A stretch of DNA of 64,000 nt, taken from NCBI GenBank assembly GCA_963667715.1, contig OY763926.1:2654177-2718176 (forward strand), given 5' to 3'. Position 1 is the stretch's first letter; each line of letters starts with the position of its first letter. Positions 1-64,000 of this stretch are shown in pieces. Position numbers and translations under genes: made by a program. The notes under the pieces were generated by a model. It had not been told where the DNA came from and searched no databases. It saw only the letters and a program-made list of their open reading frames with translations. The stretch comes from Sedimentisphaerales bacterium. Lineage in GTDB: Bacteria; Planctomycetota; Phycisphaerae; Sedimentisphaerales; SM23-30.

Positions 1-549
1 TTGCCATATACACTGGCCGCGAGCAGCGAAAAACACAAGAACTTCAAGATATTCATATCATTCCTTTCCGGCCGTCTGGCAGGCTATATCGCTGTTGGGA
101 TGATATTAGGTGCACTGGGGGCATTTTCCAGTAGTTATCTTGACCCGCACACATCTATCCAATTAAAACGGATATCATATCCGATAGCTGGTGTTGTATT
201 ACTGGCGGGTGGATTGAAGCTAAGTATGCCTGAACTTAAAATATGTAAGCTGTACAGCAGATTTTATAAATCAGATATCAACGCCCTGCTGCTCGGATTA
301 ATAACCGGCTTGAGCTTGTGCCCTCCTTTTTTTGCCGCTGCCGCCCGGGTATTTGGTGAACAGTCAACACTGGGCGGAGCGTTGTACTTTTTCATATTCT
401 ACCTTGGTACAAGCATATGGTTCCTGCCGCTGCTGGGAGTACCAGCTATAAAACGTGTGGTAAAACCGATACAACTAATCTCACGTACCGCAATGATACT
501 TATCGGCATATACTATCTGGTCTTCATGGGCATACTCGGAGCATTTTAA
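1..549 (+). CDS. Integral membrane protein, DsbD_2/CcdA- or TauE-like (5' end probably cut by the window edge)
   Basis: The frame is open from base 1 with no upstream context. It has several hydrophobic G/A/L-rich helices, and the block 'LITGLSLCPPFF' is reminiscent of the DsbD_2-type transmembrane family. The stop lies 4 nt before the next gene. Confidence 0.5.
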   Translation: MPYTLAASSEKHKNFKIFISFLSGRLAGYIAVGMILGALGAFSSSYLDPHTSIQLKRISYPIAGVVLLAGGLKLSMPELKICKLYSRFYKSDINALLLGLITGLSLCPPFFAAAARVFGEQSTLGGALYFFIFYLGTSIWFLPLLGVPAIKRVVKPIQLISRTAMILIGIYYLVFMGILGAF

Positions 550-553
550 GTAA

Positions 554-1738
554 ATGATTAAGATGAAAGTTCAACGCAGTAAAAATGCTTTATCTATCCC
601 GGCAGCGGTAATGCTTTATATTATGATGCTGGCAATAATGCATTTTTTCATCATTCAACATAATCAGGGCACAGCAACAGCGGCCAGCTGGGTGTATTAT
701 ATATACCTGTCTGTACTATATGGCCTGATGCTATACACCGGCAAGACGGGCTTCTATCGCCGTATTTTCTTTATATCATTTGCATTGCTGTTTTTCCCAG
801 CATTTATTGCAAATCTGGTCGAAATGCGCGGCAGCATGGGCCTGACAGAAGCCGACATAGTAAATAGCGAAACACCATTCTGTCATATTGTAATACCTAT
901 AACAATGATCCAGGGAGTAATAAGCAAAACGATCATCTTCCCAGCCAGAATGACCAGCCATTATGCTTCAGTATACTCTATGATCAGTATATGGCTGATC
1001 GCATCTATGATCCTGGGGCGAGGTTGGTGTTCCTGGATATGCTTTTATGGAGGTTGGGAAGAAGGAGCCTCACATATCTCGAAGAAAAAGAGACTTAATA
1101 TTGACAATCCACCAGAGGTTCTGCGGTTCTTTAACTACTCAATGCTAATGTTCTTGGTGCTGGTATCACTGGCAACAGCTTCATCGATATATTGCGAATG
1201 GTTCTGCCCATTTAAGATGGTAACAGAATATGCAGAAGTGACCAATCTTAAAAGCTACCTTGCTACGATCATGTTTATATGCCTGTTCTTTGGTCTGGTA
1301 ATAGTAATGCCTTTCTTGACAAAGAAAAGATTCCAGTGCTCTGTCTTTTGCCCATTTGGCGCTTTCCAAAGCATAGTAGATCGCGTGAGTATGTACCGGG
1401 TAAGAATCGATACCGAGAAGTGTGTTAAGTGCGGTAAATGTATACGCATGTGCCCTACGCTGTCAATGACAGAAAGCTCATATAAAAGTAAAGGGGAGCC
1501 TCTTTATAGCTGCACAAAATGTGGAGAATGTATAGATAACTGCCCAACAGGTGCGATATCATACGGATTCAGTATCCATAAAAAAGTAATTCACCATAAA
1601 GGCTTATTCAGAGATTTGCTATCACCAGATGCCCTGCTGCCTTTTACCGCGTTTATATTTGGCATGATAATATCATCAGGATTTGCAACACAAACAATAG
1701 CAATGCTGCTTTCGCTGTTTTCAGGAGAACAGATATGA
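554..1738 (+). CDS. Polytopic membrane 4Fe-4S ferredoxin-type protein (NapH/NosR/MauN-like)
   Basis: 394-aa ORF with multiple TM helices. It has membrane-proximal Cys blocks (CSWICFYGG, CEWFCPFK, CSVFCPFG) and two classical ferredoxin motifs (CVKCGKCIRMCP, CTKCGECIDNCP). Its stop overlaps the next start (ATGA at 1735-1738). Confidence 0.8.
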   Translation: MIKMKVQRSKNALSIPAAVMLYIMMLAIMHFFIIQHNQGTATAASWVYYIYLSVLYGLMLYTGKTGFYRRIFFISFALLFFPAFIANLVEMRGSMGLTEADIVNSETPFCHIVIPITMIQGVISKTIIFPARMTSHYASVYSMISIWLIASMILGRGWCSWICFYGGWEEGASHISKKKRLNIDNPPEVLRFFNYSMLMFLVLVSLATASSIYCEWFCPFKMVTEYAEVTNLKSYLATIMFICLFFGLVIVMPFLTKKRFQCSVFCPFGAFQSIVDRVSMYRVRIDTEKCVKCGKCIRMCPTLSMTESSYKSKGEPLYSCTKCGECIDNCPTGAISYGFSIHKKVIHHKGLFRDLLSPDALLPFTAFIFGMIISSGFATQTIAMLLSLFSGEQI

Positions 1739-3273
1739 GATCGATAGGAGTTTTAATTTCAGGAATAATCGCTCTACTAAGCGCGTTGTCTGTACCGCTT
1801 TTCTTTATTAACAGCGGAGTGATAGAAAAGTATATGTACCAGAGCTACCCAATGCAGGTGGCCGAAAACTATACCGGCGGAAGTGTATATTCCAGTTTTA
1901 ACGATCCATATGGCGATGATAATGGAGAAGGGACTCTGACATATCCTGATAACAAATACTGGCAGAGAATGAATACGCTAGATATTATCCGCTATGTAGT
2001 ACACAAGCCAGTCACTGACGGTAAATGGTCATCACAAAAGGTATTCTGGCAGCTTGATATAACACTGGGAGCATTAGATAATCCGCTTAACGCACCAGCT
2101 GGCTTTACCCACCCGGCCATTCACATATATATAGACATTGACGGCCAAAAGAGCGGTTCAACCACAACAGCGGAGCCTGAATGTGAGATGGTACAGTTCT
2201 GTAAAGAGCACCCATGGGATTATTACGTGGATATTAACGGGTTCAGTACAACCGGCAAACTTAAATCTGCTGAGGGTAAATATGAGAAGGAATTTCCTTT
2301 TTACCTGGACAAGAAAAATAATACTATTATTGCCAGACTGCCACTTGAAAAAGATGGCTTACTTAACATACTTGACGGCAGAGCTACCGCCCATTATGTA
2401 TTAGTAGGTGCATATTCACAGCTGGACAATGGACATTTTATGAAAGTACAGCCAGGTAATAGTACTACCGTTTGCGGATGCGGAGCAAAATGCATGCTAA
2501 GTCCAAAAGTATATGATATGCTCACGCCAGAATCACATAGCCAGCGAGATATGCTTAATTCATATAACGTAACATCCTGTACACCAGCTACCATATACCC
2601 AGTAATTGCTAACGGCAAAGAAGTAAAAAGTACAGTCACACCAATGGTAAGTCTGGAAGAATTGAAAGCAGCGGCGGAAAAAGAAGTAGCATCTGAGCCT
2701 GAACCTGAAAGTATAGAAGATATACTATCCGGAGATAAAAGCCAGACAGATAAAATGGTAGAATTATTCAAAGCCAACCATATTGATAAAGCTGAAGAGC
2801 TCGCCCAAACCATACTTGCTGAGGATAGTGACAATGCCGTTGTACTGGCTTATTCTGGCAGTATAAGTGCGATTCGAGGTGGTCAGGCAACGTCAATAAT
2901 GGATGCCGTCGGGTGCGTGCAAAAGGCCTACGAAATATTCGACAAGGCCGAAAAACTGATGAGCACAGAACAAGAGCTGTTACAACTCTACCTCAACCGT
3001 GGTAATGTCTCACTGATAGTACCAGAAGCTGTATTTCATAAAAGCCAGCTGGGAGCAGAAGACTTCGAGAAAGCGGGAAATATATATCTGTCAATGGGCA
3101 ATGAGTACAAACCCGAAGCCGGCGAGTCATTCTACAATGCTGGTAAGTGTCTGGAAAATGTTGACAGTAAGATACAGGCTGAAATAATGTTCAGTCGAGC
3201 AGCGGCAATTCCAAATCTGAAAGCTACAACACGCTATGAGCTGGCCAAAATGGGCTATATTGGCTCAAACTAA
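1735..3273 (+). CDS. Membrane-anchored exported protein with a glucodextranase-C/DOMON-like domain and a helical (TPR-like) C-terminus
   Basis: The N-terminal TM/signal anchor is MRSIGVLISGIIALLSALSVPLFF. The block 'DPYGDDNGEGTLTYPDN ... LDIIRYVV ... FTHPAIHIYIDIDG' matches my memory of the glucodextranase C-terminal (PF09985-type) signature. The C-terminal third is helical and repeat-like. Confidence 0.55.
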   Translation: MRSIGVLISGIIALLSALSVPLFFINSGVIEKYMYQSYPMQVAENYTGGSVYSSFNDPYGDDNGEGTLTYPDNKYWQRMNTLDIIRYVVHKPVTDGKWSSQKVFWQLDITLGALDNPLNAPAGFTHPAIHIYIDIDGQKSGSTTTAEPECEMVQFCKEHPWDYYVDINGFSTTGKLKSAEGKYEKEFPFYLDKKNNTIIARLPLEKDGLLNILDGRATAHYVLVGAYSQLDNGHFMKVQPGNSTTVCGCGAKCMLSPKVYDMLTPESHSQRDMLNSYNVTSCTPATIYPVIANGKEVKSTVTPMVSLEELKAAAEKEVASEPEPESIEDILSGDKSQTDKMVELFKANHIDKAEELAQTILAEDSDNAVVLAYSGSISAIRGGQATSIMDAVGCVQKAYEIFDKAEKLMSTEQELLQLYLNRGNVSLIVPEAVFHKSQLGAEDFEKAGNIYLSMGNEYKPEAGESFYNAGKCLENVDSKIQAEIMFSRAAAIPNLKATTRYELAKMGYIGSN

Positions 3274-3286
3274 TATAGTCTTGCCC

Positions 3287-4192
3287 CTAAGCTGTTTCCT
3301 GTCGCAGATTTGTAATATCACGCAACGGCGAATTACCAAATAGGCGACTATACTCTCTGCTAAACTGGGATGGACTCTCATAGCCTACCTTAAAGGCCGC
3401 CATGCCAGCATCCAACGACTCTGCCAGCATAAGCCTGCGGGCTTCACTAAGCCGGAGCCATTTTTGATATTGAAGTGGACTCATTGCGGTCATTTTACGG
3501 AAATGATGATGGAATGTCGATGGGCTCATATGCACATGAGAGGCCAGCTCTTCAACCCTTAGCTGGTCGCTATAGTTTGTCTTGAGCCAGCTGATCGCCT
3601 TTGCTATCTGATGGCTGGAGCTGCCGGCAGATGCCATCTGCCTCAAACGCAGCCCCTGATCACCGACCAGAACACGATAATATATTTCTCGTTTTATGAC
3701 TGGTGCCAAAATAGGAATATCGTCAGGTTCATCCATCAGCTGCACCAGCCTCTTAAAAGCGTCGAGCAGTGGCAGAGTAACTTCACCAAGAGCAATTCCC
3801 CTGGTTGACGGCTCTGTTCTGGGCTGAGGCAGATTCCCTTCCACAACAAGCTGAGATATTTCTTTTAGATCTAGATTTAGTGCCAATCCCAGACAAGGAA
3901 GCTCGGGTGAGGCTTTCACTACCTGCACTGTAGTAGGTATATCGATAGAAGAGAGTAAAAAGTGGTCTGAGTCATAAGTGTACGAGTCGCTTCCAAGAAT
4001 AACTCTTTTAGCCCCCTGCACAGTCAGACACAATACCGGCTCATACATTGCATTATCCGGCTGAGTAGGTTTTGTACGCCGGAAACAGGCCAGACCTTGA
4101 ATCTCAGTCTCAGCAAAGTTCAGACCTCCGGTTATTTGGGCAATTGCATCCGATAATATTTTAAGTTCTTTTTTCACAATAGTTAACCTCAA
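3287..4192 (-). CDS. AraC family transcriptional regulator (AraC_N-type sensor domain + HTH_18)
   Basis: The C-terminal block 'LRVEELASHVHMSPSTFHHHFRKMTAMSPLQYQKWLRLSEARRLM ... VGYESPSQFSREYSRLFG' is the canonical double AraC HTH. The gene is divergent from the flavodoxin-cupin-ADH genes. Confidence 0.9.
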   Translation of the reverse strand: MRLTIVKKELKILSDAIAQITGGLNFAETEIQGLACFRRTKPTQPDNAMYEPVLCLTVQGAKRVILGSDSYTYDSDHFLLSSIDIPTTVQVVKASPELPCLGLALNLDLKEISQLVVEGNLPQPRTEPSTRGIALGEVTLPLLDAFKRLVQLMDEPDDIPILAPVIKREIYYRVLVGDQGLRLRQMASAGSSSHQIAKAISWLKTNYSDQLRVEELASHVHMSPSTFHHHFRKMTAMSPLQYQKWLRLSEARRLMLAESLDAGMAAFKVGYESPSQFSREYSRLFGNSPLRDITNLRQETA

Positions 4193-4392
4193 ATGCTATA
4201 TATATAGTCTATAATATACTGCTACAGATTAGCAAATAATTACCTGTTTTTCAATAAAATCTACTATAGCTCGCTGGATCAGGCAAGAATTAAGCAGGAT
4301 CAATCTACCACTTACCCGCTTTTGATCGTATAATTATATAGGTGAACAATAACAGGTAAACTGCCTACAATAACCAGCAAGAAGGAACTTAT

Positions 4393-4881
4393 ATGGCCAA
4401 TAACATAAAATCAAAGGTTTTAATAGCATATTACTCATATAGTGGAAATACCAGATCGATAGCAGAAGAGATCAAGAACCAGACAGGCGGTAAAATATTT
4501 GAGATATTACCAACCGAAGCGTATCCAACCAGCTATAATGCCTGCGTGTCTAAAGCACGCAAAGAATGTGGCAGTAAATTCAAGCCGGAGCTGGTTAATA
4601 TAGTACCAGACATAGAAGACTATGACACTATTTTTATTGGCACACCAAACTGGTGCAGCACAATGGCACCACCAGTACTAAGCTTCATTGCTAAACATAA
4701 TATGGAAGGTAAGAAAGTTATACCATTTGTAACTCACGGCGGTGGTGGAATGGCTCGCTGTGAAGCTGACATTCAAAAAGCTTGCAGCGGTTCAACTTTC
4801 GCCAAAGCAATAGGCCTGTATAATAACAGTAATAGAAACAACGAAACCACACTATCTGAATGGATAGCACAGTCAATTTAA
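4393..4881 (+). CDS. Flavodoxin family protein
   Basis: The N-terminal 'KVLIAYYSYSGNTRSIAEEI' is an FMN phosphate-binding loop (S/T-x-S-G-N-T). The protein is 162 aa. An AAGGA Shine-Dalgarno sequence lies upstream. Confidence 0.85.
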   Translation: MANNIKSKVLIAYYSYSGNTRSIAEEIKNQTGGKIFEILPTEAYPTSYNACVSKARKECGSKFKPELVNIVPDIEDYDTIFIGTPNWCSTMAPPVLSFIAKHNMEGKKVIPFVTHGGGGMARCEADIQKACSGSTFAKAIGLYNNSNRNNETTLSEWIAQSI

Positions 4882-4897
4882 TAAAGAGGTAAATAAC

Positions 4898-5320
4898 ATG
4901 AATACTGAAGATAATAAAAATAGCAACCACCTGCCAGATGTTTTTCCTAAAGGTGAGGTAATATCAAATAACTTTATTGGCAAGGCCTGGCTTTCGTTCC
5001 TTACAAAAAATGACGAATGCGATATCTTGATCTACAATGTAACATTTGAACCAGGCTGTCGCAATGACTGGCATAAACACAGTGTTGGCCAGATATTACT
5101 ATGCACAGTAGGTGTCGGCTATTATCAGGAACGCGGTAAAGCGGCTCAGAGACTAGAGCCGGGCGATGTGGTGAATATACCAGCTAATGTGGACCATTGG
5201 CACGGAGCTGCTCCAGACTGTGAATTCGCTCATATCGGACTGACACCTAAGATGAGCGAAAACAAAGTGGAATGGCTCGGACAGGTGAATGACCAAGAGT
5301 ATAATGAAGCAGTAAAATAA
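4898..5320 (+). CDS. Cupin domain protein
   Basis: Cupin motifs 'GCRNDWHKHSVGQIL' and 'GDVVNIPANVDHWHGA' in a 140-aa protein. Confidence 0.8.
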   Translation: MNTEDNKNSNHLPDVFPKGEVISNNFIGKAWLSFLTKNDECDILIYNVTFEPGCRNDWHKHSVGQILLCTVGVGYYQERGKAAQRLEPGDVVNIPANVDHWHGAAPDCEFAHIGLTPKMSENKVEWLGQVNDQEYNEAVK

Positions 5321-5380
5321 ATATTTACTAATCACATCTCTTTAGGACAATAAATAATAATACAATCGAAAGGTAATATC

Positions 5381-6571
5381 ATGCAATTTGAATATTATAA
5401 TCCAACCCATATGATATTCGGTGCCGGTTCTCTGGCCCGCATAGGTGAAGTAGCAAGCAAATATGGTAAAACAGCTCTGGTAGTAACTGGCAGTGGAAGT
5501 GTCAAGCGAAACGGTACTTTTGACAAACTGACAAAAAGCCTCACAGATGCCGGAGTAGCTATATTTGAATGTGACGGCATAGAACCTAACCCAAGAATAT
5601 CATCTGTCAGACGCGGTGCGGCAACTGCCAGAGAGAATAAATGTGACATGATCATCGCTTTGGGCGGCGGTAGTACCATGGATGCCAGTAAGGCGATCGC
5701 TGCGGCGGTATTATACGATGGCGATCCATGGGATATGGTATTCCACGGTCAGGAAAATGTCCATATCCCCACCGAAGCTTTGCCAATAATAACAGTTCCA
5801 ACGCTGGCTGCGACAGGTTCTGAAATGAACTGCGGAGCTGTGATAACAAATGAAGAGACTACAGAAAAGTCATTCATGAGTACTGGCTGTCTGTACCCCA
5901 AAGTTGCGATAGTTGACCCACAACTAACAGTCAGCGTCCCTAAAAATCAAACAGCATACGGCGTTTGTGACATTATCACACATATAACAGAATCATACTT
6001 AAATAGCTCAGATACCACACCAATACAAGATAAATTCGCCGAAGGTGCTATACTCACAGCTATTGAATATGGTCAAAAGGCAATTGCTGACGGCAATGAT
6101 CTCGAAGCGAGAGCTCAGGTGCAATGGGCATCTATCGTAGCACTTAACGGCTGGATCGGCTCAGGTTCAGGTAGTGCTGGGTTCCCGGTACATATGATCG
6201 AGCATACCGTATCAGCCTACCATGATATCACACATGCTGCAGGTTTGGCAATAATCAACCCGGCGTGGATGAGATTTGCCGCAAAGAGCAATACTCCTAA
6301 GTTTGTACAGTTTGCAGAGCGTATTTTCGGGTTAAAAGCTAAAGGCCCGGACGATCTGGAATGTGCAATGGCTGGAATAGATAAATTTGAAGAATTCCTG
6401 AAGTCTATAAGTTGTCCAGTACGCTTCTCAGAACTGGGAATAGGCGATGAGCTAATTGAGACATACGCCAAAGAAACCCTGCGGATAATAAATGACGGCA
6501 AAGGAAACCTACCTGCCTTGCCTGCAATGTCAGTAGACGATATTATCGAGGTATTGAAAGCCGCACTATAA
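5381..6571 (+). CDS. Iron-containing (group III) alcohol dehydrogenase, butanol dehydrogenase/YqhD-like
   Basis: Fe-ADH signatures: 'IIALGGGSTMDASKAIA', 'TLAATGSEMN', and His-rich metal-site blocks 'CDIITHITESY' and 'HMIEHTVSAYHDITHAAGLA'. Confidence 0.9.
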   Translation: MQFEYYNPTHMIFGAGSLARIGEVASKYGKTALVVTGSGSVKRNGTFDKLTKSLTDAGVAIFECDGIEPNPRISSVRRGAATARENKCDMIIALGGGSTMDASKAIAAAVLYDGDPWDMVFHGQENVHIPTEALPIITVPTLAATGSEMNCGAVITNEETTEKSFMSTGCLYPKVAIVDPQLTVSVPKNQTAYGVCDIITHITESYLNSSDTTPIQDKFAEGAILTAIEYGQKAIADGNDLEARAQVQWASIVALNGWIGSGSGSAGFPVHMIEHTVSAYHDITHAAGLAIINPAWMRFAAKSNTPKFVQFAERIFGLKAKGPDDLECAMAGIDKFEEFLKSISCPVRFSELGIGDELIETYAKETLRIINDGKGNLPALPAMSVDDIIEVLKAAL

Positions 6572-6625
6572 AACATAAATTTAATACCGCCGTAGTAGAA
6601 ACTATGGTGCTTATTGACCGACTAA

Positions 6626-6660
6626 AGCCTTGTATGCTAAATGCATTCAAGGCTTTTTTT
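6626..6660 (+). terminator. Intrinsic terminator after the alcohol dehydrogenase gene (part of an alternative-pairing element)
   Basis: AAAGCCTTG (6624-6632) pairs with CAAGGCTTT (6648-6656), followed by a T7 run (6654-6660). Confidence 0.6.
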
Positions 6661-6804
6661 GTTAGCATACAAGGCAAAAGCAACTCCAATAAAATAAAGT
6701 CCATCTCATTTGCAACTATGTCTATTCTATTTATAGGTATTTTTACAATAATAAAGATTGGATATTTCAATACAAGCACCTGGACAATCATGGAGTTACT
6801 ACAA

Positions 6805-8433
6805 ATGACAGGAAAAGAAAGAGTACTAAAAGCAATTAGCTGCCAACAGGTTGACAGAATCCCCTGGGTGCCTTTTGTTGGAGTGCATGGAGCTTCACTG
6901 ATCGATATGACAGCAAATGATTATCTAAAATCATCTGAGGCAATCGTAAAAGGTGTAAACAAAGCTGTAGAACTATACGAACCAGACGGCATTCCTGTTG
7001 TATTTGATTTGCAGATCGAAGCAGAAATACTGGGCTGCGAGCTTAAATGGGCAAAAGATAACCCGCCGGCTGTCGTATCTCACCCATTATCAAATGGAAT
7101 AGAGCTTAATAGCCTTATCGTGCCCAAAGCAGACATGAGCAGACTGAAGGTTTCACTCGATGCAACAAAAAAGCTAAGAAAGCAACATCCGGATATTGCA
7201 TTGTATGGCCTGATAACCGGTCCATTTACACTTGCCCTGCATCTATTAGGTACAGATCTGTTTATGAAGATGTTTGACAACCCGGAATATATCTTCCAAC
7301 TTATGGAATTCTGTCGAGACGTAAATATAGCAGTAAGTAAATACTACATAGAAGCCGGTTGTGATATAGTAGCGATAGTAGACCCAATGACAAGCCAGAT
7401 AGGCCCTGAAGAATTCAGCAGTTTTATAACTCCATATGTTAAAGCGGTGTTTGAATCGATAAGAAAAGAGGGTGCTAAAAGCTCATTTTTCGTCTGCGGT
7501 CACGCGCAGCAGAACATATCAGCGATGTGCGACTGTAAGCCGGATAATGTTTCTATTGACGAAAATATACCGCTGGATTTTGTTCGAGATGAATGCCTTA
7601 AACGAAATATCAGTTACGGCGGTAACTTACAGCTGACAAGTGTCCTGCTGCTTGGCAATGAACTAGACAGCCAGAAAGATGCTATACGATGCATTGATAC
7701 CTGTAACGATCACGGTGGTTTCCTACTGGCACCCGGCTGTGATCTGCCGTTTGCCACACCACCAGAAAACCTAAAGGCAATATCTGAAATCATTATAGAT
7801 CAATACAAACTAGATGTCGCAAGAAATATCCCGCAAGACAGCTGCGAACTGCCAGTATTTGATATGAGCCAATATGGCCAAAGTGATAAAGTAATAGTGG
7901 ACATAATCACCCTGGACTCTGAAGCGTGTGCTCCTTGTCAATATATGGTTGACGCTGTTAGAAAAGTATTACCAGAATTTAACGGTATAGTTGAGATGCA
8001 GGAACATAAGATCAAATATAAAGAATCTATCCAGTTCATGACATCGCTAATGGTACGCAATATACCAACTATATGCATTGACGGGCAGATAACATTTGTT
8101 TCTCGGATCCCACCCCACGATGAGCTGGCAAAAGCTATCCAGAAACGAATAAATGAAAAATTCAGTATGATGGTAAAACAGCGAAAGGCAACACTATACA
8201 TCCTGGACAGCGACGATATTTACAGCAGTAATATCAAAGACAGGATAGGTCAGGCTGCGCAGGAACTAGGGGTAAACGTTGACATTGAAACAATAACTGA
8301 GCCCACAGAAATAGCCTCTTACGGAGCTGTTAAAAGCCAGACTCCGGCAGTGGTCATGGCACAATACAGCCTGAAATCTGCCCGGCATATACCAGAAGTA
8401 GCGGCAATAAAAGAATGGCTCAAGGGCGTATAA
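6805..8433 (+). CDS. URO-D superfamily (MtaA/CmuA-like) corrinoid methyltransferase fused to two C-terminal thioredoxin-fold (Thioredoxin_3-like) domains
   Basis: 'MTGKERVLKAISCQQVDRIPWVPF', 'GCDIVAIVDP', 'FFVCGH' and 'LLAPGCDLPF' are typical of the MtaA/URO-D family. Residues after about 7888 read like small glutaredoxin/thioredoxin-like proteins, the first with C-A-P-C (7927-7938). Start choice: ATG 6805 has GGAG 9 nt upstream, and ATG 6790 is an alternative. The ORF-track start 6604 runs through a terminator and is rejected. Confidence 0.8.
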   Translation: MTGKERVLKAISCQQVDRIPWVPFVGVHGASLIDMTANDYLKSSEAIVKGVNKAVELYEPDGIPVVFDLQIEAEILGCELKWAKDNPPAVVSHPLSNGIELNSLIVPKADMSRLKVSLDATKKLRKQHPDIALYGLITGPFTLALHLLGTDLFMKMFDNPEYIFQLMEFCRDVNIAVSKYYIEAGCDIVAIVDPMTSQIGPEEFSSFITPYVKAVFESIRKEGAKSSFFVCGHAQQNISAMCDCKPDNVSIDENIPLDFVRDECLKRNISYGGNLQLTSVLLLGNELDSQKDAIRCIDTCNDHGGFLLAPGCDLPFATPPENLKAISEIIIDQYKLDVARNIPQDSCELPVFDMSQYGQSDKVIVDIITLDSEACAPCQYMVDAVRKVLPEFNGIVEMQEHKIKYKESIQFMTSLMVRNIPTICIDGQITFVSRIPPHDELAKAIQKRINEKFSMMVKQRKATLYILDSDDIYSSNIKDRIGQAAQELGVNVDIETITEPTEIASYGAVKSQTPAVVMAQYSLKSARHIPEVAAIKEWLKGV

Positions 8434-9363
8434 ATGCAAAATAACTATGCACAAATTGAAGTTTGGCTGCTGACAGGGTTTCTGGGCTCGGGCAAGACTA
8501 CCATGCTAAACGCCTTGCTCAATAATGAGTATTTTGCTGATAAAGATACCGCACTGGTGATAAATGAATACGGTAGTATCGGGATAGACAGCAACCTTAT
8601 CCAGAAACAGGAGCTGCCAAAATACGAGATCAATAAGGGCAGTATTTTCTGTATCTGTACCAAAACTGAATTTTTCAAGGTATTTGAACAATTGCGGACA
8701 AATCGACCTGAAATTGTCATTATAGAAGCTACAGGGATTGCAGAAACCAGCGGTATAGAACAACTTCTTAGTGAACCCATGCTGGAAAACTTATTCAAAA
8801 CACGTTGCAATATTTGCATGGTAGATGCGAAGAACTTTGTCCAGACTGCTGCATTTCTAAAAACGGCCGTTTCACAAGTAGAACAGGCAGATGCTGTTAT
8901 TATAAATAAAATTGACCTCGCAACTGCTAATAGCCTGGCTCAGACTCAGGAAATAGTTACCAGGCTAAACCCAGCTGCTCAGATCTACAAAGCTGAATAT
9001 GGAAAGGTTAAAAGCGACTTTTTAACCAGTATATGTCGACAGAATAAGAAAAGCGTAATATCGCAGAATCCCCCAGGGAAAATGCCGTCATCATACATAA
9101 AAACTGATATACCACTCGATAAGAATGTGTTTTTTTACACTGTTGAAAAGCTTAAAAAGAGCATACTTAGACTAAAAGGGAATATTGCTTTTACAGATTG
9201 TAATGCATTTATTGAAATCGCCGGCCAAGAGATAATTGTAAAACCGGCATGTCAAAACATGGGTAATCACACATCATTTTGTGTAATTGGATGGGAAATC
9301 GAGAAACAGGAGCTTACAGCCGCATTTGAAAAATGCTTATATAAAGCTCATCAGAATCAGTAA
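8434..9363 (+). CDS. CobW/COG0523-family G3E P-loop GTPase (metallochaperone-like)
   Basis: Walker A 'GFLGSGKTT', 'IIEATGIAE', 'NKIDL' and a CobW_C-like C-terminus. The start abuts the previous stop (TAAATG). Confidence 0.85.
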   Translation: MQNNYAQIEVWLLTGFLGSGKTTMLNALLNNEYFADKDTALVINEYGSIGIDSNLIQKQELPKYEINKGSIFCICTKTEFFKVFEQLRTNRPEIVIIEATGIAETSGIEQLLSEPMLENLFKTRCNICMVDAKNFVQTAAFLKTAVSQVEQADAVIINKIDLATANSLAQTQEIVTRLNPAAQIYKAEYGKVKSDFLTSICRQNKKSVISQNPPGKMPSSYIKTDIPLDKNVFFYTVEKLKKSILRLKGNIAFTDCNAFIEIAGQEIIVKPACQNMGNHTSFCVIGWEIEKQELTAAFEKCLYKAHQNQ

Positions 9364-9407
9364 TCGCACATAGAAACAAAGAATATTGTAAAATAACAGG
9401 AGTAGTA

Positions 9408-10037
9408 ATGACAGATTTACAACTATTAGCAAATTCGGTAATAAATGGCAAGCAAGACGATGCCATACGAATTACAACTGAAGCAATAATGGATAATATA
9501 TCGCCACAGCAGATACTGGAAGATGGCCTGATAGCCGGCATGAGCGTAGTTGGAGTTCGGTTCAAGGCAAATGAGATATATGTACCACAGGTACTTATTG
9601 CCGCACGTGCAATGAAATCGGCCATGGAAATACTTGAGCCCAAACTAGCAGAAGCGGGAGTAAGTGCACTGGGTAGAGCTGTTGTCGGAACAGTACAAGG
9701 CGACCTGCACGACATCGGTAAAAACCTTGTGGTTATGATGCTAAAAGGTGCAGGCTTTGAAGTGTGCGACCTTGGTGTGGATAAATCGCCGGAAGAATTT
9801 ATTATAAAGGCCAAAGAGCTAAACGCCGAGATCATTGGCTTAAGTGCACTGCTGACAACTACAATGCCAGCTATGGCACAGACTGTTGAAACAATCCGTC
9901 AGTCAGGGTTATCATGCAAAATAATGGTGGGCGGAGCACCTGTAACCCAGGAATTTGCCGACCAGATAGGAGCTGACGGCTATTCCGCTGATGCCGCCTC
10001 AGCGGTAGAAACGGCCAAAAAACTAATGAGTCATTAA
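9408..10037 (+). CDS. Corrinoid (B12-binding) protein of a methyltransferase system
   Basis: A B12-binding_2 helical cap is followed by a Rossmann domain with the lower-ligand motif D-x-H-x-x-G ('GDLHDIGKN', 9702-9719), then 'LSALLTTTM' and 'KIMVGGAPV'. An AGGAG Shine-Dalgarno sequence lies upstream. Confidence 0.9.
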   Translation: MTDLQLLANSVINGKQDDAIRITTEAIMDNISPQQILEDGLIAGMSVVGVRFKANEIYVPQVLIAARAMKSAMEILEPKLAEAGVSALGRAVVGTVQGDLHDIGKNLVVMMLKGAGFEVCDLGVDKSPEEFIIKAKELNAEIIGLSALLTTTMPAMAQTVETIRQSGLSCKIMVGGAPVTQEFADQIGADGYSADAASAVETAKKLMSH

Positions 10038-10038
10038 C

Positions 10039-10081
10039 CAAAAAAGTTCCTGTAAGCTAATAAGTACTTACAGGAACTTTA
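10039..10081. terminator. Bidirectional intrinsic terminator between convergent genes
   Basis: Perfect 12-bp stem AGTTCCTGTAAG (10045-10056) / CTTACAGGAACT (10067-10078), flanked by an A-run on the left and TTT on the right. Confidence 0.65.
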
Positions 10082-10100
10082 ATCTTATAACTACAAAAAC

Positions 10101-13100
10101 TTAATAGCTTAGGTTGTACAAATTCTGAATTTCATTTTCAGGAAGTGCACGGTCAAATATATACAGTTCATCAATATTCCCATTAAAGTATTGCCTACCA
10201 GCTGAGAACATTCCGATGGTGACATTATCGCCTTCTGCTGTGCTTATATCACAAGGAGCACAAGCACCTGCTATCTCAAGCGAACCATCAATATACATAA
10301 GCACATCTTCAACATTAGGTGAACCATCATCGGCAAAAACAACTGCAACATGATGCCATTGGCCGTCGGCAAGATTTCTGGTACCGCTAATATAACCGCC
10401 TGAAACCTCAACCCTGAGATTGCTGTCACCATTTAAACGTACAAGCCATTTAGCACCGATATCAGTTGATCCCCAACTGAGAATATGCTTGCCGGGAGTC
10501 TCAGTTTTTATCCACATACTGCAAGTCCTGTCCTGCGTCCCTGTTATCCCCTTATAGGACATACAGAATACATAATCGTTTATGCCATCAAGTAAAAGAC
10601 TGCTATTTATTACACCATCTCCACCTGGATCACTATTGGCACCATTATATGCATAACATAGCCTCTGGTATATAGACCCGTCTTCAAAGGTATTGCCATC
10701 TTTTTCATCACAAGACAGATATAATAACACATCTTTCTTAACAATTTTCTTTATTTCATCAATAGAGAGGGCACGTTCATATATCTTTATATCATCGATC
10801 ATACCCGGCAGAAACTTACCTGGTACATCATTTACATATATAGCACCAGCGAGAACATTTCTGCTGGCATTGGTGTTTATCACCTGCTCACCGGCAAAAG
10901 TAACACCCTGCACCACGCCGTCAACTAAAAGAATAATGTCTTTGACGGTAGCGTTATCACTTCCATTTAGTATAGCAGCAACATGGTGCCACTGATCATC
11001 GTCTATCTTATTAATAGTACTGATATAACCGCCAAAGATACCAACTCCAAGCCTGCCGTCGGATTCAACCCTAAACAGCCACGCTTCACCAGCACTAGCC
11101 TGTCCCCAGGTAAGAATACCAAGCTGCTCATTAACATTTGTCTTCACCCAGGCCATGCACGTACGGCTGGCAGAACCGCCCACACCATAACAGCCGTCAA
11201 GTTCTATATAGTCACCTTCCCCGTCAAGTGAAACAGCTCCACCGCCCAGAACAGCTGGGATATAATAGTCATCGATATAAGCATCGCCATGTAATACCGC
11301 AGCGTTTCCGTTTACTACATCCTGAGTATCAGTATTCAATGGCCAATAGCCTATTATATTTGCATTATCGGCCAATGCCAACCATTGGCTGGCCATGACC
11401 TCAATATCTGCAATATCAATATTACAATCTCCAGTAATATCTGTACCTGAACAAGCATTATTCATCCATTCGGCAGCCAACATAGAGAAGTCTGCAATAT
11501 CGATATTTCCATCGCCACTAATATCAGCGGAAGTGTTACAACTACACTGGCATGAATCGTAATAGAATGATTCTAATGAAGAATTATGAGCTTCTATAGC
11601 TGGAATATAGTAGCAGTGCGAAACATTAGATAGGGGATTGTTAGTAATATCAACATTAACTAAACCAGTTTGTGTTGTTATTGGCTGAATATTACTAATA
11701 TTATTATTTTGCAGATAAACATTTTCCAGACGATCACAAGACGCTAATAGAGAAATATCAATGATCTCATTATTATTCAATACAACGCCAGCCAAACGAG
11801 GCATATTTGAAACAAATGAAATATCACTAACCCCGCAATTGCCTATATATAAAAATTGCATATTCCCCATATAATATAGTAGCCCCGGGTCAAGATTTGT
11901 TATATTACAAGCATTCAGTAATATAAGACTATCACAAGTATCCAAAACACTAGTATCTGTTATTGGGTTAGAATCAATCATCAATGTATTCAGGACAGGA
12001 TAATTAGCGATAACTGAAATATCTGCTATTTCATTATCTGAAATACCGAGTACCTCAAGTCTGGTCAGGCCACTTAATATTGATATATCAGTGATATGAT
12101 TATATTCTGCATGAAGATATCTTAAATCGGTAAAACTTTGCAAAGGTGATAGATCAGATAATTCGTTACCATCTACCCAAAGAGTTTGCAGAGATGTAAG
12201 ACCGCCAATAGGCTCAAGACTAGCGACATTATTGCCAGAAAGGTTAAGATATTCAAGATTTTTAGCATACTGAAGACCAGCCAACTCTGATATATTCCGG
12301 CCAACAGCATCAAGAGTCGCAAGGGCCATGATATCGATCACATTTGGCGAAATCACACCAAGCTGCTCTTCTACTGCAGCTTTGAGATTTGGGTCAGTAA
12401 AAACTACAGTATCAAAAGCAGATGGTTTAGACTCAAATTCAATTATGTAACCAACAACATCCCCAGCATATACCAGGTCAACAATATTTTCAGCATCATT
12501 CCAATAAGCAGCACGATAACCAACGCACATAAACTGTAGATAATCTTCAACATTAAGTAAGTTATTAGGCTCAACACCATGCCATCTGGAGTAGGTCCAG
12601 GGGCTGCCGTCAACCCAGGTCCAGCTTCCACCCGGTTCATTATTTTTATTGATCTGATAGCCGCCAAGCCATGGGCCGGCAAAATGAACATCAACATCAA
12701 TGAGCCATTCAGTCCAATACATATCGTAATCACTGATCATGTAAACAAAATCATTCTCCTGCTCGCTGGTAATAGAAACGAGGTGGCCACCTGCTTCAAT
12801 TGCGGCACTGTTAGCACACTGCCACGAAATACCATTCGGAGCAGCAACTGCAAGGTAATAATGCCCATTACCACCTGCACCTTCAGACCATTGAACAACT
12901 GTACCAGGTACATATTCATCATTATCAACAGCTGTAACATTTATCTCAACTGTATCACATTGTTCAGACTCAAGTAGCAACATCGCAGAGCTGTCAAGAA
13001 AATCGTCATCATCTTCCTCTGCAGAAATAATAACTGTTTTACCAGAACTGTAATTTGTATTGTCAAAAACCAGAGTATCACCAAAAATTATTGCCAGATC

Positions 13101-13340
13101 CTGCCCTAGAGATTCAATTCTGGCAGATACTGTAAGGTTCCCCTCTGGAGCTTGGGAAAGACTAACATAAATAATTTTAAAGTCACCTTCTGGAACATTT
13201 ATTAAAGCTTCTGAGACAATTATACTTACATCGGAAAGCTCACCCGTTTCGTAAGCCGATGCACCAGACACCAAAATAACAAAAGATAATAGAAATAATA
13301 TACGAACAGAATTTGTTACATTACCAAGCAGTTTAAACAT
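10101..13340 (-). CDS. Large secreted multidomain protein: C-type lectin domain + leucine-rich repeats + dockerin-like Ca-binding repeats + 2 x LamG (Laminin_G_3)
   Basis: It has a signal peptide. The CTLD covers aa ~148-302 ('GGHLVSITSEQENDFV ... WLGG ... WTWVDGSPWTYSRW..EPNN ... WND'). About 10 LRRs cover aa ~340-575 ('L..L..L.L..N.I.DIS'). The dockerin-like repeats are 'DISGDGNIDIADFSMLAAEW' and 'DITGDCNIDIADIEVMASQW'. Two LamG modules each carry 'W(H)HVA.. ..DG' and 'IDD(E)..IY.RAL' blocks. Confidence 0.8.
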   Translation of the reverse strand: MFKLLGNVTNSVRILFLLSFVILVSGASAYETGELSDVSIIVSEALINVPEGDFKIIYVSLSQAPEGNLTVSARIESLGQDLAIIFGDTLVFDNTNYSSGKTVIISAEEDDDDFLDSSAMLLLESEQCDTVEINVTAVDNDEYVPGTVVQWSEGAGGNGHYYLAVAAPNGISWQCANSAAIEAGGHLVSITSEQENDFVYMISDYDMYWTEWLIDVDVHFAGPWLGGYQINKNNEPGGSWTWVDGSPWTYSRWHGVEPNNLLNVEDYLQFMCVGYRAAYWNDAENIVDLVYAGDVVGYIIEFESKPSAFDTVVFTDPNLKAAVEEQLGVISPNVIDIMALATLDAVGRNISELAGLQYAKNLEYLNLSGNNVASLEPIGGLTSLQTLWVDGNELSDLSPLQSFTDLRYLHAEYNHITDISILSGLTRLEVLGISDNEIADISVIANYPVLNTLMIDSNPITDTSVLDTCDSLILLNACNITNLDPGLLYYMGNMQFLYIGNCGVSDISFVSNMPRLAGVVLNNNEIIDISLLASCDRLENVYLQNNNISNIQPITTQTGLVNVDITNNPLSNVSHCYYIPAIEAHNSSLESFYYDSCQCSCNTSADISGDGNIDIADFSMLAAEWMNNACSGTDITGDCNIDIADIEVMASQWLALADNANIIGYWPLNTDTQDVVNGNAAVLHGDAYIDDYYIPAVLGGGAVSLDGEGDYIELDGCYGVGGSASRTCMAWVKTNVNEQLGILTWGQASAGEAWLFRVESDGRLGVGIFGGYISTINKIDDDQWHHVAAILNGSDNATVKDIILLVDGVVQGVTFAGEQVINTNASRNVLAGAIYVNDVPGKFLPGMIDDIKIYERALSIDEIKKIVKKDVLLYLSCDEKDGNTFEDGSIYQRLCYAYNGANSDPGGDGVINSSLLLDGINDYVFCMSYKGITGTQDRTCSMWIKTETPGKHILSWGSTDIGAKWLVRLNGDSNLRVEVSGGYISGTRNLADGQWHHVAVVFADDGSPNVEDVLMYIDGSLEIAGACAPCDISTAEGDNVTIGMFSAGRQYFNGNIDELYIFDRALPENEIQNLYNLSY

Positions 13341-13882
13341 AAATCAACCTTTCATTTAAATAGAAATTCCCCATCTTTACTAGTGAAAATGATAATGACG
13401 AATAATCCCTTACAGGCAACATATCTCCCAGAATTACATGTACATTACCCCATAAATACAGCTTATTTAAGAAAGAATCACGTTAGAATAATAGGGCCTG
13501 CCAACAAAGATTATCAAGTAATTAAAACATATATCCGAAAAAAAAGTATATAGTTGCATTTTATTACAAAAGGTAATTCTATTAGGTAGGACCAACCCAG
13601 ACCGACACCAACATAAACTACTTTACAATAAGTATTTACAAAACACAAACTCCCCTTCCAGCTATCTGCCAATATTTGCAGTAGGTAAATAAATATCAAA
13701 TGCCAATTACTATTCTGCCTATCGCATGCTAAAAAGAATAATAATTGTTAAGAAAATCAGTAAAATGGATTATAAATGTGGAGTATATACAAGTATTTAA
13801 CCGTACTACAGATTTAATTTTAGTATATCAGAATGTTTTTTAATGCGTTTTTTGCAACAGAACGTGTAAAAGTTAATTATAA

Positions 13883-14404
13883 ATGTCATTAAATGAAGAA
13901 CAAATAGTTGAGCTGGTGCTAACACACAGGCTTAAGCTGATCTCGTTTATGAGGTCAATAGTATGCGATTTTCACGTTGCTGAAGACCTGTACCAGAAGG
14001 TGTGCCTGTCTGCCCTGCAGAACAAAGAAAAATTCACAGACAGCGGCCATCTGATGAAATGGGTGTGGGTTGTTGGCAGGAATGAATCGTTAAAGCATTT
14101 GCGAGCCCAAAAAAAACAACCAATTGTTCTAAATGAAGAAATCCTTGAGATGATCCAATGCGAATCGGAAAATAATTCGATATTGGATTATCCCGAAATA
14201 CAGTCAATATTGGAAAAATGTATATCCCAGCTCTCCGAGCCGGTAAAGAACTTATTGGAAAAAAGGTATAAACAGAATCTGACTGGTGCTAAACTTGCAG
14301 AGTCGTTAAACAGAAATACCAAATCAATATATGTTGCGATCAGCCGGGCACATCGAGCGTTATATAACTGTATGCGAAAGAAAATAGAACCAATGAAAGA
14401 ATAA
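13883..14404 (+). CDS. ECF-type RNA polymerase sigma-70 family factor
   Basis: 173 aa. It has a region 2 block 'AEDLYQKVCLSAL' and a region 4 HTH 'TGAKLAESLNRNTKSIYVAISRAHRAL'. The anti-sigma gene follows immediately. Confidence 0.9.
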   Translation: MSLNEEQIVELVLTHRLKLISFMRSIVCDFHVAEDLYQKVCLSALQNKEKFTDSGHLMKWVWVVGRNESLKHLRAQKKQPIVLNEEILEMIQCESENNSILDYPEIQSILEKCISQLSEPVKNLLEKRYKQNLTGAKLAESLNRNTKSIYVAISRAHRALYNCMRKKIEPMKE

Positions 14405-14405
14405 A

Positions 14406-16133
14406 ATGAGCAATAAAGATAATACAATTTATTCATTCTCAGACTTTTCCGACAGTCGCTTTGATGTGTTGATGCAAGTATACCTTGAAGGAAAGATCAC
14501 AGAAAAAGACGCCGACACGCTCAGAGATTACCTCAAAAGGCCGGAATACGTTAAAAGATTTGTAATGGTCTGTAAACAGGAACAGCTGGTTCATGATATC
14601 ATATCATCCGGAGCAGCTAATAATGCCGAAAGTTCAGCCGAAACTGAGCTTGAAGTTTTACGCCAGTTTGCTATGTATGAAAATAATGCCCCAAGCGTAG
14701 AAAAAGAGCTGCCTAAGCCAGATCCGGTGGTTATTAATACCGTGAAGCTGCCGGAAAGACCGCACAGGGACAAGTTTTCACTCTTAACGATACTGGCTAC
14801 TGCAGCCATAGTACTGCTGGCCCTGATAATCAGACTTACTCCCACTCAGCAAGAACCAAAAGCTGCTATATTATCTGATACCTGTAAAGTATGCTGGACC
14901 GGCCACCTGACAGATCTACAGATTGGTAATAATATATTTACCAATGAAAAAGTAAGTCTGTCACAGGGGCTTATCGAGCTAAAGACCGACCGGGACGTAA
15001 CGGTAATAATAGAAGGCCCAGCTGAATTTGAGTTTAAGACCACATCAGAGTTACAGCTTAATTACGGCCACATATATTCCAAAGTTATGAAGCAAGGTGC
15101 CGGCTTTACAGTTAAAACACCTAATGCAATGATCGTTGACCTTGGAACTGAATTCAGTATAAAGGTAGATAGGTTCCTCGGATCAACACAGGTGCAAATG
15201 TATAAAGGATCAGCGGTAATATCAAATAATCAGGATGAATCTGGACGTGAGATATTAAAAACCGGTATTGCTCGTGCTGTTGACAATCAAGGCGTGATGT
15301 CAGATATTCCATTTGAAAAGAACTGCGTTCTTAACCGAACACTATCTGGATATGAAAAGAAACTGGAAGAGCTGCATGTCAGCAGATATATGACATTTAA
15401 CAATAAAACTTCATGGGTAAATAATTATGTAGGCCGGAATAGTATAAAGGACAATTTCCAATATTACGATACATATACTTCACCATTTAGTGATCAGGAC
15501 GCTCTATTATCCGATTCTGCATTATATTTTAATTCAGACAGTTCCGTCAAAAGCTATGCTCAGCTGCACAATATGCCTGAATTTGATAAAGGAAGCTTTA
15601 CTATTGCCCTGTGGTTTAAGCAAAACCCAGATCAACCCGGCCCCAGAAAACAATATCTGGTATCAAATTATGAGCCGGCTACTGTAAGCGGCTGGAGAAT
15701 TGGTATGCTGGACAATAAACTTTTCATTAGAATGTCTGAATATTCCGCACAACCTATATATCAGCTGTGGATGACAAATGATCAGCCATTAAGCGAAGGC
15801 TGGCATTCAGTAGTAATGGTTGCTGATCGTAGTAATTCGACAGTTACCGGTTATCTTGACGGCAATATAACCAATTGGGCTTTTGCTAATCCAGAAGAGC
15901 TCAAAGCTATTGATAGCGAGTATAACGGTAATACACTGAGTAAGAAACTCCCTAAACATATATCAATATCCACCGATACCGATATCCATCTCGGAATTCG
16001 TCCTAAAAACCTTATGTGCCAATTTAGCGGCTGGATATATGATATGGCAGTATGGAACAGTCCGCTGAACGCTGATAAGATTAAGCAGCTATACAGCAAG
16101 TTCCCATTAGAACAAGATCAAAACAACCAATAA
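14406..16133 (+). CDS. FecR-family transmembrane anti-sigma factor with C-terminal LamG domain
   Basis: It starts 1 nt after the sigma stop. There is a single TM ('FSLLTILATAAIVLLALIIRL'), a FecR-like beta domain ('GLIELKTDRDVTVIIEGPAEFEF ... GAGFTVKTPNAMIVDLGTEFSI') and a C-terminal Laminin_G_3 pattern ('GSFTIALWFK ... GWHSVVMVADRSNSTVTGYLDGN ... FSGWIYDMAVWNSPL'). Confidence 0.85.
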   Translation: MSNKDNTIYSFSDFSDSRFDVLMQVYLEGKITEKDADTLRDYLKRPEYVKRFVMVCKQEQLVHDIISSGAANNAESSAETELEVLRQFAMYENNAPSVEKELPKPDPVVINTVKLPERPHRDKFSLLTILATAAIVLLALIIRLTPTQQEPKAAILSDTCKVCWTGHLTDLQIGNNIFTNEKVSLSQGLIELKTDRDVTVIIEGPAEFEFKTTSELQLNYGHIYSKVMKQGAGFTVKTPNAMIVDLGTEFSIKVDRFLGSTQVQMYKGSAVISNNQDESGREILKTGIARAVDNQGVMSDIPFEKNCVLNRTLSGYEKKLEELHVSRYMTFNNKTSWVNNYVGRNSIKDNFQYYDTYTSPFSDQDALLSDSALYFNSDSSVKSYAQLHNMPEFDKGSFTIALWFKQNPDQPGPRKQYLVSNYEPATVSGWRIGMLDNKLFIRMSEYSAQPIYQLWMTNDQPLSEGWHSVVMVADRSNSTVTGYLDGNITNWAFANPEELKAIDSEYNGNTLSKKLPKHISISTDTDIHLGIRPKNLMCQFSGWIYDMAVWNSPLNADKIKQLYSKFPLEQDQNNQ

Positions 16134-16183
16134 TTGTGTTCGCTCATTTTAAAATGGATCATTAAATTTTTTCCATCTCGATT

Positions 16184-16222
16184 TCCCGGGCCTGTAAGAG
16201 ACGGCAGACCCGGGAATTTTTT
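16184..16222. terminator. Bidirectional intrinsic terminator between convergent genes
   Basis: TCCCGGGCCTG (16184-16194) pairs with CAGACCCGGGA (16205-16215) with one mismatch, followed by ATTTTTT. Confidence 0.65.
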
Positions 16223-16244
16223 ATACTCAGCTTTAGTATCTTTA

Positions 16245-17324
16245 TTAAGGTAATGCAATATTAACTATACTATCTGTCGGCCTGTCAGCCCCGACCCGGC
16301 CATTAGTTAATCTCATAGGATCAATACACAGAAGCCCTCTATGGCTATTATCTTTTTCCCAGCGATAACTAAACCATGGCTTATTGTCTGGCCCATCGAA
16401 TATTGCCATATGGCCACCAAGAAATACCTGCCCCCTGCTGTCCTTTTTCCATGGACCAAGCACGCTATCAGCATAAGCAAAACCAGCCCAATATCCTTGT
16501 CTCTCAAGAGGATTAGCCTCTCTATATGGGCCAGAATACATCAAGACATATCTTCCATCTTCACAAATAAGCCATGGCCCTTCCTGATAATCAGCTTTAG
16601 CCGCTAATCCAATATCTGTATTATCATTTGCCACAGCCAAGACCCTCTGACCAGTTAGAGAAACCTTGTTTTCATTTAATTTTGTCAGGTCAATACGCTG
16701 GATAAATATATCACCAGCTGGAATTACAGCATAAGTCTGTCCATCAGTATCTTCAAATAGCGAGGTGTCACAAGCACCACCCTCTATATAAGTTATATGC
16801 TCATAAGGACCGGTTATCTTATCAGCAACACCAACAAATGCATAGCCAGCAGTCCCCCAGGTTCCAGCCGGGTTAAACTCTTTTTTTATCCAATTATCAG
16901 CAGTAAAGATCAGATAATATTTGCCTGCCATCTTATGTATCTCAGGAGCCCAGAATCTGTTTTTATAAGGTGAACTTTCAGGGAGTAAACTAGCCTTTAC
17001 CAGCCAGTTTTCAAACTTCCACTCTTTTAAATCAGGCGATGAAAACAGTATAATGCCGGGCGAACCGCCCTGGTCTGGCATGTGCAAGCGGTCTGTTTCA
17101 CGATTGGCAAAAGGCCAGACAGTAAAGACCAGATAATACCGACCGCCATCTTTAATAATACACGGGTCTCTTATCTCCTTATGCTCAACAGAATAAACGC
17201 TATAACTAAAATCTATCGGATTACAGTATTCAAAGCTTTTAACAGACTGTTGAGGCAGAGTTTGGGAAAAAGATAAACCAGACAATATACATACCCAACA
17301 AAGACAAGCCAACATACGTCGCAT
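16245..17324 (-). CDS. Glycoside hydrolase family 43 (xylosidase/arabinanase-type five-bladed propeller)
   Basis: It has a signal peptide. GH43 blocks are 'IRDPCIIKDGGRYYLVFT', 'FWAPEIHKMAGKYYLIFT' and 'QEGPWLICEDGRYVLMYS'. Confidence 0.85.
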   Translation of the reverse strand: MRRMLACLCWVCILSGLSFSQTLPQQSVKSFEYCNPIDFSYSVYSVEHKEIRDPCIIKDGGRYYLVFTVWPFANRETDRLHMPDQGGSPGIILFSSPDLKEWKFENWLVKASLLPESSPYKNRFWAPEIHKMAGKYYLIFTADNWIKKEFNPAGTWGTAGYAFVGVADKITGPYEHITYIEGGACDTSLFEDTDGQTYAVIPAGDIFIQRIDLTKLNENKVSLTGQRVLAVANDNTDIGLAAKADYQEGPWLICEDGRYVLMYSGPYREANPLERQGYWAGFAYADSVLGPWKKDSRGQVFLGGHMAIFDGPDNKPWFSYRWEKDNSHRGLLCIDPMRLTNGRVGADRPTDSIVNIALP

Positions 17325-17432
17325 AATCAGTCCCCTTTAAAACAATACTATTTCAATGATTAAAAAAAAAGCCGCTAACCAAGATATGGTCAACAGCTTT
17401 TTTATACATTATATATGCTAAATAATCAAATA

Positions 17433-18734
17433 TTATTCTGCTACGATCTTGATAGTATGAACTACCGGCTTGATAGAATCTTCAAGAGCTTTTACCTTCT
17501 TAGCATGTACCATTTCGGTAAGTTTGACAATAGTATCCATGTCGATCTTTGCTTCTTCGCCATGGAACATGGTCTTGATCTGATGTGTTTCGTAATTCTG
17601 CTTATTTGTAACCGCTTCATCAACTTTCTTGAATGCGTCAGAGAAAGGATTAACATCAAAATCAGCTGCCAGATTAACACCTTCTGCGAGCTGCTGCTTT
17701 GTGTATGTGTGACGCTGAGAGCCCCAATAAACAACATACTTATCAGCTTTGGCATTTTTAACAACCAGCATCATACGGTTAAGTTCCTCATTGAAAGGAA
17801 CCAGAGTCATACCAGAGCGAATAGATTTCCATGAATTAGTCGGGCCGGTAGCACAGAACGGGTAACGTGTACTTTCGATAGTAACCAGACCGTTATTAGA
17901 AGAAAGAACCTTGTGGCCTTCACTAACAGTAGCAGAGCCATCAGCGAGATCCATGGTAAAGGTACCAATATTACCATCCAGGCCAAGACCTTTCAGGAAT
18001 GCATAGGCCATAACCAGGTGACCAGCCCAATCAGGATGAACACCATCTTCGCCGGCAAGTTTATAATCATCAGCATACATTTTGCGTGCATTAAACTCGC
18101 CAACAAGCATAGGAACAAATACATCAGCATAAGCGACATTTTCTTCCTTGGCTATTTTGATACCAATATTACGCAATTCACATAAGTTCTGGTTCATAGC
18201 TTCAACTGTTGAATCTGGATTGCCCTGCCACCAAGGCTTAAGTAGAATAGTTCCAGGAGAACCCTGAACAACACGAGTGCCAGACTTTTTAAAAAGCTTA
18301 ACTATAGCACTTGAAGCCTTGTAATATTCATCGCCTGTTTCTTTTTTATATGGTTCATAGTGATGGTCGTTCATGCCGTAACAGGTAGTAGCAATATCAG
18401 GTTTGAAACGGAGACAGTCATTTTCCATACGAGAGTAGAAACCAGGAGCTGTTTCACCACCCCAGCCAAACTGACGGCAAGTAATATCAAGCTGCGGAAC
18501 ACAAACGGTAAGATAGGTTTCCATTATTCTGGAATACATCTTCTGCTCAGTGATCGAATCGCCAATAATAGCCAGACGGTCACCTTTTTTAAACTGCAAT
18601 TCCTGAGTAACAGGAGCCTTCACCGGCTTAAAAGCCGCAAAATGCGGATCATTTGGTAATTTCTCCAGCATCTGTGCTGGCAAAGAAGCGGCAAGTAATA
18701 GCAGCGACAAAATAAATAATAATCTTTTACTCAT
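17433..18734 (-). CDS. Secreted SGNH/GDSL-family hydrolase (esterase) with an extra C-terminal domain
   Basis: It has a signal peptide. Block I is 'RLAIIGDSITEQ' (GDS), 'GWGGE' and 'CYGMND' are blocks II/III, and 'DGVHP' is block V. Confidence 0.8.
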   Translation of the reverse strand: MSKRLLFILSLLLLAASLPAQMLEKLPNDPHFAAFKPVKAPVTQELQFKKGDRLAIIGDSITEQKMYSRIMETYLTVCVPQLDITCRQFGWGGETAPGFYSRMENDCLRFKPDIATTCYGMNDHHYEPYKKETGDEYYKASSAIVKLFKKSGTRVVQGSPGTILLKPWWQGNPDSTVEAMNQNLCELRNIGIKIAKEENVAYADVFVPMLVGEFNARKMYADDYKLAGEDGVHPDWAGHLVMAYAFLKGLGLDGNIGTFTMDLADGSATVSEGHKVLSSNNGLVTIESTRYPFCATGPTNSWKSIRSGMTLVPFNEELNRMMLVVKNAKADKYVVYWGSQRHTYTKQQLAEGVNLAADFDVNPFSDAFKKVDEAVTNKQNYETHQIKTMFHGEEAKIDMDTIVKLTEMVHAKKVKALEDSIKPVVHTIKIVAE

Positions 18735-27986: not shown

Positions 27987-29069
27987 ATGAAAAAGATTAT
28001 TTTACTTATACTAATATCAACAACAATCATCAGAGCCCAAATGCTAGAGGGCTATGCCAAATATACATATGATGAAAGTCATTTTGCTATTGAGATTGTA
28101 AACTATATCGAAGGTAACGGCGTTGGCAGAGACTATCTCAACGGGACAAAATTCAATATCCCTGAAAATGCTCTGGCCAGGCCAACCGTCGATACCACAC
28201 CAGATAACTGGTATATTAACCCGGCAGATGGCAATGTGCCAGTAAACCCAGTCTATCCGGCCTTCAGAGCCAGCGAATTAGTTTCAATCGGACAGGGAGG
28301 CGAGCTGATCGTTAAGTTTGACCATAAAATAGCAGACGATATCAACAACCCTTACGGTGTAGATTTCATTATTTTTGGCAACTCTATGTGTGTTGTCGGA
28401 AACGGTCAGGGCTGGACAAATCGCAATCCGGAATACTGCCGAATAAGCGGCGGCGGCTTTTGTGAAGGTGGTATAGTATCTGTCAGTCAAGACGGTGAGA
28501 ACTGGCTTGAACTAACAGCTGGAGATAATATTGCTGATGGCTTTGCCCCAACATTAGGGAGATTATATGAGCCGGAACTGCTGGAAAATGAACCGAATGA
28601 TGGACATAATGAGCTTGGAACATGGAATAAATGGTGGACATCAGAAACCAACCCTACCCTGCCGCTTGACCCGGAAGAAGATTTCACTGACTGGAACGGC
28701 TGGTCTGTAGCTCAACTGACTAATCATTATGGCTACTCCGCCGGCGGCAGCGGTTTTGACCTTAAATGCTTCAGAAACAGCCCAGAATGGATTCAATATA
28801 TAAAGGTAAGCAACCCTGCCAGTAGTGGTAATACCCCGGAAATAGATGCTTTTTCCGATGTAAGTTGCTGCGGTGACTGGCAAAACCCGTACCCAGAAGG
28901 TGACTATAATATGGACTGCCTGGTAAGTATGGATGACTTTGCTTATCTGGCTAACCGATGGCTGGCATGTCAGGAGAATACTGATCCTCAGTTAATAAAC
29001 TGCTATGATATGAATGACCTGTCTGATCTTGCAGAGAACTGGTTGGTTCGAAGCTGGGGAAATAATTAA
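27987..29069 (+). CDS. Secreted protein, paralog of 26440-27258, with a dockerin-like C-terminal repeat instead of PEP-CTERM
   Basis: The signal peptide 'MKKIILLILISTTIIRAQ' begins at ATG 27987. The ORF-track ATG 27948 lies inside a hairpin loop. The core is 'GGELIVKFDHKIADDINNPYGVDFIIFGNSM ... GGIVSVSQDGENWLEL'. The C-terminus is 'GDYNMDCLVSMDDFAYLANRW ... YDMNDLSDLAENW'. Confidence 0.7.
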   Translation: MKKIILLILISTTIIRAQMLEGYAKYTYDESHFAIEIVNYIEGNGVGRDYLNGTKFNIPENALARPTVDTTPDNWYINPADGNVPVNPVYPAFRASELVSIGQGGELIVKFDHKIADDINNPYGVDFIIFGNSMCVVGNGQGWTNRNPEYCRISGGGFCEGGIVSVSQDGENWLELTAGDNIADGFAPTLGRLYEPELLENEPNDGHNELGTWNKWWTSETNPTLPLDPEEDFTDWNGWSVAQLTNHYGYSAGGSGFDLKCFRNSPEWIQYIKVSNPASSGNTPEIDAFSDVSCCGDWQNPYPEGDYNMDCLVSMDDFAYLANRWLACQENTDPQLINCYDMNDLSDLAENWLVRSWGNN

Positions 29070-29839
29070 TGTGCTTCTGCAAAAATAGAGGCTTTACACT
29101 GCTGGAGCTGCTCGTTGTAGCTACTATTATATCGTTACTGGTAATGATAATCGCTCCTGCATTGAGTAATGCAAGGAATAGTGCAAGATCTGTAGTATGT
29201 ATGAGTAGGCTCAGGCAGTTGTCAATCGCTTCAATAAATTATACAGCTGCCAATAATGAGTATTATCCAATTGCATACTATAACCAAAGTACCTCAACAG
29301 AAATGGTATCGTATTGCTGGGATTTTATAAGTAAGAAAGACTGGAATGTTTCTCCTCCGGAAACTGAAATAACTCCCGGTTTATTATGGGCTTATACCGA
29401 CAGTGGCGAAGTACAGCAGTGTCCCGGATATCGGGGCAATAGCAACTGGCTGTCAGACCCTTATACTGGCTATAATTATAATACAAGCTACATTGGAGGT
29501 GGCAGCGGCGAAAGTACCATGCAGCCGGCAAAAGATGGACAGGTAAAACACCCTTGTGCAACACTGATCTTTGGGGATGGAGAATATGCCGGTGGTGCCA
29601 ATAAATTTATGAGAGCTCCGCAAAACCGCCCTGATGATAGATACCAAAAGGATAATAATTTTTCATTTAACAGCAGAGTTGCCGGCACGCAAGGGTTCAG
29701 ACATAACAAAAAAACAAATATCGCTTTTTGCGACAGCCATGTAAAGTCAACCGGTGATATCTACAGCGGCGGCCATGATGATCTGGCAGAAGGAACTGGC
29801 TTTATCTGTGATGATAACAGCATGTACGATCTTCGATAA
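29069..29839 (+). CDS. Prepilin-type N-terminal cleavage/methylation domain protein with a DUF1559-like body (type II pseudopilin-like)
   Basis: 'RGFTLLELLVVATIISLL' is the class III signal. 'HNKKTNIAFCDSHV' matches the H-X9-DG-type tail common in PVC bacteria. The start overlaps the previous stop (TAATG at 29067-29071). Confidence 0.9.
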   Translation: MCFCKNRGFTLLELLVVATIISLLVMIIAPALSNARNSARSVVCMSRLRQLSIASINYTAANNEYYPIAYYNQSTSTEMVSYCWDFISKKDWNVSPPETEITPGLLWAYTDSGEVQQCPGYRGNSNWLSDPYTGYNYNTSYIGGGSGESTMQPAKDGQVKHPCATLIFGDGEYAGGANKFMRAPQNRPDDRYQKDNNFSFNSRVAGTQGFRHNKKTNIAFCDSHVKSTGDIYSGGHDDLAEGTGFICDDNSMYDLR

Positions 29840-29844
29840 AAGTA

Positions 29845-30627
29845 TTATCGCTGAAGCTGGGTAAACTCCATAGTCGCCAGCTGGTCTTCAATCTTAATTG
29901 AGGTTAGCTGGATCTGCTTGTCACCATCGTCAGGATTATTTATTACAGGCTTAACCTCAAACCTGCCGCCACGTAGAAGCTCAGGGAGTGCCTGGCCAAT
30001 AAAACGCCCTAACTCTTTTTCTACACTTTGCTTTCCTGCTACATGATCATCTGACACAGTATTGTCAATATACATTTTAATCTTATCTGCCGCCTGAACC
30101 AGGTAATCCTGAATAACCATCATTGGAACACCAAGCATACCAGACTTAATAGTTTTTAGCTTAATAACCAACATTCCACCAGAATCGATCTGCGGCCTAA
30201 GTGCAATACTAACTACCGCATTGTAACTATCATATTTCATAGTAACAAATAATATGATCATGCCGTCGCGTAAACTTACCTGAGGATGCCTGATGGACAC
30301 ATCTGTATTGGCAAATTCCTTTTCAAGCAGTCTGGTAAGATCCTGATGCAATAATAGCTTGTTTAGCAAATCCGCCGATATAGACTCAGAAAACGATTCC
30401 ATTGCGTATACATTATTATGTATATCAGCAATTAACGAAATAGCCTGATCGACTGCCTGCTCCTGTTGCGCAAAGGTTATTGGCTCCGGAGAATACTCTG
30501 AAGGTTTGTAAACAGCCATTAGATAAAGAACTACAACCAGCCCAACACAAGCAAAGACTGCTCCAATGAGTCCTATAAAAACACTGATAACAACTTTTCT
30601 TTTTTTGCTTTTTCTACGAACGAGCAT
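29845..30627 (-). CDS. Hypothetical membrane-anchored protein
   Basis: 260-aa ORF with a basic N-terminus and one TM ('VVISVFIGLIGAVFACVGLVVVLYLMAV'). I recognised no family motif. Confidence 0.55.
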   Translation of the reverse strand: MLVRRKSKKRKVVISVFIGLIGAVFACVGLVVVLYLMAVYKPSEYSPEPITFAQQEQAVDQAISLIADIHNNVYAMESFSESISADLLNKLLLHQDLTRLLEKEFANTDVSIRHPQVSLRDGMIILFVTMKYDSYNAVVSIALRPQIDSGGMLVIKLKTIKSGMLGVPMMVIQDYLVQAADKIKMYIDNTVSDDHVAGKQSVEKELGRFIGQALPELLRGGRFEVKPVINNPDDGDKQIQLTSIKIEDQLATMEFTQLQR

Positions 30628-31008
30628 ATAAAAACAACCTGAATATAGGGTAATAAATAATCACAAAGTGTAATAATATCGTCATTTATAAGGTAATTGG
30701 CAAGTAAAAAATACAATAACTGCCACCTTATACTAAGTAATGTTCAGATAACACCTGAAGCATTGAACATAAAAGCCTTTCGTTAAAATCGTTATTACCG
30801 GAAAAAGATAAATGAAATATATGTCAAATGCCACTTAATAGAGCTAATCCATACCCAAAAAGAAGACGATACAAAATACGTTAATCTTTTGGTAGATATT
30901 GCGCAAACAACCAGGAGCAGGCTCAATTTAACATGAGCATTGTGTTGTATTGCAAAAAAAACCAAAAAATGATAATTCTATAGAGAAGAATGGAAGAAAG
31001 AGAAAATA

Positions 31009-32751
31009 ATGATGGAAGACGTAACATCAGGTGAAATGCTGGCAACTGCGATCAATCCGCAAAGCAGAATAGTTCTGGATATGGAAGCAATTTCATTGCT
31101 TACCAAGCATAACTGGCTATTCAGCAGATTCGATATTGATGAAAGAGTATATATCTTTCACTGGCCAGAGACCGGGGAAAAATGCATGCTTTATGTCGTT
31201 GGTAACGATGACATGTTCATTTCCGCAGATGAGATGGTTAAGAAAATGCCAAATCTTAAGGAAAGCATCAACAATATCGCTTTTACACCGATAAGCTCAG
31301 AAAATATCAAGGGTGCAGACGAGCTTAATAAATGTGATCTGGTAATATCCCACCCTGATGATATTGAACATGACTTTTTCTTTATAATCTTTTCAACCAT
31401 AGATTATCTCAATGGCGGCGGTGGCTTTAGCTATAATCAGCAAGACAATGTTTCTGATGCTATCTACGATCTGAAGAGATTTTCAATTGAGAAGACCAAA
31501 GCATCTGATGACGAAGTTGCAAGATTCCACACATACTGGCAAAAGATCACACCATATATAGAAATATTTATGACCAGATCAAATAATCTTTCTATACAAG
31601 ATCAGATAGTAAGCCAACTCAGCGATAAATCAGATACATCAATATATGAGATGCAGGAAACACTTTTCAATCTGCTTTTAGTAATGTCAAATAAGGTAGG
31701 TATAAAGATCAATCCTCTATCAGTTACACCAGGTGACTCTCTGGAGCTGTGCTATAAAATCCTTGATTCATTTAAAAAGATGAGATTCTTCAGGTCCGTA
31801 TCTGAAACCCCCAAGGAACCTCAAAAAGTTTCAGTCCCAAACAGCTATTACCAGAAACTCAAAGACCCGGAAAATTATCCGGTTCCCAATAAAAAGGCGA
31901 TGGAAGTCTATTTTATCGCATGTCGAGAAAACACAGACTACGGCGAACTGGTTGAATCAATAAAAGAAGATCCGGCTTTAACTGCAAAGATACTAAAATA
32001 TCTTAACACCCCTACCTTCAGGACATTAAATACTATTTCCAGTATCAGTATCGAAGCGTTAAGTATGTTCGGCTTGCCAAGGATCAAAGAAATAGCACTT
32101 AATGTTGCAATTGATTTCAGAGATTTCGAGATAAAGTGTGAAGCGTTTAACTATAAAACATTTTATCAGGACTCACTCGCCTGCGCCATAGCAGCAAGAA
32201 ATATAACTAACTATGTAAATAAAACATCTCCTGAAAAGAGCCTGTTTACTCCTGATCAGGCCTATACAGTCGGACTTTTAAGCCAGGTAGGTAAACTGGC
32301 CTTTGCCGCTGTCTGTCCACAGCCCTACAATCGAATGCTATTGGAAGACACTGAAGGTGGCGGTCAGGAACTATGTGAAATGGAGAAAAAAGAGTTCGGT
32401 ATAGACCACTGTGAAATAGCGTCTGATATGCTCTCAGAGTGGCATTTTTCAGATTCATTCTGTAAAGCTGTGAGATTCCAATATAAATATCCTGAAAACC
32501 AGGACATCTTTAAAGATGATGTTATTGCAAGTGCACTGGCAAGCAAGCTAAAGGCCGCAGGTTTTATGCTAAGATGGAGCCGGACAATAAGTACGACCAT
32601 AAATTCTTCAGGTGCAATGAATAAAAAGAATGTGATAACGACTTTAGATAAAGGTGCAAGTGAATTTGGCATCTGCCCGGGTAACTACCATAAGCAGGCC
32701 GTCACGACTCAAAAGGAATGGCATACCATGAAATCGATCATGGATGTATAA
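31009..32751 (+). CDS. HDOD domain signalling protein with a large uncharacterised N-terminal region
   Basis: The C-terminal ~270 aa carry HDOD-like blocks: 'DPALTAKILKYLNTPTF', 'GLLSQVGKLAF' and 'EKKEFGIDHCEIASDMLSEWHF'. The first ~300 aa have no motif I recognise. Confidence 0.75.
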   Translation: MMEDVTSGEMLATAINPQSRIVLDMEAISLLTKHNWLFSRFDIDERVYIFHWPETGEKCMLYVVGNDDMFISADEMVKKMPNLKESINNIAFTPISSENIKGADELNKCDLVISHPDDIEHDFFFIIFSTIDYLNGGGGFSYNQQDNVSDAIYDLKRFSIEKTKASDDEVARFHTYWQKITPYIEIFMTRSNNLSIQDQIVSQLSDKSDTSIYEMQETLFNLLLVMSNKVGIKINPLSVTPGDSLELCYKILDSFKKMRFFRSVSETPKEPQKVSVPNSYYQKLKDPENYPVPNKKAMEVYFIACRENTDYGELVESIKEDPALTAKILKYLNTPTFRTLNTISSISIEALSMFGLPRIKEIALNVAIDFRDFEIKCEAFNYKTFYQDSLACAIAARNITNYVNKTSPEKSLFTPDQAYTVGLLSQVGKLAFAAVCPQPYNRMLLEDTEGGGQELCEMEKKEFGIDHCEIASDMLSEWHFSDSFCKAVRFQYKYPENQDIFKDDVIASALASKLKAAGFMLRWSRTISTTINSSGAMNKKNVITTLDKGASEFGICPGNYHKQAVTTQKEWHTMKSIMDV

Positions 32752-32756
32752 TAAAA

Positions 32757-32799
32757 CAAAAAAAGAACCTGACTTAACTTGAAAATGGTTCTGTTTTTT
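32757..32799 (+). terminator. Possible terminator after the HDOD gene
   Basis: AGAACC (32764-32769) / GGTTCT (32787-32792), with A-run and T-run extensions (T6 at 32794-32799). The stem is short. Confidence 0.4.
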
Positions 32800-33067
32800 G
32801 ATCTAAAAAGATGATTTTCAGAAGTTAATTTTAATATTGGACTAAAAAAACTTAAAAAAAATATTGCAATAAACTCTCTTGTATAATGATTTACAGAAAT
32901 GCAAGGGAGTTTTTTTACAATTCCTTCACAAATATATAACATTATAAATAAACAACTTACGTCACAGTCCCAGTATTTTTGGCTTTTTTTTCATATTTTT
33001 TTGTTATTTCCCAATTATTTGTATCCGATTTAGTTAAAAATATGCTAAAATAATTGGTCTCTTCTTT

Positions 33068-33096
33068 TTGACACCCCCCACTTTATGATATATACT
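33068..33096 (+). promoter_or_regulatory. Sigma-70-type promoter of the dnaG-rpoD operon
   Basis: TTGACA (33068-33073), a 17-nt spacer, then TATACT (33091-33096). Confidence 0.5.
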
Positions 33097-33166
33097 TAAA
33101 TGTTTGTTAGCTCCACAGCGGAGTAATAATAAGCACACGAGCCGGAAGAAAACTCCTGGAGGGCAA

Positions 33167-34984
33167 TTGCCAACCTACTTTGAGGACAGACATATAGGTG
33201 AGATCTTACAAGCAACTGATATAGTTGCACTTGTAAGTACGTATATGGCTCTCAAGCCTCAGGGAAAAGATTTTGTAGGGCTGTGCCCCTTCCACAATGA
33301 CAGGCGTCCGAGTATGTTTGTCAGCCCGGGAAAGCAAATATTTAAGTGTTTTTCCTGCGGTGCCGGCGGCGATGTAATCAAGTTCATTATGCTTAAGGAA
33401 AGAATGACCTTTCCGGAGGCAGTGAAGTATCTGGCTGAACAGGCAAATATAGTATTGCCAGAGCGGGATACAAATCGCAGCAGTAGCCCGGGCCGTGAAT
33501 ACGACAGAAATAGCTTGGAGCTGGTAAACCGTTGGGCTGCCAAGTTTTACAGATCAGAATACGACAAAGTAGACGAAGGCCGGATAGCGCGAGATTATGT
33601 AGAAAACCGTGGAATATCCGAGTCAACAAGCCGGAAGTTTGGTTTAGGCTGGGCCCCTAAAGGATGGGACCTGCTAATAAAAGCAGCCAAGGCTGATAAT
33701 ATAGACCTGAAAGCGTTAAGCAAGCTCGGTCTGGTAATAGAAAAAGATAGCGGCGGCTATTACGACCGTTTCCGAGAAAGACTGATGTTCCCGGTTTTAG
33801 ACGGGCTCAAACGAGTAATAGCATTTGGCGGCCGAACACTTGCCAACGATCCGGCCAAATATATGAATAGTCCGGAAAGTGATCTATTCGATAAGAGCAG
33901 AAACCTTTTCGGTCTTCATGCCGCAAAAGATGCGATAGTAACAGAAAAAACGGCCATAGTAGTCGAAGGTTATACTGATTGCATAATGGCGCATCAGGAA
34001 GGTGTTTGTAATGTTGTTGCTACCCTTGGGACAGCAATGACAAAAGAACATGCCAGAATGCTAAGCCGCTATGCTCAGAAGATAATACTTATGTTCGATT
34101 CTGACCAGGCTGGTATGAAAGCATCAGATAGAGCAATAGAACTTTTTTTTGGTCAAAACGTAGAAGTAGAGCTGGTTTCATTACCAGACGGTCAGGACCC
34201 TTGTGACTTCCTGCTGGCTAATGGCGGGCAGGCGTTTACCGCAGAGCTGGGTAAATCAGTAAATGCGATGGATTACAAGTGGGCCGCACTACTGAGAAAT
34301 TACGAAAAGACTGATGGCATTAACGGCCGCGGCAAGGCAATTGAAGAATTTTTGAAATTGACCAGCCAGATGAGCCGTCATGGTAATATAGACCCGATAC
34401 GAGAAGGGTTGATAGTTAATAAAGTCGCTGGATTACTTAATCAGCAACCAAATATTATACACAGGCAGCTGGCATCAATGCGAAATAGTCAGCCAGCCAG
34501 TCAACAATTGAATAGCGAGCTAAAACACAGCAAACTGTCTTTCGGGACGCTGGACGCTGTCAACAGAAGTTACCTGAATATACTGGAGGTTCTGCTAAAT
34601 GAACCTGGATTTTATGGAATGGTAAAAGAACAGACGTCTGACCTTTCAGGATTAAGCCACCCGGTACTGAGACAGGTTTACGAACGAATCAAACAATGCT
34701 GTGAACAAATGGAGAGCCCTTCACTGGGGGCCATCCTGGGCGGTTGTGAAAGCATAGAACTATGCAATATAATAACCGACCTAAGCCATACCGGTGAGAT
34801 GCGAGGCAATTATGAAAAAACGCTTGAAGGAGCGTTCAGTTCACTTGCCATGCGAAATGAAAAGGTAGAAAGAGAAAAGTTGAAAGAGATGATAACTGAT
34901 TCAGCCAATAGCTTTGACAGAGACACTTTGGATGTCATGCTGGCAGATTTACAGGCCAGGTTAATAAAACACAAGACAGAGTAA
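33167..34984 (+). CDS. dnaG: DNA primase
   Basis: CHC2 zinc finger 'CPFHNDRRPSMFVSPGKQIFKCFSCGAGGD', TOPRIM 'VVEGYTDCIMAHQ ... MFDSDQAG'. I prefer TTG 33167, with GGAGGG just upstream. The ORF-track start TTG 33104 coincides with the predicted transcription start and has no Shine-Dalgarno sequence. Confidence 0.9.
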   Translation: MPTYFEDRHIGEILQATDIVALVSTYMALKPQGKDFVGLCPFHNDRRPSMFVSPGKQIFKCFSCGAGGDVIKFIMLKERMTFPEAVKYLAEQANIVLPERDTNRSSSPGREYDRNSLELVNRWAAKFYRSEYDKVDEGRIARDYVENRGISESTSRKFGLGWAPKGWDLLIKAAKADNIDLKALSKLGLVIEKDSGGYYDRFRERLMFPVLDGLKRVIAFGGRTLANDPAKYMNSPESDLFDKSRNLFGLHAAKDAIVTEKTAIVVEGYTDCIMAHQEGVCNVVATLGTAMTKEHARMLSRYAQKIILMFDSDQAGMKASDRAIELFFGQNVEVELVSLPDGQDPCDFLLANGGQAFTAELGKSVNAMDYKWAALLRNYEKTDGINGRGKAIEEFLKLTSQMSRHGNIDPIREGLIVNKVAGLLNQQPNIIHRQLASMRNSQPASQQLNSELKHSKLSFGTLDAVNRSYLNILEVLLNEPGFYGMVKEQTSDLSGLSHPVLRQVYERIKQCCEQMESPSLGAILGGCESIELCNIITDLSHTGEMRGNYEKTLEGAFSSLAMRNEKVEREKLKEMITDSANSFDRDTLDVMLADLQARLIKHKTE

Positions 34985-35057
34985 GATTGAGCAGTTACCA
35001 GAAACGTAATAATACAACAAAATATAACTGGTTTGAAATATATAACGGAGAGCTGAA

Positions 35058-36821
35058 TTGCCTAATAACCCAAAATTAACCGAACAGCTAATACTAGAAA
35101 GCTTCCAGTCCCTGATCAAAAAGAGCAAGGAACGCGGCTATCTTACATATGAGCAGTTAAATGAAGAGCTTCCTGACGAAGCGGTCAATCCTGACCAGCT
35201 AGACGGTTTCTTAATGACCCTGGACTCGCTGGGTATTGAGCTTATCGACAAGTCAGAGCTTGCCAAAAGATCAGCTAATAACGAAACTAATGCAAACGCT
35301 AAAGATACATCGGAAGAAGCTCTGTTTGAAGCTCTGGAAGATGATGAAGATCACGACAGCAACTTTGAAGAAGTTGAAGAAGATGATGAAGAAAATATCT
35401 TCTTTGAAGATCAGCGTATTGATGACCCTGTCCGTATGTACCTTACCCAGATGGGTGAAATTCCTCTACTTACCCGTGAGCAGGAAATTGAGCTGGCCAA
35501 AACTATCGAAATGTCAAGAATGGTATTTCGTCGCAGAATCCTCGAAAATGATTATTGTATAAGCGAAAGCATCAATATCATTGAACAGGTAGCAACTGGC
35601 GAGCTCCCATTTGACCGTACAATGCGTCTGTCGTCAAGCAATAATACCGTACGTAACAGCATAATCAACCGTATGCCTGGTAATATTGATACACTGAAAA
35701 AAATACTCGACGAAAATAGCCGCTGTCGTGACCAGATAGCTACTATGGACGATGAGCAGAAGATCAAAGAAATTAAGATCCAGATGAACCTTCGTCGCCA
35801 AAGAGCGTCGAAGCTTCTCGAAGAGATCGCACTTCGTACAAGTCGTGTAACACCATTTATTCAGAAACTGGAACATATTCTTAAGAAGATGGATAGCCTG
35901 CAGGCTATGCTGGCCGATCCTTCTAAGCATGGTTTAGCGTCAGATGACATTGAAGTCATTCAGGAAGAACTGGAAGGCCTTCGTGACATGATCATGGAAG
36001 ACCAGACTGAACTTCGTGCCCGTGTTAAAAGAATTAAACGTGCATATAAAAGATACGAAACTGCAAAACGCAGACTTTCAGGTGCTAACCTGAGACTGGT
36101 AGTTTCTATTGCCAAGAAATACCGTAACCGCGGCCTGAGCTTCCTTGATATTATTCAGGAAGGTAATACCGGCCTTATGCGTGCTGTTGATAAATATGAG
36201 TTCCGTCGTGGTTATAAGTTCAGTACTTACGCTACTTGGTGGATTCGTCAGGCTATTACTCGTGCTATTGCAGACCATGCCCGCACAATCCGTATTCCTG
36301 TCCATATGATCGAAGCTATGAGCAAGCTGCGTAATATCAGCAAGAAACTACAGCAGGAACTTGGTATTGAGCCAACGATCGAAGAGATCGCAGAAAAGGC
36401 CGATATGCCGGTATCTGAAGTTAGAAGGATCATGAAGATATCACGTCATCCGATCAGTCTTGACCGCCCTGTCGGCGAAAGCGAAGACAGCTACTTTGGT
36501 GACTTTATCGAAGATAGCGGAACAGAGAGTCCGGTACACGCAGCTACCCAGGAAATGCTCAAGGACAGGATCGAATCAGTACTAAATACACTGACCTACC
36601 GTGAACGTGAGATCATTAAACTACGCTATGGTATCGGCGACGGCTACACTTACACCCTGGAAGAAGTTGGCCGTATCTTCAAAGTTACCCGCGAACGTGT
36701 TCGTCAGGTAGAAGCTAAAGCTGTACGCAAACTTCAGCATCCGGTAAGATCACGCAAGCTCGAAGGCTTTATGGATAAGATCGACCGCAATGCTATGCAG
36801 TATGATGAAGAACTTGAATAA
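35058..36821 (+). CDS. rpoD: Primary RNA polymerase sigma factor (sigma-70/RpoD)
   Basis: Acidic region 1 is present. Region 2 is '[60 protein letters not shown]' and region 4 is '[27 protein letters not shown]'. The start is TTG with GGAGAG 5 nt upstream. Confidence 0.95.
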
Positions 36822-36846
36822 ACATTATTCAGAATATTGAAACTTA

Positions 36847-36884
36847 AAAGGCTGATGAATACTCAAATCATCAGCCTTTTTTTT
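36847..36884. terminator. Bidirectional intrinsic terminator (rpoD and the convergent gene)
   Basis: Perfect 10-bp stem AGGCTGATGA / TCATCAGCCT, flanked by A4 on the left and T8 on the right. Confidence 0.8.
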
Positions 36885-36893
36885 ATTTCACGA

Positions 36894-38498
36894 TCAGCGG
36901 GTATAAATTCGGCAGGAGCATTCATTCTCATAATTAGTAACATTCACAGGATCTCCCACCCCCAATTGCTTTTCATATCTGCTAATATCAGCTTCGGTAT
37001 ACATTAGGAAACCTTCTGTATTATCATTGAAAATAACTATTGTATCGTATTTTGAATAATCAAAGGTATCAGAAACCCCATCCTGAGCTTTAGCTACATA
37101 GATACTTATATCATCATTAAAATCTTTAAAAGTATGAACAAAAGGGAAAATGAACCGTCTGGCACGATTATTTGTAATCATTAAGACCGACTTATTAGCA
37201 CAATATTCTTTAAATGCAAAATATGGCTGCTTCATATAATTACCATCAAAACGATGCTTGCTAACAAACTCTCCGGCAAGATTAGTCAATAAAAGGATAA
37301 AAATCATAATAAACACTATTCTTTTCAAGAGCACAGGCTTAATGTTTATTAAGGCAATTGAACAGAATAAATTAACAATTATAAATGTAAAAAAGAGAAA
37401 CTTATTGGATAATAGTGTATTCATTCCTTTGCTGCTTTCGATACCAAAATAGATCAAGAGGTATGCAAAAGAGGATACTATAAATAAAAGCATTCTCTTA
37501 TTCTTAGCAGCAATCATGATACCATAAATGCTAATAGCAATATAAAGCCATGATATAAGTTCTCTTAAAACCATAGGAATAGCCCCTGGCAACCTACTGG
37601 CACTGGTGATCCAAAATAGATGGAAAAGGGTATTAAGAAAACCAATAAAACCACCTTCGGAGTGGAAATAATATACTCCCCGGCCAACTACACCTAGCTG
37701 ATATTGCAAAATAGGGAGCCACGGCAAAAACAGTAATACCGCCCCAAAATACATTACAAAACATAGGAATAACTTTTTCAAATAATCAGACTTGCTCGTA
37801 AAAACAGTAAGCATCAAAAATGTAAACTGAAAAGCTATCACAAATAAATAATGATATAAAGTATACATTCCTATTGCAGTCAATAGAATATAGAAATAAA
37901 AAGAAAGCTTCTTGAAAGAGAAATCCTCAGCAACCTTAAGCATCTGATAAGTTGACACCAAAGATATAGTAAAAAGCATTGGGTATGGCCTAACCATAAT
38001 AGAATACTTGGTAGTATATGATGAAAAGGCAAAAATTGCAGCCAACAAAAATCCGACAGGCTGACTGTAAAGTTTTTTCCCCAATAAATATCCAAATACA
38101 ATAGAAACCATCGAGAAGATAATTGAAATTATCCTCAAACTCATAAGGTCATTGTTAAAGAAGTATATAAAATACCTGATTATATAGTAATATAGAGGAG
38201 GATGCATCCCCCCTGAAAGCTTTAGGGAATCATGCACATCACTTAAACCATAGTTGCTGTCATACTCCAACATCGACTCATAAACAGAAATGGGAATAGG
38301 ATGGTAGCCATCATAAGTAGAATACTCTACCCCCCAACCAGTGATCTGTAGCATACCGACACCAACTTCATCACCTGACAGCGGGAAATCAAGACTATAT
38401 ATAACCCTGGCCGTAAAGGCGAATAACATCAAAAAACATAAAATAACTACGGTTCTGTTTTTAGATACAAGCCAGCCGTTTGCAACTTCCATATACAC
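36894..38498 (-). CDS. Polytopic GT-C-type membrane glycosyltransferase (GT39/ArnT-like)
   Basis: 534 aa with at least 11 TM helices followed by a soluble C-terminal domain. The first loop 'FPLSGDEVGVG' carries an acidic DE motif as in the ArnT/PMT family. The assignment rests on architecture only. Confidence 0.55.
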   Translation of the reverse strand: MYMEVANGWLVSKNRTVVILCFLMLFAFTARVIYSLDFPLSGDEVGVGMLQITGWGVEYSTYDGYHPIPISVYESMLEYDSNYGLSDVHDSLKLSGGMHPPLYYYIIRYFIYFFNNDLMSLRIISIIFSMVSIVFGYLLGKKLYSQPVGFLLAAIFAFSSYTTKYSIMVRPYPMLFTISLVSTYQMLKVAEDFSFKKLSFYFYILLTAIGMYTLYHYLFVIAFQFTFLMLTVFTSKSDYLKKLFLCFVMYFGAVLLFLPWLPILQYQLGVVGRGVYYFHSEGGFIGFLNTLFHLFWITSASRLPGAIPMVLRELISWLYIAISIYGIMIAAKNKRMLLFIVSSFAYLLIYFGIESSKGMNTLLSNKFLFFTFIIVNLFCSIALINIKPVLLKRIVFIMIFILLLTNLAGEFVSKHRFDGNYMKQPYFAFKEYCANKSVLMITNNRARRFIFPFVHTFKDFNDDISIYVAKAQDGVSDTFDYSKYDTIVIFNDNTEGFLMYTEADISRYEKQLGVGDPVNVTNYENECSCRIYTR

Positions 38499-38504
38499 CC
38501 CTGA

Positions 38505-38771
38505 TTACTTTTTTTTCTGCCACATTTCAACATTATTGGCTAATACTTTAATATCCCTTCGCGACATAATATGGTCCATGATCTGCGGATGAATATTTAG
38601 ATTTATCATAGCCTTTTGCACCCGCTGCCAGAGCTGTTCAGTCTTTTTAGGACTTTCACACAAATATAGTTCCGTAATGAGCTCTTGGATACGTTGCAAC
38701 GAAATAGCATCAATATTCTGGTAATAATTATTGATAACCTTTTGCTGATAATTCGAGTAGTCTTTTGCCAT
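38505..38771 (-). CDS. Small hypothetical protein
   Basis: 88-aa ORF packed between the amidase gene (9-nt gap) and the GT-C gene (6-nt gap). It is helical and Q/N/K-rich. I recognised no family. Confidence 0.5.
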   Translation of the reverse strand: MAKDYSNYQQKVINNYYQNIDAISLQRIQELITELYLCESPKKTEQLWQRVQKAMINLNIHPQIMDHIMSRRDIKVLANNVEMWQKKK

Positions 38772-38780
38772 ATCTGAAAA

Positions 38781-39470
38781 TTACCTGTTTATCCCGATCT
38801 TCTTCCAGGAAAAATACTTCCCTGGACATAATGTTCCCTTATCTGCGTCTTTATGACCTATTATTTTATTCCCAGGAATATTATACCTATCGGTCAAAAA
38901 GTCAATCAGTGTTTTTAACGATCTGTACTGAGATTCAGTTGGATAGCCATTCTCAAAATTTCCAACCAGACAGATACCAATATAGTGCTCATTCCAATGA
39001 TTATCATCGTTAACATCGACACGGCAATGTGCTCCATGCTTTTGTTTAAGCCACCTGGAACCTACTTCAACCTGGCCGTCACCTTTTGCAAGGGTACTCA
39101 CACCATTATCGATTACAAAGTGATAGCCAAGTTCGTCCCAGCCCTTCTGTCTGTGCCATTTATCAAAAGTAGCAGCATCACCATAATCGGATGCTGAATG
39201 ATGAACAATAATACCTTCCCAATGCCTCGAACCTTCCAACTGAGCTGGCGGCAGCCATTGAGGATATTTACAGTTTTGACGCAGAACTTTATTTTCAACT
39301 GGACGATATATCTGACCATTACCATTAACATCAAAAACCTTTTCGAATGTTGGTTTCTGAGACGTAGAACTGCCACCGCTATCATAACAGCCGGAAAGTA
39401 ATAAACCGGCAAACATCATAACAATGGTAAACAAATGCACCATAGATAACTTTTTAATAATCACTGCCAC
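38781..39470 (-). CDS. N-acetylmuramoyl-L-alanine amidase (Amidase_2/PGRP fold), probable lipoprotein
   Basis: Lipobox 'LLLSGC'. Amidase_2 blocks are 'IIVHHSASD', 'GYHFVIDNG', 'GAHC' and 'IGICLVGNF'. Confidence 0.85.
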   Translation of the reverse strand: MAVIIKKLSMVHLFTIVMMFAGLLLSGCYDSGGSSTSQKPTFEKVFDVNGNGQIYRPVENKVLRQNCKYPQWLPPAQLEGSRHWEGIIVHHSASDYGDAATFDKWHRQKGWDELGYHFVIDNGVSTLAKGDGQVEVGSRWLKQKHGAHCRVDVNDDNHWNEHYIGICLVGNFENGYPTESQYRSLKTLIDFLTDRYNIPGNKIIGHKDADKGTLCPGKYFSWKKIGINR

Positions 39471-39503
39471 ATACTCCCTTATTACAGCAAAAAAATCCGT
39501 TTA

Positions 39504-39845
39504 TTAAAATTCATTGCAGGCATTTTCCAGACTGTCGAATACCTCGAAAAAGGTATCAAGCTGAGTCGTCTGGAGCAATCTCTCGATAACCACAGGAACA
39601 CTGGTAAGAACAAACCTGGTTTCACTTTTGGTGCATTCTCTATGTGCACGAATCAGACTGCTGATAGCAATACTGCAAATAAAGTCAAGCTGAGTAAGAT
39701 CAACTACAATATTATTACCATGATCACGTATAATATCGTTGAAGGTTTGGTCAAGCTCATCAACGATAAGCATATCGGCCATACCAACCAAAGAGACAAC
39801 AGAAACATTGTCATTATTTACTACATTTATACTGAAATTATCCAT
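39504..39845 (-). CDS. STAS-domain anti-sigma-factor antagonist (RsbV/SpoIIAA-like)
   Basis: 113 aa. 'VVDLTQLDFICSIAISSLI' contains the phosphorylatable-Ser position. The stop of the upstream kinase lies 3 nt before this start. Confidence 0.85.
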   Translation of the reverse strand: MDNFSINVVNNDNVSVVSLVGMADMLIVDELDQTFNDIIRDHGNNIVVDLTQLDFICSIAISSLIRAHRECTKSETRFVLTSVPVVIERLLQTTQLDTFFEVFDSLENACNEF

Positions 39846-39848
39846 ATA

Positions 39849-40262
39849 CTAGCTGCTCCTCTTCTTAATCATGTGAACGATGTTACCCCTGCCCAAATAA
39901 TCAAGGGTATCCATATAGGCCCGCATAAGTAACAATCCACGGCCGCCTGGTCGAGAAATGTTTTCTTCACATCGCGGGTCTGGAACATCTTCAGGCTTGA
40001 ACCCCTTACCCTGATCTTCTACAAAGACCTCTAGACGGGATTCACAAACACAATACCTGACCTTCACTGATTTTGTATCGTCACCACAGTTGCCATGCCT
40101 GACTGCATTTGTAAGAGCTTCTTCCAAGCACAGCTTAATAGCAAACATATCGGCGGAATTATACCCTATATCGGAAGCACCAGTGAGAATCTGCTCTTCA
40201 ATATCTCTCACTTTCTCTAAAGTGCTTAATACGGTAATTTCTGTATATTTTTTCTCAGTCAT
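39849..40262 (-). CDS. Anti-sigma regulatory factor / Ser-Thr protein kinase (RsbW/SpoIIAB-like, HATPase_c_2)
   Basis: 137 aa with N-box 'EEALTNAVRHGN' and G-boxes 'VEDQGKGF' and 'GGRGLLLM'. Confidence 0.85.
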   Translation of the reverse strand: MTEKKYTEITVLSTLEKVRDIEEQILTGASDIGYNSADMFAIKLCLEEALTNAVRHGNCGDDTKSVKVRYCVCESRLEVFVEDQGKGFKPEDVPDPRCEENISRPGGRGLLLMRAYMDTLDYLGRGNIVHMIKKRSS

Positions 40263-40386
40263 AATAAACGTTATTTACATATCCCAGTTAACTTCCGGAA
40301 ACAAGTAATTAAAATTCACACACGCCAAAGCGTACAAATATAGATAATTATAAACTCTCGCTCCTGCCACAGAAGGTAGGGCCAGA

Positions 40387-40770
40387 TCATCTTTCAAAGC
40401 TTTTTATCGCCTGATCCTGTTTTTCGAAAATCATAAACAGCTTATTCAGCTTGGTAATTACGAAAATTTCATATAAAGAAGGAACAATACTGCACATTCT
40501 TAATTTGCCATTATTTTCCTCAATATGTTTATGTATCCTGATAAGCATACCCAAGGCGCTAGAACTGAAATGCTTAACATTCTTAAAACTTATCAGAAGA
40601 TTCAAGCCTGGATTATCATCGATAAGATTCAGGACAGAATCTGTAAGTGATGAAATAACAGCCTCTTCCAGAATTTCTTCTTCCAGGAATTCCACCTGAA
40701 CTATGCCGTCATGATGAGTAACTTCTATTTTAGGCTCACCAGCTTCCATGTATTGTGCCTCTCTTTCCAT
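40387..40770 (-). CDS. STAS-domain protein (second RsbV-like antagonist)
   Basis: 127 aa. 'ISFKNVKHFSSSALGMLIRI' is a STAS Ser motif. An alternative start is ATG 40749, which is preceded by GAGAGG. Confidence 0.8.
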   Translation of the reverse strand: MEREAQYMEAGEPKIEVTHHDGIVQVEFLEEEILEEAVISSLTDSVLNLIDDNPGLNLLISFKNVKHFSSSALGMLIRIHKHIEENNGKLRMCSIVPSLYEIFVITKLNKLFMIFEKQDQAIKSFER

Positions 40771-41011
40771 GCTAGTTTTAGAACTAACAAATGAAATAAT
40801 AACTAATTATGAAATATATTTATAAGATTTTAGTTTGCTTTGACACTTAAAACAAGCAAAATCACAGAATTGACAATAACTTCAATAATTCACCATAAAT
40901 AACTACTGTTAGACAACTTACAAAAATAGAAATCTTTATAAAACAAACAATAACGACCATAGTATTAAGAAACAATTGGTAATAGAGGTAAAGATAGCTA
41001 AAATATCAGCC

Positions 41012-42403
41012 ATGTATAAGATATTATTAGCATTACGATACCTGATAAGGAGACCAATGGCACTGTTTGCAGTCGGGTCAGTATCGCTATGTATAGTCTT
41101 AATGGTAATAATCACTAGCCTGTTTCACGGCTTTCTTGACCTGTATAATGGCTACTGGCAATATGAATTCGGACAGGTTAAATTAGTGCCCGCTGGAGAG
41201 ATATCAGACTTCAGTCAGGCCGCTGACTATCTCGAAAGCCAACCAGAAATAGACTATGTTCGAATCTCGACCACATCACAAGGCCTCCTGTTTTTGTCTA
41301 ACGGCAACGTCAAACTTATAACCATAAAAGGCATCGACCTGACAAGAGAAAAGAGGGCCGATCAGTTCAGTGGTGGATTATTTAATATTAATGGGGCAAG
41401 CGATAGATTTGAGCTATCCGAGGAAACAGAAGCTAAAGCTGAAACATGGTTAGCCGCTAAGCTTCGTCAAGAGCTAACCGAGGAAGATAAGCCGGCAGCT
41501 ATCCCCTGCATAATGTCCGTTGGCCTGCTAGGCGAAGTTGATCCTCAAACAGACAAATATGACAAAACTGCTATATCTGATGAGATTTCTCAATGGAAAA
41601 GGCCTGCATTTATATTTACTGCTCAAAGCGGCAATGAAAGTGACGCCACCCTTGCCAAAAGAAAAAATATCAGATGCTGGCCTATTGATGTAATAGAGAC
41701 TGGTTCAAATCATCTGGACGAGATGGTGTTATACATGCCCTTTGAAAGTGTGATCAAAGAGTTTGGCACTGATGGCCGTATGCTGATCGTTGGCAAAAAA
41801 GGCGTAAGCGACTCTGACCTTGCTCAGGCTGTAAAAAAACACTGGACTACATACGCTCTCGATGTACTTGGGCAGGATATCAATACTATCAGCCAGGGAG
41901 GCCTGTCGATCTCAAGCGAGCAGCCCTGGGTTAAAATGTTTAATCGCGAGATACAGAAACAGCTCGCAACCATGCAGGTGATCCTGGGATTTGTCTGTAT
42001 GATAGCAGCGGTACTGATATTTGTAATTATTATGATGTTGGTAATACAGAAAAGGCGTGATATTGGCATTATCCGTGCTGTTGGCACGCCGTGGAGCTCT
42101 GTATTGAGCCTGTTCATTAACTACGGAATCATGATCGGCCTAAGTGGTACAGTCCTCGGGCTGATAATCGGGATATGGGCAGTAAACAATATAGAACTTC
42201 TGGAAGGTGGCTTATCCGCCCTTCTGGGCTTTAAGATCTGGAAATCAGGCAGCTATGGCTTTAGCCAGATACCAAACTGGGTCCACTATGGAAGTCTATG
42301 GTGGATTATCATATCTGGCATATGTACAGCTGGCCTGGGGGCGGCAATACCAGCATTCAAAGCGGCACGGATACAACCCGCAGAATCACTTCGTTTTGAG
42401 TGA
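41012..42403 (+). CDS. FtsX-like ABC transporter permease (LolC/E-type, MacB-like periplasmic domain)
   Basis: The N-terminus 'MYKILLALRYLIRRPM' is typical of the family. A large periplasmic domain is followed by a C-terminal FtsX module ('QKRRDIGIIRAVGTPWSSVLSLF') and the tail 'AARIQPAESLRFE'. The ORF-track start 40976 adds 12 atypical residues. Confidence 0.8.
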   Translation: MYKILLALRYLIRRPMALFAVGSVSLCIVLMVIITSLFHGFLDLYNGYWQYEFGQVKLVPAGEISDFSQAADYLESQPEIDYVRISTTSQGLLFLSNGNVKLITIKGIDLTREKRADQFSGGLFNINGASDRFELSEETEAKAETWLAAKLRQELTEEDKPAAIPCIMSVGLLGEVDPQTDKYDKTAISDEISQWKRPAFIFTAQSGNESDATLAKRKNIRCWPIDVIETGSNHLDEMVLYMPFESVIKEFGTDGRMLIVGKKGVSDSDLAQAVKKHWTTYALDVLGQDINTISQGGLSISSEQPWVKMFNREIQKQLATMQVILGFVCMIAAVLIFVIIMMLVIQKRRDIGIIRAVGTPWSSVLSLFINYGIMIGLSGTVLGLIIGIWAVNNIELLEGGLSALLGFKIWKSGSYGFSQIPNWVHYGSLWWIIISGICTAGLGAAIPAFKAARIQPAESLRFE

Positions 42404-42462
42404 CCAAGACTATGCTACGTATCCAATATGAATAGAATTTAGCTAAACACCAAGGGAAAAGA

Positions 42463-43620
42463 ATGAATAATTTTGTATACAACAATCCAACTAAGATCGT
42501 ATTTGGCAAAGGTGTAATCGATACATTAGGTTCAGAACTTCAAAATATTGGTGCTAAAAAGGTATTACTGGTCTACGGTCAGAACAGTATAAAAAACAAT
42601 GGTGTTTACGATAAGATAATACACCAGCTCAGTACCTCAAAAGTTGAGTTTGTAGAATATAGCGGTGTTCGAGGTAATCCGCTACTGTCGCATACCAGAG
42701 TAGGCATAGAACTCGCTCGCAGCAGCGGTGTGGATACAATTTGTGCTGTCGGCGGCGGTAGTGTAATTGATGAGGCTAAGGCTATTTCTATCGGTGTCTG
42801 CACTGAAGATGACATATGGGAATACTATGCTAAACGTAAAACTGTTAGCAAGACAATGAGATTAGTCACTGTACTAACCCTACCAGCTACGGGAAGTGAA
42901 GCAAATGGCATATCAGTATTGACAAATGAGGAAACCAATGAAAAAACAGCATTGGTATGTCCCGGTGTGCTAAATCCGGCGATATCATTCCTTGACCCTG
43001 ATACAACATTCTCACTATCCGCCTCACAAACTGCATATGCCTGTGCTGACATCATTTCTCATATGACCGAAGGGTATTTTACTACCACCGATCAGGAAGC
43101 AATCGTACAGGATAAAATACTGGAAGCTGTAATACTGTCTGTTATGGAAGCAATGGCAAATATCCAGAAATCTGCTACTGACTATAATGCCCGGGCTGCA
43201 TTCATGTGGAGCGCCTCGCTTGCCTGGAGCGGCATACTTCACGCAGGTCTGGGCGGTTGCGGTATGCCTTGCCATGCTCTGGAGATGCCTATGAGTGCAG
43301 TATACGACATGGCCCATGGTGCTGGCTTATCTGTAATAATTCCATCATGGATCGAAAAAGCAGGTAACAGACATATCTCAAGATTATCAATGTTCTCAGA
43401 AAGAATACTTGGGCTAAAAAGTAGTAATTCAGCTGAAATAGCTCAGAAACTCAGAGATTATTATAAAGAAATTGGAGCTCCGACAAGCTTCTCTGAAGCA
43501 GGAGTAATGAATCCTGATATAGATTTGATGGCAGAACTGGCATACGAATCTTTCAAGCAAAGAGGCGTAAGCGGATACGATATAGATCTGATAAAAGCTA
43601 TATACCAGATGAGTTTGTAG
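42463..43620 (+). CDS. Iron-containing alcohol dehydrogenase (paralog of 5381-6571)
   Basis: 'CAVGGGSVIDEAKAISI', 'TLPATGSEAN', 'CADIISHMTEGY' and 'HALEMPMSAVYDMAHGAGLS'. Confidence 0.9.
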   Translation: MNNFVYNNPTKIVFGKGVIDTLGSELQNIGAKKVLLVYGQNSIKNNGVYDKIIHQLSTSKVEFVEYSGVRGNPLLSHTRVGIELARSSGVDTICAVGGGSVIDEAKAISIGVCTEDDIWEYYAKRKTVSKTMRLVTVLTLPATGSEANGISVLTNEETNEKTALVCPGVLNPAISFLDPDTTFSLSASQTAYACADIISHMTEGYFTTTDQEAIVQDKILEAVILSVMEAMANIQKSATDYNARAAFMWSASLAWSGILHAGLGGCGMPCHALEMPMSAVYDMAHGAGLSVIIPSWIEKAGNRHISRLSMFSERILGLKSSNSAEIAQKLRDYYKEIGAPTSFSEAGVMNPDIDLMAELAYESFKQRGVSGYDIDLIKAIYQMSL

Positions 43621-43646
43621 ATAGAGGAATAGGTATCAAAGGACAC

Positions 43647-44057
43647 TTATGCTTTTTGCATTTTGATTTCTTCGATAACCTCTTCAACCTTGCTCTTGGT
43701 GATAGGCTTGACAATATATGCTTCGCAGCCATTTTTGAAGGATGACATAATAGTATCTTTAATAGACAAAGCACTGATCATAATCACAGCAGCTTCTTTG
43801 CCATGGTCGTGTTTGTATACTTTATTATTCTTTTCCCACTGGCGAATCTTCTTAACAATTTCATCGCCTTTCACATTAGGCATATCAATATCCATAGTGA
43901 TAACATCATAAGGAATATTTTCCTGATGAGCTGAAAGAAACAGCTGATAAGCAATTTCGCCGTTAGGAGCACAATCGCAATCCCCATACTGACCAAAAAT
44001 AGCTTTAATCTGTGACCTGCTGGTATAATTGTCATCAACTATCAATATTCTTAACAT
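43647..44057 (-). CDS. CheY-like single-domain response regulator
   Basis: 'RILIVDDN', 'DVITMDIDMPNVKG' and 'AYIVKP'. Confidence 0.9.
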   Translation of the reverse strand: MLRILIVDDNYTSRSQIKAIFGQYGDCDCAPNGEIAYQLFLSAHQENIPYDVITMDIDMPNVKGDEIVKKIRQWEKNNKVYKHDHGKEAAVIMISALSIKDTIMSSFKNGCEAYIVKPITKSKVEEVIEEIKMQKA

Positions 44058-44223
44058 TTCTATACACCCTCAATTGAATATATAATTCTTATCACTACCA
44101 ATCATATTATCGTTCAGAAAATACAGCATAATTAATAAAAAACTCTATAATTAACTCCATTACCAGCTGGACAATTTTAGGCTTTAACTCCCCATCTGAA
44201 AACTTAATTTGAAATAGTAACAC

Positions 44224-46929
44224 TTAAATATCAGCTTGAGATTTTAGCCCTTCAAACTCTGACCGTAAATTATTCAATATACTTAGCATTCCATCATCAA
44301 CACTATTTTTTGCCATATCTTCCAATTTGCCAGCATGTTGCGAAATTCCATCAGCGGCAATACAAGCAGCACCGCCCTTAATTTTATGAGCTTGAGTACA
44401 GATAAAGTCAAAGTCTTTTGTATTTACAGCCGATTCAATCTGCGTTATAAGACTATCAACATCAGTTATATAATTTTTAATGGACATATTTAGCAGCATC
44501 TCATTATCACCAAATAATTCCAACGCAAGTTTTTTATCCCATGGTGTGCCCTGTTCCTGTTGCATCGAATTATCGGAACCTGACTCGATACTTTTTCCAC
44601 TATCTTCATTTACCCCAGTGTTAACTGCTGAACCCAAACTATCATCGAGCCATTTTTCTATTACCGCTGCAAGTTTAGCGATTTTTAGAGGCTTACAGAC
44701 AATATCGCTCATTCCAGCACTATAACACTCATTTTTTATCTCCTGCTCAACGCTGGCAGTCATTGCAATAACTGGCACCTCATTTTTCGGAGATTTCATT
44801 GACCTGATTAGTCTGGTCGCTGTTATTCCATCCATAACTGGCATTTGCAGGTCCATAAGTATAATATCATATTCACGTTCTTTGGCCATATCAACCGCCT
44901 GACGGCCATGCTCGGCAAGATCACAGACTATATTGAGCTTACCTAACTGGCTAATAATAAGATTCTGATTAGTTAGATAATCTTCTACTAATAAAACCTT
45001 AGCTCCATCAAAGTTACAACTAACCATCATATCTCGCGCAACTGATGTTTCTTTTTTGATTGCATCGATCTGTTCTTGGCTGCATAGCTTCATAGGCAGC
45101 TCAAACCAGAATGTTGACCCAACTCCCTCAGTACTCTCAAGGCCCATTTGGCCACCCATAAGTCCGACAATATTCTTGGAAATTGTTGTCCCCAGACCAG
45201 TTCCACCATAATTCCTGGAAATACTGCTGTCAGCCTGAATATAGCTGTCAAAAATCGAATCCTGCTTTTCCTTTGAAATACCTATACCAGTATCAGTAAC
45301 ACTAAACTTGAGCTTTGTATAATGTTCATCCAAAGCCTCTGCATTCACTGCAAGTACTACTTTTCCGGAATTTGTAAATTTAATTGCGTTTGATAGCAAG
45401 TTTAAGATTACCTGCCTGAGCCTGAGCTGATCGGTAATTACATAAGCAGGCATATCTTCATGTTGAACTGAAAATGCCAGATCCTTACTAGCCGCTTTTG
45501 GCTGCATTAGCTGTTTAACTGACTTGAGGGTTTGTTTAAGGTCACATGGCTGCAGCTCAATATCAAGCCTGCCAGATTGTATCTTGGCATTATCAAGAAC
45601 ATCATTAAGCAGACAAAGCAAATGCTCTGATTCGTTAAGTATTGTCCGTAGTTTTTCATTATACTGAGGGTTATCATTTTCGATCATAAGCGACTCTGTA
45701 TAGCCCATGATCGCATTTAGCGGAGTTCGCACCTCATGTGAGACGCAAGCCAGCAGATCATCTTTGGCTTTATTGGCATCTTCCGCTTTTTTCTTGGCAA
45801 CTTTAAGCTGCTTTTCTATCTGCTCATAATACATAACTTCGCCGGCAAGCTCGTTACGAGTCATTGTCGTAAGCTGAAGCTTAGAGGCCATTTCGTTGAT
45901 AGTTTTACTAAGTATACCGATCTCGTCAGTTGAACTTACCGCAAGAGAAATATTGTAATCTCCATCTGCAATTTGTTCAGCAGCAGATGTAACAGCCTGA
46001 ATAGGCTTGGTAACCCTTCTTGCAAAAACAACAGATATAGTAACTATAAATATAAGAACAAGTGAAAATATCCCCATAACACTTTTAAGTATCGCTCCAT
46101 GCAAGATACCAGCTTCGGCTGTCTCTCTGAAAAAAACAATATTCCAGCCAAAATCAGCTTCTGGAAATCTACTGCTTACGTGCTTTACATAGAAATTCTT
46201 TTGCACTCCACCAGAACTATAGCCTGCCCGACCATAGTGCTTTCTAGCTAAAAGGTCATTGACCGCATTATCCGGGAATTTTTCAAGCAGATATTCACCT
46301 CGAGGATGCCGGATAATTCTACCTTCCTTATTAGTCAATACGAAATAGGCTTCATCGTTTTCATCTACTTTCAACATATCATCCCATAATGAACCAAGAT
46401 TGATATTAGCGGATAATACCATTTTTACATGATTGCCATCATTTACTGGAACATTAAGCGATATTAGACATTCGGGAATAACCACCCTCATATAAGCCGG
46501 AGAAAAAGTAATCTCCCCCTTGGCAGCGTTTAAATACCAGCTTTTACTTGTCCAACTGCCACTATAATCAAAGTAAACAGAAGTAAGCACCTGCCCTTCA
46601 GTGTCAAGCGCAGTAATATCATCTATATATGGATTACTATCAACAACCCGCCTAATCTCATCAAGCAGATCGTCATCATTTAAATTTTCGTGGGCTAATG
46701 CATAACTCTTGGCCAACAGCTTCATTTGTACCAGAGAAGTTGAAAGTGCATTATCAATTTTATTATCTGCAATATCGACCAGCTTCTGATCGTATTTACT
46801 TTCGTGAGTTTCTAAGACAGACATCTCCTGCATAGAAAATAGAATTGCAGATAAGCCGAAAGGTAAAATAGCAGCAATTACAAATACCAGTGCTAGTTTA
46901 TAAATAAGACTATTATAAAAGAATCGCAT
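44224..46929 (-). CDS. Hybrid sensor histidine kinase (Cache-like periplasmic domain, HAMP, HisKA, HATPase, REC, HPt)
   Basis: Two TM helices flank a ~250-aa extracytoplasmic domain. HAMP: 'DEIGILSKTINEM'. H-box: 'SHEVRTPLNAIMGY'. N/G boxes: 'NLLSNAIKFT' and 'DTGIGI..GGTGLGTTI'. REC: 'DIILMDLQMPVMDG'. HPt: 'AHKIKGGAA'. Confidence 0.9.
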   Translation of the reverse strand: MRFFYNSLIYKLALVFVIAAILPFGLSAILFSMQEMSVLETHESKYDQKLVDIADNKIDNALSTSLVQMKLLAKSYALAHENLNDDDLLDEIRRVVDSNPYIDDITALDTEGQVLTSVYFDYSGSWTSKSWYLNAAKGEITFSPAYMRVVIPECLISLNVPVNDGNHVKMVLSANINLGSLWDDMLKVDENDEAYFVLTNKEGRIIRHPRGEYLLEKFPDNAVNDLLARKHYGRAGYSSGGVQKNFYVKHVSSRFPEADFGWNIVFFRETAEAGILHGAILKSVMGIFSLVLIFIVTISVVFARRVTKPIQAVTSAAEQIADGDYNISLAVSSTDEIGILSKTINEMASKLQLTTMTRNELAGEVMYYEQIEKQLKVAKKKAEDANKAKDDLLACVSHEVRTPLNAIMGYTESLMIENDNPQYNEKLRTILNESEHLLCLLNDVLDNAKIQSGRLDIELQPCDLKQTLKSVKQLMQPKAASKDLAFSVQHEDMPAYVITDQLRLRQVILNLLSNAIKFTNSGKVVLAVNAEALDEHYTKLKFSVTDTGIGISKEKQDSIFDSYIQADSSISRNYGGTGLGTTISKNIVGLMGGQMGLESTEGVGSTFWFELPMKLCSQEQIDAIKKETSVARDMMVSCNFDGAKVLLVEDYLTNQNLIISQLGKLNIVCDLAEHGRQAVDMAKEREYDIILMDLQMPVMDGITATRLIRSMKSPKNEVPVIAMTASVEQEIKNECYSAGMSDIVCKPLKIAKLAAVIEKWLDDSLGSAVNTGVNEDSGKSIESGSDNSMQQEQGTPWDKKLALELFGDNEMLLNMSIKNYITDVDSLITQIESAVNTKDFDFICTQAHKIKGGAACIAADGISQHAGKLEDMAKNSVDDGMLSILNNLRSEFEGLKSQADI

Positions 46930-46945
46930 TATTACTCCGGAAGCC

Positions 46946-48079
46946 TTATTCCATAGTTAGCATTTGCCAGGTTCTGTTAAACAGCTTCTGTACATCAATG
47001 CAGGATTGGTCATAACTAAAGCTTTCGCCCTTGTCCAAAACCTCGTCAGAAGGATACACCCTCTCATCTGTTATAATATCGTGCAATGTATATTCTGCGG
47101 CCGCTTTATTAGCATTAGCCAGATAATAAGTATTAGCTATTTCTGCACTAACTTTTGCATCCAGTATATAGTTAATAAATAGCTCGGCCGTATGCTTATG
47201 TGGAGAATCGACTGGTATACAAAGGTTATCAACCCAGATAGAATAACCCTGCTCAGGCAGTAAAAAATCAATTTCATCCATACTATAAGTTTCACCGGTA
47301 ATAATACCACTATATGTAAGAGCTGCCCACAGTTCTCCTGATAATATCTGTTCCGTTATTTCCAATTCACCCAGATATTGTACTCCTAGCTCCTTTTGCT
47401 GAATTAGGATAGCAGAAGCTTTTTCCAGAGTTGAGAAATCATCTGTATTGAGACTTGAGCCAAGACATTTCAACGGTACAGCAAAACATTCCCACTGGTC
47501 ATTTATCATAGCAATATGTCCGGCATAATCCGGATTAAACAGAACATTCCAATCAGGATTATCCTCTTTAACATATTTTTTATTGATAACCAGCCCCGTA
47601 GTCCCCCACATGTATGGGATACTATATTTATTACCCCGATCATAGGCAGGGTCAATAAACTTTGGATTTATATTTTTTAGGTCAGGGAGATTATCAAGAT
47701 CGATCTCTGCCAGAAGCTTCATTGCCGACATTTTCGCAATGTACATACCGCTTGCAACACAGATATCATACTTACCGCTATAGGACATTATCGTTGAGAG
47801 AAGAACATCTTCATCGTCAAAATACTCAATATTTACATGAACGCCATATTGCTTTTCAAAACCGGTAATAGCAGAATCACTAAGATACTCTTCCCAGAAT
47901 AAGATATTAAGTCTATCGGATACCTTTTTCACTGCTTCAGTTTTAACAGTAGCAATACTATCTGCTGAAATGCTTTTAGGGCCACCGAGCTTTATGTAAA
48001 AATAATAAATACCAACCAATAGTATACCTGTGGATACTATCAAAATTGATTCTTTTATTATTTTACCTGATTGTAACAT
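46946..48079 (-). CDS. PotD/PotF-like (polyamine-type) extracellular solute-binding protein with an N-terminal membrane anchor
   Basis: 'LNILFWEEYLSD...F..........YFDDED', 'YSIPYMWGTTGLVINKKYV' and 'IPVDSPHKHTAELFINYIL' resemble spermidine/putrescine-binding proteins. ATG 48079 is preceded by AGGA. The ORF-track start 48157 adds 26 aa. The stop lies 16 nt upstream of the histidine kinase start. Confidence 0.75.
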   Translation of the reverse strand: MLQSGKIIKESILIVSTGILLVGIYYFYIKLGGPKSISADSIATVKTEAVKKVSDRLNILFWEEYLSDSAITGFEKQYGVHVNIEYFDDEDVLLSTIMSYSGKYDICVASGMYIAKMSAMKLLAEIDLDNLPDLKNINPKFIDPAYDRGNKYSIPYMWGTTGLVINKKYVKEDNPDWNVLFNPDYAGHIAMINDQWECFAVPLKCLGSSLNTDDFSTLEKASAILIQQKELGVQYLGELEITEQILSGELWAALTYSGIITGETYSMDEIDFLLPEQGYSIWVDNLCIPVDSPHKHTAELFINYILDAKVSAEIANTYYLANANKAAAEYTLHDIITDERVYPSDEVLDKGESFSYDQSCIDVQKLFNRTWQMLTME

Positions 48080-48369
48080 TTGATTCCTAAAACACTTTTT
48101 AACAAATAATGTAAAACTGCCACGGTTTTTGCATATTTCGTCATAGTATCTAAGCAACTTAACTATCTACTACAAAGGTTGTTATGGCAAAAACAGACCA
48201 TCCACGCATTGTAGCATAACTACCGTATCTCATGGAAGTTACATCACGAACACTTTTAATAAAAAAACAAAAACAATTTATACTTAATAAATGGATAATG
48301 ATTATGGGACGAGATAATGATAAAAAAAAAGATGAAGATAACAATAATGGAAGTTTACAGTATAAGCAT

Positions 48370-48660
48370 TTATTTACTATTCTGATCGCCTTTAAGCGGG
48401 ACAGGATCATAGCCGCCGCGGGTAAATGGATGGCAACGCAGTATCCTTTTTACACTTAGCCAGCCCCCTTTTATAGGGCCATACATTTTCAGTGCTTCGA
48501 GAGAATACTCGCTGCAAGTAGGTACATAGTTACAACTTTTTGGTAAATATGGAGAAATAGCTACCTGATAGAACCTGACCAGAAACAGCAAAATATAAAG
48601 CAATATAGCTTGTATTATTTTGAATGGCCAAAGAATTAAAATGAATCTATCTCTGCTCAC
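48370..48660 (-). CDS. yidD: Membrane protein insertion efficiency factor YidD
   Basis: '[56 protein letters not shown]' is the YidD signature. It overlaps the rnpA stop by 14 nt. Confidence 0.9.
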
Positions 48661-49030
48661 CGTTATCCTTCACAACCCAGCGTTTTTCGACCTTATGCAT
48701 GATCGTTCTCATTGAATTCACATATGAACCAAGCGAAGCTTTAGCTACTACACGGGGGACAATAACCCAATCAAAACCTTGGGGAAGCTCTGCCCTATTG
48801 AGTCTAAAGGCTTCTCTTATCAGCCTTTTGGCCTTATTTCTTTTAACAGCACAGCCAAACTTTCTCCCCACAGAAATACCAATCCGGCTAAAACCAAGCT
48901 CATTTGGCTTGCCGTAAATCAGCAAATACATGTCTGAACTGCTCTTTTTATTTCTAAATACCGCCGCAAAGTCGGCAGACCTCGAAAGGACAGCGGTTTT
49001 AGGAAACTTCAATTTTCCATTTTTATCCAT
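48647..49030 (-). CDS. rnpA: Ribonuclease P protein component
   Basis: 127 aa and basic. '[28 protein letters not shown]' is the RNR motif region. Confidence 0.85.
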
Positions 49031-49161
49031 ATATATCCGTTAATAATAACAGAACTGCTCATAAAAAAACCTTTATAAATCTATCCTGTCAGTTTAAAAA
49101 CTTACAACAGAAAGAATAAAGATTCTTAACCCTATATAATTAAGGCTGTTAACAGAATATT

Positions 49162-49190
49162 ATTGTATTTTACTTCAAATTAAAAGTCAA
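49162..49190 (-). promoter_or_regulatory. Sigma-70-type promoter for rnpA-yidD
   Basis: On the minus strand: TTGACT (49190-49185), a 17-nt spacer, then TACAAT (49167-49162). Confidence 0.45.
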
Positions 49191-49219
49191 TAAATCTAAG
49201 CGACAAAAGCGGATAATTC

Positions 49220-49247
49220 TTGACAATGGACTGTCTCTAAATATAAT
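49220..49247 (+). promoter_or_regulatory. Consensus sigma-70 promoter for smpB
   Basis: TTGACA (49220-49225), a 16-nt spacer, then TATAAT (49242-49247). The ATG lies 14 nt after the -10 element. Confidence 0.55.
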
Positions 49248-49261
49248 CCACATAGATAATT

Positions 49262-49750
49262 ATGAGTAAAAAGGATAAAAAACAAGAAAAAGACCAGAAA
49301 TACAGCCCGACCATTCGAAACAAGAAGGCTTCGTTCAACTATAACCTGATCGAAAAGTTTGAAGCTGGCATTATTCTGACAGGCACAGAAGTGAAAAGCC
49401 TGCGCATGGGACGCGCTACTCTGGATGAGTCTTATTGCCGTCTGAAAAATGGTGAGCTGGTATTACTCGGTGTTAATATCTCTACATATGAGTTCGGGAA
49501 TATACTGAACCATGAACCCTCAAGAGCACGCAAACTCCTTCTGCACAAAGCTGAGCTGAAAAAGCTGGAAGTCAAGACCAATCAAAAAGGCTTTACTATT
49601 GTACCAACCAGAGTATATTTTAATGCCCGTGGCTTCGCAAAAGTAGAAATAGCACTCGCACAGGGTAAATCGGTAGCAGACAAACGCACTACCCTAAAAG
49701 ATAAACAAGTAAAAATGGACATTAAAAGAGCTATGAGCAAATGGCGATAG
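49262..49750 (+). CDS. smpB: SsrA-binding protein
   Basis: 'IRNKKASFNY.LIEKFEAGIILTGTEVKSLR ... L.ESY', 'HEPSRARKLLLHK.E' and 'GFTIVPTRVYFN.RGFAKVEIALAQGK' are canonical SmpB blocks. Confidence 0.95.
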   Translation: MSKKDKKQEKDQKYSPTIRNKKASFNYNLIEKFEAGIILTGTEVKSLRMGRATLDESYCRLKNGELVLLGVNISTYEFGNILNHEPSRARKLLLHKAELKKLEVKTNQKGFTIVPTRVYFNARGFAKVEIALAQGKSVADKRTTLKDKQVKMDIKRAMSKWR

Positions 49751-49782
49751 CTCAATCATTTTGATATGACAAGGAAGTAGCT

Positions 49783-51930
49783 ATGAAAAGATCTATCCTG
49801 GCTGTAATTTTACTATTAGGCGGCTCTGCTTTTGGCGTTAATACCTTTTTCGCCGAACATAATACAGAGCAGCAATTCAAAGACGGTACAGCAGAAAACA
49901 TCCTCATACATAGCAATGGCAGCCTGTCACTATCATATCAATCAGAAGTTATTTACAGCGGCTCTGACCAGGACTGGGTTATCAATGATCTGGCATCAGA
50001 TTCAGCCGGAGTTATCTACGCAGCAACCAGCGGCGACGGCGAACTTTATCGAATTGGGCCAAATAACAAGGTCGAATCTATCTGGAAAGACAAAGATCAT
50101 TCACGCCATATTTTTTCAGTTGCGGTAACAAATGACAGTACCCTGCTAGCTGGAACCGGCGGCGAAACTGGCGAGCTGTACTCGTACAATAGTAAGAAGT
50201 TCAAGAAAATCTGGTCAAATGATGATGTAAAATTCATCTGGGATATTCTCGTTAGTCCAACTGGAAAAGTTTATGTAGCTACCGGCCCAAATGGCCAGAT
50301 ATACTCAATGGACGCAAACGGGAAAAATGCGGAACTAATATACGATGCACCTGTTGCCAATATTATCAGTCTGTGCCTTGCAGATATGGGGATTCTATAT
50401 GCCGGTGGCGATGAACATGGGCTGGTGTACAAAACTGACCTGGCCAGCAAAACTACTACTGTAGCTTATGACACAGGAAAGGCAGAAGTTAGCTCTCTGG
50501 CTCTGGATAAAGCTGGTAATATTTATATCGCAACTGCAGACAGCAGCTCGGCAAGGCCCGGCACAAAACTGATCCTTTCTGATAACAACAGCAGCAAAAA
50601 CGCAACAGAAGACAAAGATGGTTCTGAAGATAAAATGTCTGGTGATGCCTCAGCAGAAAAGCAGCCGCCGGCCACCAGAGCTCATACCAGTCGCAGACCA
50701 AATAACAAACAGGAAACCGATGGCAATCAGGTATTCAAGCTTTCTCCTGAAGGATATGCAGAAGCAATATTTGCAGGCCCTGTCATTATTCATGATATCG
50801 CACTAAACGAAAAAGAGGATGAATTATACCTCGCTACCGGGTTTGACGGCAATCTTATCACAATTAACCTGAATACTCTGGAATCCGTAATAGTTTATGA
50901 TTCTGAAAGCAGCCAGATATCAGCTCTGGAAATGGCAAACAACAAGCTATACCTAGGCTGTGCCAGCCAGGCGGCTCTGGTAAGCCTTGATCAGGAATAT
51001 GTAGAAGAAGGCACATTCATTTCTTCTGTATTCGACGCCAAACAGCCGTCATTATGGGGTACAATGTACCTGCAAGGAAATGCAATCACTGGTAATGTTG
51101 ACTTCTTCAGCAGAAGCGGTAATACCAGTGACCCAGACAATGGCGGTTGGTCAGAGTGGATCAAAGCCGATATTTCAGTACCGGCAGTAATGGTCAATTC
51201 TCCAATTGGAAGATTCTTGCAGTACAAGTTGGTAATAATCAGAACAAACAGCCAGGAAACACCAAAAATCAGCCAGATTAAAGCGTCTTTCAGTATTCCT
51301 AATCTGAAACCGCAGGTTAATGAACTCGCGATCGAAGGCCCTCAAGGCGGCGGTAATCCTAAACAGGAAATTCCGCTCGAAGAGATGAAGAAACTTCAAG
51401 TATCATGGCAGGCTGAAGATGCCAATAAAGACAAGCTGATCTTTGACATATATATCAAAGAAAGTAAGTCAGACTGCTGGATAAAAATAGCTGACAATCT
51501 TGATGATAATATGTATCTATGGGATACTAATCTGGTTCCGGACGGATATTATAATGTTAAGCTCGAGGCATCAGATGAGCTGAGTAATCCTGAAGCCACA
51601 AAACTCACAAATTGCAAGACAAGTGACTATGTCCTGGTTGATAATACCGCACCGGAAATCACTGAATATAATATGGCAGATACTGCCAATGGAAAGAGTA
51701 TAGAATTAACAGCATGTGATAAGCTATGCGTAATCAAATCTGTCGAATACTCGCTGGATTCTGACAGAAAGCTCAGAGAAGCAGCACCAGTTGACAATAT
51801 AGCTGACAGTAATATTGAGAAATTCAGTTTTAGTGTAGACCCACAAGACACCGGCCTACACTTCGTAACCGTTAAAATAACAGATATAGCTGGAAACAGA
51901 GGATTTGTTTCCTATGAATTCACAAAATAA
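49783..51930 (+). CDS. Secreted beta-propeller repeat protein with a central disordered linker and C-terminal Ig/Fn3-like domains
   Basis: It has a signal peptide. Blade-like units recur ('DSAGVIYAATSGDGELYRI', 'PTGKVYVATGPNGQIYSM', 'DMGILYAGGDEHGLVYKT', 'DKAGNIYIATADSS'). A low-complexity S/D/K/N/P-rich segment spans about 50560-50720. The C-terminus has 'WQAEDANKDKL.FDIY...W..I' and 'VKITDIAGN'. Confidence 0.6.
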   Translation: MKRSILAVILLLGGSAFGVNTFFAEHNTEQQFKDGTAENILIHSNGSLSLSYQSEVIYSGSDQDWVINDLASDSAGVIYAATSGDGELYRIGPNNKVESIWKDKDHSRHIFSVAVTNDSTLLAGTGGETGELYSYNSKKFKKIWSNDDVKFIWDILVSPTGKVYVATGPNGQIYSMDANGKNAELIYDAPVANIISLCLADMGILYAGGDEHGLVYKTDLASKTTTVAYDTGKAEVSSLALDKAGNIYIATADSSSARPGTKLILSDNNSSKNATEDKDGSEDKMSGDASAEKQPPATRAHTSRRPNNKQETDGNQVFKLSPEGYAEAIFAGPVIIHDIALNEKEDELYLATGFDGNLITINLNTLESVIVYDSESSQISALEMANNKLYLGCASQAALVSLDQEYVEEGTFISSVFDAKQPSLWGTMYLQGNAITGNVDFFSRSGNTSDPDNGGWSEWIKADISVPAVMVNSPIGRFLQYKLVIIRTNSQETPKISQIKASFSIPNLKPQVNELAIEGPQGGGNPKQEIPLEEMKKLQVSWQAEDANKDKLIFDIYIKESKSDCWIKIADNLDDNMYLWDTNLVPDGYYNVKLEASDELSNPEATKLTNCKTSDYVLVDNTAPEITEYNMADTANGKSIELTACDKLCVIKSVEYSLDSDRKLREAAPVDNIADSNIEKFSFSVDPQDTGLHFVTVKITDIAGNRGFVSYEFTK

Positions 51931-51942
51931 TTGATGTAAAGG

Positions 51943-52956
51943 ATGCCTACAGTGAAAAAAGCAGCAGCTCTATTATTAGCAATTATCAGCAGCAGTGTAT
52001 ATGCTGACACCCTACTGTTCTCAAATGGTGACAGTCTAAAGGGAGATTTGGTAAAATTGGAAAACGGCAAAGCTGTTTTCAAGACCGAAATGGCTGGCGA
52101 AATTACCGTCGACCGGGTAAATATAAAATCTATCAAGATCACATCTGAAGCTGATTTCCAAATGGCTGACGGTACAGTAGTAAAATCTACAGGTACCATA
52201 ACTGATACTGCTATCACTTTAGCTGGCGATAGCAAAAAGGATATCTCTACCCTGACAGCTATAAACCCTACCCCGCCAGAGCTGCCAAAGCTATCTGGTA
52301 ATATTACAGCAGGCTTTACCAGCTCACACGGCAACACCTTCGCAGAAAGTGGCACTATCAGTATTGAATTAAACTATGATACCGAAGGTGGAACAACTGG
52401 TACTGATTTTACTTATGTCGCAACCAGAGCAGAACGCCCTGACGGATCAAAATACACCTCTGAAGAATACTTTACCGCTGGTGCCAAAAGAGAATTTAAT
52501 CTTACAGAAAAGAACTACGGCTTTGTTGATGGTAGATACAAGACAGACCATATAGCCGATCTCGACCAGAGAATAATTGGAACACTCGGTCTTGGTCATC
52601 GCTTTTTCAAGACTGATACATTCAAGTTTAATGCTGACCTTGGTTTATCTGAGCTTCACGAAAAGTATACCGTTGAAGGCGTATCTGACACCAGCGATGA
52701 ACTGTCAATTAGATTTGGTTACAATCTAAGCTGGGCCGTTAACTCAAAGCTAAGCTTCAAACACAACATTGAATACTACCCTAGCACACAGACTTATTCT
52801 GATTATTACCTGTCAGCTAAAGCTGAGTTCCGCTATAAATTCAATGATAAGATCTATGGAAGCTTTAAAACTCTGCTTGACTTCGATGCCTCTCCAGCAG
52901 AAACCGTCAGCACAACTGACACTAAGTACATCTTAGGACTTGGTATCGATTTCTAA
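51943..52956 (+). CDS. DUF481-like outer-membrane beta-barrel protein
   Basis: It has a signal peptide. The N-terminal 'DTLLFSNGDSLKGDLVKLENGKAVFKT' module is followed by alternating amphipathic strands and ends in the aromatic 'GLGIDF' typical of OM barrels. Confidence 0.65.
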   Translation: MPTVKKAAALLLAIISSSVYADTLLFSNGDSLKGDLVKLENGKAVFKTEMAGEITVDRVNIKSIKITSEADFQMADGTVVKSTGTITDTAITLAGDSKKDISTLTAINPTPPELPKLSGNITAGFTSSHGNTFAESGTISIELNYDTEGGTTGTDFTYVATRAERPDGSKYTSEEYFTAGAKREFNLTEKNYGFVDGRYKTDHIADLDQRIIGTLGLGHRFFKTDTFKFNADLGLSELHEKYTVEGVSDTSDELSIRFGYNLSWAVNSKLSFKHNIEYYPSTQTYSDYYLSAKAEFRYKFNDKIYGSFKTLLDFDASPAETVSTTDTKYILGLGIDF

Positions 52957-52984
52957 TACAAATCGCATATTATTATAATTCAAA

Positions 52985-53031
52985 AGCTATTACCTCTGAG
53001 ACTATTCTCGCAAAAGGTAATAGCTTTTTTT
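52985..53031. terminator. Bidirectional intrinsic terminator between convergent genes
   Basis: Perfect 10-bp stem AGCTATTACC (52985-52994) / GGTAATAGCT (53016-53025), with an A-run to the left and T7 to the right. Confidence 0.7.
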
Positions 53032-53048
53032 ATTACTTAGCTTGCTGA

Positions 53049-53870
53049 TTATTTGGTATATAACTTTTGATATACTCTGGCATAGCGTTGGCCAAATGCT
53101 TTCAGTGAAGTTGTATTAAAATGAACATGATCCGGGTTAGATGTCAGGTTTTCAGAAGATACAAAGCCAATACTAGCAGAGCTGTCTGCGACGTTTTTTA
53201 ATGCCTGATTTACTGATGCAATATCCTTAATAGTACCCTTAGAGTAAAACCGCCCCAATTCACCAACAATAAACGGTAGCTCAGGTGAGTTCAGATCACT
53301 TCGGAAACGTTTTACAAGGTCTAGTAGTTTAGCTTCATGCTCCTGAGCTGAGCCAGGCTTACAATCTGCTTCTCCCTGATGCCAGAGTATAGCCTTTAAT
53401 GTACCACTTTTCAATGCCAGCTTAGTGCGGGCAATAGCATCATCAAAAGGATGGCTTTTAGTTGAATCGAAATATACACCACTCTTCCAGTGATCGATTG
53501 ACGAACCACCACAAGCGGCAGGAATAAGCCCAACAACAATACCTTCATCCTGACCGGCAAGATAATAATCAGCAAATGACCGGGCCAGCCCTTCGCCGGC
53601 AAATGATTTGTCGAAGTGGATCGGGGCAACTGCCGGCTGCCATTTACCTTCTTTATTTAGAGCAAAAACCCGAGGGTTAGGCTTATTATCTGTCTTGTCG
53701 ATCTTGCCACGCCCTGCCATATTCGACTGGCCGGCAAGCAAAAACAGATGAACCTTATCCTTTGGATATGACTCAAACTTAGACGCCTTATCCTGAGCCA
53801 AGGCAAAAGAACAGGCCAAAAACAGAGAAAATACAATAGATATAATATTTTTCATTAACGCCTCACACAA
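53049..53870 (-). CDS. Sialate O-acetylesterase-like (SASA/DUF303) carbohydrate esterase
   Basis: It has a signal peptide. 'HLFLLAGQSNMAGRG', 'ILWHQGEAD' and 'DHVHF' are typical of the SASA family. Confidence 0.85.
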   Translation of the reverse strand: MCEALMKNIISIVFSLFLACSFALAQDKASKFESYPKDKVHLFLLAGQSNMAGRGKIDKTDNKPNPRVFALNKEGKWQPAVAPIHFDKSFAGEGLARSFADYYLAGQDEGIVVGLIPAACGGSSIDHWKSGVYFDSTKSHPFDDAIARTKLALKSGTLKAILWHQGEADCKPGSAQEHEAKLLDLVKRFRSDLNSPELPFIVGELGRFYSKGTIKDIASVNQALKNVADSSASIGFVSSENLTSNPDHVHFNTTSLKAFGQRYARVYQKLYTK

Positions 53871-53969
53871 TTAAACAAAGTAACTATAGAGCAATAAAAC
53901 AAATATTATACCATTTCTTGAACATATATACAGCACTTTCTTTCACAAAACTGCAACAATCACCCTCTG

Positions 53970-55268
53970 TCATATATTAAGCTTTTTCATCAGCGGCTTC
54001 ATTGTAGTACCCTGCACAATAAGCGAGAATGCAACACAGGCAAAGCCCGCAAGAATCAGTGCCGGACGATATTTGACAAGTAACTCCCCAGCACCGCCGA
54101 TAGATTCATATGGCAGATGGAGTAATAAGGCGATCGGGATAGAGCCTCGCAAGCCGCCCCAGAAGATAACATGCTTCCAGTTGTCCGGACGGCGAGTGCC
54201 AACTTTGTTACCTAGCCAATAAAAGACATAACTCACCAAAGCACGTGAAATGATCATAGCGGCAATTGAACCTAAAACAACTGTTATGGTAGTGATCCCC
54301 TCTGGCAGCTGGGAAGGCAGTTCTCTGAGCTCTAGACCAATTAGGATAAAGAGCATAGAATTGAGCAGGAAATCTATCGATTCGAAAAAGACCTCTACAG
54401 TTTCAGTAGTCTTTTTACTCATAGAGAACTTCTTGCCATGATTACCAATGATCAAACCGGCAGTAACCGTAGAAATAACACCAGACATATGGAAATATTC
54501 AGCTAGCCAGAATGCACCATAAGCAAGAGTTATACATATAGCGTTTTCGAGCAGATGATCTTCAAGCTTGCGGAGAAAGAGAAAGGCTGTTACACCACAA
54601 ATAAAACCTATAATAAGCCCGCCGCCAGAGACCGATACGAAATTTGAAATGGCATGAGTTACACTAAGATCAGTACCCATTAGCAAAGCTTCGAAGATTA
54701 TACCAAATATAACAACACCAGTAGCATCGTTAAGAAGCGATTCTCCCTCAACCAGTATCTTAAGATCTTCAGGTGCTCCAACTTCCTTAAATAGTGCCAG
54801 TACACTAACCGGGTCAGTAGGCGAGATAAGAGCACCAAATAGCATAGCGATCATACCTGCACCAATACCAATAGAATAGCCGAAGATCGCACCACAGACG
54901 ACAGTAGAGATAATAACGCCAGGGATAGCAAACGATAGCACCGGCCATATGTTCTTCATAAGATGCTGCAGCTCTATATGAAACGCACCTTGAAACAGCA
55001 ACGGCGGTAGAAATACAAAGAATATCAGCTCATGGCCAAAACCAAACTCCTCAGGAGATGGGCCAAAATGGAAAACACCGATCATAAGACCGACAAGGGT
55101 CAGAAATATAGTATATGGCAAATGAGTTATCCGCTTAGCTACGGTACCAACAAGACACGCTAGTATCATAAGACCAATATAAATACCAACAGTATGTTCG
55201 ATCGCTATAGAGCCTGCGGCGTGCTGAATATGTTCCTGCATAAATCTAATCCCAATTTGCGTAACCAT
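53970..55268 (-). CDS. Cation:proton antiporter (CPA1, NhaP-type Na+/H+ exchanger)
   Basis: About 12 TM helices. 'LFGALISPTDPVSVLALFKE', 'ESLLNDATGVV' and 'WGGLRGSIPIAL' are Na_H_Exchanger blocks. Start uncertain: ATG 55241 is an alternative. Confidence 0.85.
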   Translation of the reverse strand: MVTQIGIRFMQEHIQHAAGSIAIEHTVGIYIGLMILACLVGTVAKRITHLPYTIFLTLVGLMIGVFHFGPSPEEFGFGHELIFFVFLPPLLFQGAFHIELQHLMKNIWPVLSFAIPGVIISTVVCGAIFGYSIGIGAGMIAMLFGALISPTDPVSVLALFKEVGAPEDLKILVEGESLLNDATGVVIFGIIFEALLMGTDLSVTHAISNFVSVSGGGLIIGFICGVTAFLFLRKLEDHLLENAICITLAYGAFWLAEYFHMSGVISTVTAGLIIGNHGKKFSMSKKTTETVEVFFESIDFLLNSMLFILIGLELRELPSQLPEGITTITVVLGSIAAMIISRALVSYVFYWLGNKVGTRRPDNWKHVIFWGGLRGSIPIALLLHLPYESIGGAGELLVKYRPALILAGFACVAFSLIVQGTTMKPLMKKLNI

Positions 55269-55299
55269 AGATTAGGTTACAGTATAAAAGTAAAACAAG

Positions 55300-55917
55300 C
55301 TATAAGCTTTCGGCAAGCTTTATTATGTCACGACCAAGTGAAATTTTGGTTCGATCGGATATTGTTTGCCAGCTTCTCTGGCCGGCCTTTAATATATGTA
55401 TCGTATTTCGTGCTGACCCCATAGCCGAAGTATCATTCAAAACAATAGCGTCAAGATTCTTCTGCATAAGCTTTCGTCGGGCATTCGACCGGGCATTTTT
55501 ATCCTGCACCGCAAAACCGATAAGCTTCTGATGCTGTTTAGTCCGCCCCAGCTCAGCTAAAATATCCATAGTACGAACCATATGCAGGTTCATATCACCG
55601 GGCATCTTAACTATCTTAGCGTCAAAAGTCTTCGCCGGAGTATAATCAGCAACAGCCGCAGTCATAATTACCAGATCTATCTTATCATAAATATCTAAGA
55701 CCGCAGCAGCCATATCGGCGGCACTAACAACAGATATAAACTTCACACCTTTGGGACGGGCAAGAGCGGTAGGACCGCTGATAAGTGTAACCTTATGGCC
55801 AGCACCAACTGCCGCCGCAGCACAGGAGTATCCCATCTGGCCCGATGAGCCGTTAGTGAGGAATCTGACAGGGTCAATATATTCCCGGGTTGGGCCAGCT
55901 GTAATGAGAATGTGCAT
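55300..55917 (-). CDS. coaB: Phosphopantothenate--cysteine ligase, stand-alone CoaB domain
   Basis: 'ILITAGPTREYIDPVRFLTNGSSGQMGYS.A' and 'MTAAVADY' match the C-terminal (DFP) half of CoaBC. No CoaC flavoprotein domain is attached. Confidence 0.85.
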   Translation of the reverse strand: MHILITAGPTREYIDPVRFLTNGSSGQMGYSCAAAAVGAGHKVTLISGPTALARPKGVKFISVVSAADMAAAVLDIYDKIDLVIMTAAVADYTPAKTFDAKIVKMPGDMNLHMVRTMDILAELGRTKQHQKLIGFAVQDKNARSNARRKLMQKNLDAIVLNDTSAMGSARNTIHILKAGQRSWQTISDRTKISLGRDIIKLAESL

Positions 55918-55986
55918 GAGTTAGGATCTAGGAGTTAGAATTTAAAAATTAGGAGCCAGGTACTATTACCCGGCCCCTTTTATTAT

Positions 55987-56994
55987 TTAGCATTGACGAG
56001 CAGCGATGATCTTCTTTGCCATATCCATAAGCTGGGCAAAAAGTACATCGGTAAGAGCCTGCGGGCCGTCACATTTGGCACGTTCCGGACAGTTATGAAC
56101 TTCGACCATAAAACCGTCAGCACCAGCAGCAAGGCCAGCAAGAGCCAGGTCGATAACAAAATCACGATGACCAGCGGCATGCGATGGGTCGACAATAACT
56201 GGCAGGTGTGTATTGCGTTTAGCAGCAACAATAGCACCAACATCAAGGTTATATCTAAGTTCTGGTTCAAATCCTGTACTGCCGCGTTCACAAAGGATAA
56301 CATCATGATTACCTTCGCTGAGAATGTATTCAGCACTCATGAGCCATTCCTTAACAGTATTAGCTGAGCCACGCTTGAGCAGAACCGGCTTGCGGATCTT
56401 ACCTACTTCGCTGAGCAATACGAAATTCTGCATATTACGGGCACCAACCTGTACAACGTCTGCATATTTTGCAACCAGCTCAACATTACGAGGGTCCATT
56501 ACCTCAGTAACAATTGGCAGCCCATTCTCATCACCACAGGCACGCAGGATCTTGAGTCCCTCTTCGCCCATGCCCTGAAAACTGTATGGACTGGTACGAG
56601 GCTTGAAAGCACCGCCACGAAGCATATTAGCACCAGCGGCTTTAACAGCCTTGGCAGTAGCGTGACAGTCTTCTTCGATCTCGATAGCACAAGGACCGGC
56701 GATCAGGGCATAATTGCCGCCGCCAACCTTAACGCCAGAAACATCAATAATAGAGTTTTCCTTCTGCAGATCACGACTAGCCATCTTATACGGCTTCATA
56801 ACCGGAACTACCCGCTCTACACAATCAATTGTAGTGAGCAGATCAGGAAGAGTTTCATTCTCTTCACCCATAGCACCAATAATAGTGCGGAACTGGCCCT
56901 GTGAAATATGAGCCTTCAGGCCCAGCTGGTCAAGACGGTCAACAACATGGTCTATTCCAGCCTGTTCAGTACCAGATTTAAGTACAATTAACAT
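55987..56994 (-). CDS. aroF: 3-deoxy-7-phosphoheptulonate (DAHP) synthase, type I-beta with an N-terminal ferredoxin-like regulatory domain
   Basis: 'LIAGPCAIE', 'MLRGGAFKPRTSPYSFQG', 'KRG', 'LCERG' and 'VDPSHA.G.R' are KDSA/AroF-type blocks. A ~70-aa N-terminal ACT/FL-like extension is present. A GGAGGA Shine-Dalgarno sequence lies upstream. Confidence 0.9.
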   Translation of the reverse strand: MLIVLKSGTEQAGIDHVVDRLDQLGLKAHISQGQFRTIIGAMGEENETLPDLLTTIDCVERVVPVMKPYKMASRDLQKENSIIDVSGVKVGGGNYALIAGPCAIEIEEDCHATAKAVKAAGANMLRGGAFKPRTSPYSFQGMGEEGLKILRACGDENGLPIVTEVMDPRNVELVAKYADVVQVGARNMQNFVLLSEVGKIRKPVLLKRGSANTVKEWLMSAEYILSEGNHDVILCERGSTGFEPELRYNLDVGAIVAAKRNTHLPVIVDPSHAAGHRDFVIDLALAGLAAGADGFMVEVHNCPERAKCDGPQALTDVLFAQLMDMAKKIIAARQC

Positions 56995-57128
56995 CTATAT
57001 CCTCCGATTCATTAAAAACATATCATAATCAGGGCCAGCAGGTAATTCCCGCCGTTCCACTGTTATTATTATAGCAAACATTATTATAAAAATATTAAAA
57101 TCAACTTATTACTCATCTGTCGTCAGCG

Positions 57129-58223
57129 TTAAAATACTTCCGGCGAGATCGGGAAGCTGCCCATAACTGAGAAATGAGCACACTGACGCGATGCATGGTC
57201 AATAGCACGCTTGACATTATCATCATCCTTATGACCAAGAGCGTCAGCAAAGAAGTAATATTCTGCTGCATTATTACTGCTGGCATGAGATTTCAGATTT
57301 GTCAGGTTTACATCATTATGCCTGAATGCCTGAAGTACATCTACCAGAGCGCCAGCCTTATCCGGAACACTAAAGATCATAGTCGTCTTATCGTTTCCAG
57401 TTGATTTTGGTGGTGTCCGGCCAATAACGAAGAATCGTGTCACATTATTAGTGCGATCTTCAATATTCTCGACCAGTATCTTCAGCCCGTATATTTCAGA
57501 TGCATGTTTAGAGCCAATAGCAGCAGCACCTTCCTCATTGCGAACCCGCTGGACCGCTGAAGCTGATGACGGCGACTGGACAATATCAACACCCGGCAAA
57601 GTAGAGTTCAGCCAGTTACGACACTGATTGATAACTTCTGGCTTGGAATATACCTTCTTGATCTGATCCATAGGACAGGCTGCCATCAGATTATGATGAA
57701 TAGCCAGATACATTTCCGCACAGATAGTCACGTCGGTATTAACAAGCATATCAATAGTCTCGATAACTCCGCCGGCAATAGTATTTTCAAATGGAACAAG
57801 ACCAAAATCTGTATGGCCGCGTGATACCTCATTGAAAACTGATGCTATATCGGTAAGCGTTTCGTATTCTACGCTTTCTCCAAACTTCAATACTGAAGCC
57901 TGATGAGAGTAGCTGCCCTCTGGGCCCAGACAACCAATACGCAGCGGACGTTCCAAAAAGAACGAACCACTCATAAGCTCACGATATACCGCCATAAGAC
58001 ACTTATCTGGCAATGGGCCGGTATTATTTGCCTTTATCTTATCAAGCACAGCCCTTTCACGGTCTGGTGCATATATTGGCGGAGCGTTCTTTTCTGTACG
58101 TTTATATTTACCAACCTCAACAACGACCTGTGCGCGATCATTTAGCAACTGCACGATCTGCTTGTCGAGCGAATCAATTTTATCTCTAAGTTCTGCCAGT
58201 TTATCCAAACTCAGTCCTTTCAC
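57129..58223 (-). CDS. pheA: Bifunctional chorismate mutase / prephenate dehydratase (P-protein) with C-terminal ACT domain
   Basis: The CM_2 helix is 'LRDKIDSLDKQIVQLLNDRAQVV.EVGKYK'. The PDT blocks are 'IGCLGPEGSYSHQA' and 'GLVPFENTIAGGV'. The ACT block is 'KTTMIFSVPDKAGALVDVL'. Confidence 0.9.
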   Translation of the reverse strand: MKGLSLDKLAELRDKIDSLDKQIVQLLNDRAQVVVEVGKYKRTEKNAPPIYAPDRERAVLDKIKANNTGPLPDKCLMAVYRELMSGSFFLERPLRIGCLGPEGSYSHQASVLKFGESVEYETLTDIASVFNEVSRGHTDFGLVPFENTIAGGVIETIDMLVNTDVTICAEMYLAIHHNLMAACPMDQIKKVYSKPEVINQCRNWLNSTLPGVDIVQSPSSASAVQRVRNEEGAAAIGSKHASEIYGLKILVENIEDRTNNVTRFFVIGRTPPKSTGNDKTTMIFSVPDKAGALVDVLQAFRHNDVNLTNLKSHASSNNAAEYYFFADALGHKDDDNVKRAIDHASRQCAHFSVMGSFPISPEVF

Positions 58224-58541
58224 ATAGAATGATGATCCAAATGTAACCGCCGTACAACAAACAGGCTATGGCTACAATACATTATTTTAAGCTAGAAACC
58301 GGTTTTTTTCAATTCAAAATATCATAACATTATATTACAGAATGAAATACCTGCAATGTAATACTCAACCTTGATAATCATTGAACCAGACCCACTGGCA
58401 GGCCCAAAATCAGTTGCGTATTACGACATAAAAGTCAGATTTCAACAGGCGTCAATCCCTACAACCCGACAAATTACTTGAAAAAGAGTACGAATTATGT
58501 TAGAAGTAAGCTAACAACAATTGTTTCAGGAGACAGAACAA

Positions 58542-60902
58542 ATGAAAAATAATGGATTATTACTCGCCCTGTTGTTCCTTGTATTCACTTTACCAGCAAT
58601 AACTTATGCACAGGAAGCAGCAGCTCCGCAACCTATAAAAGCCAGCTGCTACTACCCTGATCTGGAACCAAAACAGCTATTCCAGATGCTCTCTGAGACC
58701 TATCATGTCCAGTTTGACGGCATAGAACTGGTCTCCGGCCCGGTCACTCTTATAAGCCGTGAAAAAGTTGACGTTAACGGAATGATAGTTCTTCTCAATG
58801 AAGTCTTGCTGAAACAGAACCGAAAAGCAATACTGAACGGCCAGATAATAATGATCACCCAGATCCAGGATATAGATCAGGTTATCAAACTGAGCTATCT
58901 AAAGCCTGACGAGACGGTATCTATCCTGAAAAAGCGTTTTATGCCACCCGGACAAGAGGGTGATAATAAGAATAAGAAACCCAGTATGATCGAACCGCAC
59001 CCAAATGGCGACTCGATCATTGTTCGCGGCCCTGAAAAGGTTATCAAAGAGATTCAGTCATATCTGGCTGAGATCGACCTGCCGGTAGCTGGTGCAGGCA
59101 CTAAACCCGCCCAGACCAAGCCTACTATAACTCCAACTATCCCTACCAGTGATGTCGCTGGTCTGCTAAAGAGTAATATCCCTGAAATAGTTATTCGCAG
59201 TATCGACCTTAACAACCCGGTAACCGATGAAATATTAGACTATCTGAAGGAAGTATACCTGGTATCTCCAAATGCATCAGCTGAAGAGCGTGCCAGAAAA
59301 GTATATAATATCCATAAACACCCGAAACTGAGAAAGATCGTTGTTGAAGGCCCGGATTATGTTATTGACGAAATGGAAAGGGTTATCAAAGAAGAGCTGG
59401 ACGTTGCCCCCCCAGGCCCGCCAGTTATGCAGCGATATATCACCCTGAACTATATCAGCGTCGAGTCATTCCAGGCACTGATGGAAAACAACCCAACGCT
59501 AAAAGGTAAATACACCGCCACAGAAGAAAGAAATAATGTTATCGTTGTAGACACTCAGGATGAGACTATTTTCCCGGTAATAGAAGATCTTAAAAAGAAA
59601 TTTGATATTGATAAAAAAGAACTGCGTTTTATCCCTCTGTCATATGCCAATGCAGATGATGTAACCAATCTGCTTAACCAGATATATAAGTCGGCTCCGC
59701 CGGAAACTCCACAGGAGTTGATCGAAGCCCAGGCTGATGGTGCCGAAAACAGCGACCTTACAACCGAAAAGATCAAACAGAGAATCTCCAAAGTTGGTAT
59801 AAACGATGCTAGTTTTGCCGAGCGTATAAGTCAATCACTGGCACTGGTAAATCAAAGTGAATACACGATTGTATCTGATAAGGTACGTAACGCGCTGATA
59901 GTATATACTTTTTCACGTAACTTCCCTAAGATCATGCAGATGATCGCCCAACTGGACGTTGCCCAGCAAATGGTATACATCGAAGTATTTATTACTCAGG
60001 TAAACAAAAGTAACAATAAAGAAAGCGGAGTACAGTGGGATTACGCTAACCAATATGAACGTGATGGCCATATTGGCAGCTATACTGCAACCAGTCGTTT
60101 TAACGACTTTGACAGTATCCCAGGTTTGTCATACGAAGTACTCGACCATGACTTTAAAATGAGCCTGAAAGCTATGGTAACCTCTGGTAATATTGACGTT
60201 ATTTCTAGACCACATCTGGTAACCAAGAACAATATCTGGGGTGAAATATCGCTCGGTAACAAAGTGCCGCAGCTGGAAAGCCTTGAAACCAGATATGACC
60301 AGGCATATATAAGCAGGGTAAAATATGATGATGTAACCACAAAACTGCGAGTTAAGCCTCAGATCCATCCAGATAAGTTCATTTCTCTGGAAATTGAACA
60401 GACCGTTGACGATATAAGTACCGAGACATTCCAGATCACACAGGACTTTAATCCTCAGATCATAAATAAACGTGAAGCAAAGGTTAACCTGCGAATTAAA
60501 AATGGTCAGACTGTATGTTTAGCTGGCTTCACTGGCGACAAGATAAATGAGATGGAAGACAAGGTTCCATTATTGGGTGATATCCCACTGGTAGGCCTGC
60601 TGTTCAAACACTCATATAAAAAACGTGAAAAGGTTGAGATGATCATCTTCCTGACACCACATATCCTTGACACACCGGAAGATTCGCTGAGGATGACCAA
60701 CGACCTGAGAAGCCGTTCCAAGAGCGAAAAAAGAGATGACAGACTTATGGAAACCCTGCAGCCGCAGGATTATCTGGTAGATCCGAAGTATTCTATTGAT
60801 CCAGAAACACCAGATACAGATGAGTTCAACACCAATACTGTCATTGACGAAGACAAGATTATATTAGAAGTACCAGTAACACCAGATACAGAAGAAAAAT
60901 AA
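58542..60902 (+). CDS. Secretin (GspD/PilQ-family outer-membrane channel)
   Basis: The signal peptide starts from ATG 58542, with AGGAG 8 nt upstream. The C-terminal secretin core is 'ISRPHLVTKNNIWGEISLGNKVP ... DKVPLLGDIPLVGLLFKHSYKKREKVEMIIFLTPHIL'. Several N-domain-like repeats are separated by a P/T-rich linker. Confidence 0.85.
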   Translation: MKNNGLLLALLFLVFTLPAITYAQEAAAPQPIKASCYYPDLEPKQLFQMLSETYHVQFDGIELVSGPVTLISREKVDVNGMIVLLNEVLLKQNRKAILNGQIIMITQIQDIDQVIKLSYLKPDETVSILKKRFMPPGQEGDNKNKKPSMIEPHPNGDSIIVRGPEKVIKEIQSYLAEIDLPVAGAGTKPAQTKPTITPTIPTSDVAGLLKSNIPEIVIRSIDLNNPVTDEILDYLKEVYLVSPNASAEERARKVYNIHKHPKLRKIVVEGPDYVIDEMERVIKEELDVAPPGPPVMQRYITLNYISVESFQALMENNPTLKGKYTATEERNNVIVVDTQDETIFPVIEDLKKKFDIDKKELRFIPLSYANADDVTNLLNQIYKSAPPETPQELIEAQADGAENSDLTTEKIKQRISKVGINDASFAERISQSLALVNQSEYTIVSDKVRNALIVYTFSRNFPKIMQMIAQLDVAQQMVYIEVFITQVNKSNNKESGVQWDYANQYERDGHIGSYTATSRFNDFDSIPGLSYEVLDHDFKMSLKAMVTSGNIDVISRPHLVTKNNIWGEISLGNKVPQLESLETRYDQAYISRVKYDDVTTKLRVKPQIHPDKFISLEIEQTVDDISTETFQITQDFNPQIINKREAKVNLRIKNGQTVCLAGFTGDKINEMEDKVPLLGDIPLVGLLFKHSYKKREKVEMIIFLTPHILDTPEDSLRMTNDLRSRSKSEKRDDRLMETLQPQDYLVDPKYSIDPETPDTDEFNTNTVIDEDKIILEVPVTPDTEEK

Positions 60903-60905
60903 TAC

Positions 60906-61841
60906 ATGGTTCGTCAGGCTACTAATAATAAGCCCCAAAATTCAACTAGCAGTTGGCTGTTATCAATAGTACTACACGTACTGGTGATAACAGCACTGCT
61001 GATAACGACCAGTAAGACCATAAGTAACCAGCTGGAAGATGCTCCACCGGCGAAGATCGGCAGTAGTCTGGATGATATTCAGCTGCAAGAAGATCAAGAG
61101 CTGGAAGAACTTTCCCTGCCACAGGCTCCTGCCTATAGCAGCAATATCATGCCCCAGCAAGACCTCTCGGGTATGAGCTTATCTTCGATCAAACCTATAA
61201 CTGCGGTCCAAAACCACAACAGCCTTAAAAATAGCTCGAGTCTGCCCTCTAGTGCCGCTACAACCAAAAGTATATTCTTTGGCACTTCCGGCGAAGGTGA
61301 ACGAATATGCTATATCGTCGACATATCCGGCAGTATGATCATGGCTATTGACTATATCAAAGCTGAGCTTATAAAGTCGGTTTCCAGACTAACGCCAGAG
61401 AAGTATTTCCAGATCATTTTTTATGCCAATGAAGAACCGTTAATATTCTCACCAGAAGCCTTAACCCGGGCATCTTATCATAACCGTAAAAAGGCAGCAG
61501 AGTTCATAAATGCCATAGATGTTCAGCCGGTAACACCGGGAACTGAATCATGGCGACCGGTACTAAAGTCATTAAGATGCTGTTTCGATTCTGTAACATT
61601 TGACCGGAAAAGCCCAAATCTGATATACCTGTTCACTGACGGTGATTTTGAATATACTATAATCAATCCTGCCCTATCTGCCATGCAGAAAAGCCGTAAA
61701 GATCCGGCGATAATAAATGTCCTGCTATGCGGAAGTATGGATAATGAACGATACCTTATCCAACTAGCCGAGAGCTATCGCGGCGAATATAAATTCATGA
61801 CAGACGACCAGCTGGTTAATCCAACTATAAATAATAAATAG
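60906..61841 (+). CDS. Membrane-anchored von Willebrand factor A (VWA) domain protein
   Basis: N-terminal TM 'WLLSIVLHVLVITALLITT', a Ser-rich linker, and the VWA MIDAS motif 'YIVDISGSM' with 'IYLFTDGD'. It starts 3 nt after the secretin stop. Confidence 0.75.
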   Translation: MVRQATNNKPQNSTSSWLLSIVLHVLVITALLITTSKTISNQLEDAPPAKIGSSLDDIQLQEDQELEELSLPQAPAYSSNIMPQQDLSGMSLSSIKPITAVQNHNSLKNSSSLPSSAATTKSIFFGTSGEGERICYIVDISGSMIMAIDYIKAELIKSVSRLTPEKYFQIIFYANEEPLIFSPEALTRASYHNRKKAAEFINAIDVQPVTPGTESWRPVLKSLRCCFDSVTFDRKSPNLIYLFTDGDFEYTIINPALSAMQKSRKDPAIINVLLCGSMDNERYLIQLAESYRGEYKFMTDDQLVNPTINNK

Positions 61842-61865
61842 GGAATTAACAGCTGATAATAGCTT

Positions 61866-62498
61866 CTATTTTGCACCCCGTGCGATCAGAAGTTCACGCA
61901 TTTGCTTACTGCGTGCTCCCCCGAACACACTCTTGTCATAGCTGGCCCTGGTGTTTATATCTGCCCCATGATCAAGCAAGAACTCCACCATCTCGACCCT
62001 GTCATTACAAACGGCAACCATAAGCGGCGTCGCTTCATCTATTCCAATATGTTCTATATCAGCATTATGGTCGAGCAAAATCTCAGCAGCCTTTACATTT
62101 CCATAATAAGCTGCGAAAGATAAAGCCGAATGATACCCCTTGAAAGGCTCGATCTTAGCGCCATTATCAAGCAGCAGCTGCAAGATGCGCTCCTGACCGG
62201 GATATGCCGCACAACCAACTGGTGTATACCACGCTTCACCCTTCTCGTCAATATCGGCGCCAAGCTCTATCAGAAGCTTTACCGCATCATACTGGCCGCT
62301 ATTAACTGCTAGGATCAGAGGTGTATCAACAGACCATGTGAGATTGAACCGCTCTTTCGCATCCAAATTTCCTCCCCAACTGGCATAACGCCTGATAGCC
62401 TGCAGATCACCCTTGCGAGCCGCATCATGTATACCAACACAACCATTAACGGCTAACATAAAAGGAATCACTAAAACTAGAAGTAATAAACGGCACAT
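61866..62498 (-). CDS. Exported ankyrin-repeat protein
   Basis: It has a signal peptide with a possible lipobox-like 'AVNGC'. There are four to five ANK repeats ('TPLILAVNSGQYDAVKLLIELGADID', 'SALSFAAYYGNVKAAEILLDHNADIE', 'TPLMVAVCNDRVEMVEFLLDHGADIN'). Confidence 0.85.
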   Translation of the reverse strand: MCRLLLLVLVIPFMLAVNGCVGIHDAARKGDLQAIRRYASWGGNLDAKERFNLTWSVDTPLILAVNSGQYDAVKLLIELGADIDEKGEAWYTPVGCAAYPGQERILQLLLDNGAKIEPFKGYHSALSFAAYYGNVKAAEILLDHNADIEHIGIDEATPLMVAVCNDRVEMVEFLLDHGADINTRASYDKSVFGGARSKQMRELLIARGAK

Positions 62499-62905
62499 AA
62501 CACCTCCCTATTGTAGAACAATAAAATTATTTCAACAACTCAATAACATAGCCTCATACTAAAACATTATTCATGCATGTCAATACTAAACATATATAAA
62601 ACATATCAACCACAACGCAAATAGGTTAAGTGTATGTAGAATTAACAATTACAAGCATAAAACACATAAATATACAATAATAAGAATGGTATGTAAGCCA
62701 TGATATTTTAGTAATTAAAAACAAGTGGACTATTATGAAATAAAATGTACACATTTTGGTTTAAATGACATTGATAAAGGTCATTTTAAACTGGAAATAA
62801 TAGTATTCTTATGTAATATTAACATTCTACATTACATCCTGTAAGCAAATTGCCTATATTAACACCACGGCAAGCAAAAAGAACCCCCAATTAAGGAAAA
62901 GCTTA

Positions 62906-64000
62906 ATGGACATTAAACTTTTATTTGAAATCATCTTTAACGTAATCGGCGGTCTTGGTATATTTCTGATCGGAATGAAGAATATGTCAGAAGGTATGCA
63001 GACCGTAGCGGGCAATAAGATCCGCAAGATGATCAATGCCGTAACGAATAACCGCGTTATGGGCTGTGGTGTTGGAACAACGATCACCTCGATCGTACAG
63101 TCCAGCTCAGTTACTACAGTAATGGTAGTTGGTATGGTAAACGCTGGCCTAATGACACTAATACAGGCGATTAGTGTGATAATGGGTGCCAATATCGGTA
63201 CAACCATCACAGCCTGGATCATCGGTCTGCCGATCGGCAAATGGGGCTTACCGATCCTGGGTTTCTCAGCTTTGTTCTTCCTTTTCAGTAAGAATGACAA
63301 GTTGAAATTCTGGGCGACTTTCTTTGTCGGTCTGGGTATGGTATTCTTCGGTTTAGAACTCATGTCAGGCGGATTTAAGCCATTGCGTTCTCTGCCTGAG
63401 TTCAGCCAGTGGTTCCACGCTTTCTCTCCATCTTACCTTGATGCTGAAGGCATAAGCCACATCAGCTACTTTGGAGTATGGAAGTGTGTGCTGGTAGGTG
63501 CTATATTAACTGCTATTGTACAGTCATCATCAGCAACTATCGGTATTACTATGGCACTTGGTATTCAGGGGACTATTGACTACCCTACCGCTGCGGCCCT
63601 GATCATGGGTGAAAATATCGGTACAACCATCACTGCTATTCTGGCCTCGATCGGTGCTGGAACCAATGCTCGCCGTGCATCACTGGCGCATGTATTTATC
63701 AATATTTTTGGTGTACTGTGGATAACATCTATATTTAGTATGTATATCAGCGTTGTAACTGATATTTGTAACTGGTTCATCGGTGGCGACTGTTTGGCTG
63801 CTGTTACTGATGATGCAGGGATTAGCTACCCAGGACTTGCCAAACTCATACCGGCAACACATTCAGGTTTCAATATTATCAACACGATCATATTGCTGCC
63901 GTTCACTACTATGCTGGCTAAGTTTTTAACCAGGATCGTACCAGATAAGAAGGTAGCTGAAGTACCGCACCTGACATATATCGACGTTAGAATGCTCGAG
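62906..64000 (+). CDS. Na/Pi cotransporter family protein (NptA/YjbB-like), 3'-truncated by the window edge
   Basis: This gene is not in the ORF track because it has no stop within the window. My translation from ATG 62906 (AAGGA upstream) is open for 365 codons to base 64000: 'MDIKLLFEIIFNVIGGLGIFLIGMKNMSEGMQ ... SIVQSSSVTTVMVVGMVNAG ... IMGANIGTTITAWI ... AIVQSSSATIGITMAL ... IMGENIGTTITAIL'. This is the duplicated Na_Pi_cotrans signature. Confidence 0.85.
   Translation, partial: MDIKLLFEIIFNVIGGLGIFLIGMKNMSEGMQTVAGNKIRKMINAVTNNRVMGCGVGTTITSIVQSSSVTTVMVVGMVNAGLMTLIQAISVIMGANIGTTITAWIIGLPIGKWGLPILGFSALFFLFSKNDKLKFWATFFVGLGMVFFGLELMSGGFKPLRSLPEFSQWFHAFSPSYLDAEGISHISYFGVWKCVLVGAILTAIVQSSSATIGITMALGIQGTIDYPTAAALIMGENIGTTITAILASIGAGTNARRASLAHVFINIFGVLWITSIFSMYISVVTDICNWFIGGDCLAAVTDDAGISYPGLAKLIPATHSGFNIINTIILLPFTTMLAKFLTRIVPDKKVAEVPHLTYIDVRMLE

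Follow-up and report, generated by a model that had tools for sequence, protein, structure and literature searches.

Gene Organization of the Corrinoid Cluster

The window, which is the whole 64-kb stretch of DNA that was analyzed, contained a three-gene corrinoid cluster on the plus strand at 6805–10037. The cluster encoded a fusion methyltransferase, a COG0523 GTPase, and a corrinoid protein (Table 1). The same identities had been given in the original prediction (a URO-D/MtaA-family methyltransferase, a COG0523 GTPase, and a DxHxxG corrinoid protein), and the Pfam and motif results agreed with all three. The host lineage was bacterial, with Phycisphaerae-like relatives. The reading frame of the fusion gene opened at 6604 and had a length of 609 aa. 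Since about 120 homologs of 541–542 aa begin at the Met of MTGKER, position 6805 is the likely start of the gene; the identity of the 541 aa homologs was 60–74%.

Table 1. Genes, motifs, and flanking structures of the cluster.
Feature	Position	Strand	Length or residues	Basis
Terminator-like hairpin, then U-run, 3′ of the Fe-ADH gene	6624–6660	+		RNA fold
Fusion gene, MtaA-like URO-D methyltransferase with two thioredoxin folds	6805–8433	+	542 aa	
FFVCGHA motif, at the MtaA HxC zinc-ligand position	7486–7506	+	aa 228–234	Alignment to 4AY7
APGCD motif; Cys312 at the second zinc-ligand Cys of MtaA	7729–7743	+	aa 309–313	Alignment to 4AY7
CAPC redox motif, first thioredoxin domain	7927–7938	+	aa 375–378	Alignment
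cis-Pro loop (IPT) matching the CAPC motif, first thioredoxin domain	8053–8070	+		
Second thioredoxin-fold domain, without cysteines	8182–8430	+	aa ~460–542	AF2 models
COG0523 (G3E) GTPase gene	8434–9363	+	309 aa	
GTPase P-loop GFLGSGKT, intact	8476–8499			
GTPase metal motif GSIFCIC, replacing GCxCC	8638–8658	+		Alignment to E. coli YjiA 1NIJ
GTPase NKxD motif (NKID)	8905–8916			
Corrinoid (B12-binding) protein gene	9408–10037	+	209 aa	
DLHDIG (DxHxxG) motif, corrinoid protein	9702–9719	+	aa 99–104	Motif position
14-bp perfect inverted repeat where the corrinoid protein and LamG genes converge	10043–10080	.		Terminator scan

The RNA fold of 6615–6672 had an energy of −19.5 kcal/mol (z = −4.0 against shuffles) and was followed by UUUUUUU. 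This hairpin separates the upstream flavodoxin–cupin–ADH unit from the three-gene cluster. The inverted repeat on the other side folded at −18.5 kcal/mol (z = −5.6) and is probably a bidirectional terminator that closes the operon. The ATG of the GTPase gene directly followed the TAA stop of the fusion gene. Because hairpins lie on both flanks and the GTPase start abuts the fusion-gene stop, the cluster was taken as a self-standing operon. All three genes are genuine and make up a small operon of their own, built around a widespread, uncharacterised pair of the fusion and GTPase genes.

Domains and Motifs of the Fusion Protein

Pfam URO-D covered residues 70–396 of the 609-aa reading frame (1.2e-57), which are residues ~3–329 when counted from 6805, and Thioredoxin_3 was also matched (7.2e-11). 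The protein reached no curated NCBIfam cut-off: it scored 181 bits with mtaA_cmuA (TIGR01463, cut-off of 235), 144 bits with NF040654 (cut-off of 400), and 143 bits with NF041608 (cut-off of 600). The closest solved structure was MtaA 4AY7, with a sequence E-value of 7e-27. The AF2 model (mean pLDDT of 86) was matched to 4AY7 by Foldseek with a TM-score of 0.90, an rmsd of 2.1 Å, and 24% identity; further matches were to MetE.

Phylogenetic placement of the URO-D domain had been suggested in the original prediction as a check. No tight grouping with conventional MT2 enzymes, as refutation would have needed, was seen; in a rough NJ tree (no bootstrap) the domain belonged to a clade sister to the MtaA-type enzymes, and this clade had a changed zinc motif. 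In the alignment to 4AY7, the His of HxC was replaced by Phe229, Cys231 was retained, and His233 was found at +2. The motif had shifted from the HxC…C of MtaA to FxCGH…C, and the surrounding clade was all F-x-C-G. Among 67 family members, Cys231 was invariant, His233 was found in 55, and position 312 was Cys in 65. The entire FFVCGHA motif was invariant among 43 close homologs. As judged from these residues, the barrel probably has a Cys-rich site, predicted to bind zinc through Cys231, Cys312, and perhaps His233. Retention of both Cys ligands has been linked to S/Se-methyl chemistry (PMC10418091).

The fused thiol domains mentioned in the original prediction were indeed two thioredoxin folds, but cysteines were found in only one of them. 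The first domain had the full redox signature of a CxPC motif and a cis-Pro loop. C375 and C378 were present in 65 of the 67 members, the other two rows being gapped there, and C375, P377, C378, and P421-T422 were invariant in alignment A1. The second domain showed a β-α-β-α-β-α order in both AF2 models. Its best Foldseek matches were tandem-thioredoxin proteins, namely the PDI a–b domains and P. furiosus PDO 1A8L. A Bacteroidota variant of the fusion protein (448 aa) had no second domain of this kind. We know of no precedent for a thioredoxin domain in MT1 or MT2 enzymes.

Features of the COG0523 GTPase

The GTPase matched Pfam cobW (7e-37) and CobW_C (26 bits versus a cut-off of 22). It was under every NCBIfam equivalog cut-off, with 76 versus 332 bits for CobW and 85 versus 600 bits for ZigA. 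GFLGSGKT and NKID were invariant in 34 partner GTPases. The GCICC of YjiA aligned with GSIFC, so the third Cys alone was kept, and a new Cys stood at +2. The resulting GSxFCxC motif was also invariant across the 34 partners. No redox cofactor motif was found in the GTPase. The position of a COG0523 gene in such a cluster had been regarded as unusual; however, COG0523 genes beside corrinoid methyltransferase genes were already described in 2009 as "subfamily 13" (PMC2770081).

Corrinoid Protein and Missing Partners

The corrinoid protein had a cap (Pfam B12-binding_2, 4e-23) and a Rossmann B12-binding domain (B12-binding, 5e-27) with DxHxxG, as in MtaC/MtbC/MtgC-type proteins. Its score with NCBIfam pyl_corrinoid (TIGR02370) was 192 bits, slightly under the cut-off of 215. 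Orthologs of 208 aa with 64–75% identity were found in Sedimentisphaerales and Anaerohalosphaeraceae.

HMMs for RACo, pterin-binding methyltransferase, homocysteine S-methyltransferase, and the MetH activation domain, all built from related loci, were searched against the six-frame translation of the 64 kb, and nothing better than E = 0.2 was obtained. The same six-frame search of the 64 kb revealed no further gene for a URO-D or corrinoid protein. MtaB, MttB, MtbB, and MtgB had no Pfam match among the 26 ORFs scanned, all within 1–29839. The absence of another methyltransferase and of a RACo/RamA-type activase, as stated in the original prediction, was thus upheld for the window by HMMs over 64 kb and Pfam on 26 ORFs.

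The premise that a URO-D member must be an MT2 was too narrow. MT1 enzymes also belong to the family, among them CmuA as well as MtsA and MtpA, which are bifunctional. Further examples are OdmB/VdmB and CdmB, which act in O-demethylation (PMC10418091, PMC13222342). Because the family includes MT1 enzymes, the lack of an MtaB/MttB-type MT1 is not anomalous in itself.

Gene Neighbourhood in Relatives

Of 56 loci with long enough flanks, 52 had the fusion and GTPase genes side by side, in at least seven phyla (Planctomycetota, Lentisphaerota, Verrucomicrobiota, Bacteroidota, Chitinivibrionales, Chlorobiota, and Bacillota). Relatives of the fusion protein occurred on at least 558 metagenome contigs. 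That the two genes make up a conserved module is a new finding; this module is the core of the operon. The commonest arrangement was the pair by itself (14 loci). The corrinoid protein gene was the second commonest neighbour, adjacent in 34 of the 56 loci (61%) and mostly in the same operon; no such gene was found within 5 kb in 39% of the loci. The GTPase gene tracks the fusion gene, not the corrinoid protein gene.

This pattern bears on whether the GTPase serves the corrinoid protein, by cobalt or cobalamin delivery or by a GTP-driven reductive activation that replaces RamA/RACo. MeaB, a chaperone for B12 delivery, and CobW, a chaperone for cobalt, are both G3E GTPases (PMC2770081). The window yielded no activase, and the non-canonical GSxFCxC hints that the cargo is not the usual zinc. 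This role is nevertheless improbable, since the GTPase stays beside the fusion gene in many loci without a corrinoid gene, scores far under the CobW equivalog cut-off, and has no redox cofactor motif. It also coexists with RACo, which was rare in relatives (L014, L032, and L033), and with the MetH-type activation domain (PF02965 with an RxSPGY motif), which was present in 19 of 56 loci (34%). Because it co-occurs with both, the GTPase is no substitute for either.

The related loci carried further pieces of MetH. A homocysteine S-methyltransferase (PF02574, 2.5e-72) was found in 18% of the loci and adjoined the fusion gene in 19 related loci. A recurrent operon had the order corrinoid protein, fusion, homocysteine S-methyltransferase, GTPase, and MetH-activation-like gene (e.g., L098, L099, L102, L105, L109, and L119–L125). 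It comprised all MetH modules but the folate one (three in total), and the fusion gene sat where the folate module would be. A pterin methyltransferase was rare in relatives; together with FTHFS, it accompanied the fusion gene in L014, L033, and L034. Because relatives set the fusion and GTPase pair beside pieces of MetH, the cluster is probably a B12-dependent methyl-transfer system with its remaining parts encoded elsewhere in the genome. The alternative of a partner elsewhere, raised in the original prediction, was backed by relatives with partners inside the operon; the other alternative raised there, an unconventional half-reaction by the lone URO-D enzyme, may also apply. In the neighbourhood check suggested there, MetH-type or RACo partners appeared in some relatives. 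The flavodoxin and the NapH-like 4Fe-4S protein recurred in none of 118 related loci. These two had been proposed as upstream electron sources, which was not supported, the flavodoxin unit also lying behind the terminator-like hairpin.

The loci without a nearby corrinoid protein gene would be expected if the fusion and GTPase worked free of corrinoid, through a MetE-like direct transfer or a non-methyltransferase reaction, with the corrinoid gene here being incidental. The URO-D and MetE folds are related, as the Foldseek matches indicated, and MetE works without corrinoid. However, the corrinoid protein gene keeps the same orientation within the operon in different phyla and is accompanied by re-activation genes, and the sequence and fold of the fusion protein are nearest to a methylcobalamin-dependent enzyme. 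A corrinoid-free function is therefore very improbable.

URO-D paralogs with HxC…H, HxD…H, or canonical HxC…C motifs adjoined the fusion gene in 13 of the 56 loci, and c9-type URO-D paralogs did so in three additional loci. Such paralogs, with O-type or altered ligands, would suit an ordinary split system, in which the fusion protein is only an MT2 that empties corrinoid proteins loaded by MT1 enzymes nearby or elsewhere. The acceptor would be sulfide, homocysteine, or another low-molecular-weight thiol, kept reduced by the thioredoxin domain. Several Bacteroidota loci had the order paralog, corrinoid protein, fusion, GTPase, and activation domain, which would be a complete set of MT1, corrinoid protein, and MT2. 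Among characterised proteins, the nearest relative is MtaA, an MT2, and both Cys ligands typical of S-methyltransferases are retained. The genes mtaA and mtbA of methanogens stand apart from corrinoid protein genes, and the present module is often likewise placed. Against a split system, the 19 loci with a homocysteine S-methyltransferase neighbour, itself an acceptor-side enzyme, have no MT1. In seven loci the fusion protein is the sole methyltransferase beside a corrinoid protein and an activation domain. Adjacency to a corrinoid protein gene at the observed frequency is typical of MT1 or bifunctional enzymes, and the fusion domain, in which the His ligand is lost, falls outside the clade of conventional MT2 enzymes. 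On balance, a split system of this kind was considered unlikely.

Proposed Function of the Module

The preferred explanation, held tentatively, is that the fusion protein is a substrate-side, possibly bifunctional MtsA-like, methyl-X:corrinoid methyltransferase matured by the GTPase, with acceptor and reactivation modules elsewhere. The barrel would demethylate a small methylated compound and thereby methylate Co(I) of the neighbouring corrinoid protein. The likeliest donor would be a methyl-sulfur or methyl-selenium compound, and methanol or an O-methyl compound would be less likely. As in MtsA/MtsB and MtpA/MtpC, one URO-D-family enzyme acting as a substrate-side MT1 together with a corrinoid protein could be enough, and the fusion protein may additionally pass the methyl group to a thiol. 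The CxPC thioredoxin domain might reduce a disulfide locally, for example to release a thiol or methylthiol, or might keep the metal-ligand Cys reduced. The translationally coupled GTPase would load or maintain the metal of the fusion protein and would not stand in for a reductive activase. In relatives, the methyl-corrinoid would be used by the adjacent MetH-type homocysteine methyltransferase to form methionine, and the corrinoid would be re-activated by the MetH-type SAM-binding domain or, rarely, by RACo. In the present genome, the acceptor and re-activation functions would lie outside the operon and, if needed, elsewhere in the genome.

The donor-side role is suggested because the fusion gene replaces the folate module in operons with the other MetH modules, and the corrinoid link because of the adjacent corrinoid protein gene in most loci. 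The gene content, the conserved module, the changed motifs, and the partners in relatives are observations, whereas we infer the direction of transfer (from neighbouring genes only), the donor, the metal, and the role of the thioredoxin domain, which is speculative as proposed. The URO-D paralogs could be the MT1 enzymes and the fusion protein the MT2, which would go against the substrate-side reading. Observations on the same side are the lost His ligand, the 39% of loci without an adjacent corrinoid gene, and locus L044, where an orthologous corrinoid protein was found with a canonical MtaA-like gene in place of the fusion gene. Bacteroidota loci sit among carbohydrate-utilisation genes (sulfatases, GH43-like, rhamnose mutarotase, and DUF3826), a context that would suit O-methyl sugars or methanol no less than methyl-sulfur donors.

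A broader proposal is that the module is the donor half of an unrecognised folate-independent B12 route in anaerobic polysaccharide degraders. Methyl groups would pass from donors to the corrinoid protein and the MetH-type homocysteine module to give methionine, or would serve methyl salvage. This proposal is rather doubtful. The donors named in it are methanethiol, its disulfides, and DMS, or methanol and O-methyl sugars; the enzyme would be MtaA-derived and thioredoxin-assisted, with the COG0523 GTPase and its re-wired metal motif as maturation factor.

If the preferred explanation is true, a very common, unannotated pair of anoxic sediment, gut, and digester bacteria would be a new methyl feed into B12-dependent metabolism. 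Methylated compounds of algae and plants or volatile methyl-sulfur would then supply methionine in Planctomycetota, Bacteroidota, and relatives. The present labels of the pair, "uroporphyrinogen decarboxylase" and "GTP-binding protein", would be corrected as a systematic mis-annotation. The fusion protein would be the first corrinoid methyltransferase fused to thioredoxin, and the COG0523 GTPase would have a defined client in a family whose targets are mostly unknown.

Comparison with Known Systems

The fusion protein has the same URO-D TIM barrel as MtaA/MtbA, the MT2 enzymes of Methanosarcina, and this type gave the best match in NCBIfam and, as 4AY7, in the PDB. Both Cys zinc ligands and a small corrinoid protein partner are also shared. 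The differences are the sister clade, the FxCGH…C motif in place of HxC…C, scores under the family cut-offs, the two C-terminal thioredoxin folds, and an obligate COG0523 GTPase partner. The host here is bacterial, and a CoM pathway is not expected.

As in split forms of MetH, related loci carry stand-alone equivalents of the homocysteine, B12, and SAM-activation modules around the fusion gene. Unlike MetH, those operons have no folate (pterin-binding) module, and the window has the B12 module only. The bacterial four-component systems of the O-demethylase type combine an MT1 and a corrinoid protein with a folate-binding MT2 and an activator that depends on ATP, whereas neither a pterin-binding methyltransferase nor RACo was found in the window.

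COG0523 subfamily 13 also comprises G3E GTPases with CobW_C beside mtaA-, mtaB-, and mtaC-type genes and is comparable by context; these GTPases have been proposed to assemble the metallocentre of zinc-dependent methyltransferases (Haas et al. 2009, PMC2770081). The CxCC motif is reported to be common to all COG0523 members (PMC2770081), whereas SxFCxC was found here. Type 1 mlp clusters likewise have bacterial MtaA-like enzymes with Cys-rich zinc sites, a corrinoid protein, and no folate methyltransferase, and methyl-sulfur or methyl-selenium substrates have been proposed for them (Kountz and Balskus 2023, PMC10418091). They differ in having two or three Mlps, the canonical His-Cys-Cys, and a Ram/RACE activase, and they occur mainly in Firmicutes. 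With one MtaA-like gene and no RACo, the window falls outside their definition, and that paper makes no mention of a thioredoxin fusion or COG0523 partner (PMC10418091).

MtsA/MtsB and MtpA/MtpC, the Methanosarcina systems specific for methylthiols and methylmercaptopropionate, have the same compact layout of one URO-D enzyme and a corrinoid protein with no separate MT1. In MtsA and MtpA, a single enzyme performs the substrate-side half-reaction, and MtsA performs both halves on methyl-sulfur compounds. To our knowledge, the methanogen enzymes have no thioredoxin fusion and no dedicated GTPase partner. By gene layout, MtsA/MtsB and MtpA/MtpC would be the best functional analogy for the cluster.

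Gene Cluster and Boundaries

Three co-directional genes were present at 6805-10037, as described in the original prediction, and this was confirmed by Pfam domains, open reading frames, and motifs. The first gene encoded an MtaA-like URO-D-fold methyltransferase with two C-terminal thioredoxin (Trx) folds, here called the fusion. It was followed by the genes of a COG0523 GTPase and a corrinoid protein. The mechanical open reading frame of the fusion gene opened at 6604. The first residue of about 120 homologs of 541-542 aa matched position 6805, so the predicted start at 6805 was right. The ATG of the GTPase gene abutted the stop codon of the fusion gene. A hairpin with a U-run before the cluster and an inverted repeat after it made the three genes look like a transcription unit of their own.

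Positions of the cluster genes and other features in the window
Feature	Position	Strand	Remarks
Gene 1, fusion	6805-8433	+	542 aa; Pfam URO-D (1.2e-57), Thioredoxin_3 (7e-11)
Gene 2, COG0523 GTPase	8434-9363	+	Pfam cobW and CobW_C
Gene 3, corrinoid protein	9408-10037	+	Pfam cap and Rossmann domains; DLHDIG at residues 99-104
Hairpin with U-run	6624-6660		3' of upstream Fe-ADH gene; strong; -19.5 kcal/mol, z = -4.0
Perfect 14-bp inverted repeat	10043-10080		3' of corrinoid protein gene; z = -5.6
Three tightly packed genes	1-3273	+	DsbD_2-like, NapH/MauN-like, Glucodextran_C
NapH-like polyferredoxin gene	554-1738
Regulator and flavodoxin unit	3287-6660		AraC_N, flavodoxin_4, cupin, Fe-ADH
Flavodoxin gene	4393-4881
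Secreted protein and sigma factor genes	10101-16133		1079-aa protein; sigma/anti-sigma-like pair
Cobalamin riboswitch RF00174	25852-25968	+	74 bits
Genes after riboswitch	26440-29839	+	about 470 nt 3' of riboswitch

The six-frame translation of all 64 kb was searched with profiles from related loci for the reductive activase RACo, pterin-binding methyltransferase, homocysteine (Hcy) S-methyltransferase, and the MetH activation domain, and none was found. The earlier claim of neither a partner methyltransferase nor an activase therefore holds for the window. No riboswitch was detected at 4150-10150, even at E ≤ 1, and none at gathering thresholds in seven related loci.

Gene Neighborhoods of Related Loci

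Related loci were collected from species-representative genomes (36 loci), metagenomes (80 loci), and several contigs obtained by exact-protein look-up. The fusion gene was strikingly well conserved: among Sedimentisphaerales-like Planctomycetota the identity was 60-74%, and between phyla it was still 51-59%. Other hosts were Lentisphaerota, Verrucomicrobiota, Bacteroidota, Chitinivibrionales, Chlorobiota, Limnochordia, and Clostridia. Among the cultured hosts were Anaerohalosphaera lusitana, Sunxiuqinia, and Saccharicrinis.

Neighbors within 5 kb of the fusion were counted at the 56 loci whose flanks reached 1.5 kb or more upstream and 4 kb or more downstream. The counts, which are not phylogenetically independent, gave the COG0523 GTPase at 52 of the 56 loci, the corrinoid protein at 34, a MetH-activation-like protein (PF02965) at 19, other URO-D paralogs at 13, Hcy S-methyltransferase (PF02574) at 10, RACo at 2, and a pterin-binding methyltransferase at 1. 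The commonest arrangement was the fusion and GTPase alone (14/56). The order corrinoid protein, fusion, GTPase, activation domain occurred at seven loci, and the order corrinoid protein, fusion, Hcy methyltransferase, GTPase at eight, whether or not an activation domain was present. The window order of fusion, GTPase, corrinoid protein was counted at four loci including the window itself; the loci seen with this order were L039, L047, L048, and L049, some of which failed the flank filter. The constant element across loci was the fusion with the GTPase.

At one locus (L096, 9749-17165), the fusion and GTPase genes headed a seven-gene cluster. Next came two corrinoid protein genes with a URO-D paralog on either side, and last a second CobW-like GTPase that was short (195 aa) and lacked the C-terminal domain. 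Beyond the cluster were an Fe-ADH-like gene and one more large open reading frame.

Metal Motif and Thioredoxin Folds of the Fusion

The barrel of the fusion was nearest to MtaA, the MT2 enzyme (methyl-corrinoid:thiol methyltransferase) of methanogens, with a sequence match to PDB 4AY7 at E = 7e-27. The AF2 model (mean pLDDT 86) was superposed on 4AY7 with a TM of 0.90 and an rmsd of 2.1 Å. The fusion scored under every curated NCBIfam cut-off. The zinc motif of MtaA is HxC…C, while the fusion has F229-V-C231-G-H233 … C312. Among 67 sequences of the fusion family, C231 was invariant, C312 was shared by 65, and H233 by 55. Relatives of the barrel were searched among 1.8 billion cluster representatives. 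The F-x-C-G form was common to all proteins above about 36% identity, Trx-fused or not, and the canonical H-I-C-G was found in remoter relatives with at most 32% identity. The F-x-C-G group was the sister of the canonical group containing MtaA in a rough neighbor-joining tree without bootstrap. Judged by its sequence, the barrel is not a conventional MtaA.

According to the rule summarized by Kountz and Balskus (PMC10418091), a retained Cys pair goes with a soft-ligand substrate. Since the fusion keeps the Cys pair, this analogy points to a substrate of the soft-ligand type. CdmB, a chloromethane MT1 (substrate-side methyl-X:corrinoid methyltransferase), was ruled out as a relative; it is zinc-free, O-demethylase-like, and outside the fusion clade.

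The C-terminal 200 residues formed two tandem thioredoxin folds in the AF2 models. The top structural matches were PDI a-b pairs and the P. furiosus protein disulfide oxidoreductase. In the first fold, a CAPC motif was conserved in all aligned family members and came with a cis-Pro loop, as is characteristic of redox-active thioredoxins; the second fold lacked cysteine. A 448-aa variant with one Trx fold always had the corrinoid protein and activation domain nearby, with the Hcy methyltransferase at 0 of 13 loci. Among related loci L001-L125, the Hcy methyltransferase was restricted to the two-Trx variant (19 of 64 loci). Like the neighbor counts, these variant counts are not phylogenetically independent. 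The restriction gives a hint of a docking role for the second fold, the one free of cysteine. To our knowledge, no precedent explains the role of a Trx domain in such an enzyme.

Proposed Role of the COG0523 GTPase

The P-loop and NKxD of the GTPase were kept. G-S-x-F-C-x-C stood in place of the canonical GCxCC metal motif and was invariant in 34 partner proteins. The GTPase gene adjoined the fusion gene even at loci without a nearby corrinoid protein gene, and the GTPase was found together with both kinds of re-activation protein. On these gene neighborhoods, the most economical role of the GTPase would be to insert the metal of the fusion enzyme or to maintain this enzyme, and not to activate the corrinoid. 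Haas et al. 2009 (PMC2770081) reported COG0523 genes co-localized with mtaA, mtaB, and mtaC as 'subfamily 13'. The pairing of COG0523 with a methyltransferase is therefore not new in principle; the re-wired GTPase motif is new.

Proposed Function of the Module

Operons of relatives with stand-alone Hcy, B12, and SAM-activation modules look like MetH taken apart. The MtaA-like fusion occupied the place of the folate module in these split operons, and mainly for this reason its neighboring genes suggest a donor-side enzyme. In Methanosarcina MtsA and MtpA, a URO-D-family enzyme and a corrinoid protein alone perform the substrate half-reaction on methyl-sulfur compounds. The window cluster would be a reduced version of the proposed donor-side system of relatives, and the acceptor and re-activation functions, if separate, would be encoded outside the 64 kb.

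At 13 loci, the corrinoid protein had further URO-D paralogs beside it, whose motifs were HxC…H, HxD…H, or the canonical HxC…C; the fusion there could equally be MT2. Confidence in the donor-side assignment is limited by these paralogs, by orthologous corrinoid proteins elsewhere, by carbohydrate loci, and by the unprecedented Trx role. The orthologous corrinoid proteins of Anaerohalosphaeraceae were about 67-69% identical to that of the window, some without the fusion context (L040-L044). In cultured Prolixibacteraceae, the module was inside a carbohydrate-utilization locus with sulfatases, GH43-like protein, rhamnose mutarotase, DUF3826, and a sodium-solute symporter; methanol or O-methyl sugars would fit this setting as donors.

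In four Anaerohalosphaeraceae loci (L040-L043, about 5800-12200), the gene of a lone corrinoid protein, 67% identical to that of the window, preceded a conserved gene for a coiled-coil membrane protein of 458 aa. Two ETF-related genes, one for a fused ETF alpha/beta protein (696 aa) and the other ETF-QO-like, were arranged divergently to the corrinoid gene. The 458-aa protein was rejected as a hidden MT1: it was signal-anchored and coiled-coil-like, with no Pfam match and no homolog in the window. At L044 (7351-10627) and L045 (2961-6237), the corrinoid protein ortholog was accompanied by a PocR-AraC regulator and by a 361-aa MtaA-like protein of the canonical type (HICG…GC). The adjoining genes, for fucose isomerase and a GH95 fucosidase, suggest that these loci encode a second corrinoid methyltransferase system, one linked to glycans that contain fucose.

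Other Genes in the Window

The flavodoxin and the NapH-like polyferredoxin had been proposed as electron sources. Both genes were real, and both recurred in 0 of 118 related loci. The flavodoxin gene was part of a separate terminated unit. MetH-type re-activation classically takes its electrons from flavodoxin, but the link is unsupported here because the window has no activation domain. Across the 118 loci, none of the flavodoxin, cupin, Fe-ADH, AraC_N, NapH-like, DsbD_2, and Glucodextran_C genes recurred as a conserved partner. 'AraC' genes upstream of Bacteroidota clusters had only the HTH part in common with the AraC_N gene of the window. The original interpretation as a whole was partly supported.

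The first three genes of the window encoded two membrane proteins (DsbD_2-like and NapH/MauN-like polyferredoxin) and a Glucodextran_C protein with a long C-terminal extension, and were linked to the methyltransferase module in no relative. The AraC_N-type regulator gene was divergent from the flavodoxin_4, cupin, and Fe-ADH unit, which ended in its own terminator-like hairpin; the cupin had a weak ARD-like match (E = 0.001). By conservation, this unit is unrelated to the cluster. Beyond the cluster, the minus strand encoded a secreted protein of 1079 aa in which some regions were LamG/lectin-like and others leucine-rich-repeat-like; an ECF sigma factor and a FecR-LamG anti-sigma-like pair followed, a gene content typical of Planctomycete surface sensing.

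The cobalamin riboswitch was the sole riboswitch in the window, 16 kb from the cluster. The genes after it encoded a PEP-CTERM protein, two proteins without Pfam match, and a DUF1559/N_methyl pseudopilin-like protein, with no recognizable Btu transporter set at 26440-29839. They could be an unusual B12-regulated uptake system.

Comparison with Known Systems

Full-text literature searches on the fusion, bacterial COG0523 pairing, and Sedimentisphaerales corrinoid methyltransferases found no description of the module. By the sequence evidence, the cluster belongs to a variant type of corrinoid methyltransferase system that is widespread and, on its predicted proteins, is defined by a Trx-fused MtaA-derived enzyme and a dedicated COG0523 GTPase, with metal motifs altered in both. 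The window instance alone adds little, but the family to which it leads is a good target for experiments. The mlp gene clusters (PMC10418091) differ in having several canonical Mlps and the RACE activase, and that paper mentions no Trx or COG0523. Split MetH and core methionine synthases (PMC7857596) are without a URO-D-type donor module. Together with COG0523 subfamily 13 (PMC2770081), these are the nearest published concepts.

Follow-up and report, generated by a model that had tools for sequence, protein, structure and literature searches.

The usual account of C-type lectins is of animal proteins that owe their stability to two disulfides. One gene in the window (the whole 64-kb stretch of DNA that was analysed) encodes a 1079-aa protein in which such a domain had been noted, with both of its Ca2+/sugar-binding motifs. 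This locus raised the questions of whether the segment is a genuine homologue of animal carbohydrate-recognition domains (CRDs), whether its calcium and sugar site is complete, how unusual it is among prokaryotes, and what it is likely to do.

Architecture of the 1079-aa protein

[quoted passage not shown] The features are:

10101..13340, minus strand: complete gene of the 1079-aa mosaic protein, from the ORF list
13254..13340, minus strand: predicted Sec signal peptide, residues 1-29 (MFKLLGNVTNSVRILFLLSFVILVSGASA, then YE), read from the sequence
12924..13253, minus strand: N-terminal domain, residues 30-139, of beta-rich look and with an acidic EEDDDD run in its sequence
12417..12923, minus strand: CTLD, residues 140-308, from PF00059, the Mincle match, AF2 and Foldseek
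11601..12404, minus strand: internalin-like LRR region, approximately residues 313-580, from Pfam LRR_4, LRR_8 and LRR_EndoS
11391..11534, minus strand: dockerin, residues 603-650, with two Ca2+-loop repeats (DISGDGNIDIADF, DITGDCNIDIADI), from PF00404
10737..11360, minus strand: LamG/concanavalin-A-like domain 1, approximately residues 661-868, boundaries read from the sequence
10104..10727, minus strand: LamG/concanavalin-A-like domain 2, approximately residues 872-1079, from Laminin_G_3

By eye, the signal peptide combines a basic n-region and a hydrophobic core with an A-S-A motif, and the Kyte-Doolittle peak of the protein, at residues 8-30 at the N-terminus, is its sole strongly hydrophobic stretch. 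Residues 30-139 scanned alone against Pfam gave nothing, even at E≤10, and had no homologues among the fetched proteins save the identical protein P0260. A Calx-beta label suggested by visual resemblance was therefore dropped for this domain. The LRRs and the two LamG modules that had been described beside the CTLD were both recovered in the full-length Pfam scan, with LRR_4 at 3e-28, LRR_8 at 5e-10 and LRR_EndoS also matching, and with Laminin_G_3 reaching a total of 4e-41 over two stretches. The stronger of these covers residues 919-1072, within LamG domain 2, and Laminin_G_2 spans residues 776-852. NCBIfam internalin models matched the LRR region at 1e-29, but these matches were partial and far under the model cutoffs. 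The reported dockerin-like repeats also stood: PF00404 was weak in the scan of the full-length protein (E=0.91) but scored 24.9 bits over two stretches against a cutoff of 22.9 when residues 585-664 were scanned alone, identifying a type I dockerin.

Pfam and NCBIfam scans found no PEP-CTERM in the protein, in which the CTLD runs on into the LRR, dockerin and LamG modules. A search of genome contigs with the whole 1079-aa protein returned no relative, and the full-length homologue search was dominated by LRR proteins, with no orthologue of this architecture in the databases searched. Combinations of CTLD with LRR, with LamG or with dockerin each occurred in one to a few other fetched proteins, never all together. 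Since the full architecture has no database twin, conservation of context cannot back any role proposed for it.

Homology and predicted fold of the CTLD

The CTLD had been placed at 12435-12899, corresponding to residues 148-302, and this span falls inside the domain as delimited here. PF00059 (Lectin_C), the proposed check on the assignment, matched the domain alone at 24.6 bits (E=4.4e-5), above the cutoff of 22.6, but scored 20.2 bits (E=0.001), under the same cutoff, when the full-length protein was scanned. The same model matched ten of ten close homologues. In a phmmer search of PDB sequences, the best solved relative was the CRD of Mincle (E=3.9e-10), and all 60 matches listed, of 105 at E≤10, were C-type lectin-like domains. 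Judged by these matches, the resemblance is far beyond chance.

Structure prediction led to the same family. AF2 runs on the CTLD gave pLDDT values of 89.0 and 92.7, with all five models of the second run at least 91 and a pTM of 0.89, and the predicted secondary structure follows the order beta1-alpha1-alpha2-(hairpin)-beta2-beta3-beta4-beta5. Foldseek comparison of two models with the PDB gave 303-352 matches at E≤0.001, and the top 50 were exclusively animal C-type-lectin-fold domains, the majority of them sugar-binding CRDs, with target-normalised TM-scores of approximately 0.6-0.84. Many of the matched CRD structures carry bound mannose, fucose, GlcNAc or trehalose. The model and these matches together identify the CTLD double-loop fold. 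The WIGL-type core motif is present on beta2 as W224-L-G-G227, one of several sequence blocks that had been named in the preliminary description and were located here, with GGHLVSITSEQENDFV at residues 184-199, WTWVDGSPWTYSRW at 240-253 and EDYLQF at 265-270. Residues 140-308 are thus a homologue of the animal C-type lectin CRD, as had been proposed.

One segment departs from the animal template:

12675..12743, minus strand: family-specific insertion, residues 200-222, between alpha2 and the WLGG strand, from alignments and the model

It corresponds to an alignment gap opposite Mincle and codakine, and was modelled as an extra beta-hairpin (model strands 71-75 and 78-90). W209, within it, and the adjoining G-P-W-L-G-G are almost invariant in the family of prokaryotic relatives described below.

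The calcium and sugar site

Three blocks were aligned with the primary site of canonical CRDs:

12564..12572, minus strand: EPN triad, E257, P258 and N259, codons GAGCCTAAT, aligned with the Mincle EPN
12543..12548, minus strand: E265-D266, at the start of strand beta3, from the Mincle alignment
12495..12503, minus strand: WND, W280, N281 and D282, on strand beta4, codons TGGAATGAT, from alignment and model

The EPN and WND codons lie exactly where they had been reported, and the suggestion that they form a Ca2+ site agrees with their alignment to the site-2 ligands of bovine Mincle, which are E168, N170, E176, N192 and D193 (PMC7618208). The column pairs are E257/E168, P258/P169, N259/N170, E265/E176, W280/W191, N281/N192 and D282/D193. 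EPNNLLNVED pairs with EPNNLVTVED of Mincle, with WND 13 residues further on in both, and the ligand spacing is the same in the two proteins (eight residues from E to E, 15 from E to W). By alignment all five Ca2+ site-2 ligands are present, so that the E/Q-P-N/D triad, the beta3 Glu and the WND on beta4 that mark a canonical CRD are all found. E257 and N259 are predicted ligands of both Ca2+ and the sugar 3- and 4-hydroxyls, E265 is a putative third Ca2+ ligand equivalent to Mincle E176, and N281 and D282 are predicted Ca2+ ligands, with W280 likely to pack into the core.

The model placed these residues as in canonical CRDs, with WND on beta4 (model residues 141-144 form the strand and correspond to residues 280-283 of the protein) and E265/D266 at the entry to beta3. 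Secondary structure and pLDDT were read from the model, the latter being 94 for the block with EPN, 91 for that with E265 and 90 for the WND block. As aligned, every residue of the Ca2+/sugar site is in place, in a real C-type lectin domain.

Loss of the canonical cysteines

Canonical animal-type CRDs require two conserved intrachain disulfides (PMC7618208), formed by C1-C4 and C2-C3. The preliminary description allowed for two of the four cysteines, but none is retained. Alignments with Mincle and codakine put A180 in the C1 column and Y267 in the C2 column, and no Cys occurs beyond residue 272, leaving the C3/C4 region with none. The two cysteines that the domain does contain, C175 and C272, are at non-canonical positions and are not conserved in homologues. 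A block that had been read as W..A...C...GG is in fact W.CA...A...GG: in the segment W173-Q-C175-A-N-S-A-A180-I-E-A-G-G, the Cys follows the Trp by two positions (W+2), and Ala occupies W+7, the canonical place of C1. The C1 column is Ala in all 80 family members compared. With all four canonical cysteines missing, that the long loop stays stable in the absence of a C2-C3 disulfide is an assumption drawn from the model.

A large prokaryotic family of cysteine-free CTLDs

A functional CTLD with an intact sugar-binding site had been considered uncommon in bacteria, and the rarity of such domains did not hold. A family profile matched 31,935 cluster representatives, of unlabelled origin, and a survey of species-representative genomes yielded 496 confirmed family loci. 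The best 80 of these 496 loci come chiefly from Planctomycetota and Verrucomicrobiota, with Methanothrix among them. The nearest relatives of the domain are prokaryotic, with 41-46% identity and single-sequence E-values down to 1e-27, whereas animal CRDs are 20-26% identical to it. The family HMM, in which the domain itself is included, scored it at 221.8 bits (E=8.5e-68) and matched a single ORF in the window, that of the 1079-aa protein. The family signatures are an N-terminal strand VQW..GGNGH.Y, Ala in the C1 column, an insertion with a Trp, the (nearly) invariant GPWLGGYQ, and a C-terminal strand GY[VI][VI]E; all are found here (W151, N158, H160, Y162, A180, W209, G222-Q229 and G297-E301). 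On these signatures, the CTLD is a member of a large, widespread, Cys-free prokaryotic family, and for this reason the domain is no rarity.

A typical member is a surface protein of 180-260 aa that combines a signal peptide with a CTLD and a C-terminal PEP-CTERM, or else carries tandem CTLD repeats. A PEP-CTERM or MYXO-CTERM directly follows the CTLD in five of ten close homologues, and is common in the family, not universal; other relatives carry dockerins. The present protein has no such C-terminal anchor.

The Ca2+/sugar site varies across the family. The commonest state is the intact EPN/E/WND site, found in 33 of the best 80 of the 496 loci, and about half of the members have lost at least one ligand. 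Among 80 single-domain homologues, WND was retained in 73 and the beta3 Glu in 68, which suggests selection on the site. The first triad was most often EPN (19), followed by QPD (16), QPN (12) and EPS (7). As read from the alignments, these changes in the triad are the ones by which specificity is set in animal lectins.

Neighbouring genes encode an ECF sigma factor (13883-14404), an anti-sigma factor of FecR/LamG type, a GH43 and a GDSL esterase. We rejected family-wide linkage or co-regulation with the adjoining sigma/anti-sigma pair: an ECF sigma gene and an anti-sigma gene were each found within 3 kb of only two of 80 related loci, so their adjacency in the window is not a family trait and is circumstantial.

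Proposed function and alternatives

The most likely function, towards which we lean with some reserve, is that of a lectin module, Ca2+-dependent and directed at mannose/GlcNAc/fucose/glucose-type sugars, on an extracellular protein that binds glycans. In this reading residues 140-308 make up a prokaryotic C-type lectin CRD that lacks the disulfides, on a protein predicted to be exported by its N-terminal signal peptide. Once exported, the domain would bind Ca2+ in its long-loop region through E257, N259, E265, N281 and D282, and the Ca2+ together with the E and N side chains of EPN would ligate two vicinal equatorial sugar hydroxyls, with the mannose/GlcNAc/fucose/glucose-type preference associated with EPN. 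The CTLD would be one of several binding modules, with the LRRs and two LamG domains, on a non-catalytic extracellular protein that the dockerin probably tethers either to a partner carrying a cohesin or to the cell surface. Such a protein may help to capture glycans or to adhere, in a planctomycete that lives anaerobically on polysaccharides and probably belongs to the order Sedimentisphaerales. The window's RpoD is at least 90% identical to RpoD of Sedimentisphaerales MAGs, from which the host was inferred. The analysis shows the homology, the fold, the presence and spacing of the ligands, the architecture and the family distribution, and Ca2+ binding, sugar specificity, secretion, tethering and physiological role are inferred. 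The signal-peptide-like N-terminus, the anchors and dockerins of relatives, the protein's own dockerin and the gene neighbourhood also speak for this explanation.

It is possible, though we think it unlikely, that the domain binds Ca2+ but that its ligand, not a soluble or polymeric sugar, is a protein partner, a glycolipid, or the surface of a mineral or of ice; the CTLD would then be a Ca2+-dependent module of general use in adhesion or scaffolding. Many non-glycan ligands of CTLDs are known (PMC7618208), the sequence and fold matches include type II antifreeze proteins and snake-venom CTLDs, and the LRRs in the same protein are typical protein-binding modules. Against this, a full E-P-N / E / W-N-D set spaced as in Mincle is what marks sugar-binding CRDs, the EPN/QPD toggling in the family mirrors the switching of sugar specificity, and the best-matching structures are sugar complexes.

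Less credible again is a structural or spacer module without a ligand, in which the motifs linger through recent descent from a functional relative. The unmatched mosaic architecture, for which the databases searched hold no orthologue, the score below the Pfam cutoff in the full-length scan and the ligand losses in about half of the family would all fit such a spacer. However, the five ligands, P258 and WLGG are intact even though the closest relatives are only 41-44% identical, a divergence that would have given ample time for decay had the site been unconstrained.

CTLDs are best known from Metazoa and the nearest solved structures are all animal, which would favour recent transfer from an animal to a bacterium, or eukaryotic contamination of the assembly. 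We regard this as very improbable and rejected recent transfer on GC content, context and family signatures. The window is an ordinary segment of bacterial chromosome, with DnaG-RpoD, SmpB and a cobalamin riboswitch; the GC content of the CTLD (0.436) and of the whole gene (0.398) is near that of the window (0.411); and the domain has the prokaryotic C1-position Ala, GNGH.Y and GPWLGGYQ and is 41-46% identical to its nearest prokaryotic relatives, against about 22-26% for animal CRDs. Finally, although targets of DGRs were earlier the best-known prokaryotic proteins with a 'C-type lectin fold' (e.g. PMC5006420), a DGR-diversified variable protein like Bordetella phage Mtd or Treponema TvpA can be dismissed because the window holds no template-repeat copy of the CTLD DNA (best off-target match 17-19 nt; reverse transcriptases were sought by Pfam scans of 21 of the window's larger ORFs), and in addition no Mtd/TvpA or FGE-type fold was among the best 50 fold matches of each search and the CTLD lies near the N-terminus, not at the C-terminal end.

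For the family as a whole, we judge the chances to be about even that prokaryotic Cys-free CTLDs are true Ca2+-dependent lectins, with EPN/QPD-type triads setting specificity as in animals, used by PVC-group bacteria and some archaea as PEP-CTERM- or dockerin-tethered modules for glycan capture or adhesion. The gene exemplifies a large, widely spread prokaryotic branch that keeps the full Ca2+/sugar site, in which all four cysteines are replaced, and that switches between EPN and QPD as animal lectins do. Were such lectin activity true, it would provide the first biochemically defined prokaryotic C-type lectin, as far as the literature searched shows, and lectin engineering would gain a simple CRD scaffold that needs no disulfides and can be expressed in the cytoplasm. 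The question of whether the CRD of Metazoa, with its Ca2+/sugar site, is older than animals or reflects exchange with bacteria would also be informed. Ca2+-dependent sugar binding would further mean that planctomycetes and verrucomicrobia harvest glycans, at the surface and through dockerins, with a carbohydrate-binding module of a new class. The consequence for the present locus, a one-off mosaic exoprotein, is modest.

Comparison with known systems

The broad C-type lectin-like superfold is shared with other extracellular prokaryotic proteins, namely the receptor-binding domains of intimin and invasin, Mtd, TvpA and the halomucin CTLDs of Haloquadratum. To our knowledge, the intimin/invasin domains and the DGR variable proteins Mtd and TvpA are without an EPN/WND Ca2+ site, and none of them was among the fold and sequence matches listed for this domain. 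The halomucin CTLDs are known as annotations (PMC3119063), as is a highly transcribed 'C-type lectin domain protein' of Methyloprofundus (PMC8788690). In the literature searched we found no characterised prokaryotic canonical C-type lectin, and no binding experiment on a prokaryotic member.

The domain's own family consists of the prokaryotic Lectin_C proteins of Planctomycetota, Verrucomicrobiota, Armatimonadota, Methylococcaceae, Methanothrix and others, which NCBI/JGI annotate as 'lectin-like protein' or 'Lectin C-type domain'. It has in common with them the Cys-free core, the N-terminal motif and the insertion. It differs from typical members in being a single CTLD fused to LRR, dockerin and two LamG modules, without PEP-CTERM.

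Among animal proteins, the fold is the same as that of Mincle/CLEC4E (PDB 4KZV, 4ZRV), CD23, DC-SIGN, langerin, Endo180 CRD2 and mannose receptor CRD4, and the Foldseek probability against such group II EPN-site CRDs was 1.00, with target-normalised TM-scores of approximately 0.65-0.84. The WIGL-type core motif (WLGG here) and the five site-2 ligands are common to both. Unlike these CRDs, the bacterial domain has no canonical Cys, an extra hairpin of approximately 20 residues between alpha2 and beta2, and the family-specific N-terminal strand motif VQW..GGNGH.Y, and it is embedded in a bacterial mosaic exoprotein with no stalk or transmembrane context. The closest single-domain counterpart in the PDB is codakine (2VUV), the mannose-specific lectin of the clam Codakia orbicularis, which was the best such match to the family profile (E=2.6e-12) and the top fold match of the better AF2 model. 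The animal lectin keeps the canonical cysteines, with C in the A180 column and NEDC where the bacterial domain has VEDY, but the two share GPWLGG, which pair directly in the alignment, and EPNN..G.ED...WND.

Homology of the domain to animal C-type lectins

[quoted passage not shown] The Pfam Lectin_C model scored marginally below its cutoff of 22.6 bits against the full-length protein (20.2 bits, E=0.001), and passed it when the CTLD was scanned alone (24.6 bits, E=4.4e-5). A phmmer search of all PDB sequences identified the bovine Mincle CRD (E=3.9e-10), and all 60 matches listed were C-type lectin-like domains. A ten-homologue profile detected codakine (2.6e-12), together with PLA2R, DEC-205, CD23, the mannose receptor and others. 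AlphaFold2 modelled the domain with a pLDDT of 89.0 from a 10-sequence alignment and 92.7 from 80 sequences (pTM 0.89; at least 91 in all five models). The top 50 Foldseek matches in the PDB were exclusively animal C-type-lectin-fold domains, for the most part sugar-binding CRDs (codakine, Endo180 CRD2, Mincle, CD23, DC-SIGN, langerin, mannose receptor CRD4 and others), with a probability of 1.00 and target-normalised TM-scores mostly of 0.65-0.84. No intimin-, Mtd- or FGE-type fold was present among these top-50 matches listed. Together, these analyses concur with the homology to C-type lectins claimed in the preliminary description.

The predicted Ca2+/sugar site is conserved and the canonical cysteines are not

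The span 12435-12899 corresponded exactly to residues 148-302, and the EPN and WND motifs were found where they had been reported, as were the blocks WLGG, GGHLVSITSEQENDFV, WTWVDGSPWTYSRW and EDYLQF:

10101-13340, minus strand: query ORF, 1079 codons (ORF list)
12564-12572, minus strand: EPN, residues 257-259 (sequence)
12495-12503, minus strand: WND, residues 280-282 (sequence)

In bovine Mincle, E168 and N170 (EPN), E176, and N192 and D193 (WND) hold Ca2+ site II and the sugar (PMC7618208). HMMER alignment paired EPNNLLNVED...WND of the query with EPNNLVTVED...WND of Mincle, and the query ligands are therefore predicted to be E257, N259, E265, N281 and D282. Spacing was the same in both proteins, with 8 residues from the EPN Glu to the beta3 Glu and 15 from there to the Trp. 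In the AlphaFold2 model WND lay on a strand (residues 280-283), E265/D266 directly before the preceding strand, and EPN in the loop ahead of that strand; this predicted order is the canonical topology, and the blocks holding these elements had pLDDT values of 90-94 in the 80-sequence model. An intact binding site, as previously claimed, is supported at the level of sequence (alignment and spacing) and of fold (model). We infer that the CTLD would bind Ca2+ at site 2 (site II), and an EPN-type site may accept sugars whose 3- and 4-OH groups are equatorial (Man, GlcNAc, Fuc, Glc).

The earlier observation was essentially right apart from the cysteines. Two of the four canonical cysteines (C1-C4) had been thought to be kept, but none is. 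Alignments to Mincle and codakine placed A180 at C1 and Y267 at C2, while C3 and C4 must come after WND and the CTLD has no Cys past residue 272. The proposed block 'W..A...C...GG' is absent: the helix reads W173-Q-C175-A-N-S-A-A180-I-E-A-G-G, with Cys at W+2 and Ala at the canonical C1 position (W+7), a column that was Ala in 80/80 single-domain homologues. Since no canonical Cys is retained, and C175 and C272 occupy non-canonical columns that vary among homologues, the query CTLD is predicted to be free of disulfides.

The domain belongs to a large prokaryotic family

Such domains had been considered uncommon in bacteria, which was not borne out. At E<=1e-3, a profile of the CTLD and nine homologues matched 31,935 cluster representatives, of which 2,543 also passed E<=1e-30, in a library of 1.84 billion entries unlabelled by origin, so that eukaryotes will be among the matches. 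When one genome per prokaryotic species was scanned with just two peptide patterns, 496 loci were confirmed. The best 80 among them were all in MAGs or genomes, mainly of Planctomycetota (Phycisphaerae, Pirellulales) and Verrucomicrobiota, with others in Armatimonadota, Anaerolineales, Acidobacteria, Gammaproteobacteria, Nitrospirota, Gemmatimonadota and the archaeon Methanothrix. Relatives were already named 'Lectin C-type domain' or 'lectin-like protein' in their source annotations, where a precomputed PF00059 match accompanied most of them.

A close Cys-free CTLD homologue with 45-46% identity, named 'lectin-like protein' by NCBI, was present in the MAG assigned to this archaeon (Methanothrix sp., locus L003, JALNZQ010000072.1; also protein P0227). 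If the binning is right, the Cys-free family spans the boundary between bacteria and archaea.

EPN, Glu and WND (proline included) were all present in 33 of the best 80 genome loci, with a further 11 domains carrying Q-D-E-N-D. The five ligand positions read E-N-E-N-D in 121 and Q-D-E-N-D in 46 of the 488 domains of the top 150 representatives, and E-N-E-N-D in 15 of the 80 single-domain homologues. Because of these counts in three sets, the intact EPN/WND site is, judged by sequence, the commonest state of the prokaryotic family. Among the 80 single-domain homologues WND (73/80) and the beta3 Glu (68/80) were largely kept, and the first triad varied (EPN 19, QPD 16, QPN 12, EPS 7). Conservation of the ligands on beta3 and beta4 alongside a switching first triad would be the pattern expected of working lectins with differing specificities. 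We regard Ca2+-dependent binding of a ligand other than a sugar as unlikely though appreciable, and a structural module without ligand as less probable again.

Genomic neighbourhood

The window is ordinary bacterial chromosome, with DnaG-RpoD, SmpB, an M16 peptidase, a hybrid sensor kinase and a cobalamin riboswitch. RpoD (35058-36821, plus strand) grouped at 90% identity or more with its counterparts in two Sedimentisphaerales MAGs and on a second large contig (4,243,401 bp), which makes an anaerobic planctomycete of the Phycisphaerae the probable host. GC content (CTLD 0.436, gene 0.398, window 0.411) did not point to recent acquisition of foreign DNA. Contamination by animal DNA or a recent transfer from an animal is very improbable given the genomic context, GC and prokaryotic family signatures, and a DGR variable protein, for which there is no template repeat in the window and the fold subclass is wrong, is more improbable still.

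A 542-bp intergenic gap separates the query gene from a divergent pair:

13883-14404: ECF sigma factor
14406-16133: anti-sigma factor of FecR type, ending in a LamG_3 sensor-like domain

Beyond this pair, the minus strand encodes a GH43 glycosidase and then a GDSL esterase (region 13883-18734), an arrangement that fits a glycan-responsive neighbourhood. This linkage is not a feature of the CTLD family, because an ECF sigma or anti-sigma gene was nearby in only 2/80 related loci.

Other features of the window were as follows:

5381-10037, plus strand: gene run resembling a corrinoid-dependent methyltransferase system (Fe-alcohol dehydrogenase, 609-aa URO-D/MtaA-like methyltransferase-thioredoxin_3 fusion, CobW-like GTPase, B12-binding corrinoid protein)
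25852-25968, plus strand: cobalamin riboswitch RF00174 (74.3 bits), upstream of ORFs 26440-29839
49262-49750, plus strand: smpB; ARAGORN found no tmRNA or tRNA gene in the whole 64-kb window
49783-51930, plus strand: 715-aa protein with Pfam beta-propeller/WD40-type matches far below threshold, which may be a divergent propeller protein
12579-12977, plus strand: 132-aa ORF antisense to the CTLD gene
9314-9835, minus strand: 173-aa ORF antisense to the CobW/corrinoid-protein genes

Translation of either antisense ORF gives low-complexity sequence, and neither is likely to be a gene.

Architecture compared with typical relatives

The query gene encodes the only CTLD detected in the window by the family HMM. 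Its product (minus strand) comprises:

Residues 1-29: signal-peptide-like N-terminus (sequence read and hydropathy)
Residues 30-139 (12924-13253): N-terminal domain
Residues 140-308: CTLD (Lectin_C, phmmer, AlphaFold2, Foldseek)
Residues ~313-580: internalin-like LRRs (LRR_4, 3e-28)
Residues 603-650: dockerin (24.9 bits against a cutoff of 22.9, scanned alone)
Residues ~661-868 and ~872-1079: two LamG domains (Laminin_G_3, 4e-41)

The N-terminal domain, which includes an acidic EEDDDD run, matched no Pfam model when scanned alone with a threshold as loose as E<=10, and none of the fetched proteins other than the identical copy P0260 was homologous to it. No catalytic domain was detected in the query. 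The protein may be exported, and its CTLD, LamG and LRR modules would suit a multivalent, non-catalytic glycan-binding or adhesion protein that the dockerin might tether to a cohesin-bearing partner or the cell surface. No database protein except an identical copy (P0260, on a 4.59-Mb contig) matched the whole architecture, and CTLD+LRR, CTLD+LamG and CTLD+dockerin each occurred in only one to a few other fetched proteins.

The query thus belongs to a prokaryotic Lectin_C family that is already annotated though biochemically uncharacterised, and its mosaic architecture is unusual. The query locus on its own carries modest weight, and the family as a whole would carry more if Ca2+-dependent sugar binding were demonstrated. 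The family consensus is a signal peptide followed by the CTLD and then VPEP-hydrophobic-RRRR; PF07589 was found in ~30/120 listed profile matches, and dockerin in a few. Typical relatives are PEP-CTERM (or MYXO-CTERM) surface proteins of 180-260 aa, or tandem CTLD arrays, whereas the query is a mosaic.
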